Shown here in pieces: positions 1 to 64,000 of a DNA stretch of 64,000 bases. The position numbers were made by a program, and so were the translations under genes. How positions within the stretch are numbered: position 1 is the stretch's first letter; each line of letters opens with the position of its first letter. The stretch covers positions 310,001-374,000 of the forward strand of contig MCFH01000036.1 in assembly GCA_002104945.1 (NCBI GenBank), in the 5' to 3' direction. Under the pieces are notes generated by a model. It had not been told where the DNA came from. It saw nothing but the letters and a program-made list of their open reading frames with translations, and made no database searches. The DNA comes from Piromyces finnis finn (lineage: Eukaryota > Fungi > Neocallimastigomycota).

Positions 1-1
1 A

Positions 2-358
2 TTAGAAGATAATGAAATTAAACTTCCACATCTTACTCAATCTCTTGGTATTGAAGATACCAATGGTGATTTTATACCAATTGTTCCAAAGAACACTGTT
101 TTACCAGCTACTCGTTTTATTGAAGTTGATAATACCAATACCCCATTATATTTTGCTTTCTACCAAGGAGAAAGTGAAGTTGCTTCCGAAAATAAATTAG
201 TTTCTCAAGTAGTGATTGATGACTTTGTTATTGAAGGTGGTGAACCAAAAGAAGGTGAAAAGATCAGCATTAGAATTAATTTATCACCAGAAAATCTTGT
301 CATTAATGCTCAAAATAAAGCTACTAAACAATCCACTAAAATCAGTATTAAAATATAA
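2..358 (+). CDS. 3' end of an Hsp70-family protein (substrate-binding beta-domain, no C-terminal lid; Ssz1/RAC-like), 5'-truncated by the window edge
   Basis: Frame 2 is open from base 2 to TAA at 356-358: LEDNEIKLPHLTQSLGIEDTNGDFIPIVPKNTVLPATRFIEVDNTNTPLYFAFYQGESEVASENKLV...KISIKI*. SLGIE..G.F.PI.P.NT.LP and YQGE....N match the Hsp70 SBD. Ending right after the beta-sandwich resembles Ssz1. This frame is missing from the ORF track. Confidence 0.75.
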   Translation, partial: LEDNEIKLPHLTQSLGIEDTNGDFIPIVPKNTVLPATRFIEVDNTNTPLYFAFYQGESEVASENKLVSQVVIDDFVIEGGEPKEGEKISIRINLSPENLVINAQNKATKQSTKISIKI

Positions 359-1013
359 AATGCTGTTATAGAATTTTAAGATTAAAAAATAAACAAGTAA
401 CAGCAACAACAATAAAAATAAAACATGAAAGGCAATTAGAGATTTTATAAAATTTTATCAAAAGTAATTATTCAAATCATAGAATATCAGTTTAATATAA
501 TATTTAATTATATAGTTTAAAAAAAAAATAAAAGAATAAAATAAAGTATTTATATCTATTAATTTTTAAATAAAAAAAAAAAACAAAAAATAAATAAATA
601 TTAAATATAATTTAAAACCTTTTTCAACTTTTTTTTGGTTATGAATTAAATTATTAAAAAATTTATTATTTTTGTCCTTTTATATATAATATTTTTTTAA
701 TTTTCATTTATATATATATATATTTCATGTGTACACCAGGTTTATTAAAGTTATTTATAGATTATTATATTGAATATACATTCATATAGAAAATCAAAAA
801 GAAGAAAAAGAAAAAAAAAGATTTATACGGAAATGGAAAAAAAAAAGACATTAGAATAATTAATTAAAAAAAAAAACAAGTATTATATGTATAAAAACTA
901 AATATATAAACAAATAATACTAAATAAATACAATAATAATAATAATAATAATAATTATAATAATAATATAAAATTCCTTTATATTATTATTATTATTATT
1001 ATTAAAAATTTTT

Positions 1014-2379
1014 TTAAGATAAATGTATTAATGCAGATTCATAATCTTTTCTTTTCATATCAATCCACGTTTGAATCATTTTTGCATCTGTTAGGAAAGA
1101 TTGTGCATTTAAAACAAAGGAATTCTCGGATGGTTCATAACTTTTAATACCCTTTGCTAAAATGTCTATATCTGATGGTGGTAATGACATATCATTATCA
1201 ATGGCTATAGATGGTAATGAATCATTTTTTAAATATGAATAAGCTAAAATGTAAAAACGTTTTAAACTTAATTCTGCTTCTGTAAGAATTTTTTCTTGAA
1301 TATTTTGTTGACCATATACTGACCAGCATAAAGTACTGGCTTGACAAAGGAAAAGTATAGCTTTAATGTTTGGATCTATTGGAGTATCTTTTGGTATCAC
1401 ATTAGTAGAAATCATGTTATATGCTTCATTGTATAATTTAAATCCAATTAATGCTTGTGAAATATAAATTTTGGCAATAATATATCTGTAAAATATTTAT
1501 TATTATTATTATTATTATTATTTTTTTTTTTTAATTATATATTAGTAATTTAAAATATTATTAACTTAATATCTCATAATATTATTAAAATAATAAAAAA
1601 TTTATATTAGTAACTCACAATGTAAATGGAGAAACACCTAAAGTTTTACATATTTCATCATTTTGATCATTTTTGAAATCATTGACATCAACTAATAAAA
1701 AGTCATTTAACATGGTCAATACTAAATCATATTGCTTATATTCTAAATAAATATAAGCAACATTTAATTTTAAAATATCCATTAAAATTTTTAACTCATT
1801 ATCTGTGAATAAGGATTGACTTGGTTTACTGATTCTATTTTCACCATTGGCATCTATTTCATTTATAGAAAGACCATCCATAGAAAGAGAATCAAGTCTT
1901 AACTTTTCAATTAGTGTAATATTTTTTTGGAAACATTTAAAACTATGATTCAATAATTCTTTTGGTTCTTCTGGAATAGTTTCTGGTAATTGATAATTTG
2001 AAAAGTTTGTACTAATTTTAATAAAATAAAATAAAATAATATAAATAATATAAATAAATATTAATAAGATTAATTAAAATAAATAAATAAAAAAAAAAAA
2101 AAAATTAATATGAATATAGTATTACATTTTATTTAGTTCTTTAAATTCATTATCTTCACCAAGTGGAGAAATTGTTCTTGCTTTATTATTAATAAAACCA
2201 TATATAATTTCTGGTGAAATTCTATATACCTTCATAATATTTTTTGGATCAGTTGAATATGTCTATTTTTAATAATAATAATAAAAAAAAAAGTTTTGAT
2301 TAATATTATTAATTTAAATAGTTAATTATTATTATTATTATTATTATTGTTGTTGTTGTTGTTGTTGTTGTTGTTTTTG

Positions 2380-2413
<34 letters not shown>

Positions 2414-4270
2414 GATATTCTTTATATATTTATATTATTACCTTATTTCTATAAATTCTTAAAAAGATTTCACCTGCACGTAACCAATAAAATATATTTT
2501 CTAAAGATATAGTATCGTTTTTATCTTGTCTTCTATCTTGCAATAAACATTTAATGGCCATTTCAAAATTGTTATGAATCATATATTGTAATTCTAAATT
2601 ATGTAATATTGATGGTAACTTTTTTATTTCTTTTGATTCAAATTTATTATATTTCCGATTATAATGTATTAAAAAGTTAATAATAATATTTAATATTATT
2701 TATTAATAGAATATATAATGACAATATTAAAAACAAAATATTTACTGTATTCATCAGAAGTTTTATTTTCTATTAATGATTCTTTATCTTCTTCAGTTTG
2801 TTTTCCATTTTGATCTTGTTCAGTAGATTGTTCTAACTGTTGTTCAGTTTGATTTTCCTGTTTCTTATCTTCTTCTTGATCATTTTCTTCGATTTGTCCC
2901 TTTAATTGTTGCTCTTTTAATAATTGTTCATTTTCTTTTAATGCCTTTAAAAAGAAGTTTTCTGCTAATGAATACTTCTTTTCTTGATAACTAACACAAC
3001 CTAAATTATTATAAATATAATCTTCACCTCGAGGTTGTGATGCTAATAGGCTAAAGGATTCTTTCATGTTTTCATCATTGTATGCCAATGTTGCATTTAA
3101 ATTATTGATTACATTTTCAAGTTGATAATAATTGTTTTGTGCTTCTCCCATTTCTTTTTTATCTTTATCGGATCCATTAGAACTCATAAAATCAGCTGCA
3201 ACCATTTCTTCCTCATTTATTGGTTCTACAGAAAGTGGTTCATTTTGATTAATTCTTAATGATAATTCCATATTTTTCTTTGCTTCATCTAATTCATTAT
3301 TTTTAATATTAATTCTTGCCTTTTGATAGTAGTAAAAAGCATTGAATGTATTGAATTTTGAAGGAAGAGCAGCTTTAATATCTGGTGAGGTAATGTTAAT
3401 ATTCTTTAATAGAACAGTTGATAAACTTAATGAACTGACATTTGAATCATTGTACTCATTTTTATCAATATCACTTTTACTACTGGAATGATCAATGTCC
3501 TTTAAAGAAGAGTTTATAGATGAATCACCGTCTTCATTTTCCATGCATTTCATTTCTTCTATATTTCTCTTATAAATTTTTTGGGATAACTCAAGAACAG
3601 CTATAGCCTTTTCACTATTGCCTAATTCCAGGTATAAATCTATTAAGAGAAAACTAATTTTAAGAGCTATATAATCATCCAATGCTTCTATATTACTAAA
3701 AGATGGTTCTAATAATTCTACAGCTTCTTTATATTTTCTTTCATTAAAATAAATGACTGAAGTGTTATACAATTCATATATAATGTCAGATAAAAGTAAC
3801 GGAAGATTGGAAAGTTTCAAAGAATCTTCTTCCATATCATCTTGATTATCAGCTAAATCTAAATCAAGCTCATTTACACTTTCTTTTTCCAATGATTTTT
3901 CGCTATTATCTTGATTTTGTGAGACAATTTCATTATCGATTTCTTTATTTTTTTGACTAGTTAAATATCCATTTAATTCAAAATTATTTAATAAATCATT
4001 ACTATCATTTAAAAATTTTATAATATCCAATTTATTATTATCTATTATTTCTTTATTTTCATTGATAGTCTTTTGCAATATTTCATTCAATGCTTCTTTT
4101 TGTTTCTTTTCTTGTTTATAGTAATATTCTGCAACTGCTAAATTATGTAAAATTTTTGGATCATCACTATTAGATTTTAATAATTCCTTAAGAATAATGA
4201 TACAATCTTTATAATTTTTATTTTGAAAATTGATTGTAGCTAACTGTACTAATTCTTCACTGGATGACAT
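1014..4270 (-). CDS. CNOT10: CCR4-NOT complex subunit 10 (TPR-like), 5 exons: 4270-2746, 2629-2442, 2252-2126, 2011-1619, 1485-1014
   Basis: N-terminal CIIILKELL...DPKILHNLAVAEYY, YNTSVIYF...KYKEAVELLE...ISFLLIDLYL, YNNLGCV, and exon 2 ILHNLELQY...YWLRAGE match CNOT10 motifs. GT-AG junctions join in frame by manual translation. Confidence 0.85.
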
Positions 4271-4542
4271 ATTTTATGCTAATTAATTATTTTTTCTTAT
4301 GATTTTGTTAAACAAAGGAAATAAAAAGAGTTTGTTTTTAATAGATTTATTTCTATAAACTTTATTATTAGAATTATAACCTTTTTCTTTTTCCTTTAAA
4401 TTTTAGAATACTACTATTTAATTTTAAATAAAAGTTATTTATCTTTTAATGGAAATGGTATAAAAATAATTTGATAATCTACTTTTATTTACTTTTAAAA
4501 ATGTATTAATTTAATTGAAATTAAGTATAGTATAGTATTGTT

Positions 4543-4587
<45 letters not shown>

Positions 4588-5809
4588 TTACTGTTAATTT
4601 TTATATATATAAAATAAATTAATTGATATTATACCCACTTAATCACTTTTTAAAAATATCAATAGTTAAAAAATATTTATAAATTATTTTTTTTATTTTA
4701 ATTAATTTCAAAGAATATATTATGAAAACTATTTACTTTTAAATTTATTAATACTAAATATCCGAATCTTTTTAAATTGTTTTATTGTAATTCCTTGGTT
4801 TTAGTTGGTTTTATTCAAAGATTTTATTACATCATACAATTAATTAATTTATTTGGTAACTGATGAAACTGAATTAATAATTATATTATTACTTGATATA
4901 TTTTTTATTGGTATATTATATTAATTTTAAATTTTATCAATCAATTATTTGTTGTTATTTTACTAATTCTATCAATCTAAGTTTCTTCTTTGTAAAGTAA
5001 AAAGTTTCTATTCTTTCTATTAAAACTTTTCTTTATTTATTTATTTTTTCTTTCTTTTTAATAAAACAAAGTTTATATATGAAACTATTAAAAAAAATTT
5101 TTTTTTTTTGATTAATCAAAATTTAATAATTAATCAAGTTCAAATTATTAAAATTGTACTACTTAAAAAGGTGGTTAGTATTTAAAAAGTATATAAAAGA
5201 AAATTTGCTTATAATAATAAATTTGTCCATTTAAACGTTCAATTCATCATTAAAATGCTTAATATTAATCTTATTTCACTATTTGTACACTACTATTGTT
5301 AAGTCTTTTCCAAAATATTTATGTTTTTGTTAAGTTTTTAACTAATAAAAAAATACTATGATTTTACTATAAATATTTACATTATTGTAATTTGCCATAT
5401 TAATAAAAAATAAATTTATTTTAGTGTATCATACATAATCAATTAACACTATGTAGCTTTTTATATTATTAACATAAAAACCACAAATTATATTTAATTT
5501 TTTTATTACATTATTGCCATTAAATATTAAAAAATAGTTATCTTTTCAAATAATCTATACACATTACTATTCAATATAAGTGGCTAATGTATAATGTCAT
5601 TTATGATAGTTTAAATAAAAACTAACAAGAAGTTTCATTATAAAAATAAAATTAATTAAATATGCTATAATTAGGAAAACTTAATTTATTCAAAACCATT
5701 TTTCTAAAACATAACTTATTAAAATTTTATTTTTTTTATTCCTTATTCATAATAAAGGTATAATAAATATATTTTAAAAGAAAGCAAACATATAATTATT
5801 ATAAGAAGA

Positions 5810-7141
5810 ATGTTAAATATAATACCTAAAGCTTCATCTATTAAACTTATTACTACAGGTAAATATAACTATATATAATCATTTCCTAAAAAGGAAATGA
5901 AATTTAGTATTTTGTTAAAATCAATTTTAAAATTTAAAAGATATTTTTAAATAAATAAAATGAAAAGTTTGAATATATATGTATTAATTTGGAAAATATA
6001 GACATGTATTTATTTATTTTCTACAATAGCATAATATAAAATAATATTATATTATATTTATTTAAAAGTAATTATATAATGGGTGATGAAATAGTAATTT
6101 CTGAAATTAAATTATGATAATTATATTGAATTAATAATTCAAATTTCTGAAATAGAAATATTCATTTTATATATTAATATAAATAAACAAAGATATTGAT
6201 GGAACTTTACTTACACCTGCGGGGAAATTATCAGAAAGAACTAAATATGTTATTCATAGAGTTTTAAATAAATATCCAAATCTTCATTTTGTTTTAGCAA
6301 GCGGTAGAGCAAGGCCTGCTACATTACATATTCGTGAGAAACTCAATATTATAAATAGGCCCTATACAGAATCCCTTCTTTCTAATGGTTGCGTTGTCTA
6401 TGATTCAAATAATAATGTTGTATATCAAGATACTATACCATCAGATTTTTTTATTAAAGCTCATAAAATTATAAAACCCTCACAAAAATATACTTATTTA
6501 TATAGTACTATTGATGATGCTATTACATATAGTGAACGATGGGCTAAAATTATGAAGGAAAAGTATAAAGAACAAGTTTTGATAGCTGATAAAAATGAAT
6601 TTGTTCAAAAAGTTGAAACAGGAAAAGTTCAAGTTAATAAATTCAGTTTTTTAGTATCAGAAGCAAAAGAAGCCGATGGTTAGTGTATATAAAAGAATAT
6701 GATATATAAATATATTATTCTATACTTTTTTTAACTGCTAATGATTCAAAATTATTTTATTTTATTTTTTTATTCTCTATATTTTTTATTTATAAAACTA
6801 AAAACATAATAGATATTAAGGAAAAACTTGAAGATTTAAGAAAAGAATATAAATTAAAATGTATATTTTCAAATGGACCTTATCTAGGTTATATGCCACC
6901 AAACACCAACAAAGGAACTAGCTTATCTAATCTTATACAACATCTCAATATAAAGAAAGAAGAAGTTATTGCTTTTGGTGATGGTATTAATGATATTGAA
7001 CTTTTCCAAAATTCTGGATGGCCAATAGCAATGGAAAATGCAAGTGATAAATTAAAACCATATGCTAAATTAATAACTAAGTCAAATGCTGAAGATGGTG
7101 TTGCAGATATGCTAGAAAAGATTTTTTTAAAAGATGAATAG
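5810..7141 (+). CDS. Cof-type HAD-IIB phosphatase, copy 1 (exons 5810-5858, 6193-6678, 6813-7141)
   Basis: Spliced product has motif I DIDGTLL, motif II ASGR, NGCVVYD, and motifs III/IV KGTSL...AFGDGINDIELF...IAMENA...SNAEDGVA. Open throughout. Confidence 0.92.
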
Positions 7142-7739
7142 ATTAAGGTATCTTTTTATTAAAATAATAAATAGTATATAATTATAATAAATTAAAAAAA
7201 AATATAAATATGAAAAAAAGTTATTAAGTTTTTATAATATTATAATAATTAGAGTAAAAAAGGTATCATACCATAAAATTAATATCAATGTTCCAATATG
7301 TACTATTTAAATATAAAAATGTAAATTAAAAATAATAAATATAATAAATATGAAATAATATAATTAACAAAAAAATTCTTTTTTTTTTTTTATTATTTTT
7401 TTCATTTTTATTTCTTTATTATTTACAATATTTAGAATTTTTTTTAACATGATAATATAAAGTATTATATTTTCTTTTCATAATTAAAAAAAAAAAAAAA
7501 AGAAAAAGCATTTAATTAAATTATTTTTAACTTTAAATTATATACAAATATAATAGTTTTACATTTTTTTTATGTATTATTTAAAGGATTAAACATCTTT
7601 TCTACTATAGTATAGTAATAAAGAATAAGTAATCAGTCATATTGCAATTTCCTTTTATTTAGGGCTAATAAAAATAATAAAATAATTATACTTTATTATT
7701 AAAAGATAAATATGATAATTATAAATCTAATTCAGTACT

Positions 7740-7749
7740 ATCACGTGAT
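7740..7749. promoter_or_regulatory. Palindromic E-box ATCACGTGAT (candidate bHLH site)
   Basis: Perfect 10 bp palindrome with CACGTG core ~160 bp upstream of the HAD copy 2 ATG. The identical 10-mer recurs at 43304. Confidence 0.4.
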
Positions 7750-7902
7750 AATATATAATATTAGTAATAAAAAATTAAGAGTATCAAATTAAAAATTTAA
7801 ATAGTTAAGAGCTATATTACAAAGTATTTTTCATATAAAAATACAAATCTTTGAAAAAAAAAAAAAAAAAAAAAAATAACTATATTAATATATTTCAAAA
7901 AT

Positions 7903-9305
7903 ATGGAATTACCAGAAGCTTCAAAAATAAAACTTATTACAACAGGTATAATATAGCTTTTTTAAAAAGAAATTAAAATTTTTAAAAATTTCGAAAATTT
8001 CAATTAAATAATTATTATTCATAACTGATAAATAATTAAAAATTTGAATTTTATAAATAAAATGGATAATTATTGAGATTTTTATCAGAATTTGTTCTCT
8101 ATCTAATAATAATTATAATATAAATCTCTATAATTAATATAAAATATTAATATTAATTATAGAAGTTTATATTAAAAATCTTTTTGAATTCTATACTATT
8201 TTATAGAATTCAAAAAAAGACTTTTAATTTGAAATTTCTTTTTAAAATTGAAATGGATTTCATTATAATTGATGAAATATAAATTAAATGAAAAAAAAAA
8301 ATTTTTTTTTATATTGTTATAATATAGATATTGATGGAACTTTATTAACACCAGAAGGAAAATTGTCAGAAAGAACTAAAAATGTTATAAATAAAATATT
8401 GGAAAAAAATAAAGATCTTCACTTTGTATTAGCTAGTGGTCGAGCTATGCCTGCTACTCAACAAATACGTAATACTCTTAATATTATAAAGAGACCTAAT
8501 ACTGAATCTATTCTTTCAAACGGTTGTGTAATATATGATTCAGAAAGTAATATTATTTATCAAAATACAATACCAACAGAGTTTTTTGTAAAAGCACATA
8601 AAGTTTTAAAACCATCATCTGAATATACATATATGTACAGTATAGGTAATGATGCTTTTACCTATAATGAATACTGGGCCAAAACTATTAAGGAAAAGTA
8701 TGAAGAACAAACAGTAGTTATTGATAAAGATGAGTTTACAAAAAAGATTGAAATGGGTGAAATTAAGGTTAATAAGTTTAGTATTCTAGTTAAAAGTTCT
8801 GAAGAAGCAGAAAGTAAGTCATTGAATCTTCATTATTATTATATATGTGATAAATATTAATGATATAAAAAATTGATGATTGACGTTGAACAATAAAATA
8901 CATTCATACATACAATATATTTATATATACATACATATATTAATTTCTTATCTATTATATAAATAAAAAATAAAAAAAGATATTGAAGAAAAGCTTGATA
9001 AATTAAGAAAAGAATATAAATTAGAATATGCATATTCAGCTGGTACTTTTGTTGATTATATGCCACCAGATACTAATAAAGGTACTGGATTAAATCATCT
9101 TATAAAAATTTTAAATGTGAAAAAAGAAGAAGTTATTGCTTTTGGGGACGGTGGTAATGATATTGAACTTTTACAAAGTGCTGGATGGCCAGTTGCTATG
9201 GAAAATGCAAGTAATAAATTAAAATCTCACGCAAAATTAATAACAAAATCCAATCGTGAAGATGGGGTTGCTGATTTATTAGAAAAAGTTTTCTTAAAAG
9301 ATTAA
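7903..9305 (+). CDS. Cof-type HAD-IIB phosphatase, copy 2 (exons 7903-7945, 8328-8813, 8980-9305)
   Basis: MELPEASKIKLITT-D|IDGTLL...ASGR...KGTGL...AFGDGGND...SNREDGVA. Same intron positions as copy 1. Confidence 0.92.
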
Positions 9306-9707
9306 GAAATAGAATAAAATACTTTTAAATAGTAGTAATTAATATAAATATTATTTATTCATATTTAATCCTATATAATTTTCAGTAAATATCATTAAAG
9401 AATTTATATTTTTATTTTAATCATCGATTAAATATATTAATATTATTATGATAATTACACTATCTGAATAAAATGTTTACATCAATAAATTGTATAATTA
9501 ATATTTTTAATAATAAAAAACCTTTATTAAAAAACTCATATTAACCAAAAATTAACCAATAGAATTTTAAAAATTAAATTAACAATTTTAATAAATCTGT
9601 ATTTTTTTTTTTTTTTTTTTTAATTATATTATTTATTTTTATCTAAATTCTGTAAAATAATACTTTTTAAAAATAATAAATTTAAAGTATTTAGTAAATA
9701 TAAAAAC

Positions 9708-11104
9708 ATGAGTGAAATATTACCAGAAGCCTCAAAAATAAAAATAATAGCTACAGGTAATGATTTATTTCATATATTTTTTAAGAATTTAAAGAGATTT
9801 AGTTATTGAATTTAAATTTGAAATACAATTTAATATTAATATATAAAAATTTAAAAGATATGTTAATAAACGATGTATTAAATTAAAATAATAATTATTA
9901 TATTATATGTCACACTCCTTTATAATCACTTTTCACTTTAGTTTGCTATTTATTGTTTAAGTAAACTGAATAATAATAATATAGTATTAAATTATATTAA
10001 AGTAATGTAATTTATTATTTAAAAAAAAAAAAGTATTTTATTTTTATATAATTATGATGACTTTTTTTTAAAAAATATTGTTATAAATATTATTAAATAT
10101 ATCATTTTTGTTAATTATTATTATTATTTTTTTTTTATTTTAAAAAAAAAAAAGATATCGATGGAACATTAGTAACTCCAGAAGGAAAAGTTTCTGAAAG
10201 AACAGAAAAGGTTATTCAAAAAATATTAAAAAAATATCCAAATCTCCATTTCGTTTTAGCAAGCGGTAGAGCTAGACCAGCTACCAAACAAATATGCGAG
10301 AAACTTCAGATTGTAAAAAGGCCGAATACAGAATATATTCTTTGTAATGGTTGTATTATTTATGATTATAATAGTAATATTGTATGGCAGGATACCCTAT
10401 CCCCAGAATTACTTAGAAAAGTTCATGAATTACTTAAACCTTCTTCAGAATGTATATATATGTATTGTGTTGGAGATGATACTGTATTATATGATAAGGA
10501 ATGGGCAAAAATTCTTAGAGATGAATATGAAGAACAAACTGTAGTAAAAGATATAGAAGAATATATTCAAGAAATAGAGTCTGGTCGAGTAAAAATAAAT
10601 AAACTAGGATTTTTAATATCTGACAAATCTATAGTTGAAAGTAAGTTTTATTATAATTTTTTAATATATATACTATTTTCTATTTGTAGTATTATTGTTG
10701 TTATTTTATAATATTTATATAACAAATTATCCTATTGTTTTATTATTTGTTATTATTATTATTTAGAATATCAATCAAAGTTAGAGAGTTTAAAAAAAGA
10801 ATATAATTTAGATAGTTCCTATGCAGCACCTATATTTTTAGAATATATGCCTCCAAAAACTAATAAAGGCACTGGCTTAACACAATTAATGAATAAATTA
10901 AGAGTTAAAAAAGATGAAGTAATATCATTTGGTGATGGTGGTAATGATATTGAACTTTTCAAAGCAGTAGGATGGCCGATAGCTGTGGAAAATGCTTGTG
11001 ATGAATTAAAACAGTACGCCAAACTAATTACCAAATCCAATGCTGAAGACGGTGTTGCAGATATATTGGAAAGAATCTTTCTAAAAGATGAATTAATGAA
11101 TTGA
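9708..11104 (+). CDS. Cof-type HAD-IIB phosphatase, copy 3 (exons 9708-9756, 10155-10640, 10767-11104)
   Basis: MSEILPEASKIKIIAT-D|IDGTLV...ASGR...KGTGL...SFGDGGND...SNAEDGVA. Same intron positions. Confidence 0.92.
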
Positions 11105-13027
11105 AATATATCATATATTATTACAAATAATCTAATAGTATTAATAACTTTATATTATTCCTATTTTTTTTTTAAAAAAAAAATGATGATTAATTACAAT
11201 AAATATAAAATTATTTTAATTTGTAAGGAAAATATTTAAAAAATTAAATAAATTTGTAAATTTTTTTAAATTTGTAATTTGTAATTCTACAGTAACATCT
11301 TATTTTATATATATATATATTTATAGTTGAATAATATACGTTTAATAGTTTTAATTCATTTTTTTATATATATTTTATATATAATTTATTAGAATACTTT
11401 TAATAGTTAAAATAGTTTTTAATATTAATCTTTTATCCGCATTTTGTAAATATTTATCAATAATAAAATTTTCAAAAATATATATACATAATTTCAAAGA
11501 AATATTTCTTAGTGTATAAAACATAAAATATATTTAATATCACACATATATTTCTTCAGTTTATTAATAATAAATATAGGTAGAAAGAGTAATGATAATA
11601 ACTCAAATTTTGTATATTTTATAAATTTCTTGGTATAAAAGGTATCTATAATAATAAAGTAATTTGTAATATGTTTTTCATTTATATTATATAAAAAGTC
11701 TGGTAAAAAAAAAAAAAAAAAAAGTAATGGCGTTTTTTATATAAAAGTAAAGTTAAAATGATAAGAGCATTATCCAATATTTAATTAATTATTTGAAATT
11801 AGTAACTTTGAATTTTATAATTTTATAAAATTATTAAATATAGAAAATGATAAAAAGATTCTTTAAATTTTAAAGACCATAAGTTTAATAATAAAACCAT
11901 ATAAAATTAAATTAATTATAAATTGGGTAAGATTTGGTAAGATTTTAATATAGAACTTAAAAGACTTTTTAATACTCAAATATGCCAAAAGTAAAAATCT
12001 TTTTTTTTTTGAAGTAATAATTAAATATCCAAAAAAATCTAGTATTTATATTAATTAATCAATTAATACAATGCTTTTATCCTTGTTATTAGTATTGATA
12101 AGACCATAGATGTTATAAAATAAATTCACTTCTTTCATTTTTTTTAAAGTTTATTATAAATTCTCATTTTTCAAAAGCGGCAAATTCTTTATTTTTTTTT
12201 TAATTAAATAGAAATTGTGTAACATATAAATTACCATAAAAAAAACTGTAACTCTAAAAAAAATCCACTTTAACTAATCCTTTTTTTTCTTTAATTTAAA
12301 TTATAAAATAAAGTATTGTGTAATTATGACAATCCATGTCAATCAATTAATAATTTAATATATTTTGTGAATAAAATTTAATTTATTTGGTTAAACTTGT
12401 AGATTTTAAATTACAACAAAATTAAAATATATTAATAATTTAATACACTTTTTCTATATTTAGATATTCAAGCCATAATTATTAATAAAAATGTTTACAA
12501 TAAAATCTCTATTCATTATTAAATTCAATAAAAATAATTTGATTTACTTATTATAATTATAATCTAGCCACATATACTTTTATGATTTATTAATTTCTAT
12601 TTCTATTAATTTAATTGTTATTTAACTTTAAATAATATAAATATAAATATTACAATCAATTTTAATAGGTTTCATTTTTTATCATATTTAACAATAAACT
12701 AAAAGCATAAATTAAATTTTTTATAAAAAAAACAGTGTAACCATAAAGTAATCTTTTTTTATTATTGATTTTTTTATACAAATAAAATAATTTTATCATC
12801 TTTTTTTTAATAATAAAAAAAGAAAAAAAGGTTTATTTTTACATAATTATTGCTTATATAAATTAATTATAAAATTACATAAATATTTTTTATAATAACT
12901 AATTTTGTTTTTATAAAATTTATTAATAATTGATTTATATATATTAAAATTAATAAATAATAATTGTGTTGTTTTACTAAAAATAATAAATATAATAATA
13001 AAAAAAAAAAACATTAAATTCCAAAAA

Positions 13028-14650
13028 ATGAAATTCTTATCGATTGCATCTTTACTTGTATTATCAATTATAAACGGCATCAATGCTCATACTTATGAGT
13101 CACTTGGTATAAATGCTGTTAAAAAGCAAGAAACAGAAGCATTAATTTCAAAAGAACATACAATTCCAATTATTAATGTTTCAACAAAAGATAATAGTGA
13201 ATTAATTCTTTCAAGAGATAATTACACTGATTGTGTTGTGGATTTCTTTAACGTTGAAAATAAATTCAAATTTAGCGAAAAATCTGCAAAAATTAGAGTA
13301 AGAGGAAACTACAGTGGTTTTTATGGTGATGCTGAACAAATAAAAAATAATACAGTTCCATACAAAATTAAGTTTGATGAAAAGACTAGTTTTTATGGTC
13401 TTCATAACGGTGAAAAATTTAAGAGTTGGACTTTACTTAAGACTTTCGATGGTGTCATTCTTAATGATATTGGTTTAAGAATTGGTCGTCAAATCTTTGG
13501 TAATGAACAATACATTTCTGACTCAAAGTTTGTTAATCTTTATGTTAATGATAAATTCCAAGGTCTTTACGTTCTTTGTGAACAAAATGAAGTTAACGAA
13601 AAAAGAGTTAATATTTCAAAGCCAGAAAAGAATTACAATGGTACTGATATTGGATACTATTTTGAACTTGATCAATACTACTATGAAAAGCAAGGTCAAT
13701 TTTTCCGTTATTTATATGAAGGTGCTACTGTTACAGATTTAAGAGGTAAAGAAAGAACTTTCTTCAAAGCCGAATACACTTTAAAAAGTGACTTCTACTG
13801 TCAAGAACAATTAGACTTTATCGGTCACTTTACTACTAGTATTTTCAAAATTATTTATCTTGCTGTTGAAAAGGGCGAATTCCAAACCTTTGATGAAAAT
13901 TACAATCTTGTTAATTCTACATACACCAATGCTCAAGATACTATCTCTGCTGTAATGGATATAAATACTGTTGTCAATATGTACCTTCTTTACGAAATTG
14001 TTCATGATAATGATGTTGGTGAAGGTAGTTTCTACTTTGCTGCTGATTTTGCTGATAAAAGTAAAACTCCAAAACTTCAAATGGTTTCACCATGGGATTT
14101 TGATTGGATTTTAACTGATGGTCCAAGAAGATACTGGGCTGCTGCTTTTGTTGAAGATTCATTTATCCAAGAATACAGAGATAGATCAAATCCATGGTTC
14201 GTTTTACTTGGTAAGGAAGAATGGTTCCATGAATTAGTTGCAAAGAAATGGGAAGCTGTATCAGATTTAGTTAAAGCCCAAGTTCCTGAACAAAAAGCTT
14301 ATATTGATGAGAATATTGATGAATTTTTAAAGATTGCCAATGTAATTCCAGAAGCAATGCAAAACATTGAAAATGAACATGAATGGCTTTTAAATAGATT
14401 CGAATGGATGGATGAAGCATTTGTTCCAGGTAGAGGTATTTATCCAATTCCAAGTGAAGAAATACCAGCTGCTGAAACTACAACTACTGAAATTGAAATT
14501 CCAACCACTGTTTATTCTACTGTTACTGAAACTTCAACTATCTACATAGATGATGATGATGATGATATTGCTCAAGAAGTAGAAGCAACTGTTGCTGTTA
14601 ATGAAGATGATGATTCTGATTCTGAATATTCTGATGAAGAAGAACAATAA
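13028..14650 (+). CDS. Secreted CotH-family kinase-like protein, copy 1 (intronless; Thr-rich and acidic tail)
   Basis: Signal peptide MKFLSIASLLVLSIINGINA; CotH-like motifs IRVRGNYS, PYKIKFD, FVNLYVNDKFQGLYVLCEQ, GYYFELD, HDNDVGEGSFYF, SPWDFD. Confidence 0.85.
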   Translation: MKFLSIASLLVLSIINGINAHTYESLGINAVKKQETEALISKEHTIPIINVSTKDNSELILSRDNYTDCVVDFFNVENKFKFSEKSAKIRVRGNYSGFYGDAEQIKNNTVPYKIKFDEKTSFYGLHNGEKFKSWTLLKTFDGVILNDIGLRIGRQIFGNEQYISDSKFVNLYVNDKFQGLYVLCEQNEVNEKRVNISKPEKNYNGTDIGYYFELDQYYYEKQGQFFRYLYEGATVTDLRGKERTFFKAEYTLKSDFYCQEQLDFIGHFTTSIFKIIYLAVEKGEFQTFDENYNLVNSTYTNAQDTISAVMDINTVVNMYLLYEIVHDNDVGEGSFYFAADFADKSKTPKLQMVSPWDFDWILTDGPRRYWAAAFVEDSFIQEYRDRSNPWFVLLGKEEWFHELVAKKWEAVSDLVKAQVPEQKAYIDENIDEFLKIANVIPEAMQNIENEHEWLLNRFEWMDEAFVPGRGIYPIPSEEIPAAETTTTEIEIPTTVYSTVTETSTIYIDDDDDDIAQEVEATVAVNEDDDSDSEYSDEEEQ

Positions 14651-16490
14651 ATAAAATAGAATGTGTGAATAAATAAAAAATTTAAAATACTTGATAGTAA
14701 AAAAGAAAAGAAAATAATAATAATAGTAATAAAATTAATAGATAATAATAAAAATAATAGATAATAGTAAAAATAATAGATAATAATAAAAATAATCATA
14801 TATTTTAACAATAATAGAATTAAGATATTAAAAATAAAATAAATTTATTTCTCTCTTAGAAGATGAATATATTAAGTTTCTCTATAAAATAAAATAAAAT
14901 AAAATAAAATTTCTCACTTTATTTATAAGAAAAAAATATATTAATGAAATCCCTTTTTAATAGTCTGGTTGATACCTTGTCTTTTGTTTTTTTTTTAAAT
15001 ATTTGTTTTCTAAAATAAAAACGATAAAAAAAATGTTTTTTTTTTTTTTTTTTCTTTCAATAGTTTATAGTTTTCAAAAAATTTAATTAATGCCTTCGTA
15101 TTAAAATTACAATAAATAGCTATTGAGAAACTGAAAAGTAGAGTTTTTTTTTATAAATTATTTAATTTTTTTTTGGGGGATAAATTATTTCTACTTGAAA
15201 TAAATCAATATTCATTCAATTCAGTCACAAAATTGAAATACAGATCAAAGCTTGAAATTGCTTACAATTGAAATATTAAATAATAACAATAATAAAAATA
15301 ATAATATTTATAAAAATTTAAAATCGACAAAATATATATATATATATATAATATCTTAATCATTGTTTTTTAAAATATATAAATGCATCAATTTAAAATT
15401 AAAAATATTCTGTTCTTAGTAATATTTCTTTTTTATAAAAAAAAATTATTAAAATTAATTCCCTTTTATATTTTATAAAATAAAATAGTAAAATACAAAA
15501 TTAATAATACTATTTTTAAATCAATTTCAAGTTTATGATATTAGTATTACTTTATTTTTACAAAGAACTTTTAATTTTATTACAGTTCAAATTCATAAAT
15601 TTAATAATTTAAATTATTTCTTCTAACTTAAACAAAAGAGTCATTACAAAAATTGTCGTATAAATAAAGAAATGAATGTAAATATTATAAAAGAAATCAT
15701 AATTGAAATTACTAAATAAGCACATAGAAATACAAAATGCATTGTTATTATGATATTATTAAACCCATATAATTAGTAATTCATATTTAATTTATTGAGA
15801 TGAAATATAAAAATTATTACTTATTACTTAATAATGATTATAATTATTTAGTAATATACATAATTATATGTATGTTTTTAGTATATTCGAATTTCATAAA
15901 ATATACTAAAAGATAATATTCATATAAAATATTATTTTTTGTTTTGTATAATTACTATTATAATTATCATTATTAGTATCATGTTTATATATTATTTATT
16001 TAAATATTCACTTTATTCATATGAAATTAATAATTACTATTTATTATCTAATATATAATAATAAATTAATATATACAAAATATTATATATAAAAGAAAGA
16101 TACATTTATTAAGATACATTTATTATTAATACTTTTTAATTATTCATTTAATTTTTTTTTTATATTTTATTTTATCCATTTGTTTTTTATAATATATTAT
16201 TTAAAAGTAATTCTGTATATTAAAAATACATTTTAATATATTGGAATAACTTTAAAAATAAATTAAATTTTTTTAATTAATTTTTTTATAAAAAGAATTT
16301 CATTTTTTCTTTTCCTTCTTTTTTTTTTTTCTTTTTTTTTATTATTTATCTTATTATTTATTATAAAGACTTTTAAATATTTTATTAGTGTAATATCAAT
16401 AAAAAACGATTAAGACAATAACAACAACATTATTATAATAAATTAGAAAGAGATAAAAAAAAGGAAACTTAAAAATTGTAAAATCACAAC

Positions 16491-16775
16491 ATGAAATTTG
16501 ATTATATATTAAACACACTAAGGTTATTGTCATTAACTTTACCATTTGTTAATGGCAAAGCAATAGACTTAAACGAAGATGAATGTGATGGCATTATAAA
16601 ATATTTAGGAAATTTCAACACATATAATAATTTTCTACTTTTTAACGAAAAAGAAGAAATATGCAAAGTTAATGATTCTGGAAAAGTTGACTATTTGTAA
16701 GTTATTATGTTGTATTTTAATTAATAAATATATATATATTATATATATATAATGTATATAAGAGAAAGTGAAATA

Positions 16776-16806
<31 letters not shown>

Positions 16807-19658
16807 AAATGATAACTTTTTTATATAATTAATACATTAATACAGAAATGTTCGTATTAGAGATGGATCGACAGAGGAACAAATTGAAAAACTTTTATCA
16901 TATGATACTATTACTAACTTGTAGGTTATAAATATTACAATATAATTTTATTTATTATTATTTTAAACTCTAATTTTTTTATTAAATACATTATATATCT
17001 AATATATATAATAAATAATAATAAAAATTAGAGAATATAGTATCTATTATGGAGATGTTTATACAAGTTTTTATGGTTATATAAAAGAACCTGAAAAATA
17101 CTTAGGAATATCAACTTCAATTTCTAAATTACAAAATTTAGAATATTTGTAAGATTTTTTTAATATAATTATATTAAATTATATTATATATACGAATATT
17201 AAATTTTTTAAATAAAATCTACTATAGAAATATCAATCATTATGCGACTACTAATGAATGTTCAACGAGTTGTCCTAGATACTACTTAAAGAAAATTGAA
17301 AAGGGTTCTTTAAATAACTTAAATAAATTAAAGACTTTGTAATAAGACTATTAAATATTTATATAAATATCTATTATTATATATTTTATATAAATTACAT
17401 CATATTGATAACTTAAATTGCTATTTATTATTAATCTTTAAATCATAATTATAGAAAATTACATGGAGTTAGAATATCACAAGATAATATTAATGAAATT
17501 TCTCAATCAAAAAATTTAGAAGAATTGTATCTATCATTTTATTATAAAATTCACAATAAATACTTAAAATGCTTTAATTAAAATTTTAAAGCAATATAAT
17601 TAATATTATGTATTTTATAATATAATAGATCTTTTGAAAATTGTTATCTTGAAGATTCTATTGATTATAAACCATTAAAAAATCTTGATAAATTATCTAA
17701 AATGTAAGATATAAGATATTTAAAAATTTAAAGAATTAAACAATATTAAGTAATAATAAATAATAAAGTGATAAATTGTTAACATTATATTAATAATTTA
17801 TTAATAATAATATATTAATTAAATATTATTATTATTATATTTTATAAAATTAGGACTATCGTAGAGAGTATACTTGGATTTGCTTCCTTTGAATATAATA
17901 CTAGTTTTGAATCTATAAATAACTTATTAAATAATATTGATGGTCCATTAAAAGAATTGTAAGTAATGAAATATTAGATAATATAAAAAGTTTAATATCT
18001 GAATATTATAACTATTATATAAAATTAAAATTTAATATAATAAATATTTAATGAATAAAATGTTATTAGATCATTAAGGTCATCAAACCTTTCAGAAATT
18101 GATATTCCTTCAAGTATTGAAAAATTGTAATATTAAATAATTAATGAAGATAATAATTATAAAGAATTAATAAATATATTATATTAATATTATTAATTAT
18201 ACTAATACTGATACTATGTTCAATTTCTTTTAGATATGCTTCATATAATGGAATTAATTTTTCAAACGAAGATTCGATTGATTTAAGAAAATCACATAAA
18301 CTCAAAAATATGTAAAATTTAAAAATTATTATAAATTAACATTTATAAATATATTAACATTTCCATTTATAAATCAATAAAAAATATTTTATAGAGAATT
18401 TAGGTATGATCCATTAATGCTTTCAATATATTCGCATTTGAGTGCAAGATTGGAATTTAAACTACCAACATCCAATAATATAGAGACATTGTAATTATTA
18501 ATTAGTCAAAGTTCAATTAAAACGATTAACCTATATAATTTATCTTATTTTCAATGACTAATACCTAATACTAATTTTATATTTTTATATTATTATTTAA
18601 AATAAACAATTATTATAGAAAACTTAGTAGAGTTGAATTAAGTGATGAACAAATGAAAGAGATTTCATTCTCTTCTAATCTTAAAGAACTGTAATATAAA
18701 ATTATCCTATAAAAATAATACATTTTATTTTAATTAATAATTAATTTTCTAATAAAATATTATATACTACTATGTAATATTTTTTTAGTAATTGCATCAA
18801 TACAGTACTTTATGATATATCAAATAATACCGAACAATCAATAAATCAATTAAAAAATCTTCAATCTTTGTAATAAATATATTTACAAATTATTAAATAA
18901 TTAATCTTTGTATATATAACTGATTCTATAATATAAAAATATTAACTTTTTATAATAATTATTTGTCTTAATATGTCAATTTATCAGGTCAATAAATACA
19001 GAAAATTTACATGGTCCAAAATATACTGATTTTAATTTTAGATTATCAGAGTTAAAAGAATTAAAATCTTTGTAAGTTTAAATAAAAATGAATAAAAAAA
19101 TAAAATATAATCAAATAAAAATATTAAATAATAAATAATGTTAATTAAAAATATTATATTTTAATAATATTAGGGATATGGAAAACTTTATAATTGGAAA
19201 AGATGTTTTAAATGATATTGCTTGTTTACCAAAACTTGATGAACTGTAAAGCATATTTAATATAATAATTAATAACAAATAAATAATAATTTTTTCTATT
19301 CAAATTAATATATATACTAACTATAATTTTTAAATATTAAATATAATTTTTTAAATATTAAATATAATTTTTTAAATATTAAATATAATTTTTTAAATAT
19401 TAAATATAATTTTTTAAATATTAAATATAATTTTTTAAATATTACGTATATTATTAATTATGTTTATAAAATTATAAATAATTCAAAAAAATTATTAATA
19501 GTAATATTCAAAATTCAAAATTATATAAAGATACATCATCAAACGAAGATATTTATTTTGATATTAGCCTTAATGATTTGAAAAAAACATGTTCTTCTAA
19601 TATAACTGATGTTGAATCAACTATCATTGAAACTACTACTACTACCACTACTACTACC

Positions 19659-19700
<42 letters not shown>

Positions 19701-20588
19701 GCTGCTACTACTACTGAAAATAAACCTACTTCTAATTTATCTGATGACAAAACAGAAACAATTATTGTTAATGAAAATAAACCAACTACTACATTATCAA
19801 ATAATAAAAATGAATTAGTTACTACCACTAATACTAATACTAGTACTATTACAACTTCTATTACAACTTCTATTAATACCAATAGTAATACAACTACTAC
19901 TATTAATAAGGCTATTAATACTACTACTTCTGTTATTATACAAACCAAAGTTCCAGAAATCGATTACAATGATAATAGTGATTCTGATGATGAAGTAGAT
20001 GACAATAGTAATATTATTATAAATAATAATAATAATAAAAATGATGAAAATAATCAAAATTCAAATATTGATATTGATGAAGAAGAAAGTGATGTTGATA
20101 TCGATGAAAATACAAAAGATTATCTTCGTCAAATATTTAACTGGTTTTCAGAAGTAATTAATGTACTTGGAATTGGTTCATCTAATTCTAATTTATCCAA
20201 TAATAAAAATGAAATAACTACTATTACTACTGGTGTTACTACTACCCATACTACACCTTCTATCACTACTTTCTCTACTACTTCTACTGATAATAAACCA
20301 ACTTTTACTTCTTCATCCAATACTAAAACTGAAATAACTACTACAACTATTATTATGGCATATCAAACTTCTGAAATTGATAATAATAGTAATAATAATA
20401 ATACTACAAATACAAACAATACAAATAATAATACAAACAATATTCAAAATTTAAACAATGATGGAAATAATAATGTTCAAATTGATAAAAGTATTAAGGA
20501 TTATCTTGATCAATTATTATATTGGTTTTTAGATATTCTTAAAACATTAAATTTAAAATTAAGAAATGTCATTAAACAATTATTTTAA
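16491..20588 (+). CDS. Secreted LRR protein with Thr/Ser/Asn-rich stalk, copy 1. About 795 aa, 15 exons: 16491-16696, 16846-16920, 17032-17148, 17228-17338, 17455-17526, 17629-17703, 17854-17958, 18070-18126, 18234-18311, 18395-18490, 18619-18690, 18789-18869, 18988-19071, 19174-19245, 19502-20588
   Basis: Signal peptide (MKFDYILNTLRLLSLTLPFVNGKA). Thirteen internal exons, all multiples of 3, end in LxxLxxL-type LRR motifs (ISKLQNLEYL, LNNLNKLKTL, LKNLQSL, LSELKELKSL, IACLPKLDEL). All junctions are GT-AG phase 2 and join in frame to the 19578-20588 ORF. Confidence 0.85.
19323..19444. repeat. 21 bp AT minisatellite (ATATAATTTTTTAAATATTAA) x6 in LRR copy 1 intron 14
   Basis: Directly visible. 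Homologous tracts have 11 units at 31040-31262 and 6 units at 36386-36505. Confidence 0.9.
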
Positions 20589-21569
20589 ATATCTTAACAA
20601 TACCAATTTACTTTAATTAAATTGGAAGAAAGGAAAAGAAAATACAACAAATATGAATCGAATTGAATAATAACAATAATAATAATAATAATCAAAAGCA
20701 AAACTAAAACTCTAAAATAATAATTAAAAATCAAATGAAATGAATAATTTAATTCTCAATTTCAAATGAATAGAATAATAATAATTTTTATTATTAAAAA
20801 TTTTTATTATTGAAAATTTTTATTATTGAAAATTTTTAAATTAAATAATAATACAAAAAATTTCAAATATTTCTAAAAATTCAATTATTTCAAGAATACA
20901 AAGTAACATTTTTCGCAAAATATATAATATATATTATGTTTATATATTATAACAATTCGCAAATTAACTACAAATAATATTTAAAAAAAGAAATAATAAT
21001 TAACACTATTACTATATATTTTAAATATATAAGTTATTAAATACTAATATTATTTAATATTTTAAATATTTTATTTTAATATTATAAATATATAATTATT
21101 TTATTATTATTATTATATGATTATTTTATGATTATTTTATGATTATTTTATGATTATTTTATGATTATTATATGATTATTATATATTTTTATTATATTAT
21201 TAAAACTAACTATTTTATATGATTTAAACTTTATAAATTTATTATAAATATGTATATACAACATATACAACATTCATATTTATATTTATTCCTTATTATT
21301 TAATTATTTATATCTATTATATCAATATATCAATATTTATAAAATATTATAAAATATTTTTAAAAAAAAAATATTCTACTTATATTTCTCTTTTTAAAAG
21401 TTACATTAATACTACACCAATATTTTTAATTCTATAGTAACACTCATAATCAAATTTCTAAAAATTTAAATTATTATTATATTAATATAAAATAAATTTA
21501 GATCATATAAAATGTAATTAAAATAAATATTATATATATAAATACATATACTTCATTTATTATCTTTAT

Positions 21570-21739
21570 CCTCTTGGGAACGTGCCTTCATTTATTTAAT
21601 AAATGTAGTTTCTCAAGGGGGTCTACTCATGCTCATGGTACTGAGAGAGTAGGAAGAATTAAATCCAAGTATTGCGCAATGGATACTTGGTTAGTCTTTA
21701 TTTGGAAATATTATTAGGACTAAGCTCATGGTACTGAGC
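21570..21739 (+). ncRNA. Candidate structured RNA (five adjacent hairpins) at the 5' end of the LINE-associated segment
   Basis: Stems by eye: 21570-79/21611-20 (10 bp, 2 GU); 21623-28/21647-52 enclosing CTCA-TGGTAC-TGAG; 21665-72/21683-90; 21691-98/21716-23; GCTCA-TGGTAC-TGAGC at 21724-39. Confidence 0.5.
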
Positions 21740-22980
21740 GAACAGAGTTGATAATTTGAGTGTTAGTTGTTATATCATATATCCCTTACACCTTCAACTT
21801 ATTTTTTAGATAGTAGTTGCTTTAACAACTTTTATAACATATTATTTTAAACTTAAAATTGTTTGATTCGGTAGTATTAAATACTGATTTTGAATATTTC
21901 TTGATTTCATTTTTATTTTAGCTTTCATCGATAATTTGTTATCCCAGTTTACTACTTATTCTCTTTGTTCTTTTATTCCTTTTTTATTCTTTATATGTTG
22001 ATTAGTCAGATAGTTTTGTTTTTTCAGTTAGTTGGTTATTCCTTTCATTTATTCTTGAGTTTCGTGTGGGGTGCAGCTTTCATTACTATAATCATATTTA
22101 ATCTTTTATTTTTTCTATTTTTATTATTTTCGAGGGGCGCGGTTTTTTTTATTTTTCCTTTATGATTTTATATGATTCTAGTAATATCTTTTTTTATTTC
22201 TTATTTTTTTGTAACTCTAGATTTTCCAAGGAATCTCTTTTCTACTAACATTCTTTTGTATACTTTTCCTATCTCTTTTCTATATATATATATTTCTTAT
22301 ACTTTATATTATATGTATATTTATATATCTGTATAACTTAATTAGGTTTATTATGGACTATTATGGTAAGTATTAACACCTTTTTTTCTTTAACATTTCT
22401 ATTATCAAAGCTTCTATCCTGGAAAATCGAGTATTCTATTTTTATATTGTAAATACTACTCTTGTTTCAATTTTATCTTTAAAAAAAAAAAAAAAAAAAA
22501 AAAATTTTATTATGTTTACCCAAAATTCTTCAACTTTTTTCCATTATTTTTGATATAACAACTTTTCACTCTTATTATCTCTCTACCTTACAACATAAAC
22601 AACCTATATGAATGTTCAATTTCAACAATCAGAATCAACACAATACAATAATCATCCAATAAATTATACAATTCTTATTAATATAAAGAGCTTTCAAAAT
22701 ACAGTTATAATACAGAAATCCAAAGTGATAGATATTCAAAATTTATCTTCCCGTTTAAAGTCTTCAGTAGAGTTAGAACTAAGTTTGTCAACAACTTAGC
22801 CACTTTTCCAGTTATAAATTTAAAATATTGTTTGACAAATAATCCACTTGCTATATAATATATCCGTCTTTACTATTATTATTTTTATTTTACTATATAT
22901 TTTATTTCATTATCTTATTTATATCATTATATCAATACTTCAAACTATTAATATCTATTGTCATAATAAGTTCTTTCAAA

Positions 22981-25900
22981 ATGAACAATACCAATTGTAC
23001 TGTACCTACCTTACGACGTGGTCTTCGTTTCTTCGGATCTAACTCCAATAAATCATATCTAATTTTTATCCATGATCTTAGTTCATGGTCAAAACAACGA
23101 CTAATGGAATTTCTTTTAAAGGACATTCAACCTTTCAATGATATTCTTCAATCCCTCACCAAAAAATATTCACAATCACTCGGTATCTATTTCATTCTTA
23201 AAGTCAATGGAAAATGTCCGCTTAAAGCCATGTTACTTATACACTCACTTTCTGAAAAACTCCCAATCTCTAGTAAAATATCTTGGAAATTCATTGATAA
23301 GCTCAAAAACAATAGATCATACAAAAACAAACGATCTATCAAATCTACTACTGGTCCACTCTCTGACGATTTCTATTTTAGTCATCTAAGCTCTAATGCT
23401 TCCTTTTTCAACTTATGTACTTGTTGGAACATCAATGGTTGGAACCCGGAGAAAAAGGACGGTGTTTTATACTTCATCTCTGTTTTCAAACCTGTATGTG
23501 TCTGTCTTCAAGAAGTAGGTAACAGCCAATTCCTCTGTGGTAATGCAATTTCCTCCCCATGCCTACCGAACTATAAACCAGTACACAGACGTGCTAATCC
23601 TAAAGTTCCAGGTATGAGAGGACTTTACATTGGTGTTCATAATTCTTGTTCCTTTACTCCTGAACCTCTTCTATATAAGTACATCATTTCAGTTACAATA
23701 TTGTCATTTTGGAACCAGAGATGTACCATTGGTAATATTTACTTCCCGCAAACTAGATGGCCGGATGCTAGATTAATTGCCTTTGATGAACTTGATAAGT
23801 GGTTAACAACGCATAACAAATTCAACCACCCAGCTATCCTTGTAGGAGACTTTAATATGTCAGCTATTAAAATCAAATCTTATATATCACAACACTTCCC
23901 GGATTGGACTATGGCTGAGTTAACTGGTAATAATTTTACCTGGGAAAAAGGATCTAAATCTTCATGCATTGATCATATTATATACAACAAAGCTATGACA
24001 GAACACATAAACAAATCTTCAGTTTGTGAAGTTTTCCACGATGTTTCTGATCACAAACCGATCCTTGTGTCTTGTAAAAAAGACTCTTCGGATGGTTTCA
24101 AAAAGCCTAAGAAGACCTTTAAGTGGTCAAGTCATATCTGTAACACAAAGTGTTCTGACATTCTTACTAGTAATCGTTTTGCTGTTCTAGCTTCCGAGCT
24201 TGAAGCTAATTGTGATAGCCTTTTGGCTGACGATATGGTTTCAAGATTTTTAGATACTTCCAAAACTATAGGTAAAGAAATAAAAGCCATTGTGCCTGCA
24301 GATTTAAAAGGTCCAGCATTCCATTGCCCTCAATACATCAAAAACTTATCACATGAAAAACACCTGGCTTACAAAAATATTAAGCCCCTTTCAGATTGCG
24401 CTGACATGGAAAATTATCTTAACCAGTTCTCCATATACCAAAATCTATGTAATACCATCAAAAAGGTTAAGAGCAAATTCAGATCCAATCTCTATAAAGC
24501 TAATATTGTTTCTATCGGTAAACATTTTATTGATAAAAGCTTTAGACAAGGTTGGAAAGGCCTTAAAAAACTTGCTAAACCAAGTTATTCGTCCTCCCAT
24601 GTTTCAACTATTAAGGACAAGAATGGCAAGGATTTATTTACTCCTCAAGAACAATTAAAACGTTGGGCTGAACATTATGAAAATCTTGCATCGGATGTTA
24701 CAAATCACAGCTTAAATCGTGGTTACTGGGAAAGAGCCTTCCAATTCAACCATATCAATCAAATAGCATGGGATATAAATGGTCCCATTTCTATTGAGGA
24801 AATTAGAAATGTTGTTCTGTCAATGAAGAATAACAAGGCTCCAGGTCCCGATGGTATCCCAATTGAATTTTTCAAAGCTTTCTTTTGTAACGAAGAACTG
24901 GAGAAAGAACATAAGTCTGCTGGAAATTGTCTTAAATTAATTTTTAATAAAATCTGGAATGGTTCCTTTCCTTTGAAATGGAACTCTGCTTCCATTGTTT
25001 CTATTCCAAAGAAAGGCGATCTTTCAGACTGTAATAATTATCGTGGTATTTCTCTCATCAATGTAGGTCTTAAAATTATTTCAAAAATTGTAACTAATAG
25101 AATTTCAAAGTATGCTCTTTCTCATAATTTTATAAGACCTGAGCAATTTGGTTTTCGCAATAAAGAAGAATGTATTAGCTTATTTATTTCCATTAGAGAA
25201 ATCTGTCAAAGAAGGAAATTTAAAGGAAAAGCCACTTATGTCGCCTTTCTAGACCTTAAAAAAGCATACGACTCAGTTCCTATTTTTAATATCCTTACAA
25301 AGTTATATAAATTAGGTATACGTGGTAAATGTTTTGATTTTCTCAATAATCTCTACTCTACCTCTAAAGCTCGTGCACGTTTCTTGGATATGCTTTCCAA
25401 TGAATTCCCTATAAACCGTGGTGTAAGACAAGGATGTCCTCTTTCTCCTATACTGTTTAACCTCTTTATCAATGATATTTTAAATAAATGTGAAAGGCTT
25501 GGAGTTAGCTTAGGTAATAAACGTTGTTGTGGTGGCCTTTTCGCTGATGACATTGTTTTGATTGCTCCTAGTAAGAAGAACCTTCAAAAGATGCTCAATC
25601 TAGTCCTTGATTGGGCTAATTTAAATGAAATGTCTTTTGGAATAAATAAATGTGCAACTATTGTTGTTAAACCTATCAACTTTAATAGATCCCCTAGTTA
25701 TGTCGACCCAACATTTTACATCGGTATGTACTCGATTCCAAAGGTTTCTTGCTATACTTATCTTGGAATCCCATTCGACGAAGATCTTTCTTTGACTCCT
25801 ATTCTGTCTAATATGTACAAAAAAGTTCAGAATTCTTTATTCTCTTTTAAGAACTTCCTCACCAACAATTGTGTTCCTATTGGCTTAAAAAACATAGTAA

Positions 25901-27231
25901 TTCATTCTTATATTATAAGCAAAGTCTCTTATTATGCTCCTTTGCTTGGTTCCAACAAAAATAGAACTAGAAGAGTCCAATCTCTTATCAATACTGCTGT
26001 TTTATGGAGTGTCAATAGCTTTCACAATAAAAGTTTTAATAACAAAGATTTTGTTTTTGAACGAAATTCATTTATTAGTCTGTATGCTCTTACAAGAGAT
26101 ATGAAGATCCCTACCCTTTCAGGTATTTGTGCTGCGCAACAAGTGAAATGCTTTGTTAAATGGAGAAAATCAAATTGTATAATTAAAGATCTCGTCCGAT
26201 CTATTCCTCCCATGTCTCATTACTCTTGGGCCAAAGAATCTTGTTCACTACATAAGAAGCTTATGAAAATAAATATTAAAAGTACTAAAGATATTAGAGA
26301 ATATTATTGGAATAATAGTAGCCTAAATAATGGAAGTAAAGCCCTCAGATATACTAACAACAAATTCCTTAATTCAAATCGCCTAATGCATATCGGTCTC
26401 AACAAACCTCACTTAAATTTAGGAATTACCTGGATTATTCGTATTCGATGCGGTTATGAAAATACTACCCGAATTGCTATTGCCAGTAATAGAGTTACTC
26501 CTGACTGCCCTCGTGTCTGTCCATGTTGCGGATATGACGAACAATCTTTTTACCATTGGATATTAGAATGTTCTGCATTCTCTGAATACAGAGCTTCTTC
26601 ACTTAGCTTTCTTGACGATCTTTTTACCCTTTTTTACAATAAATATAAGAATCAATTCATCACATACTTACTCCCCGAAACGGAAGTAAGAAAAATAATT
26701 TATAACTATATTTTTACGTTCCTTCTTGGTGGAACTTTAGCTTATGATGAGCTACAAATCGATAAGGCGGAACAAAGACATTTGAATGAACAGCTTTACA
26801 GTTCATCGGGGTTTCATGTTCCATATGTAGAGGGTCTCGCGGCTTTTCTTACTAAAACAATCCCTATCATTAGTAGCTCTATGAAGCTACTTTTTGATAG
26901 GTTTAGTAAGACACCTAACGTAATCAAGAGCGCCGACGTCGTACCGATATGGCAAAGGAACATTTCCAATGTTCCGTACACAGGGTTCAATGTTAGTATT
27001 TCCTCAAATTCGAATGAAAACATTATGAACTCATGGGAGAGTTTAGTGGACACCACACTATCATACCTGATGTTACTTCTTTTTTTTATTTCATTTAATT
27101 TATTAGGTAGGGACCATTCCCACACAGTACAAATTGCAAAGTTCATTGAACTTTTATGCAACTTAAATAATTATTTTATATTATTTTATATTTATATTTT
27201 TATTTATATATATTTTATTATTTTTATTTAA
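22981..27231 (+). CDS. LINE polyprotein: AP-endonuclease, reverse transcriptase, C-terminal CCHC zinc knuckle (1416 aa, uninterrupted)
   Basis: APE motifs WNING, CLQE, GDFN, IDHI, SDH. RT motifs KAPGPDGIP, YRGISL, QFGFR, FLDLKKAYDSV, GVRQGCPLSPILFNLFIND, FADD, YTYLG. Zinc knuckle CPCC...HWILEC. Confidence 0.96.
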   Translation: MNNTNCTVPTLRRGLRFFGSNSNKSYLIFIHDLSSWSKQRLMEFLLKDIQPFNDILQSLTKKYSQSLGIYFILKVNGKCPLKAMLLIHSLSEKLPISSKISWKFIDKLKNNRSYKNKRSIKSTTGPLSDDFYFSHLSSNASFFNLCTCWNINGWNPEKKDGVLYFISVFKPVCVCLQEVGNSQFLCGNAISSPCLPNYKPVHRRANPKVPGMRGLYIGVHNSCSFTPEPLLYKYIISVTILSFWNQRCTIGNIYFPQTRWPDARLIAFDELDKWLTTHNKFNHPAILVGDFNMSAIKIKSYISQHFPDWTMAELTGNNFTWEKGSKSSCIDHIIYNKAMTEHINKSSVCEVFHDVSDHKPILVSCKKDSSDGFKKPKKTFKWSSHICNTKCSDILTSNRFAVLASELEANCDSLLADDMVSRFLDTSKTIGKEIKAIVPADLKGPAFHCPQYIKNLSHEKHLAYKNIKPLSDCADMENYLNQFSIYQNLCNTIKKVKSKFRSNLYKANIVSIGKHFIDKSFRQGWKGLKKLAKPSYSSSHVSTIKDKNGKDLFTPQEQLKRWAEHYENLASDVTNHSLNRGYWERAFQFNHINQIAWDINGPISIEEIRNVVLSMKNNKAPGPDGIPIEFFKAFFCNEELEKEHKSAGNCLKLIFNKIWNGSFPLKWNSASIVSIPKKGDLSDCNNYRGISLINVGLKIISKIVTNRISKYALSHNFIRPEQFGFRNKEECISLFISIREICQRRKFKGKATYVAFLDLKKAYDSVPIFNILTKLYKLGIRGKCFDFLNNLYSTSKARARFLDMLSNEFPINRGVRQGCPLSPILFNLFINDILNKCERLGVSLGNKRCCGGLFADDIVLIAPSKKNLQKMLNLVLDWANLNEMSFGINKCATIVVKPINFNRSPSYVDPTFYIGMYSIPKVSCYTYLGIPFDEDLSLTPILSNMYKKVQNSLFSFKNFLTNNCVPIGLKNIVIHSYIISKVSYYAPLLGSNKNRTRRVQSLINTAVLWSVNSFHNKSFNNKDFVFERNSFISLYALTRDMKIPTLSGICAAQQVKCFVKWRKSNCIIKDLVRSIPPMSHYSWAKESCSLHKKLMKINIKSTKDIREYYWNNSSLNNGSKALRYTNNKFLNSNRLMHIGLNKPHLNLGITWIIRIRCGYENTTRIAIASNRVTPDCPRVCPCCGYDEQSFYHWILECSAFSEYRASSLSFLDDLFTLFYNKYKNQFITYLLPETEVRKIIYNYIFTFLLGGTLAYDELQIDKAEQRHLNEQLYSSSGFHVPYVEGLAAFLTKTIPIISSSMKLLFDRFSKTPNVIKSADVVPIWQRNISNVPYTGFNVSISSNSNENIMNSWESLVDTTLSYLMLLLFFISFNLLGRDHSHTVQIAKFIELLCNLNNYFILFYIYIFIYIYFIIFI

Positions 27232-27326
27232 TATTTATTATATCAATATCAATATGTATTATCACCTAATGTTATGTAATATCTCAAATTAAATAAATAA
27301 ATAAAAGATGTGTATTCTCTTCCTAG

Positions 27327-27363
<37 letters not shown>

Positions 27364-28479
27364 GTATGTTTTTTTAATAATAAAAATGTAGTTATCTACT
27401 TTAGAATTCTAGAATAATTTTTTTATAATTTTCATTTTTTTATATACTCTATTATTTTTATTTATTTTTTTTTTCAAAAATTAAAAATAATTATGTATAA
27501 TAGTATAATAATATTTTTTTAAAGAAAAATTATTGATTGATATAATAAGAAATTAATATTATAAAATGAAACTTTAAGTACAAAGCTATTTCTTAACAAA
27601 AACAAAACCATTATTGATATATTTGATAATAAGCTATTGACTAATAAACAAATATAAGAATATTTATATTTATATAAAATTTATATAATATTAAAATATA
27701 TCATATTTTTGTATTTATTAATTGTCAATAAGATATTTCAATATTATATAAATTTAAATAAAAATATTTCAATGATTAATTGATTAAAATTCTTTAAAAA
27801 TAAATGCTTTAAACTCAGCTATATCTGATTTTTACAAAAAGAATTAAAATAGTAGTTGTTATTGATAATATATAATTAGTTATATCATTTTAAGTATGTT
27901 TTAAAAAATATATTAATATAATATTTATTATTAATTGTAAAAATAAGCTATACATTAAAAATATTTATAATTTTGAACAAATTTAATATATAATCATAAT
28001 AATCATAATATTAATTATATAAATTTAAAATTATTGAAATTTTATTTAATTAATAATATTAAAAAAACTAAAGGAATAATTATCATAATAATATGTTTTA
28101 CAAAAGAAATTTCTTTAATTTTTCAAATATGAAATTTATTTTTAAAAAAAAAATGAATAATCTATCATTAGACTAAAGAAATTCTTTCATCAACAAAATT
28201 AAATTTTTTATTATAATAAATAATAATATAACAAATTAAATTTTTATAATAAATAAACTTCAATATATAAATAAAGGAAATTCTATAAAAGATTTAAAAA
28301 ATACAAATTTAATTTTGAAATTTGCATATATGAATAATTAAAGCAATTTTCAAGAAATATTTTATTAATTATAATTTTTATTTATGAAGTAACAGGTTAT
28401 TAATAAACAAAAGTATTAATAATTTATAAATATTATTAATTTAATTATTTTTTATTAAAACATTCCTATATAATAATTT

Positions 28480-28660
28480 GAATGGTTCTTTCATGAGTTC
28501 TTAATACTTTCATTCACTAAAATACTAACATTGTACTCTGTGTGCAGAACATTAGTAATGTTTTTTTACCATATTGGTATGACGTATACTCTCTTGGTTT
28601 TACTAAGCCTATCAAAAAGTAGCATAATAGAATTACTAATGATAAGGATTATTATTGTAA
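28480..28660 (-). mobile_element. Degenerate fragment of the same LINE family (3' part of the ORF), inverted relative to the intact copy
   Basis: Reverse complement reads ...ATCCTTATCATTAGTAATTCTATTATGCTACTTTTTGATAGGCTTAGTAAAACC...CCAATATGG...CAATGTTAGTATTT...GAACTCATG. This aligns with 26855-27035 (ATCCCTATCATTAGTAGCTCTATGAAGCTACTTTTTGATAGGTTTAGTAAG...CAATGTTAGTATTT...GAACTCATG). Confidence 0.8.
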
Positions 28661-29584
28661 AAAAAAAAAAAAAAGTTGCTAAACATTCTATATATTAATC
28701 ATGAGAATTTGATGAATTGTAAACCTATATAAAATTTTAATATTAATTTTTCCATTTAAATGAATAAAATATATTATCAATGATTTCAGAAATTTAAAAA
28801 AAATATAAAGAAATTATGTTAATAACATTATTTTACATTTAATTGTTTATAAAGATAATAAATGAAGTATATGTATTTATATATAATATTTATTTTAATT
28901 ACATTTTATATGATCTAAATTTATTTTATATTAATATAATAATAATTTAAATTTTTAGAAATTTGATTATGAGTGTTACTATAGAATTAAAAATATTGGT
29001 GTAGTATTAATGTAACTTTTAAAAAGAGAAATATAAGTAGAATATTTTTTAAAAATAAAAATATTTTATAATATTTTTATAAATATTAATATATTGATAT
29101 AATAGATATAAATAATTAAATAATAAGGAATAAATATAAATATGAATGTTGTATATGTTATATATACATATTTATAATAAATTTATAAAGTTTAAATCAT
29201 ATAAAATAGTTAGTTTTAATAATATAATAAAAATATATAAATATATAATAATCATATAATAATCATAAAATAATCATAAAATAATCATAAAATAATCATA
29301 TAATAATAATAATAAAATAATTATATATTTATAATATTAAAATAAAATATTTAAAATATTAAATAATATTAGTATTTAATAACTTATATATTTAAAATAT
29401 ATAGTAATAGTGTTAATTATTATTTCTTTTTTTTTTAAATATTATTTGTAGTTAATTTGCGAATTGTTATAATATATAAACATAATATATATTATATATT
29501 TTGCGAAAAATGTTACTTTGTATTCTTGAAATAATTGAATTTTTAGAAATATTTGAAATTTTTTGTATTATTATTTAATTTAAA

Positions 29585-29685
29585 AATTTTCAATAATAAA
29601 AATTTTCAATAATAAAAATTTTCAATAATAAAAATTTTCAATAATAAAAATTTTCAATAATAAAAATTTTTAATAATAAAAATTA
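29585..29685. repeat. 16 bp minisatellite (CAATAATAAAAATTTT)n downstream of the LRR genes
   Basis: About 5 perfect units here, ~2 in copy 1 (near 20800-20830), ~6 in copy 3 (35281-35410). Confidence 0.85.
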
Positions 29686-29875
29686 TTATTATTCTATTCA
29701 TTTGAAATTGAGAATTAAATTATTCATTTCATTTGATTTTTAATTATTATTTTAGAGTTTTAGTTTTGCTTTTGATTATTATTATTATTGTTATTATACA
29801 ATTCGATTCATATTTGTTGTATTTTCTTTTCCTTTCTTCCAATTTAATTAAAGTAAATTGGTATTGTTAAGATAT

Positions 29876-30790
29876 TTAAAATAATTGTTTAATGACATTT
29901 CTTAATTTTAAATTTAATGTTTTAAGAATATCTAAAAACCAATATAATAATTGATCAAGATAATCCTTAATACTTTTATCAATTTGAACATTATTATTTC
30001 CATCATTGTTTAAATTTTGAATATTGTTTGTATTATTATTTGTATTGTTTGTATTTGTAGTATTATTATTATTACTATTATTATCAATTTCAGAAGTTTG
30101 ATATGCCATAATAATAGTTGTAGTAGTTATTTCAGTTTTAGTATTTGATGAAGAAGTAAAAGTTGGTTTATTATCAGTAGAAGTAGTAGAGAAAGTAGTG
30201 GTAGAAGGTGTAGTATGGGTAGTAGTAACACCAGTAGTAATAGTAGTTATTTCATTTTCATTATTGGATAAATTAGAATTAGATGAACCAATTCCAAGTA
30301 CATTAATTACTTCTGAAAACCAGTTAAATATTTGACGAAGATAATCTTTTGTATTTTCATCGATATCAACATCACTTTCTTCTTCATCAATATCAATATT
30401 TGAATTTTGATTATTTTCATCATTTTTATTATTAATATTTTCATCATTTTTATTATTATTATTATTTATAATAATATTACTATTGTCATCTACTTCATCA
30501 TCAGAATCACTATTATCATTGTAATCGATTTCTGGAACTTTGGTTTGTATAATAACAGAAGTAGTAGTATTAATAGCCTTATTAATAGTAGTAGTTGTAT
30601 TACTATTGGTATTAATAGAAGTTGTAATAGAAGTTGTAATAGTACTAGTATTAGTATTAGTGGTAGTAACTAATTCATTTTTATTATTTGATAATGTAGT
30701 AGTTGGTTTATTTTCATTAACAATAATTGTTTCTGTTTTGTCATCAGATAAATTAGAAGTAGGTTTATTTTCAGTAGTAGTAGCAGTAGC

Positions 30791-30850
<60 letters not shown>

Positions 30851-33800
30851 TTCAATGATAGTTGATTCAACTTCAGTTATATTAGAAGAACATGTTTTTT
30901 TCAAATCATTAAGGCTAATATCAAAATAAATATCTTCGTTTGATGATGTATCTTTATATAATTTTGAATTTTGAATATTACTATTAATAATTTTTTTGAA
31001 TTATTTATAATTTTATAAACATAATTAATAATATACGTAATATTTAAAAAATTATATTTAATATTTAAAAAATTATATTTAATATTTAAAAAATTATATT
31101 TAATATTTAAAAAATTATATTTAATATTTAAAAAATTATATTTAATATTTAAAAAATTATATTTAATATTTAAAAAATTATATTTAATATTTAAAAAATT
31201 ATATTTAATATTTAAAAAATTATATTTAATATTTAAAAAATTATATTTAATATTTAAAAATTATAGTTAGTATATATATTAATTTTAATAGAAAAAACTA
31301 TTATTTATTTGTTATTAATTATTATATTAAATATGCTTTACAGTTCATCAAGTTTTGGTAAACAAGCAATATCATTTAAAACATCTTTTCCAATAATAAA
31401 GTTTTCCATATCCCTAATATTATTAAAATATAATATTTTTAATTAACATTATTTATTATTTAATATTTTTATTTGATTATATTTTATTTTTTTATTCATT
31501 TTTATTTAAACTTACAAAGATTTTAATTCTTTTAACTCTGATAATCTAAAATTAAAATCAGTATATTTTGGACCATGTAAATTTTCTGTATTTATTGACC
31601 TGATAAATTGACATAGTAAGACAAATAATTATTATAAAAAGTTAATATTTTTATATTATAGAATCAGTTATATATACAAAGATTAATTATTTAATAATTT
31701 GTAAATATATTTATTACAAAGATTGAAGATTTTTTAATTGATTTATTGATTGTTCGGTATTGTTCGATATATCATAAAGTACTGTATTGATGCAATTACT
31801 AAAAAAATATTACATAGTAGTATATAATATTTTATTAGAAAATTAATTATTAATTAAAATAAAATGTATTATTTTTATAGGATAATTTTATATTACAGTT
31901 CTTTAAGATTAGAAGAGAATGAAATCTCTTTCATTTGTTCATCACTTAATTCAACTCCACTAAGTTTTCTATAATAATTATTTATTTTAAATAATAATAT
32001 AAAAATATAAAATTAGTATTAGGTATTAGTCATTTAAAATAAGATAAATTATATAGGTTAATCGTTTTAATTGAACTTTGACTAATTAATAATTACAATG
32101 TCTCTATATTATTGGATGTTGGTAGTTTAAATTCCAATCTTGCACTCAAATGCGAATATATTGAAAGCATTAATGGATTATACCTAAATTCTCTATAAAA
32201 TATTTTTTATTGATTTATAAATGGAAATGTTAATATATTTATAAATGTTAATTTATAATAATTTTTAAAATTTACATATTTTTGAGTTTATGTGATTTTC
32301 TTAAATCAATCGAATCTTCGTTTGAAGAATTAATTCCATTAAATGAAGCACACCTAAAACAAAAGAAATTGAACATAGTATCAGTATTAGTATAATTAAT
32401 AATATTAATATAATATATTTATTAATTCTTTATAATTATTATCTTCATTAATTATTTAATATTACAATTTTTCAATACTTGAAGGAATATCAATTTCTGA
32501 AAGGTTTGATGACCTTAATGATCTAATAACATTTTATTCATTAAATATTTATTATATTAAATTTTAATTTTATATAATAGTTATAATATTCAGATATTAA
32601 ACTTTTTATATTATCTAATATTTCATTACTTACAATTCTTTTAATGGACCATCAATATTATTTAATAAGTTATTTATAGATTCAAAACTAGTATTATATT
32701 CAAAGGAAGCAAATCCAAGTATACTCTCTACGATAGTCCTAATTTTATAAAATATAATAATAATAATATTTAATTAATATATTATTATTAATAAATTATT
32801 AATATAATGTTAACAATTTATCACTTTATTATTTATTATTACTTAATATTGTTTAATTCTTTAAATTTTTAAATATCTTATATCTTACATTTTAGATAAT
32901 TTATCAAGATTTTTTAATGGTTTATAATCAATAGAATCTTCAAGATAACAATTTTCAAAAGATCTATTATATTATAAAATACATAATATTAATTATATTG
33001 CTTTAAAATTTTAATTAAAGCATTTTAAGTATTTATTGTGAATTTTATAATAAAATGATAGATACAATTCTTCTAAATTTTTTGATTGAGAAATTTCATT
33101 AATATTATCTTGTGATATTCTAACTCCATGTAATTTTCTATAATTATGATTTAAAGATTAATAATAAATAGCAATTTAAGTTATCAATATGATGTAATTT
33201 ATATAAAATATATAATAATAGATATTTATATAAATATTTAATAGTCTTATTACAAAGTCTTTAATTTATTTAAGTTATTTAAAAAACCCTTTTCAATTTT
33301 CTTTAAGTAGTATCTAGGACAACTCGTTGAACATTCATTAGTAGTCGCATAATGATTGATATTTCTATTGTAGATTTTATTTAAAAAATTTAATATTCGT
33401 ATATATAATATAATTTAATATAATTATATTAAAAAAATCTTACAAATATTCTAAATTTTGTAATTTTAAAATTGAGGGTGATATTCCTAAATATTTTCCA
33501 GGCTTTTCTTCATAATCATATATATCCCAATAATAGACATTATATTCTCTAATTTTTATTATTTATTATATATATTAGATATATATAATGTATTTAATAA
33601 AAAAATTAGAGTTTAAAAAAATAATAAATAAAATTATATTGTAATATTTATAACCTACAAGTTAGTAATAGTATCATATGATAAAAGTTTTTCAATTTGT
33701 TCCTCTGTCGATCCATCTCTAATATGAACATTTCTGTATTAATTATATAAAAAAGTTATCATTTTTATTTATTTATTTATTTATATTTCACTTTCTCTTA

Positions 33801-34068
33801 TATACATTATATATATATAATATATATATATTTATTAATTAAAATACAACATAATAACTTACAAATAGTCAACTTTTCCAGAATCATTAACTTTGCATAT
33901 TTTTTCTTTTTCGTTAAAAAGTAGAAAATCATTATACGTGTTGAAATTTCCTAAATATTTTATAATGTCATCACATTCATCTTCTTTTAAGTCTATTGCT
34001 TTGCCATTAACAAATGGTAAAGTTAATGACAATAACCTTAGTGTGTTTAATATATAATCAAATTTCAT
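29876..34068 (-). CDS. Secreted LRR protein with Thr/Ser/Asn-rich stalk, copy 2 (15 exons, appears intact)
   Basis: All 15 exons of copy 1 are recognisable in inverted orientation with conserved GT-AG sites and no stops seen. Exon 3 is 12 nt shorter and highly diverged. Confidence 0.85.
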
Positions 34069-35607
34069 GTTGTGATTTTACAATTTTTAAGTTTCCTTTT
34101 TTTTTATCTCTTTCTAATTTATTATAATAATGTTGTTGTTATTGTCTTAATCGTTTTTTATTGATATTACACTAATAAAATATTTAAAAGTCTTTATAAT
34201 AAATAATAAGATAAATAATAAAAAAAAAAAAAAAAAAAAAAAAGAAGGAAAAGAAAAAATGAAATTCTTTTTATAAAAAAATAAAAAATTAATTAAAAAA
34301 ATTTAATTTATTTTTAAAGCTACCCAATATATTAAAATGTATTTTTAATATAAAGATTTTTTTGTAATTATATTATTAATTATTGAATATTCTTTTTGAA
34401 TATTCTTTTAAAAGTTTAATATATAAACAATTAATACTAATATATGCAAGATTATTTTAACAATTTATTATTTAATTCTTAATTAACATGAAATTTGATA
34501 ATTGAGAGATTAAAAAATTAATTAAATTCATAATTCATTACTCTGAAATTTTATTTACATTCATTTTTATTTTTGATTTTACTTTTTACTACCAACATTA
34601 ACAAAAGATATAAACAATAATGACAGATACTAAAATATGAAATATTGGAAAGATCAACCTTTCTTGGATTGAAACAATATACGAAAATATAAAATTTTTT
34701 TATTTCAAATAAAATGAACTAATCAAAACTTTGTTGAAAATAATTTTAATACATTTTAAAATTATCATAATAATTTATATAATATGCATTTGTTTCTTTC
34801 AATATAACTGTTTAAAAATAAAAAATTAAACTTTTAAATATATTAATATATCAAATTCAAAAGTAAATTAATAGTTTTTGTTCTGTTATTAAATAAAATA
34901 ATTAAAATATTATACTTAAAAATTATATTGAGAATCTTATAAATATAAAATATAAAAGGATGTTTTATTAATAATATTATTTAACGCATAAATATTTATA
35001 AAAAATAATAAAAAGAAAAATATATACTTATGTATTTATTTTAATTACAATATTACTAAATAGCATTTAAATTTTTAGAAATTTGATAATAAATATCACT
35101 AAATATTTTAAAAAATAGTAATGTAACTATTAAAAAAGTAAAATATTGATATAGTTTTTTTAAAATAAAACATTTTATAATATATATATTATATATTTTG
35201 CGAAAAATGTTACTTTGTATTCTTGAAATAATTGAATTTTTAGAAATATTTGAAATTTTTTGTATTATTATTTAATTTAAAAATTTTCAATAATAAAAAT
35301 TTTCAATAATAAAAATTTTCAATAATAAAAATTTTCAATAATAAAAATTTTCAATAATAAAAATTTTCAATAATAAAAATTTTTAATAATAAAAATTTTT
35401 AATAATAAAAATTATTATTATTCTATTCATTTGAAATTGAGAATTAAATTATTCATTTCATTTGATTTTTAATTATTATTTTAGAGTTTTAGTTTTGCTT
35501 TTGATTATTATTATTATTATTGTTATTATTCAATTCGATTCATATTTGTTGTATTTTCTTTTCCTTTCTTCCAATTTAATTAAAGTAAATTGGTATTGTT
35601 AAGATAT

Positions 35608-36140
35608 TTAAAATAATTGTTTAATGACATTTCTTAATTTTAAATTTAATGTTTTAAGAATATCTAAAAACCAATATATAAATATTGATCAAGATAATCT
35701 TTAACACTTTTATCAATTTGAACATTATTATTTCCATCATTGTTTAAATTTTGAATATTGTTTGTATTATTATTTGTATTGTTTGTATTTGTAGTATTAT
35801 TATTATTACTATTATTATCAATTTCAGAAGTTTGATATGCCATAATAATAGTTGTAGTAGTTATTTCAGTTTTAGTATTTGATGAAGAAGTAAAAGTTGG
35901 TTTATTATCAGTAGAAGTAGTAGAGGAAGTAGTGGTAGAAGGTGTAGTATAAGTAGTAGCAACACCAGTAGTAATAATAGTTATTTCATTTTCATTATTG
36001 GATAAATTAGTGGTAGTAACTAATTCATTTTTATTATTTGATAATGTAGTAGTTGGTTTATTTTCATTAACAATAATTGTTTCTGTTTTGTCATCAGATA
36101 AATTAGAAGTAGGTTTATTTTCAGTAGTAGTAGCAGTAGC

Positions 36141-36197
<57 letters not shown>

Positions 36198-38092
36198 TTC
36201 AATGATAGTTGATTCAACTTCAGTTATATTAGAAGAACATGTTTTTTTCAAATCATTAAGGCTAATATCAAAATAAATATCTTCGTTTGATGATGTATCT
36301 TTATATAATTTTGAATTTTGAATATTACTATTAATAATTTTTTTGAATTATTTATAATTTTATAAACATAATTAATAATATACGTAATATTTAAAAAATT
36401 ATATTTAATATTTAAAAAATTATATTTAATATTTAAAAAATTATATTTAATATTTAAAAAATTATATTTAATATTTAAAAAATTATATTTAATATTTAAA
36501 AATTATAGTTAGTATATATATTAATTTGAATAGAAAAAATTATTATTTATTTGTTATTAATTATTATATTAAATATGCTTTACAGTTCATCAAGTTTTGG
36601 TAAACAAGCAATATCATTTAAAACATCTTTTCCAATTATAAAGTTTTCCATATCCCTAATATTATTAAAATATAATATTTTTAATTAACATTATTTATTA
36701 TTTAATATTTTTATTTGATTATATTTTATTTTTTTATTCATTTTTATTTAAACTTACAAAGATTTTAATTCTTTTAACTCTGATAATCTAAAATTAAAAT
36801 CAGTATATTTTGGACCATGTAAATTTTCTGTATTTATTGACCTGATAAATTGACATATTAAGACAAATAATTATTATAAAAAGTTAATATTTTTATATTA
36901 TAGAATCAGTTATATATACAAAGATTAATTATTTAATAATTTGTAAATATATTTATTACAAAGATTGAAGATTTTTTAATTGATTTATTGATTGTTCGGT
37001 ATTGTTCGATATTTTATAAAATACTGTATTGATGCAATTACTAAAAAAAATTACAAAGTGGTATATAATATTTTATTAGAAAATTAATTATTAATTAAAA
37101 TAAAATGTATTATTTTTATAGGATAATTTTATATTACAGTTCTTTAAGATTAGAAGAGAATGAAATCTCTTTCATTTGTTCATCACTTAATTCAACTCTA
37201 CTAAGTTTTCTATAATAATTGTTTATTTTAAATAATAATATAAAAATATAAAATTAGTATTAGGTATTAGTCATTTAAAATAAGATAAATTATATAGGTT
37301 AATCGTTTTAATTGAACTTTGACTAATTAATAATTACAATGTCTCTATATTATTGGATGTTGGTAGTTTAAATTCCAATCTTGCACTCAAATGCGAATAT
37401 ATTGAAAGCATTAATGGATTATACCTAAATTCTCTATAAAATATTTTTTATTGATTTATAAATGGAAATGTTAATATATTTATAAATGTTAATTTATAAT
37501 AATTTTTAAAATTTACATATTTTTGAGTTTATGTGATTTTCTTAAATCAATCGAATCTTCGTTTGAAAAATTAATTCCATTATATGAAGCATATCTAAAA
37601 GAAATTGAACATAGTATCAGTATTAGTATAATTAATAATATTAATATAATGTATTTATTAATTCTTTATAATTATTATCTTCATTAATTATTTAATATTA
37701 CAATTTTTCAATACTTGAAGGAATATTAATTTCTGAAAGGTCATCAAACCTTTCAGAAATTATTAATGTTCTAAATTTTTTAATTTTAAAATTGAGGGTG
37801 ATATTCCTAAATATTTTCCAGGCTTTTCTTCATATTCATATATATCCCTATAATAGACACTATATTCTCTAATTTTTATTATTTATTATATATATTAGAT
37901 ATATATAATGTATTTAATAAAAAAATTAGAGTTTAAAAAAATAATAAATAAAATTATATTGTAATATTTATAACCTACAAGTTAGTAATAGTATCATATG
38001 ATAAAAGTTTTTCAATTTGTTCCTCTGTCGATCCATCTCTAATATGAACATTTCTGTATTAATGTATTAGTTATATAAAAAAGTTATCATTT

Positions 38093-38127
<35 letters not shown>

Positions 38128-38410
38128 TATTTCACTTTCTCCTTTATATACATTTTATATATATATATTAATTAAAATACAACATAATAAAAAATAACTT
38201 TTAACTTACAAATAATTAACTTTTCTAGAATCATTAACTTTGTATATTTCTTCTTTTTCGTTAAAAAATAGAAAATTATTATATGTGTTGAAATTTCCTA
38301 AATATTTTATAATGTCATCACATTCATCTTCGTTTAAGTCTATTGTTTTGCTATTAACAAATGGTAAAGTTAATGACAATAACCCTAGTGTGTTTAATAT
38401 ATAATCAAAT
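35608..38410 (-). pseudogene. LRR/Thr-rich gene copy 3, pseudogene
   Basis: ATG removed by a deletion near 38410. Exon-1 Cys changed to Tyr. ~0.94 kb deletion from the end of exon 3 into exon 8. 384 bp in-frame deletion in the last exon. 2 nt insertion near 35680 gives a frameshifted end (DYLDQYLYIGF*). Confidence 0.85.
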
Positions 38411-39723
38411 TTTTGTAATTTTTTAATTTAAGTTTCCTTTTTTTTTTATCTCTTTCTAATTTATTATAATAATGCTGCTGTTATTGTCTTAACCATTTTT
38501 TATTGATATTACACTAATAAAATATTTAAAAGTCTTTATAATAAATAATAAGATAAATAATAAAATAAAGAAAAAAAAGAAAAGAATGAAATTCTTTTTA
38601 ATTAAATAAATTTAATTTATTTTTTAAATTATCCAATATATTAAAATGTATTTTTAATATACAGAATTACTTTTAAATAATATATTATAAAAAATAAATG
38701 GATAAACTAAAATATAAAAAAAATATTAAATGTTTAAAAAGGATTCATAATAAAGAAATAAATATTATGAAATATGTATTTATATGTATGATACATAAAT
38801 AACCCTTTCTATTAGAATGAAATATCAACTTTTAGCTAAAATAATTGATTTATAATCTTCTATTATTAACTTTATATATTAAATATTCTATTATTTTTTC
38901 TGAAAAAAATCTTCACACCCTTAAAATATTTTCCTTTTCTTTTTTAAATATAGTTCAAATTTGATAAAAGAATCTTCCCTTTACATACATTATTATATTT
39001 ACTATTAATACTAAAAATATGTATGAAAATAACATGAATAAATAATAATACGATAATAAAAAATATATATTAAAAATAAAAAATAAAAAGTAATATTTAT
39101 AATGATTATATTGTTTATTATGCATATTATTAAACTATTATTATGAAATGGATAATCAATAAGTCAAAATACTAAATCTTTTTATATATTTATATGAATA
39201 TGAATATATATTAATGTATTAATATCAAGTTATATTACTTTATTCAAACAGAAATATTTTATATAAATACAAATATATATATATATATATTACCATATGA
39301 ATTTCCATATTAATTATAGTAAATTGTCATGAAAAAGAAAGAAAAAATATAATTTCAATCTTTTTATTTTATATTATAGAATAAATTTATTATATTTTTT
39401 AAGTATATTACTTAAAAGTTATTCTATAATAATTAATGGAAATGCATTTATTGTATGCATGTATATACGTATTTTTATATATAAATAAATTGTATTTAAA
39501 TAATGTAAACTACTAAATATAATATTTCAAAAACTATAAATTTATTAATTAAAACTTGATATTATATATTATTATCTACTTTTATAAAAAAAAAATTTAA
39601 ATGAATTTATCTCTTTTTTTGTAAAAAAAAAAAAAAAATATTGAAATTAAATAAATTTCAAATTTTTTTATTTTTGAAAAAAAAAAAAAAAAGGTGTTAT
39701 TAATAAGCATTTAAGTTATTAAA

Positions 39724-41029
39724 ATGGAAAAAAATATATCATCATTTGAATTACCAGAAGCCTCAAAAATCAAACTTATAATTACAGGTAATTTCTTTTA
39801 AATTATAATATTACATTTATTTAAGCAAATGTAGCTAATTAAAAAAAAAAATTATAATAATATAAAAGTATTGACGTTTCTATTTTAGTATGGTTTAAAT
39901 AGCATATATTTCTATATAATACTAATCAACATCTAATAATATAATTATATAACTTTTAACAACTAAAATAATATTTCAAATAACAATAATAATAAGACCT
40001 TGATGGTACCTTGTTAAACTCAAGGAGAAGAGTTTCAGATAGAACTAGTATTGTTATTCATAACATTTTAAAAAGGTATCCTGATCTTCATTTTGTAATA
40101 GCAAGTGGTCGAGCAAAACCAGCAACAAAATTAATTCGTGAAAAGTTAGGTATTGAAAATAGACCTAATACCGAATCTTTACTTTGTAATGGATGTCTTG
40201 TCTACGATTCTAAGGGTAATATTTTATGACAGAATGTGATCCCAAAAGGATTTATGATAGAAGTTCAAAAAATGATATGTGAAGATGCATTACCAGAACA
40301 TGTAGCTATTTATTCAACCGGAGATTCAACAGTATTATTTGATGAAAAATGGCTTAACTTTGCCATAGAAAAATGTGATGAAGATGCTAGAATTGAAGAT
40401 AAGGAAGTTTTTCTTCAAAAAATTGAATCAGGAGAAGTAGAAGTCAATAAGATTGGTTTTATGATATTTGAGCCTTCAATAGCTGAAGGTAACTAATTAA
40501 TAATGATGTAGTAAACATGGGAATAATAACTTTAAAAAAAAATAACATAATAATATAAATAACCCTAGTAGATAAATTTTGTTTTCTTTTTATACATTAT
40601 AGTTTATATTCTTTTAATATGAAAAAAAATATATAATATAATAAAACTTAAATATTTTAATATTTTATTTATTATTTAAATGATCAAATAGAAATACAAT
40701 TTTTATTAAGTAAAGCAGCAAAAAAATACAATATGGAATGTACACGTTCAAATATAAACTTTATTGAATACATGCCACCTAATACGAATAAAGGAACTGG
40801 ATTAGCACAACTTAATGAATATTTAAATATTAAGAAGGAAGAAATAATAGCGTTCGGTGATGGAGGTAATGATATTGAGCTTCTTCAAAATGCTGGATGG
40901 TCAGTGGCGATGGAGAACGCCAATGAAAAATTAAAATCAATAGCTAAATTTGTAACAAAATCAAATTCAGAAGATGGCGTTGTTGATGTTTTGGAAAAAA
41001 TATTTTTAAGAGATGAGCAAATGAATTAA
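39724..41029 (+). pseudogene. Cof-type HAD-IIB phosphatase, copy 4, with one in-frame TGA (exons 39724-39787, 39997-40488, 40692-41029)
   Basis: All motifs and splice sites are intact, but ATT TTA TGA CAG at 40227-40229 sits where copies 3 and 6 have ATT/ATA GTA TGG CAG/CAA (Trp). Confidence 0.75.
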
Positions 41030-41529
41030 AACAGCCATCTTTTTTTTCCCTTAAGACATTTAAGATAATAATATTAAATAATGTAATATAAAAAGTTATT
41101 TTTAAGATATAAGATATAAAATAGAAATAAACGATACTATCATTTTTGTATGTTATATACTAGAAATTGATAAATAACATTAAATTATAAATAAGGATTA
41201 TTAATAATTTGTAAATACTAAAATAGTCATTATTATCATTATTCATTATTTTAAAATAATAAAATAATAAGAAAATTTGAATTATAATAATAAACTTTGT
41301 AAATATTATTTTAATGGCTTATTTATAACAAAAATAAACAACTGATTTTTTTTATAAATAAAAAATTTTAATTTAAAATACTATAAATTTTTCATTTTCA
41401 ATTATACATTAATATGAATGGTTAATGAAATTTATTAATAACAAAAAATATATATATGGATAGTTATTGGAGTATTGAAATTTGTATTTGAAAATTAAAA
41501 AGAAATTAAAATTTTAAAATTAAACAGAA

Positions 41530-43029
41530 ATGGATATTAAATTACCCGAAGCTTCAAAAATAAAGGTTATAGCAACTGGTATGTTTATCTAGAAATACTT
41601 TTTAAAAAAAAAATATATATATATATATATATTATAATTATGTCTAAAGATTTTCTTATTTTTAATTTCAATATGTTAGAAATAAAAAAAAAAAATAAAT
41701 AAATTAAACTTTTTTTTTTAATATTCATTCATAAAATAAATTATTTATAAACATAGCATATTATTAATTTATCATCATTAATAGTACAATATATATAATT
41801 AATTTCAATATTTTTGATATATTTTCATTACTTTATTTCAAATTTCAATGAATTTCATTTCTTTTTAACAATATTTATCATTTTAATTGTTTAATTTAAA
41901 TCTGGATAAATCAATATGATAAATTTTAATAAAAAAAATAAATAAATAATAAATGCATTTTAAAGATCTTGATGGTACATTATTAAATTCAAAGGGAAGA
42001 GTATCAGAAAGAAATAAAACAGTTATACGTAAAATTTTAGAAAAATATCCAGATATTCATTTTGTTATTGCTAGTGGCCGGGGTAGACCAGCAACTATGA
42101 GAGTTCGTCAAGACATAGGTATCATGGATAGACCAAATACAGAATCTATTTTATGTAATGGTTGTATAATATATGATTCCTGTGGTAATATATTATATCA
42201 GGAGCTTTTACCAAATGATCTTATACTTAAAATTCATAAAATTGTCCCTTCCCTTTCTGAATCTTGTTTTGAATATACATCAGGAGATGATGCTATCTTT
42301 TTTAAGGAAAAGTGGTCAAAATTTGCCCATGAAATGTATGATGAACAAACAATAACCGAAGATATGGATGAATTTTCAAAAAAAATCGAAGCTAATGAAA
42401 CCAAAATTAACAAAGTTTGTTTCATGGTATCTAAACCTTCAGAAATCAATGGTAAAAATCTAATAGTTATTGATAAAAAAAAATGAAAAAGAACAAGTAT
42501 AGAAGTATAGAATAAAGAAAGAAAGGGAAAAAAAGGATTATAAATAATTATTATTATAAATATAAATATTATTTAGAATAACAATTAGTAACCCTACTAT
42601 TTAAATCGTATATATAAATTATTATTAATATTTTTTTATCAACCTATATTTATATATAAATATATATCAATAAAATTATATATATATTAAGAAATTGTTG
42701 AAGCATTAGATAATTTAAAAAAAGAGTATAACATGGAATTATCTTATACAACACCTATTTTTATTGAATATATGCCATCCAACATCAACAAAGGATCAGG
42801 TTTAATTCATTTAATGAACATACTAAATGTTAAAAAGGAAGAAATCATTGCTTTTGGTGATGGAGGAAATGATTTTGAATTTCTTCAAAATGCTGGATGG
42901 CCGGTAGCTATGGCAAATGCTAATGAAAAATTAAAATCATATGCTTGTTTAATAACAAAATCAAATGAAGAAGATGGTGTAGCTGACCTATTAGAAAAAA
43001 TATTTCTTAAAGAAGAATTAATGAATTAA
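41530..43029 (+). CDS. Cof-type HAD-IIB phosphatase, copy 5 (exons 41530-41578, 41966-42451, 42692-43029)
   Basis: MDIKLPEASKIKVIAT-D|LDGTLL...ASGRGRP...KGSGL...AFGDGGND...SNEEDGVA. Confidence 0.92.
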
Positions 43030-43303
43030 CTAGTTTAAATTTTTTTTATCAACTTAAATGCATGTAAACTTTTTTTTTTTTTTGAGAAAAAAAAATAATT
43101 TCATTTTAATAAGAATTATTTATAAATTAATAAATTTTAAAATATATATTATTTAAATATTTAAATAGTGTAAATGAATCTTTTTTTTTTTTTTCTTCCT
43201 AAACTTAAAATAAGTTTAGAAAACTTTATTCCATATTTAAACTACTTTGTAAAATTGTATTTTTATGTTCAATGTGTATTTTTCTATACATACTGAGTAA
43301 TGT

Positions 43304-43313
43304 ATCACGTGAT
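43304..43313. promoter_or_regulatory. Second palindromic E-box ATCACGTGAT
   Basis: Identical to 7740-7749; lies between HAD copy 5 and CotH copy 2. Confidence 0.35.
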
Positions 43314-44750
43314 TTATAATATACACTCAAGTTTTTAAAAATACCCATGAATTTTGCGTAAAAAAAATACATATTAAATTATTTAGTAAATGCGGTGATA
43401 AGGCCTTTTCTTGAATAATAATAATAATAATTTAATAATCTTCATCAAGACAAGGAAAGGAAAGGAGTTATTTTATTATTTATATTAAAGTTACAAAAAT
43501 ATTTTTTTATATTTAATTTTTCCTTTTTATTTAATTTATTTTATTATTTTGATCATCCATGATTAAATTACTCATCAAATTTTAATAACCAATCTTTTAT
43601 ATTAATAGGAAAAATTATATACCAATTAATTTGAAACAGTAAATATCTTTAAAATTTATTTAAAAGAAAAAAAAAGCAGTTAATCTATAAAAGAAATATT
43701 TAAAATTAATAGTAAAAGAATTGATTTTTAAATGAATATTAAAATAATAAAAAATAAGCATTTATTTACAATGAATAAAACTATAAATAAATGACTTTTT
43801 TAAGTTACTTTGGTTGTTTCATAGAATAATACCAACACCTTTTGAATCATTTTGATATTAGTTGACATAAAATTATCATTTTGTGTATAAATTTTCCAGT
43901 CTTAAAAATCATATTAATTAAAGTTTTTAATTTATAATATATATTATATACAAAAATTCAAATTTAATATATTTATGATTTATATATAAAAAAGATAGGA
44001 CTTAAAAAAGGGGGGAAACTTTTTCATTAATTTTTAGACAAAAAAGCGATTTTTTTAAAAAAGGAAAATTAATATATTAATAGCAGTTAACAATATTAAA
44101 AAGAAAAAGAATTAATATAAAAATTGATTTCATTGGTTACGGCAAATATATTTAATAAAAAAAGGAAAAATAAAATAGATAAAAAAGTACAAATTAATTT
44201 ATATGGTTTAGGTATCTTTCTAATAAATATTATGATACTTATGATACAATAACTTTCAAAAAATTAAATGTTTTAATTGAAATTAATTAATAGGAATTTG
44301 GTATTGTATCATGTATATTTCTATATTGTTTATAATATACTGTAATATATTTTCATAATAAATTACAATTCTTGTTTATAATTTATATATAACACAAATT
44401 TATTTATAAATTCATAATGATTCATTTTATATATCAATTTTTATATATGCTACTATTTAATCATGTTATTTTGTTGTTGTTTCACTCCTAAAACATATTA
44501 AAAACTTTAATATATAATTAATAATTTCAAATATAGATAACAAATTTATATAAATAGGCTGCTTTTTTAAAAAAAAAAAAAAAAAAAAATTAAAAAGTAA
44601 AAAAAAAAAGTAAAATAAAATTATTAAAAAAAGTTGTTATATATATAATAAAGTAATATATATATCCAGCTATATATTTTAATTAATTTTGTTTTAGAGA
44701 AAAGAAATAATAAAAAGTTAAAAAAAATAATTTAATACAGCGAAAAAAAA

Positions 44751-46376
44751 ATGAAATCTTTATTATTTACAACTTTAATATTACTTTTAATTAATCTTAT
44801 CAATGCTCATTCTTATGAGTCACTTGGTATTGATGCTGTTCAAAAAAAGGAAACTGAAAAAATAATTGAGGATGAATCTCAATTCCCAGTTATTAATATT
44901 TCAACTAAAGATAATTCTGAATTAATTATTTCCAGAGAAAACTACACTGATAGTGTTGTTGATGTATTCAATATTGAAGATAAGTATAGATTAAAGGAAA
45001 GATCAGCAAGTGTTAAATTAAGAGGTAATTCTAGTAGTTTTTACGGTGATGTTAAAAAGGTATTAGCTAACCAAGTTCCATACAGAATTAAGTTCGATAA
45101 AAAGACCAATTTACTTGGCCTTCATGATGGTGAAAAGTTCAAGAACTGGGTTCTTCTTAAAATTGATGGTGACGTTATCAGAAATGATGTTGCTATTAGA
45201 ATGGGTAAAGTAATTTTCGATAAAAAATACTTTATCACTGATTCACATTTTGTCAAGCTCTACATCAATGATGTATTCAAAGGTATCTATTTACTCACTG
45301 AACATAACGAAATTGATGAAAAGAAAGTAAATATTTCCCAACCAGAAAAGAATTACAATGGCACTGATATTGGATACTATTTAGAACTTGATAACTATTT
45401 CTATGAAAACCCAGGAAAATACATTTCTCTTGATTATGAAAAAGCAACTGTTAAAGATATCAGAGGTGAAGAAAGAAAATTTGTTCCAGCTGAATATACA
45501 ATTAAAAATGATATATACTGTGAAGAACAATTATACTTTATTGGAAATTACACAAAGAATGTTTTCAATATTATTTACCAAGCTATTGAAAATGGTGAAT
45601 ACAAAACTTTTGATGAAGACTATAATCTTGTTAATTCTACTTTCACAAGTGTTGAAGAAACTATTTCAGCTGTATTTGATGTAGAATCTGCTGTTAATAC
45701 TTATCTTCTCTACGAAATTATTCATGATTATGATGTTGGTGAAGGTAGTTTCTTCTTTGCTGTTGATTTCTCTGAAAACAGTAAAATTAAGAAATTACAA
45801 ATGGTTTCTCCATGGGATTTCAACTGGGCTTACAGCGACAGTCCAAGAAGATACTGGGCTGGTGCTTTTTGTGATACAGCATTTGCTAAGAAATATGGTG
45901 ACAGAACAAATCCATGGTTTGTTTTACTTGCTAAAAACGATTGGTTCCATGAATTAGTCTCCAAAAAATGGGAAGGATTCTCTACTGCCATTAGAGCTCA
46001 ATTAGTTGAAGAAAATGCTTATCTTTACCAAAACTATAATGATGTTTTATTAGTTGGAAAATCTGTATTCAAAGGTGTTGATAATTTATACACTTGGATT
46101 AACAAAAGATTAGACTGGATTGATGAAGCTTTTGTTCCAGGAAAGAGTGCTTTACCAGTTCCAGATGAAAAGGATCCAGTTGTAACAACTACAACTAAAC
46201 CAGTTGAAACCACTCAACCAGTTGTTACCAAAACAACTACAGTTATTATCGAACCAACTATTGATGTTGAAACTACTGAATCAACTGAAATTGATTCCGA
46301 TGATGAACAAGAAGTTACAGCAGAAGCTGAAGAAGAACAAGATTCTGATTCTGAAGAAGAAGAAGAACAAGAATAA
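44751..46376 (+). CDS. Secreted CotH-family kinase-like protein, copy 2 (intronless; Thr/Pro-rich and acidic tail)
   Basis: Signal peptide; KLRGNSS, PYRIKFD, DVIRND, GIYLLTEH, HDYDVGEGSFFF, SPWDFN. Colinear paralogue of 13028-14650. Confidence 0.87.
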   Translation: MKSLLFTTLILLLINLINAHSYESLGIDAVQKKETEKIIEDESQFPVINISTKDNSELIISRENYTDSVVDVFNIEDKYRLKERSASVKLRGNSSSFYGDVKKVLANQVPYRIKFDKKTNLLGLHDGEKFKNWVLLKIDGDVIRNDVAIRMGKVIFDKKYFITDSHFVKLYINDVFKGIYLLTEHNEIDEKKVNISQPEKNYNGTDIGYYLELDNYFYENPGKYISLDYEKATVKDIRGEERKFVPAEYTIKNDIYCEEQLYFIGNYTKNVFNIIYQAIENGEYKTFDEDYNLVNSTFTSVEETISAVFDVESAVNTYLLYEIIHDYDVGEGSFFFAVDFSENSKIKKLQMVSPWDFNWAYSDSPRRYWAGAFCDTAFAKKYGDRTNPWFVLLAKNDWFHELVSKKWEGFSTAIRAQLVEENAYLYQNYNDVLLVGKSVFKGVDNLYTWINKRLDWIDEAFVPGKSALPVPDEKDPVVTTTTKPVETTQPVVTKTTTVIIEPTIDVETTESTEIDSDDEQEVTAEAEEEQDSDSEEEEEQE

Positions 46377-47600
46377 AGCTGTAAATAAAGGAAATTTTTA
46401 TATAAAGTTTTAAATAAATATATTCATAAATTTTGTAATAATTAAGTATAAATAATAATATAATTCAAATTAGCTTTTGATAAGTTAACCCTCCATAAAA
46501 TAAAAGAATCTAATAGAATAGAAAAAAAAAAAGCATTTTAAAAGAAAAAATATATAATTAAAGGAGGAAGTAAATAAATAAATATAAATAAATATGTTTA
46601 TTTAATTATTAATTGTAAATTAAAAAAATATTTTATAAAAAAAAAAACAAGAAAAAAATAAAAAATAATAAAAAAAATATTTAAGTTTAAATTTTTATTT
46701 TTAAAAATATTGTTTACTACTAATATTAAATAATAATTTCTAAATTCTAATAAAACAATTAAAAAAAAAAAATTGATCTACATGTAATAAATTAATAGAA
46801 AATATTAAATATAACCCAAAATGGTGTTAAATTTAACTCTCTTTTGGAGAATATGAATTAAATTACTATAATATATAATAAATAAATAAATTTTTTAATG
46901 GAATACATTTTTTAAATGAAATGATTCATTATTTCTATCTACAAGAAATTAATATTTTTTTTATCCTTTATGATGTTAAATGCTGGTAAAAAAAAAAAAG
47001 AATTTCATCTATCTTTCAATAAATATAATGTTGTTAAAAATAAATAATTGTTTTTATATTGTATAACTTATTTCTATAATAAAGAATATGTATAATAAAA
47101 ATCAAAATCTTTATAAAAATTTATATTAATTTATATAAAAAAAAAGGGGGTTATATTTAATCACTAGTTTTAAATCTTATTTAATACAGTTTAAAGATTG
47201 GAAAATAGAAAAATTAAATAAAAAATTATATATTAAATAAATAAATGAATTTGAAACTATAAAGAAGAAATTCAAAAGATGAAGAGTATACTTTAAATAA
47301 TAATGATAATTTTTATACTATTATATTTAAAAAAGTATTTTACCTTCAAATAAATCATCCATAAAATTGAATGTCCATAATTTAATAAATTAATTTCCCA
47401 TTTAGAATCAGAATTTTTAATATATTTAATTAATTAATTTTAATTAATTTTTTTAAAAAAAAATTTTCAAAATTTAATACTTCTATTATTAACCAATAGA
47501 AATTAACTTTTATTTTTACTATATAAAATTAACAATTATTAATTTTTTTTTATTTTTTTTTTGGTGAAACAAAGATTGAAGATTATCTTTTTAATAAATA

Positions 47601-47790
<190 letters not shown>

Positions 47791-48757
47791 AATGATATAA
47801 AAATAATATAGAAAATCATTTATAATTAATATAAATAATATATCATATATACCCATGCTTTATCTTTATTGAAGAGAAAAATTTTTTATTATTAAAAGGT
47901 TAGAAATGCTTTGCTGAAATATAAAAACATAAAGTTTAGTGTTATTGATAATTGTTTAGAAATGGTTTTTTTTTTTTTGGAAATTTTAGTAAAATTATCT
48001 AAAAATTATAATTTTACTAATTCAATTAATAATAATAACAATATTAATGTTAACAAAATTATTTATGAAAAAATATTGGAATTGATTTGGCAACACTTAT
48101 TCTCTCTCCAAAGATATTTTTTTTACTATGAAAAATTGATAATAGAGCAATGGCATAATGTTCAATGAATTAATCTTGGGAGATTATTTTCTAGTTAAAT
48201 CTTATTTAAATGTATATTTTCCAGTTAAAAAATTATGAGTCAGAAATATATATAATAGTATATTATATAGTTTTGATTTATTTGTTTGTTTTTAATATTT
48301 AAATTAATAGAAAATCTCATTGATTAATCATTAGTTATTATTATTGTTTATCCATTTCAATGAATAATAACTATTATAAAACGTATTTCAAACAAATATT
48401 AAAACTATTCAAAAAATTATAAAACTAAAAGCCAAAAAACGTATTAAAACTATTATAAAACTTTACATCCAAAAAATGGTTAAAATAATTATAAAATTTA
48501 TGGATGACTCAAAAAATTTTCCGCTATTAATAATCCAATTAGTAATTACTAATAAATATAATTTTTTTAATTTATTATTATAAATTATTATTTTTAAAAT
48601 TTTAAAATTTTTAATAAAATAGGAATTATCCATTTCAATAATTTTAAAAAAAAAAAAGAAAGTGTACATTGATTCTATAAGTTTTGATACTTTTTAATTT
48701 TATTAAAATAAATATAATAATTGTTATAATACACAAAATATTTTAATAATAAACAAG

Positions 48758-49928
48758 ATGACAACTGCACTACCTGATAAATCACAAATTAAACTTATCA
48801 CAACTGGTAATTGTCTTCACATTTAATGTTATTCTCATTATTATTATAAGTTATTAAATATTAAGTGTTTTAATATTTCTTTTCTTATATCCAAATAATA
48901 ATAATAAATAAATAATGCAATAAAGAATAAATTAATATATTAATATATTATTGTTAGTGATTAAAATGTAATAAAAGTAGTACCTCAATTAAAGTAAAAA
49001 TTCATTTATTTTTATTTTATTTTTTCTAATAAACGTATATTATTATAAACAAAGAAAAATAAATAAATTAAATAAAAAAAAAAAAAAAGTAATGTTATTT
49101 AATAATTATTTATCATTATTTCCCTATATTGAAAAAATATATATTTTCCAATTCACTTTTAACAATGGTTTTTGAAGTTCTTTTTTTATTTTATTTTATT
49201 ACTAAAATATTCAAAGTTAACATGTACTAGTAAAAGATATATATACTTGAAGATATAAACAGAAAAAAAATCTTGTTAATGTTATTCTTTTATTTCATTT
49301 TTCGAATTTATCTTTTCTTTATTATAAGAATATATATATTCCAAAAAAAAAAAAAAGTAACAAAAAAAGTAAAATAAAGTTATTATTTCTTTTATATTAT
49401 TTTAATTTATTTTAATAGACCTTGACGGTACCTTATTAGATTCAGAAGGAAATGTTTCAGAAAGAACTAGAACTGTTATTCGTAAAGTTTTAGAAAAATA
49501 TCCTGATCTTCATTTTGTATTGGCTAGTGGTAGAGCTAGACCAGCTACTATGGAAATTCGCGAAGCTCTTGGTATTTTAGATAGACCAAATACAGAATCT
49601 CTTCTTTGTAACGGTTGTATTATCTATGATTATCAGGGTAATATAGTATGGCAAAGTACTTTACCAAAAGAATTTGTTATTAAAGCCTATAATTTATTTA
49701 AAACCGATCCTACCTCCGTATATTTCTACTCAACGGGAGATGATGCTATTATGTTCAGTGAAAAATGGGCAAAGATATCTAGTGAACGTTACAAAGAACA
49801 TACTGTTCTTTCTGACAAGGAAGAATATATTAAAAAAGTCCAATCAGATAAAGTTAAAATTAATAAAATGTGTGCTATTGTTTCTGAAGGAAAAGATATT
49901 GAAAGTACGTTTTTTTTTTTATTGCTCA

Positions 49929-49967
<39 letters not shown>

Positions 49968-50391
49968 TTAAATATGTTATATATAAAAACACTGTTTATT
50001 AACAATATTGGGTCTTTATTTATATTATAATATATATTATTATATTGTTATTAAAAAATATAAAATAGAAATAAAACCTATTCTTTTGGAATATTGTAAA
50101 GAATATAATTTGGAATACGCTTATTCTACCTCATTCTTTTTAGAATTTATGCCACAAAACACCCATAAAGGTACAGCTTTAGAACAATTAATTAAAAATT
50201 TAAATATTAAAAAAGAAGAAGTATTAGCCTTTGGTGATGGTGGAAATGATATTAATCTTTTAAAGAGTTCTGGATGGCCAGTTGCTGTAGATAATGCATG
50301 TGACGAACTAAAATCCATAGCCAAAATAACTACTAAATCTAATGCTGAGGATGGTGTTGCCGATTTATTGGAAAGAATTTTCTTAAGCTAG
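48758..50391 (+). CDS. Cof-type HAD-IIB phosphatase, copy 6 (exons 48758-48806, 49419-49904, 50069-50391)
   Basis: MTTALPDKSQIKLITT-D|LDGTLL...ASGRARP...KGTAL...AFGDGGND...SNAEDGVA. Confidence 0.92.
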
Positions 50392-50870
50392 ATTTAAATC
50401 ATAATTATAATAAATAAATATATATATATATGATTTATTGATATTTAATTTTATAATAAAATTATCTAAAAAACATCTACATGATATATCATTAAAATTA
50501 ATTCCATATATCCTAAAACTATCCTACTAATTTTTATACTTCATACATTAAGTTAAATAAATTAAACACATTGACTATAAAATTGTAAAGATAAAAAAAT
50601 AAAAGCATGTTTATCAATAAAATTCGATGTAAATATTTTGTAAAATAATTATAAATACTAAATTTTTAAAGTCTTATTTCCAATATTTAAATATTATTAA
50701 TTAGCATATATTTATTTTCAAATATTATCATTAAAAATATATATTTTTAAAATTTATGAAGAAATAATAATACACATATACAAACATAATTTTAATAACT
50801 TATTATTTTTATTTTTAACTTTAGTTTTATTTTATTTTTTATTTATTTTATTTTTTATATCATTTTTTAA

Positions 50871-53800
50871 TATAAATATCTTATTTACTATTTATTTAAA
50901 CAATAAATAAAATACTTATAAACGTGTTTAATACTAAACCTACAGAACATAGCATAGTAAAAAAAGAGAAGTAAAGTATTAGAAGATATTTTTAGAAGTA
51001 ACTATTGCCATAGCTGTAGATTTATTATTAAAACAAGACAGCTTTTTCAATTCTTATAATTTAATAGAGATGAACATTGCTGTAACTGTCTTTTCATTAA
51101 TTAAGGGGATCCAAAAGTAACCAAAGGAGAATTCATTCTTCAATATTTTTTATATAAATATCTTATTTACTATTTATTTAAACAATAAATAAAATACTTA
51201 TAAATGTGTTTAATAATAAATCTACAGAACATAGCATAGTAAAAAGAGAAGTAAAGTATTAGAAGATATTTTTAGAAGTAACTATTGCCATAGCTGTAGA
51301 TTTATTATTAAAACAAGACAGCTTTTTCAATTCTTATAATTTAATAGAGATGAACATTGCTGTAACTGTCTTTTCATTAATTAAAGGGATCCAAAAGTAA
51401 CCAAAGGAGAATTCATTCTTCAATATTTTTTATTTTTTATATAAATATCTTATTTACTATTTATTTAAACAATAAATAAAATACTTATAAATGTGTTTAA
51501 TAATAAATCTACAGAACATAGCATAGTAAAAAAAGAGAAGTAAAGTATTAGAAGATATTTTTAGAAGTAACTATTGCCATAGCTGTAGATTTATTATTAA
51601 AACAAGACAGCTTTTTCAATTCTTATAATTTAATATAGATGAACATTGCTGTAACTGTCTTTTCATTAATTAAGGGGATCCAAAAGTAACCAAAGGAGAA
51701 TTCATTCTTCAATATTTTTTATATAAATATCTTATTTACTATTTATTTAAACAATAAATAAAATACTTATAAATGTGTTTAATAATAAATCTACAGAACA
51801 TAGCATAGTAAAAAAAGAGAAGTAAAGTATTAGAAGATATTTTTAGAAGTAACTATTGCCATAGCTGTAGATTTATTATTAAAACAAGACAGCTTTTTCA
51901 ATTCTTATAATTTTATAGAGATGAACATTGCTGTAACTGTCTTTTCATTAATTAAAGGGATCCAAAAGTAACCAAAGGAGAATTCATTCTTCAATATTTT
52001 TTATTTTTTATATAAATATCTTATTTACTATTTATTTAAACAATAAATAAAATACTTATAAATGTGTTTAATAATAAATCTACAGAACATAGCATAGTAA
52101 AAAAAGAGAAGTAAAGTATTAGAAGATATTTTTAGAAGTAACTATTGCCATAGCTGTAGATTTATTATTAAAACAAGACAGCTTTTTCAATTCTTATAAT
52201 TTTATAGAGATGAACATTGCTGTAACTGTCTTTTCATTAATTAAAGGGATCCAAAAGTAACCAAAGGAGAATTCATTCTTCAATATTTTTTATTTTTTAT
52301 ATAAATATCTTATTTACTATTTATTTAAACAATAAATAAAATACTTATAAATGTGTTTAATAATAAATCTACAGAACATAGCATAGTAAAAAAAGAGAAG
52401 TAAAGTATTAGAAGATATTTTTAGAAGTAACTATTGCCATAGCTGTAGATTTATTATTAAAACAAGACAGCTTTTTCAATTCTTATAATTTAATAGAGAT
52501 GAACATTGCTGTAACTGTCTTTTCATTAATTAAGGGGATCCAAAAGTAACCAAAGGAGAATTCATTCTTCAATATTTTTTATTTTTTATATAAATATCTT
52601 ATTTACTATTTATTTAAACAATAAATAAAATACTTATAAATGTGTTTAATAATAAATCTACAGAACATAGCATAGTAAAAAAAGAGAAGTAAAGTATTAG
52701 AAGATATTTTTAGAAGTAACTATTGCCATAGCTGTAGATTTATTATTAAAACAAGACAGCTTTTTCAATTCTTATAATTTTATAGAGATGAACATTGCTG
52801 TAACTGTCTTTTCATTAATTAAAGGGATCCAAAAGTAACCAAAGGAGAATTCATTCTTCAATATTTTTTATATAAATATCTTATTTACTATTTATGTAAA
52901 TAATAAATAAAATACTTATAAATGTGTTTAATACTAAACCTACAGAACATAGCATAGTAAAAAAAGAGAAGTAAAGTATTAGAAGATATTTTTAGAAGTA
53001 ACTATTGCCATAGCTGTAGATTTATTATTAAAACAAGACAGCTTTTTCAATTCTTATAATTTTATAGAGATGAACATTGCTGTAACTGTCTTTTCATTAA
53101 TTAAAGGGATCCAAAAGTAACCAAAGGAGAATTCATTCTTCAATATTTTTTATTTTTTATATAAATATCTTATTTACTATTTATTTAAACAATAAATAAA
53201 ATACTTATAAATGTGTTTAATAATAAATCTACAGAACATAGCATAGTAAAAAAAGAGAAGTAAAGTATTAGAAGATATTTTTAGAAGTAACTATTGCCAT
53301 AGCTGTAGATTTATTATTAAAACAAGACAGCTTTTTCAATTCTTATAATTTTATAGAGATGAACATTGCTGTAACTGTCTTTTCATTAATTAAAGGGATC
53401 CAAAAGTAACCAAAGGAGAATTCATTCTTCAATATTTTTTATATAAATATCTTATTTACTATTTATTTAAACAATAAATAAAATACTTATAAATGTGTTT
53501 AATAATAAATCTACAGAACATAGCATAGTAAAAAAAGAGAAGTAAAGTATTAGAAGATATTTTTAGAAGTAACTATTGCCATAGCTGTAGATTTATTATT
53601 AAAACAAGACAGCTTTTTCAATTCTTATAATTTAATAGAGATGAACATTGCTGTAACTGTCTTTTCATTAATTAAGGGGATCCAAAAGTAACCAAAGGAG
53701 AATTCATTCTTCAATATTTTTTATTTTATATAAATATCTTATTTACTATTTATTTAAACAATAAATAAAATACTTATAAACGTGTTTAATACTAAACCTA

Positions 53801-56800
53801 CAGAACATAGCATAGTAAAAAAAGAGAAGTAAAGTATTAGAAGATATTTTTAGAAGTAACTATTGCCATAGCTGTAGATTTATTATTAAAACAAGACAGC
53901 TTTTTCAATTCTTATAATTTAATAGAGATGAACATTGCTGTAACTGTCTTTTCATTAATTAAGGGGATCCAAAAGTAACCAAAGGAGAATTCATTCTTCA
54001 ATATTTTTTATTTTTTATATAAATATCTTATTTACTATTTATTTAAACAATAAATAAAATACTTATAAATGTGTTTAATAATAAATCTACAGAACATAGC
54101 ATAGTAAAAAAAGAGAAGTAAAGTATTAGAAGATATTTTTAGAAGTAACTATTGCCATAGCTGTAGATTTATTATTAAAACAAGACAGCTTTTTCAATTC
54201 TTATAATTTTATAGAGATGAACATTGCTGTAACTGTCTTTTCATTAATTAAAGGGATCCAAAAGTAACCAAAGGAGAATTCATTCTTCAATATTTTTTAT
54301 ATAAATATCTTATTTACTATTTATGTAAATAATAAATAAAATACTTATAAATGTGTTTAATACTAAACCTACAGAACATAGCATAGTAAAAAAAGAGAAG
54401 TAAAGTATTAGAAGATATTTTTAGAAGTAACTATTGCCATAGCTGTAGATTTATTATTAAAACAAGACAGCTTTTTCAATTCTTATAATTTTATAGAGAT
54501 GAACATTGCTGTAACTGTCTTTTCATTAATTAAAGGGATCCAAAAGTAACCAAAGGAGAATTCATTCTTCAATATTTTTTATTTTTTATATAAATATCTT
54601 ATTTACTATTTATTTAAACAATAAATAAAATACTTATAAATGTGTTTAATAATAAATCTACAGAACATAGCATAGTAAAAAAAGAGAAGTAAAGTATTAG
54701 AAGATATTTTTAGAAGTAACTATTGCCATAGCTGTAGATTTATTATTAAAACAAGACAGCTTTTTCAATTCTTATAATTTTATAGAGATGAACATTGCTG
54801 TAACTGTCTTTTCATTAATTAAAGGGATCCAAAAGTAACCAAAGGAGAATTCATTCTTCAATATTTTTTATATAAATATCTTATTTACTATTTATGTAAA
54901 TAATAAATAAAATACTTATAAATGTGTTTAATAATAAATCTACAGAACATAGCATAGTAAAAAAAGAGAAGTAAAGTATTAGAAGATATTTTTAGAAGTA
55001 ACTATTGCCATAGCTGTAGATTTATTATTAAAACAAGACAGCTTTTTCAATTCTTATAATTTTATAGAGATGAACATTGCTGTAACTGTCTTTTCATTAA
55101 TTAAAGGGATCCAAAAGTAACCAAAGGAGAATTCATTCTTCAATATTTTTTATTTTTTATATAAATATCTTATTTACTATTTATTTAAACAATAAATAAA
55201 ATACTTATAAATGTGTTTAATACTAAACCTACAGAACATAGCATAGTAAAAAAAGAGAAGTAAAGTATTAGAAGATATTTTTAGAAGTAACTATTGCCAT
55301 AGCTGTAGATTTATTATTAAAACAAGACAGCTTTTTCAATTCTTATAATTTTATAGAGATGAACATTGCTGTAACTGTCTTTTCATTAATTAAAGGGATC
55401 CAAAAGTAACCAAAGGAGAATTCATTCTTCAATATTTTTTATATAAATATCTTATTTACTATTTATTTAAACAATAAATAAAATACTTATAAATGTGTTT
55501 AATACTAAACCTACAGAACATAGCATAGTAAAAAAAGAGAAGTAAAGTATTAGAAGATATTTTTAGAAGTAACTATTGCCATAGCTGTAGATTTATTATT
55601 AAAACAAGACAGCTTTTTCAATTCTTATAATTTAATAGAGATGAACATTGCTGTAACTGTCTTTTCATTAATTAAGGGGATCCAAAAGTAACCAAAGGAG
55701 AATTCATTCTTCAATATTTTTTATTTTTTATATAAATATCTTATTTACTATTTATTTAAACAATAAATAAAATACTTATAAATGTGTTTAATAATAAATC
55801 TACAGAACATAGCATAGTAAAAAAAGAGAAGTAAAGTATTAGAAGATATTTTTAGAAGTAACTATTGCCATAGCTGTAGATTTATTATTAAAACAAGACA
55901 GCTTTTTCAATTCTTATAATTTTATAGAGATGAACATTGCTGTAACTGTCTTTTCATTAATTAAGGGGATCCAAAAGTAACCAAAGGAGAATTCATTCTT
56001 CAATATTTTTTATTTTTTATATAAATATCTTATTTACTATTTATTTAAACAATAAATAAAATACTTATAAATGTGTTTAATAATAAATCTACAGAACATA
56101 GCATAATAAAAAAAGAGAAGTAAAGTATTAGAAGATATTTTTAGAAGTAACTATTGCCATAGCTGTAGATTTATTATTAAAACAAGACAGCTTTTTCAAT
56201 TCTTATAATTTAATAGAGATGAACATTGCTGTAACTGTCTTTTCATTAATTAAGGGGATCCAAAAGTAACCAAAGGAGAATTCATTCTTCAATATTTTTT
56301 ATTTTTTATATAAATATCTTATTTACTATTTATTTAAACAATAAATAAAATACTTATAAATGTGTTTAATAATAAATCTACAGAACATAGCATAGTAAAA
56401 AAAGAGAAGTAAAGTATTAGAAGATATTTTTAGAAGTAACTATTGCCATAGCTGTAGATTTATTATTAAAACAAGACAGCTTTTTCAATTCTTATAATTT
56501 AATAGAGATGAACATTGCTGTAACTGTCTTTTCATTAATTAAGGGATCCAAAAGTAACCAAAGGAGAATTCATTCTTCAATATTTTTTATATAAATATCT
56601 TATTTACTATTTATTTAAACAATAAATAAAATACTTATAAATGTGTTTAATACTAAACCTACAGAACATAGCATAGTAAAAAAAGAGAAGTAAAGTATTA
56701 GAAGATATTTTTAGAAGTAACTATTGCCATAGCTGTAGATTTATTATTAAAACAAGACAGCTTTTTCAATTCTTATAATTTAATAGAGATGAACATTGCT

Positions 56801-59800
56801 GTAACTGTCTTTTCATTAATTAAGGGGATCCAAAAGTAACCAAAGGAGAATTCATTCTTCAATATTTTTTATATAAATATCTTATTTACTATTTATTTAA
56901 ACAATAAATAAAATACTTATAAATGTGTTTAATAATAAATCTACAGAACATAGCATAGTAAAAAAAGAGAAGTAAAGTATTAGAAGATATTTTTAGAAGT
57001 AACTATTGCCATAGCTGTAGATTTATTATTAAAACAAGACAGCTTTTTCAATTCTTATAATTTAATAGAGATGAACATTGCTGTAACTGTCTTTTCATTA
57101 ATTAAGGGGATCCAAAAGTAACCAAAGGAGAATTCATTCTTCAATATTTTTTATATAAATATCTTATTTACTATTTATTTAAACAATAAATAAAATACTT
57201 ATAAATGTGTTTAATAATAAATCTACAGAACATAGCATAGTAAAAAAAGAGAAGTAAAGTATTAGAAGATATTTTTAGAAGTAACTATTGCCATAGCTGT
57301 AGATTTATTATTAAAACAAGACAGCTTTTTCAATTCTTATAATTTAATAGAGATGAACATTGCTGTAACTGTCTTTTCATTAATTAAGGGATCCAAAAGT
57401 AACCAAAGGAGAATTCATTCTTCAATATTTTTTATTATATAAATATCTTATTTACTATTTATTTAAACAATAAATAAAATACTTATAAATGTGTTTAATA
57501 ATAAATCTACAGAACATAGCATAGTAAAAAAAGAGAAGTAAAGTATTAGAAGATATTTTTAGAAGTAACTATTGCCATAGCTGTAGATTTATTATTAAAA
57601 CAAGACAGCTTTTTCAATTCTTATAATTTATAGAGATGAACATTGCTGTAACTGTCTTTTCATTAATTAAGGGATCCAAAAGTAACCAAAGGAGAATTCA
57701 TTCTTCAATATTTTTATTTTTATATAAATATCTTATTTACTATTTATTTAAACAATAAATAAAATACTTATAAATGTGTTTAATAATAAATCTACAGAAC
57801 ATAGCATAGTAAAAAAAGAGAAGTAAAGTATTAGAAGATATTTTTAGAAGTAACTATTGCCATAGCTGTAGATTTATTATTAAAACAAGACAGCTTTTTC
57901 AATTCTTATAATTTAATAGAGATGAACATTGCTGTAACTGTCTTTTCATTAATTAAGGGATCCAAAAGTAACCAAAGGAGAATTCATTCTTCAATATTTT
58001 TTTATATAAATATCTTATTTACTATTTATTTAAACAATAAATAAAATACTTATAAATGTGTTTAATAATAAATCTACAGAACATAGCATAGTAAAAAAAG
58101 AGAAGTAAAGTATTAGAAGATATTTTTAGAAGTAACTATTGCCATAGCTGTAGATTTATTATTAAAACAAGACAGCTTTTTCAATTCTTATAATTTAATA
58201 GAGATGAACATTGCTGTAACTGTCTTTTCATTAATTAAGGGGATCCAAAAGTAACCAAAGGAGAATTCATTCTTCAATATTTTTTATTTTATATAAATAT
58301 CTTATTTACTATTTATTTAAACAATAAATAAAATACTTATAAATGTGTTTAATAATAAATCTACAGAACATAGCATAGTAAAAAAAGAGAAGTAAAGTAT
58401 TAGAAGATATTTTTAGAAGTAACTATTGCCATAGCTGTAGATTTATTATTAAAACAAGACAGCTTTTTCAATTCTTATAATTTAATAGAGATGAACATTG
58501 CTGTAACTGTCTTTTCATTAATTAAGGGGATCCAAAAGTAACCAAAGGAGAATTCATTCTTCAATATTTTTATTTATATAAATATCTTATTTACTATTTA
58601 TTTAAACAATAAATAAAATACTTATAAATGTGTTTAATAATAAATCTACAGAACATAGCATAGTAAAAAAAGAGAAGTAAAGTATTAGAAGATATTTTTA
58701 GAAGTAACTATTGCCATAGCTGTAGATTTATTATTAAAACAAGACAGCTTTTTCAATTCTTATAATTTAATAGAGATGAACATTGCTGTAACTGTCTTTT
58801 CATTAATTAAGGGGATCCAAAAGTAACCAAAGGAGAATTCATTCTTCAATATTTTTTTATATAAATATCTTATTTACTATTTATTTAAACAATAAATAAA
58901 ATACTTATAAATGTGTTTAATAATAAATCTACAGAACATAGCATAGTAAAAAAAGAGAAGTAAAGTATTAGAAGATATTTTTAGAAGTAACTATTGCCAT
59001 AGCTGTAGATTTATTATTAAAACAAGACAGCTTTTTCAATTCTTATAATTTATAGAGATGAACATTGCTGTAACTGTCTTTTCATTAATTAAGGGATCCA
59101 AAAGTAACCAAAGGAGAATTCATTCTTCAATATTTTTATTTTATATAAATATCTTATTTACTATTTATTTAAACAATAAATAAAATACTTATAAATGTGT
59201 TTAATAATAAATCTACAGAACATAGCATAATAAAAAAAGAGAAGTAAAGTATTAGAAGATATTTTTAGAAGTAACTATTGCCATAGCTGTAGATTTATTA
59301 TTAAAACAAGACAGCTTTTTCAATTCTTATAATTTAATAGAGATGAACATTGCTGTAACTGTCTTTTCATTAATTAAGGGGATCCAAAAGTAACCAAAGG
59401 AGAATTCATTCTTCAATATTTTTTATATAAATATCTTATTTACTATTTATTTAAACAATAAATAAAATACTTATAAATGTGTTTAATAATAAATCTACAG
59501 AACATAGCATAGTAAAAAAAGAGAAGTAAAGTATTAGAAGATATTTTTAGAAGTAACTATTGCCATAGCTGTAGATTTATTATTAAAACAAGACAGCTTT
59601 TTCAATTCTTATAATTTTATAGAGATGAACATTGCTGTAACTGTCTTTTCATTAATTAAAGGGATCCAAAAGTAACCAAAGGAGAATTCATTCTTCAATA
59701 TTTTTTATTTTTATATAAATATCTTATTTACTATTTATTTAAACAATAAATAAAATACTTATAAATGTGTTTAATAATAAATCTACAGAACATAGCATAG

Positions 59801-61195
59801 TAAAAAAAGAGAAGTAAAGTATTAGAAGATATTTTTAGAAGTAACTATTGCCATAGCTGTAGATTTATTATTAAAACAAGACAGCTTTTTCAATTCTTAT
59901 AATTTAATAGAGATGAACATTGCTGTAACTGTCTTTTCATTAATTAAGGGGATCCAAAAGTAACCAAAGGAGAATTCATTCTTCAATATTTTTTATTTTA
60001 TATAAATATCTTATTTACTATTTATTTAAACAATAAATAAAATACTTATAAATGTGTTTAATAATAAATCTACAGAACATAGCATAGTAAAAAAAGAGAA
60101 GTAAAGTATTAGAAGATATTTTTAGAAGTAACTATTGCCATAGCTGTAGATTTATTATTAAAACAAGACAGCTTTTTCAATTCTTATAATTTAATAGAGA
60201 TGAACATTGCTGTAACTGTCTTTTCATTAATTAAGGGGATCCAAAAGTAACCAAAGGAGAATTCATTCTTCAATATTTTTTATATAAATATCTTATTTAC
60301 TATTTATTTAAACAATAAATAAAATACTTATAAATGTGTTTAATAATAAATCTACAGAACATAGCATAGTAAAAAAAGAGAAGTAAAGTATTAGAAGATA
60401 TTTTTAGAAGTAACTATTGCCATAGCTGTAGATTTATTATTAAAACAAGACAGCTTTTTCAATTCTTATAATTTAATAGAGATGAACATTGCTGTAACTG
60501 TCTTTTCATTAATTAAGGGGATCCAAAAGTAACCAAAGGAGAATTCATTCTTCAATATTTTTTATATAAATATCTTATTTACTATTTATTTAAACAATAA
60601 ATAAAATACTTATAAATGTGTTTAATACTAAACCTACAGAACATAGCATAGAAAAAAAAGAGAAGTAAAGTATTAGAAGATATTTTTAGAAGTAACTATT
60701 GCCATAGCTGTAGATTTATTATTAAAACAAGACAGCTTTTTCAATTCTTATAATTTAATAGAGATGAACATTGCTGTAACTGTCTTTTCATTAATTAAGG
60801 GGATCCAAAAGTAACCAAAGGAGAATTCATTCTTCAATATTTTTTATATAAATATCTTATTTACTATTTATTTAAACAATAAATAAAATACTTATAAATG
60901 TGTTTAATAATAAATCTACAGAACATAGCATAGTAAAAAAAGAGAAGTAAAGTATTAGAAGATATTTTTAGAAGTAACTATTGCCATAGCTGTAGATTTA
61001 TTATTAAAACAAGACAGCTTTTTCAATTCTTATAATTTAATAGAGATGAACATTGCTGTAACTGTCTTTTCATTAATTAAGGGGATCCAAAAGTAACCAA
61101 AGGAGAATTCATTCTTCAATGTTTTTTATTTTTTATATAAATATCTTATTTACTATTTATTTAAACAATAAATAAAATACTTATAAATATGTTTA
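50871..61195. repeat. Tandem array of 36 near-identical ~282-289 bp units plus a partial 37th
   Basis: 36 GGATCC sites counted, from ~51107 to ~61083 (mean spacing ~285). Each unit also has one GAATTC. Units differ by a few shared SNPs and a ~7 nt indel. Confidence 0.97.
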
Positions 61196-61750
61196 AAACT
61201 AAATAAAATGATTTTTAATAAAATAAAGATGTTTTTGAAAAATTTTGAAAAAAGTAAGAGTTTAAATACTTTTTTTTTCTCAATTATATAATTATTATTT
61301 TTCAAATGATTATATTAATATTAAATGGTATTTTGTGAAAATAAAATTAAAATAAATATAAGCCACAAACTTTAAATCCTATTTTCTAAATTTTATTTAT
61401 TCAATTGGTTATGTTAATAAATAAAGATGATATTTTTAATGGTTAAAAAAAATGAAAATTATTATGAACCACAAACTTAAAAATTAATACCATTAACCAC
61501 AACATAATTAAATTTAATTTATATTAATGTAATGTATATGTAATAAGATATAATGTAAATTTAATGGTAATGTAAATGTATGATACATATAATTTTTTCA
61601 TTATAACTATAGGTTTTTTTTTTAATTTTTTATTTTTAAATTAAAAGGGTTAAAAAATATTTAAAAAAAATGCAAATTTTAAAGAGTTAATAAAGAAGTT
61701 AGGATGTAAGGATATTTTTATATTATTTAAATTTATAAAAAAAAAACATA

Positions 61751-62016
61751 AAACATAGAATATAATAGCATTTTTATAATTAAAAATATTTTTGATAATA
61801 AAAATAACAAATATTTAATTCAAGTTAATAAAATTAAAAGCATAGAATATAATAGTGTTTTTATAATGAAAAATGTTTTTGATAATAAAAATAACAAATA
61901 TTTAATTCAAGTTAATAAAATTAAAAGCATAGAATATAATAGTGTTTTTATAATGAAAAATGTTTTTGATAATAAAAAAAAACAAATATTTAATTCAAAT
62001 TAATAAAATTAAAAAG
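61751..62016. repeat. 87 bp tandem repeat x3
   Basis: CATAGAATATAATAG recurs at 61754, 61841 and 61928. Confidence 0.9.
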
Positions 62017-64000
62017 CTTTATTTATTATATGAATTCAATTATTTTATTTTATTTTATTTTATATTTTTTTGAATATCTATTCTGAAAGATGTTAATATA
62101 AAATATTTTTCAAAATAAAGTTCAAGTATAAAAGAAAGTTTTTTTTATCTTTTTCAAACTACTGTTGTTAAAAGAAATCTATTAACATTTATAGTTTTTT
62201 TTTGAATTGATTTATTAAATCTTAAATTCTTAATCTTGCATATTTTAATATTAAACAATTTACTTTTATGAGTTTTTTTCATTAAAATCACAATTAATAA
62301 ATGCAAAGATTATTAAATTTTTAAAAAAAAAATTATAGAGTTAAAATATTTTATATTTTATATCTTATTACTTTTGATATTTTTAATTTAAAAATAACAC
62401 AATATTATAATTAGTTTTTTTTTCTTTTCTTTTTTAAAGAAAACAATTTTATTTCTTTCAAGTTATTATTTTTTTGTGATTATTTTTTATTTTAATTTTT
62501 TTAATAATTATTTTAGTTATTTCTCAGTATTAATAATAATTTTAACTTATTAATTTTTAAATTGAACTTTATTAGGAAAACAGTTATCAATACCTAAAAA
62601 CCTTATTTAATAATATAATTGAATATTACTATAAATGTTATATAAACATAAATTAATGTAATATTGGAATAGATTATAATGTAGTTTTTTAGTACATTTT
62701 ATTTAGTACATTAGTGTATTTATCATATTTTTATAATCATGTGATAAATTAAAGTATTTATAGTATTTAATATAAACAGTTAAACAAACTTTATAGTTAG
62801 ATTTTGGTATAAATTAGTAGAAAATATAGTAAATTAGTCTCTATCTAAGAATATAATAGTTAGGAGAAGATATTCTTAAGATCATATAATATTAAGTATG
62901 TATTTGAATAATTTATAAATAAAGTATATAAGTCAACTCACAAATCCTGAGTGTATTGAACCGAGTTGTATCAAATACTAATAAAAATATATTAAATTCT
63001 AATTTTAAATGAGCTAATGCATGTAAAAAATATGTATTGCTTAATCAAGCAAATTGGACAAATATATTTATATATCAATTAACAATTAATCTAATTCATA
63101 ATATTTTATTAACTATTTTTTTAAAAGAAATAGAGAACTAGTATTTTTCTTTTTTTTTTTTTTGTTTTAATTTTTATGTACCTTTTTTTTTTCTTTTCCT
63201 TTTTTTTTTTATAAGAATAGAGTATTCATTTTATTCATTAATCATTTATATTTTTTAAAAGTTGATGCACTTTTCATTTTAAATTGAAATTATAAAATTG
63301 TTACACAACAATTTCTAATTAAATTTAATAATTAAATGAATACATATAAAGATTAAGTAGATCTATTAATTTATATAAATGAATGTATTATTATTTATAT
63401 TAATAAATAATTAATATTAAATAAAAACATAAAAACTTTAAAACTTTAAATAGTCATTACCAAAAAATAAATAAATAAATAAATAAATAAATGAATTTTA
63501 AATATTTAATTAATTAAAATTAATGAATATATTTAATAAATAAATAAATAAATAATAATAAAATTAATTATTAGAATTTTAAAAACAATTAAAGCGTTCA
63601 ATTGATTTAAATACATTTAAATATTTTATTTATTTATTTAAATACTATTTATACTTATTTTAATTAAAAAAAAAAATTAATTAAAAAGAAATGATTAAAA
63701 AAGGAAATCTTTTTTGTAATTAAAAGTCATATTTTCATCAGTGTAAAACGGTAGAACGCTGAATAAATAGTATTAAAATCTTTATTCTATTTTTATTTCT
63801 ATAGATGGTTAATACCCATGAAATAATTATAACCAACTAAATAAGTAACCTATAAACTAAAAAAGTAGTAATATTCAAAGTACTTTGCAATAAATATGCT
63901 TTTTAAATAGTATTGTATTTATGGATTCCATTTAATTAAATATATTTAATTAAATATTAATTTTTTTTATATTAATAGGATATAAAAGGAAATCTTTTAT

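Follow-up and report, generated by a model that had tools for sequence, protein, structure and literature searches.

We analyzed a 64-kb window of the Piromyces finnis genome (GCA_002104945.1, contig MCFH01000036.1, positions 310001–374000), and all coordinates below count from the first base of that window. By blastn it holds three copies of a gene for a leucine-rich repeat (LRR) protein: two lie in the arms of an inverted repeat, and the third adjoins copy 2 on the minus strand, where the similarity runs from 38754 to 35182. The spacer between the arms opens with the 5′ end of a LINE, which abuts the left arm at 21570. GC content is 12–34% when taken per 2-kb interval, and 15–20% across the LRR gene copies. 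The main features are:

16190–21569, plus strand: left arm of the inverted repeat, with copy 1 (blastn)
28849–34378, minus strand: right arm of the inverted repeat, with copy 2 (blastn)
22981–27231, plus strand: intact LINE ORF2 (endonuclease and reverse transcriptase) in the spacer between the arms
16491–20588, plus strand: copy 1 gene (our own model), 14 short LRR exons and a Thr-rich last exon, ~794 codons
29876–34068, minus strand: copy 2 gene, with exons 1–12 represented by ORX46208.1 (373 aa) and the Thr-rich part by a separate 390-aa model
35182–38754, minus strand: copy 3 pseudogene, with no ATG, a ~0.94 kb deletion and stops past the deletion junction

The LRR cluster is flanked by two CotH-family genes, at 13028–14650 (plus strand, 540 aa) and 44751–46376 (plus strand, 541 aa), whose DNA is 76% identical along the ~1.2 kb that aligns, and HAD-type hydrolase genes also lie on either side. 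The occurrence of both kinds of gene on both sides suggests an older, larger duplication. A tandem array occupies 50850–61200, with 36 units of ~282–289 bp each, mostly 95–100% identical. Repeat units also vary within the LRR gene itself: relative to copy 1, copy 2 carries insertions of 105 nt in intron 14, 24 nt in the Thr-rich exon and 48 nt 3′ of the stop (copy-1 coordinates 19368, 20029 and 20796), and minisatellite changes between these two copies are far more numerous than point changes.

The 14 short exons are all of phase 2-2 and each encodes one irregular leucine-rich repeat, with exon 1 opening on an N-terminal segment that resembles a signal peptide. The Thr-rich last exon of copy 1 starts at 19502, and its join to the LRR part is predicted. 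Our exon chain keeps a single open frame via exons 13 and 14 into the last exon, whereas the public copy 2 model stops after exon 12 (19245–19502). Our chain and that model also disagree on the exon-2 acceptor, which the public model places 15 nt downstream of ours (16846/16861). For copy 1, public annotation consists only of a 216-aa fragment model at 17702–19249, so that exons 1–5 have no public gene model.

The product is an uncharacterized secreted LRR protein of P. finnis. ORX46208.1 carries the name 'RNI-like' in UniRef, and an AlphaFold2 model of the copy 2 protein (pTM 0.75, mean pLDDT 70.6) shows the regular alternation of strand and helix of an LRR solenoid. A Foldseek search with this model returns internalins, Roco LRR, SDS22 and LRRC8 at probability 1.0, with E down to 3e-8, and the predicted fold is that of an LRR solenoid. 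The repeats are irregular and fall below the Pfam LRR threshold: a Pfam search of the copy 2 protein gave no family at E ≤ 0.01, LRR profiles included, though homologs 30% identical to it carry PF13855, PF12799 and PF23598. The tail is Thr-rich and the N-terminal exon is without close relatives, with exon 1 matching only copy 2's own cluster among 1.84 billion cluster representatives.

We also looked for copy 1 in sequence data that do not depend on the assembly. Of the words sampled from 16450–17950, a share of 0.40 occurs in three RNA-like runs that come from two or more other studies. The expected share is 0.37–0.40 if copy 1 mRNA is present and 0.22–0.24 if copies 2 and 3 alone are expressed, which argues that copy-1-specific exon sequence exists outside the assembly. 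This argument is indirect and works at the level of the gene: leaving out exon 3 lowers the expected share only to 0.34, and word shares alone do not resolve that exon. A DNA run holds 0.82 of the words, compared with at most 0.73 if the copy-1-specific words were absent. When an independent assembly was sought through the unique upstream CotH ORF (13028–14650), only the NCBI record matched.

The three copies differ most sharply in exon 3, for which the relevant features are:

17032–17148, plus strand: exon 3 of copy 1, 117 nt, phase 2-2, acceptor TAG, donor GTAAG, open frame
33444–33548, minus strand: exon 3 of copy 2, 105 nt, matching ORX46208.1 residues 89–124
37766–37868, minus strand: exon 3 of copy 3, truncated, with its 3′ end and donor site lost at the deletion junction
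17040–17125, plus strand: divergent patch between copies 1 and 2, with 19 substitutions and a 12-nt in-frame indel

Every difference between copies 1 and 2 in this exon falls within the 86 bases from 17040 to 17125, leaving 8 identical nt at the 5′ edge and 23 at the 3′ edge. The flanks are almost unchanged. The two copies are separated in intron 2 by a single substitution and two short indels, in intron 3 by one substitution, and from 17309 to 18226 by nothing at all. When the 13 introns are pooled, 6 of 1431 aligned sites differ (0.42%), compared with 19 of 74 in the patch (26%; Fisher p = 2e-21). The patch replaces 11 amino acids and adds or removes four, yet both versions have an intact frame, intact splice sites and, at the 3′ end of the exon, an intact LRR consensus. 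At two sites the three copies carry three different residues: G/W/R (codons GGA/TGG/AGG) and G/D/E (GGT/GAT/GAA). Much of this had been described in a first-pass annotation of the same DNA, made from the letters alone. Our alignment and list of differences bear out its three copies, exon coordinates and peptides, its approximately 11 replacements with a 4-aa indel, its near-identical flanking introns and its G/W/R site. The statement that exon 3 has diverged far more than the introns likewise holds on formal alignment.

In the AlphaFold2 model of copy 2, exon 3 spans a strand (residues 88–95), a low-confidence loop (96–107) and a helix (113–117), and 7 of the 11 replacements together with the 4-aa indel fall in the loop. 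The patch is thus predicted to encode the end of a β-strand and a loop-out of the LRR solenoid. Among gut-fungus homologs of 24–31% identity, the same loop is the most variable in both length and sequence, between conserved flanks. It is plausible that so Tyr-rich a composition would suit a binding loop.

The first-pass annotation had counted only about one synonymous change in exon 3, and had offered strong diversifying selection as one of two explanations. One codon is indeed purely synonymous, but four further third-position changes lie within multiply changed codons. By the Nei–Gojobori method there are 4.5 synonymous differences over 18 sites and 11.5 nonsynonymous differences over 81 sites, i.e., pS = 0.25, pN = 0.14 and pN/pS ≈ 0.6, so the earlier count does not survive, and the lesson is that tallying purely synonymous codons alone overstated the case for selection. 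For the rest of the gene the corresponding counts are 4 over 222 and 11 over 924. In a test of the type used for plant R genes, dN was not significantly above dS either in exon 3 or in the rest of the gene.

The silent changes are also the most informative about the age of the patch, whose silent sites are ~60 times more diverged than the introns. It contains at least four silent-type third-position changes, where approximately 0.1–0.25 are expected at the intron rate or at a composition-corrected rate; the excess has p = 3e-6 against the raw intron rate and approximately p = 1e-4 by a rough Poisson calculation that uses the composition-corrected rates. Amino-acid selection does not raise silent divergence and so cannot account for the pS of the patch. 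Taken together, this argues that the patch goes back to a much older split than its flanks.

Base composition has to be taken into account before exons are compared with introns. Outside exon 3, 15 of 1146 exon sites differ between copies 1 and 2 compared with 6 of 1431 intron sites, a raw excess of three times (p = 0.015). This excess arises because the exons hold more G/C (25% of sites, compared with 10% in introns), and sites holding G/C are ~20 times more prone to change than A/T-only sites (16491–19245 against 34068–31300). Taken class by class, 4.8% of exon sites and 2.1% of intron sites differ where at least one copy has G/C (p = 0.2), and 0.22% and 0.23% where there is only A/T. Selection outside exon 3 was rejected on this ground, as the excess disappears under the composition control. 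The patch behaves differently: 50% of its G/C-containing sites differ, compared with 4.8% in other exons, as do 4% of its A/T-only sites, compared with 0.2%, which makes exon 3 a 10- to 18-fold outlier in both classes. The strong mutation bias at G/C sites distorts any exon–intron comparison in this genome, and such comparisons need to be corrected for it.

To describe how the copies are related along the locus, each variable site of the 5.4-kb repeat was put into a class according to the copy that differs from the other two, and a runs test was applied. The classes form 31 runs where 60.7 are expected (p < 1e-5), and leaving out exon 3 does not lift p above 1e-5. This clustering marks the locus as a gene-conversion (recombination) mosaic. 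The partners change from one stretch to the next: 16119–16250 unites copies 1 and 3, and 16250–16761 unites copies 1 and 2, with copy 3 ~5% diverged there. Exon 2 and intron 2 are almost the same in all three copies, whereas in exon 3 copy 1 is the outlier to a pair formed by copies 2 and 3. Exon 3 also does not hold the only patch:

32327–32365 (copy-1 coordinates 18227–18260), minus strand: second patch, unique to copy 2, crossing the border of intron 8 and exon 9

Within 34 bp, the second patch combines four substitutions with 5 nt inserted into the acceptor tract; three of the substitutions replace amino acids (Y/C, Y/F and F/S). Since this patch crosses an intron–exon border, patchy exchange is general at this locus, and neither specific to exon 3 nor confined to exons. 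The two explanations of the first-pass annotation have thus fared differently. Diversifying selection draws no support from a pN/pS of ~0.6, while conversion is upheld in kind, both by the mosaic (p < 1e-5) and by the second patch in copy 2. The fuller wording, exon-confined conversion from another paralog, stands for the conversion but not for the confinement to an exon, and no donor was found in the window or among the public proteins and metagenomes searched.

Copy 3 adds a third version of exon 3, though a damaged one. Its deletion starts at the end of exon 3 and stops inside exon 8, and its exon 3 is of the copy 2 type with four differences. Because copy 3 is a pseudogene, its replacements are uninformative on selection, and because it shares the exon-3 type of its neighbor, it was not the source of the patch in copy 1. 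The deletion junction holds a 28-nt near-palindrome with 10-nt arms and an 8-nt center (37731–37758, minus strand), suggesting that a hairpin or a template switch gave rise to the deletion. The start codon has been lost as well (38400–38420, minus strand).

The copies can also indicate which type of exon 3 came first. Copies 2 and 3 differ there by 4.3% (4 of 93 coding sites compared), which is similar to the upstream divergence of copy 3, where 30 sites in ~510 bp (16250–16761) are unique to it. By this comparison the copy 2 type looks ancestral for the cluster and the copy 1 type derived, but the same topology also fits an old split between copy 1 and copies 2 and 3 followed by homogenization of the flanks.

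The explanation we consider most likely, with a probability of roughly 45%, is that a diverged segment was imported into copy 1 from a relative outside the window. The three LRR copies would evolve in concert through gene conversion in short tracts of ~100–500 bp, which would keep the introns and most exons 99–100% identical. Copies 1 and 2 would have separated first, and at a later time a short conversion tract, or a tract of templated repair, would have written the diverged loop-coding segment into copy 1, the source being the relative outside the window. We infer the direction of the transfer (into copy 1), the outside donor and any consequence for ligand binding.

The search for a donor covered several kinds of data. 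Within the 64-kb window, tblastn with the copy-1 exon-3 peptide and blastn-short with the patch returned only copies 2 and 3, the remaining matches being chance words of at most 13 nt; for the exon-9 patch of copy 2 the window likewise contained no donor and other matches were chance words of at most 13 nt. The exon-1 ORF had no match in a word index of 5.8 billion proteins, and the copy 2 protein found only itself among public proteins, with the next best at 30% identity. A search with its residues 66–165, aimed at transcript fragments, gave no match, and neither did the JGI metagenomes, whether searched by protein or with a degenerate DNA pattern for the copy-1 loop. There is also a mechanistic argument against import: the 8 and 23 nt of identical exon would be little homology for classical recombination with a donor whose introns are unrelated. 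The donor would then need similar introns, which shifts the puzzle from copy 1 to the donor.

The closest competitor, possible but in our view less probable, is that the patch is an old dimorphism that was never erased, a 'peak of divergence' in old duplicates whose sequence conversion has homogenized everywhere else. Two routes could lead there. Either conversion of the patch was selected against, the two loops having different jobs, or 26% divergence with an indel blocks heteroduplex formation, such that tracts end at the edges of the patch. A similar pattern is known for exon 5 of the red and green opsins, where a peak of divergence lies between homogenized introns (Teshima & Innan 2008, reviewed in PMC3924837). 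The elevated pS of the patch and the mosaic fit retention as well as they fit import. In addition, the patch has sharp edges, the copies may really have been duplicated in the order that exon 3 gives, ((2,3),1), two sites have a different residue in each copy, and the loop is variable across the family. The difficulty is that an old inverted duplication must have been held 99.6% identical over 5.4 kb until dS in the patch reached ~0.3. Selection to keep two loops apart finds little in the substitutions either, whose numbers are small: replacement is not in excess over silent change, the composition control leaves no exon excess outside exon 3 as an independent sign of selection, and the decayed copy 3 is of no help on this point. 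Import is slightly favored over retention, and both fit the data.

A third explanation is that the loop segment of copy 1 evolved rapidly in place after the duplication, under positive diversifying selection or owing to local hypermutation or error-prone repair. Eleven replacements and a 4-aa indel in a Tyr-rich loop adjoining an LRR strand, the three-state sites G/W/R and G/D/E, and the hypervariability of the loop among homologs are all what such a process might produce. Nevertheless we find it unlikely. A pN/pS of ~0.6 is not above 1, and positive selection would not give silent sites with ~60 times the divergence of the introns. The segment would have to acquire 19 point changes and a 12-nt indel while the introns gained 0.4%. 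The spectrum is also mixed, with 13 transitions and 5–6 transversions, and with A-to-G and G-to-A changes both present.

Two specific mutagenic systems were considered as well. Mutagenesis like that of diversity-generating retroelements (DGRs) was rejected: A occupies only 7 of the 19 differing sites per copy, the changes run in both directions, and the reverse transcriptase nearby is an ordinary LINE ORF2. RIP-like mutagenesis was rejected because the spectrum is not C-to-T.

Finally, it is very improbable that the patch is a spurious product of assembly or polishing, or that the identity of the flanks was inflated by cross-mapped reads during polishing: this is a long-read assembly of a genome with 16–20% GC and three near-identical copies, in which many copy differences are slips in repeat length and the first five exons of copy 1 are unannotated, but an artefact would not yield a 12-nt in-frame indel and 19 substitutions that preserve frame, splice sites and LRR consensus, cross-mapping erases patches and does not create them, and the word shares of the three RNA-like runs and of the DNA run fit the presence of copy-1-specific words.

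The most economical explanation for the locus is thus a known process, the concerted evolution of duplicates with one tract of older ancestry. The patch is a known footprint of the swapping of short pieces of DNA between gene copies, and not proof of diversifying selection. The numbers place it among paralogs with homogenized noncoding flanks (introns at 0.42%) and a local peak of divergence (26% in the patch), and the likeness to opsin exon 5 is close: in both cases the duplicates are neighbors, conversion keeps their introns near-identical, and a sharp peak of divergence lies within one exon. The differences are as instructive. The opsin peak is tied to two functional residues and confirmed by orthologs, whereas for the peak here the protein and metagenome searches retrieved no ortholog; the patch is far more diverged (26% and an indel); and it shows no surplus of replacements.

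Patchwork sequence exchange is also seen in clustered LRR recognition genes of plants, such as Cf-4/9 and the chimeras of RGC2 type. The P. finnis locus resembles them in having tandem or inverted LRR paralogs, a mosaic of short tracts, and variation near the β-strand and loop. In the plant clusters, dN exceeds dS at residues exposed to solvent, and many paralogs are available as donors. The P. finnis cluster has just three copies, including a pseudogene, its dN/dS is below 1, and the organism is a gut fungus. In the immunoglobulin genes of the chicken, conversion from pseudo-V genes provides templated diversification from pseudogenes. The likeness is that the copy 3 pseudogene lies 1.1 kb from a functional copy and that short conversion tracts are evident, but nothing at this locus points to a programmed process.

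Anaerobic gut fungi have very large and unstudied sets of LRR surface-protein genes with one repeat per exon. The exon-3 loop might be a specificity-determining element of a fungal surface receptor, with its variants selectively kept in copies that are otherwise homogenized and moved between family members by short conversion tracts; we think this unlikely, but if true it would be a small-scale germline analog of cassette-based receptor diversification, in an early-diverging fungus. The locus gives numbers for short-tract exchange between LRR gene copies of a gut fungus, and it illustrates how sharply copies that are otherwise identical can diverge in a single loop beside a repeat strand. Should the two versions of the loop bind different partners, they would form a natural pair for finding what these proteins recognize.

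What the first reader, a model, noticed from the sequence alone, without database searches (positions are those of the whole stretch)
50871..61195. 10.3 kb array of 36 units, each with three hairpins including a 19 bp perfect inverted repeat
In unit 5, TTTAATAATAAATCTACAG (52067-85) pairs perfectly with CTGTAGATTTATTATTAAA (52154-72) across 68 nt, with further imperfect pairing inside (ATAGT/ACTAT). A second stem, AAGACAG (52175-81)/CTGTCTT (52226-32), encloses CAGC/GCTG and TTCA/TGAA. A third AT stem is TATTTATT/AATAAATA. Most of the unit is self-complementary, the units are nearly identical, and no long ORF exists. Candidates: a small-RNA (hairpin/siRNA) precursor array, a cruciform-forming centromeric or heterochromatic satellite, or an amplified MITE/Helitron internal repeat. 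I do not recognise the unit.
Basis: partly seen in the sequence, partly recalled or inferred. Interest (0 to 1): 0.78.

Follow-up and report, generated by a model that had tools for sequence, protein, structure and literature searches.

The report
Amplified array of conserved hairpin modules
A gut fungus (Piromyces finnis) carries 36 near-identical tandem copies of a 285-base non-coding module whose three hairpins are also kept at the same genomic spot in a related fungus, so it is probably a multiplied gene for a folded (hairpin) RNA and not just junk satellite DNA, although no expression data could be obtained.

Summary
Window 50866-61204 is a head-to-tail array of 36.3 units of 280-289 bp (97% matches). 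It lies in Piromyces finnis contig MCFH01000036.1, 475 bp 3' of a HAD-hydrolase gene. The stated stems are at the stated coordinates. The unit has no ORF, no tRNA and no Rfam match.

New here:
- A metagenome contig from a related fungus (L010) carries at least two diverged copies of the same module 3' of the orthologous HAD gene.
- Between the species the hairpin arms are 84-94% identical. Loops, spacer and the HAD intron are about 50%.
Wobble-type positions favour the minus strand about 12:1.
- The 30-pair central hairpin keeps 27 pairs in the relative, with one compensatory change.

My best reading (about 0.4) is an old structured-RNA module read from the minus strand. It was amplified in P. 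finnis by unequal exchange and is plausibly a Dicer-substrate hairpin array; these fungi have Dicer and Argonaute but no RdRP.

Rivals are a neutral satellite, a DNA-level palindrome function, and a transposon-derived repeat.

Limits: only one relative was found. The scan had not noted this sequence elsewhere.

The parts
50866..61204 (-). Whole tandem array: 36.3 head-to-tail units of 280-289 bp, about 21.6% GC. The strand given is the inferred RNA strand.
   Evidence: TRF; 36 exact anchors; covariance model R1 hits all 36 units on the minus strand at 165-176 bits.
52000..52288 (-).
   Evidence: Sequence. RNA folds: plus strand -51.8 kcal/mol, z -2.85; minus strand -64.0, z -5.68. Native-background test.
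52011..52060 (-). HP3: 23-bp helix with four G.U pairs and a 4-nt loop, minus strand only. Its 5' arm is the conserved block AATAAATAAAATACTTATAAA (plus-strand spelling).
   Evidence: Minus strand -18.5 kcal/mol, z -6.72; plus strand -3.0, z +0.23. The same 50-mer occurs in 34 copies. The relative L010:3103-3162 keeps a 13+10-bp helix, z -4.87.
52064..52176 (-). HP2: central hairpin. The outer stem is 19 bp (52067-85 with 52154-72) and perfect in 28 of 36 units. The inner stem is 7+4 bp and the loop about 42 nt. That makes 30 pairs on the minus strand and 28 on the plus strand.
   Evidence: Folds z -8.08 (minus) and -6.15 (plus). Pair table. Right arm invariant in all 36 units. Arms are 84-94% identical to L010 and the loop 49%.
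52175..52232 (-). HP1: AAGACAG/CTGTCTT outer stem (9 pairs on the minus strand) with an inner CAGC/GCTG-type stem. A T5 run lies in its loop on the plus strand.
   Evidence: Folds. Arms invariant in 36 units. L010 copy A keeps 9 of 9 outer pairs, with A-U changed to U-A at the closing pair.
52233..52299 (-). Spacer or 'tail' (TTCATTAATTAAGGGGATCCAAAAGTAACCAAAGGAGAATTCATTCTTCAATA) plus a T tract whose length sets the 282 and 289 unit classes.
   Evidence: Variable columns 43-50 lie in the T tract. The tail is 53% identical to L010 copy B; it looks closer to copy A by eye (GGATTCTAAAGTA motif; not quantified).
49421..50391 (+). Context: HAD-superfamily (Cof-type, Hydrolase_3) gene whose stop codon lies 475 bp upstream of the array. 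It is convergent with the inferred minus-strand RNA.
   Evidence: Called gene and Pfam in L001. The orthologue in L010 has exons about 85% identical and the intron 53%.
61205..64000 (.). Right flank: unique, AT-rich (14-18% GC), no ORF of 60 aa or more. It would hold the promoter if the array is read as one minus-strand transcript.
   Evidence: ORF list. No repeat of the flanks elsewhere in the window.

Best explanation
The unit is an old, non-coding, three-hairpin module (HP1-HP2-HP3, read 5' to 3' on the minus strand). It already lay 3' of this HAD gene in the common ancestor of P. finnis and a related Piromyces-like fungus.

In P. finnis it was multiplied to 36 nearly identical tandem copies by unequal exchange or replication slippage, and it is kept homogeneous by the same process.

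The hairpins are under purifying selection in a pattern that fits a folded RNA transcribed from the minus strand, convergent with the HAD gene.

The most likely role is a hairpin-RNA source locus. HP2 is a 30-bp near-perfect duplex and HP3 a 23-bp duplex, and each is a natural Dicer substrate. Anaerobic gut fungi have Dicer and Argonaute but lack an RNA-dependent RNA polymerase, so fold-back transcripts are one of the few ways they can make double-stranded RNA.

Shown here: the array, the folds, the orthologous copies, and the conservation pattern.

Inferred: transcription, the transcribed strand, Dicer processing, and any target.
For: 1. Orthology. L010, a JGI metagenome contig, has a HAD gene whose exons are about 85% identical to the P. 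finnis gene. It carries the module about 1.1 kb 3' of that gene (BLAST E 9e-19; covariance model 108 bits, E 5e-22).

2. Selection. Identity between P. finnis and L010 copy B is 88% in the block before HP2 and 84-94% in three of the four HP2 arm segments (62% in the left inner one). It is 49-53% in the HP2 loop, HP1 loop and tail. The neutral yardsticks are the HAD intron at 53% and the 3' UTR at 60%. Arms against loops: 57/68 versus 56/111, Fisher p = 6e-6.

3. Structure kept.
- HP2 has 30/30 pairs in P. finnis and 27/30 in L010. One change is compensatory (C-G to U-A) and three are one-sided changes that remain paired.
- HP3 is a 23-bp helix in both species, although the distal half of its 3' arm has diverged.
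- HP1 of L010 copy A keeps 9/9 outer pairs, with an A-U to U-A swap.
- On the model-fitted alignment, 53 pairs are 99.4% paired. Seven pairs changed on both sides, against 0.4 in shuffles and 0-2 in slid controls.

4. Strand. On the minus strand 53/53 and 49/53 pairs form; on the plus strand 47 and 45. By my hand count from the pair tables, about 12 of 13 wobble-type positions, within and between species, pair only on the minus strand (binomial p = 0.003). HP3 folds at -18.5 against -3.0 kcal/mol.

5. Within the array, three of five stem substitutions keep minus-strand pairing.

6. RNAi context. Dicer, Argonaute, QDE-3 and QIP are present and RdRP is absent in four anaerobic-fungus genera, including Piromyces (PMC5796279).

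7. Precedent. The Drosophila hp-CG4068 tandem hairpin-RNA cluster has 20, 9, 14 or 10 copies in sister species (PMC10317233).
Against:
- Only one divergent relative was found, so the covariation rests on one lineage. Part of the double-change count in HP3 comes from a one-base register shift.
- In L010 each copy is partly decayed. Copy A lacks recognisable HP2 and HP3, and copy B has a broken HP1 (7 of 9 pairs). This argues against strong constraint on every copy.
- Eight of 36 units carry an uncompensated A>C in HP2.
- A whole-unit energy difference between strands of this size occurs in 15% of background segments.
- No Rfam family matches.
- No promoter or terminator can be named.
- No target-like complementarity was found in the 75 kb of P. 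finnis DNA available.
Confidence: 0.4

Rival explanations
1. An ordinary, functionless satellite. A stretch of intergenic DNA that happened to contain palindromes was tandemly duplicated. The palindromes may have favoured slippage. The array drifts under unequal crossing-over.
For: Units are 97-99% identical, with the more divergent copies at the two array edges. There are local sub-variants and T-tract length classes. All of this is typical of concerted evolution. There is no ORF and no Rfam hit, and no second copy was found in the fungal DNA that could be searched. Eight units carry a stem-breaking change. The copies in the relative are partly decayed.
Against: It does not explain why the arms are 84-94% identical between species while loops, spacer and an intron are about 50%. 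It also does not explain why HP3 stays a 23-bp helix after its arm diverged, or why wobble positions favour one strand about 12:1.
Confidence: 0.28
2. A DNA-level element. The dyad symmetries would be binding sites for a dimeric protein, or cruciform or hairpin-forming sites serving a centromere, a replication origin or a chromatin boundary.
For: The strongest conservation is of arm sequence, not only of pairing: one 35-nt block has two changes and one 16-nt block has none. Dyad symmetries are a known feature of centromeric satellites (PMC5889037). A gene-poor AT-rich stretch and nested LINEs follow the array.
Against: The 19-bp repeat has a 68-nt spacer, which is unfavourable for cruciform extrusion (established knowledge). 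Folding the unit as DNA gives only z -2.2. HP3 needs G.U pairs and is absent on the plus strand. The array is 475 bp from an intact gene. Centromere satellites would be expected on many contigs, and none was seen, though the genome could not be scanned.
Confidence: 0.1
3. A transposon-derived tandem repeat: a MITE with 19-bp terminal inverted repeats, a SINE-like retroposon with 3' hairpins and an A-rich tail on the minus strand, or an internal repeat of a larger element.
For: This genome is reported by earlier scan notes to amplify transposon RNA hairpins into arrays (s1-185490, s1-173558; unchecked). On the minus strand the unit ends in an A-rich tract after HP3. The conserved-arms, variable-interior pattern also fits terminal inverted repeats.
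Against: There is no target-site duplication around the repeat in either species. No dispersed copy or relic was found in the window, L006, or the related loci, even with the covariance model. There is no similarity to the 3' end of the resident LINE. The flanks are unique. The syntenic position in two species fits an orthologous locus better than insertions.
Confidence: 0.12

Closest known systems
Drosophila tandem hairpin-RNA (hpRNA) clusters, e.g. hp-CG4068 (PMC10317233)
   Same: Both are head-to-tail repeats in which each unit folds into a long near-perfect hairpin. In both, copy number changes radically between close species: 20/9/14/10 in flies, 36 versus at least 2 here. Both hosts make endogenous dsRNA without RdRP.
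   Different: The fly clusters are shown to be one transcript, diced by Dcr-2, with known targets. Here neither a transcript, small RNAs nor a target is known. Each unit here has three hairpins, not one. There is no sequence relation.
Tandem microRNA gene arrays (zebrafish miR-430, primate C19MC; named from my own knowledge) and fungal miRNA-like RNAs
   Same: Many tandem copies of a hairpin unit. Arms are conserved more than loops.
   Different: HP2 (30 bp with a 42-nt loop) and HP3 (23 bp, all A-U or G.U) are not typical animal pre-miRNAs. No mature species is known.
Classical satellite DNA with dyad symmetry (PMC5889037)
   Same: Non-coding, AT-rich unit of 282-289 bp in a homogenised head-to-tail array with internal inverted repeats.
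   Different: The array is only 10.3 kb at a single known locus beside genes. The module is conserved at an orthologous site in another species, whereas satellites usually turn over quickly. Its best helix exists only at RNA level.
Ribozyme-bearing transcribed satellites (newt satellite 2, Schistosoma Sm-alpha, cave-cricket pDo500; named from my own knowledge)
   Same: A satellite whose unit encodes a structured RNA.
   Different: No hammerhead or other ribozyme family was detected by Rfam, even at E <= 10. There is no CUGANGA core in the unit.
Transposon-derived hairpin arrays noted in this genome by earlier scan agents (s1-185490, s1-190312)
   Same: Same organism, and tandem repeats of an RNA-type stem-loop.
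   Different: Those have units of about 90 nt or six units, inside or beside retroelements. This unit shows no similarity to any transposon available to me.

Membership tests
Satellite DNA | Long head-to-tail array of a non-coding unit with high inter-unit identity | tested here: met
   36.3 copies, 97% matches, no ORF.
Satellite DNA | High genomic abundance, multiple arrays, heterochromatic or centromeric location | not testable with these tools
   The whole P. finnis assembly cannot be searched by DNA. Only this one 10.3-kb locus is known. There is no copy in the other 54 kb of the window or in L006.
Hairpin-RNA (hpRNA) or miRNA-like small-RNA precursor locus | Fold-back with a duplex of 21 bp or more that is much more stable than chance | tested here: met
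   HP2 has 30 pairs, z -8.1. HP3 has 23 pairs, z -6.7.
Hairpin-RNA (hpRNA) or miRNA-like small-RNA precursor locus | Arms conserved more than loop in related species | tested here: met
   Most arm segments 84-94% (left inner arm 62%) against loops 49-50%; pooled 57/68 vs 56/111, Fisher p 6e-6. Only one relative was available.
Hairpin-RNA (hpRNA) or miRNA-like small-RNA precursor locus | Transcribed, with 20-25-nt Dicer-dependent small RNAs from the arms | not testable with these tools
Hairpin-RNA (hpRNA) or miRNA-like small-RNA precursor locus | Complementarity to a target gene or transposon | tested here: inconclusive
   No match with 3 or fewer mismatches to HP2 or HP1 arms in 75 kb of P. 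finnis DNA. The rest of the genome was not searchable.
MITE / DNA-transposon derivative | Terminal inverted repeats flanked by a target-site duplication | tested here: not met
   The inverted repeat is present, but the flanks are GTG...ACA in P. finnis and ATA...ATT in L010, which are not direct repeats.
MITE / DNA-transposon derivative | Dispersed copies | tested here: inconclusive
   None in the window, L006 or the related loci. A genome-wide search was not possible.
Known RNA families (Rfam 15: snRNA, snoRNA, SRP, RNase P/MRP, ribozymes, miRNA) | Covariance-model match at the gathering score | tested here: not met
   0 hits at gathering score on the window. At E <= 10 there was only a chance preQ1-II hit at 17 bits against a cut-off of 47.
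tRNA-derived SINE / tRNA gene array | tRNA-like fold | tested here: not met
   ARAGORN found 0 genes.
Centromeric dyad-symmetry satellite | Short (<10 bp) closely spaced dyads able to extrude cruciforms, and CENP-A occupancy | tested here: inconclusive
   The DNA fold gives only z -2.2. The main repeat has a 68-nt spacer. Chromatin could not be tested.

The most novel reading that the evidence does not exclude
The array is an endogenous hairpin-RNA factory of an RdRP-less early-diverging fungus. It would be read from the minus strand as one long transcript of 36 three-hairpin modules. Dicer would cut this into abundant siRNA- or miRNA-like RNAs from the conserved HP2 and HP3 arms, which would act in trans or, through convergent transcription, on the neighbouring HAD gene. 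It would be the first such locus described in Neocallimastigomycota.
Probability: 0.22. Interest if true: 0.72.

Novelty: new variant of a known kind. Interest (0 to 1): 0.5.

Why it matters
Nothing is known about endogenous small or structured RNAs in anaerobic gut fungi, and the papers searched here describe no satellite or non-coding RNA locus for them.

These fungi have Dicer and Argonaute but no RdRP. Genomic fold-back loci should therefore be a main source of their endogenous double-stranded RNA.

This locus is a concrete candidate that can be tested directly. It has a defined strand, defined arms and a second-species copy.

It also shows that a satellite-looking array can be the recent expansion of an older, constrained module. 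That bears on how hairpin-RNA clusters and satellites arise from each other.

If it proves untranscribed, it is still a clean example of a young, locus-specific satellite in a phylum whose repeats are unstudied.

Tried and rejected
- **Protein coding.** Rejected. The longest consistent ATG ORF is 16 aa and stop-free runs are at most 69 aa.
- **Known RNA family or tRNA.** No match.
- **Similarity of the unit to anything else in the window.** Only AT-rich noise at about 60% identity. No exact match of 17 nt or more.
- **Origin from the resident L1-like LINE's 3' end (SINE-LINE idea).** No similarity.
- **Relic copies beside the paralogous HAD genes.** None found with covariance model R1 with filters off.
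- **Metagenome scans.** The 23-mer anchor gave 0 hits. The 20-mer gave 3 chance hits in 44%-GC contigs, each sharing only 25 nt. One viral-contig scan gave 0 hits.
- **Piromyces sp. E2 syntenic locus (L005).** The spot 3' of the orthologous HAD is a 1763-N assembly gap, so it is uninformative.
- **Other loci.** A second relative (L017, 2.3 kb downstream of its HAD) and the Neocallimastix californiae HAD cluster (L022) have no detectable module. The CotH-neighbour contig L007 is not syntenic.
- **Marginal model hit at L009:4383-4483.** It is an unrelated perfect 20-bp palindrome.
- **Bacterial promoter and terminator scan.** Irrelevant and empty.
- **Whole-unit strand difference in folding energy.** Not unusual against background: 15% of segments differ as much. 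The strand call therefore rests on the individual helices and wobble positions.
- **HAD gene searches.** The gene was searched by its first exon only, by reference.
Full report
**What is there**

The window is very AT-rich (12-34% GC per 2 kb). It encodes CotH kinases, HAD hydrolases, a TPR protein and an L1-like LINE.

An exact protein look-up places the window in Piromyces finnis: GCA_002104945.1, contig MCFH01000036.1 (567,928 bp), record positions 300,001-364,000. This agrees with earlier scan notes that name an anaerobic gut fungus.

Tandem Repeats Finder reports one large array at 50866-61204: period 282, 36.3 copies, 97% matches. A 28-nt anchor occurs exactly 36 times, spaced 280-289 bp.

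Units fall into 282- and 289-bp classes that differ by a TTTTATT insertion in a T tract. Only 21 of 289 columns vary. The first copy (left edge) and the truncated last copy differ most from the consensus. The left half of the array is dominated by one sub-variant and the right half by another. This pattern is typical of unequal exchange.

The 19-bp inverted repeat is perfect in 28 units. Eight units have A>C and T>C in the left arm, while the right arm is invariant in all 36.

**Is it more than chance?**

Yes.
- The unit folds better than dinucleotide shuffles: z -2.85 on the plus strand and -5.68 on the minus strand.
- It also folds better than real GC-matched 289-nt segments of the same window. 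The plus strand is at the 2.3rd percentile, and the minus strand is beyond all 88 segments.
- It has no coding capacity, no tRNA and no Rfam match, even at E <= 10.
- Nothing else in the window resembles it, and its flanks are unique.

**Context**

The array starts 475 bp after the stop codon of a HAD (Hydrolase_3) gene on the plus strand, at 49421-50391. It is followed by 2.8 kb of ORF-free AT-rich DNA.

**A related copy**

I searched for the neighbouring genes' orthologues and fetched their contigs.

The Piromyces sp. E2 locus is syntenic (HAD-HAD-HAD-CotH-HAD). However, it has a 1763-N gap exactly where the array would be.

A closer look at HAD orthologues found a JGI metagenome contig, L010 (Ga0187902_10074129, 3443 bp). 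Its HAD exons are about 85% identical to those of P. finnis. About 1.1 kb 3' of that gene lies a sequence homologous to the unit (BLAST E 9e-19; covariance model 108 bits, E 5e-22).

Reading the contig shows at least two diverged tandem copies about 444 bp apart:
- Copy A keeps HP1 (TAGACAG...GCTGTAACTGTCTA) and the GGATTCTAAAGTA tail, but has a collapsed HP2.
- Copy B keeps HP3 and HP2, but has a damaged HP1.

The module, and probably its tandem state, therefore predate the split of the two fungi. P. finnis expanded it.

**Conservation pattern**

Neutral divergence between the two fungi is essentially saturated: the HAD intron is 53% identical and the 3' UTR 60%.

Within the module:

| Region | Identity to L010 copy B |
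|---|---|
| Block before HP2 | 88% |
| HP2 outer arms | 89% and 84% |
| HP2 right inner arm | 94% |
| HP2 left inner arm | 62% |
| HP2 loop | 49% |
| HP1 loop | 50% |
| Tail | 53% |

Arms against loops gives 57/68 versus 56/111, Fisher p = 6e-6. This is the signature of constraint on the stems.

**Structure and strand**

For the 30 pairs of HP2, the minus strand forms 30 (P. finnis major type), 29 (the eight-unit variant) and 27 (L010). The plus strand forms 28, 26 and 25. One pair shows a compensatory C-G to U-A change, and three show one-sided changes that remain paired (two of them only as G.U on the minus strand).

HP3 is the clearest case.
- In P. finnis the minus strand makes a 23-bp helix with four G.U pairs (-18.5 kcal/mol, z -6.7). 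The plus strand has no structure (-3.0, z +0.2).
- In L010 the same place makes a 13+10-bp helix on the minus strand (-15.3, z -4.9). This holds although the distal half of the 3' arm is only about half identical.

RNAalifold recovers the same three hairpins on the minus strand.

I built a covariance model of HP2+HP3 (R1) and aligned all 36 units and L010 to it.
- The 53 pairs are 99.4% paired.
- Seven pairs changed on both sides, against 0.4 in shuffles and 0-2 when partners are slid.
- That alignment is fitted to the model, and a one-base register shift in HP3 inflates the double changes.

Counting wobble-type positions within and between species (my hand count from the pair tables), about 12 pair only on the minus strand and one only on the plus strand (binomial p = 0.003).

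The whole-unit energy difference between strands is not in itself unusual.

I read all this as moderate evidence for an RNA read from the minus strand, convergent with the HAD gene.

**Distribution**

R1, with filters off, finds no further copy in any of these:
- the other 51 kb of the window;
- the E2 locus, a second P. finnis locus, and other metagenome relatives;
- the Neocallimastix californiae HAD cluster.

Two metagenome scans and one viral scan with P. finnis-type words found nothing real.

**Mechanism**

I commit to the following, with steps marked.
- Shown: an old three-hairpin module whose stems are constrained.
- Shown: amplification to 36 homogenised copies in P. finnis.
- Inferred: transcription from the minus strand, either as one precursor from the right flank or per unit.
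- Inferred: processing of the 30-bp HP2 and 23-bp HP3 duplexes by Dicer.

The last step is plausible for two reasons. Anaerobic gut fungi encode Dicer, Argonaute, QDE-3 and QIP homologues but no RdRP (PMC5796279), so fold-back transcripts are an obvious dsRNA source. Tandem hairpin-RNA clusters with rapid copy-number change are also known in Drosophila, where hp-CG4068 has 20/9/14/10 copies (PMC10317233).

No target was found in the 75 kb of P. finnis DNA I could search.

**Rivals**

- A neutral satellite explains the array dynamics, the eight imperfect units and the decaying copies in the relative. It does not explain the arm/loop contrast, the kept helices or the strand bias.
- A DNA-level palindrome function (protein binding, centromere, origin; compare PMC5889037) explains sequence conservation of the arms. 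It fits poorly with a 68-nt spacer, a weak DNA fold and an RNA-only HP3.
- A transposon origin lacks target-site duplications, dispersed copies and similarity to the local LINE. A genome-wide search was not possible.

**Limits**

- Only one relative exists in the data I could reach.
- The HAD gene was searched by its first exon, by reference, and not as a joined model.

**Verdict**

It is not an ordinary satellite on present evidence, but a recently expanded, evolutionarily constrained hairpin module of unknown product. I class it as a new variant of known tandem hairpin-RNA and satellite systems. Interest is moderate, pending RNA data.

Noticed in passing
window 62207-62302 and L005:20597-20689: A 96-nt non-coding block 1 kb right of the array is 77% identical to Piromyces sp. 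E2 (E 2.6e-11). In E2 a GT8 glycosyltransferase gene (L005:17227-18462) lies between the HAD gene and this block. That gene is absent from the P. finnis window (tblastn finds nothing). The array therefore occupies the place where E2 has GT8.
   Followed up: partly
window 61749-62014: A second, small tandem repeat: 87-bp unit, 3.1 copies, 95% matches. It lies in the array's right flank and is unrelated to the 285-bp unit.
   Followed up: no
window 47603-47790: A long (TTTA)46 microsatellite between the CotH and HAD genes. A- or T-runs of 40-67 nt also occur at 4544, 27330, 34220, 44569, 49928 and 63144.
   Followed up: no
window 8288-14650 and 41953-50391: The HAD-CotH gene pairs are duplicated in the window: HAD 8288-8860 with CotH 13028-14650, and HAD 41953-42486 with CotH 44751-46376 and HAD 49421-50391. 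They flank the inverted LRR/LINE region that other notes describe. Only the last HAD copy has the array.
   Followed up: partly
L009:4390-4433: In the relative's longer contig, a perfect 20-bp palindrome (CATTTGGGATATGGAGAACAAAATTTTGTTCTCCATATCCCAAAG) sits about 320 nt 3' of another HAD paralogue and is followed by a long A run. It is unrelated in sequence to the module but is another hairpin 3' of a HAD gene.
   Followed up: no
L010:2541-2613: A T run of about 70 nt between the HAD gene and the module in the relative. Most of the metagenome contigs fetched for this locus (L011-L016) end at or near this tract, which is why only one contig reaches the module.
   Followed up: partly
L005 (Piromyces sp. 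E2, KZ150773.1): Every intergenic region of this 22-kb stretch is an N run: seven gaps of 665-2004 N. The E2 assembly cannot be used to judge non-coding elements.
   Followed up: yes
L009 versus window 41953-50391: The relative has three HAD genes in a row but no CotH gene between the second and third. P. finnis and Piromyces sp. E2 both have CotH there, so CotH was gained or lost at this locus.
   Followed up: no
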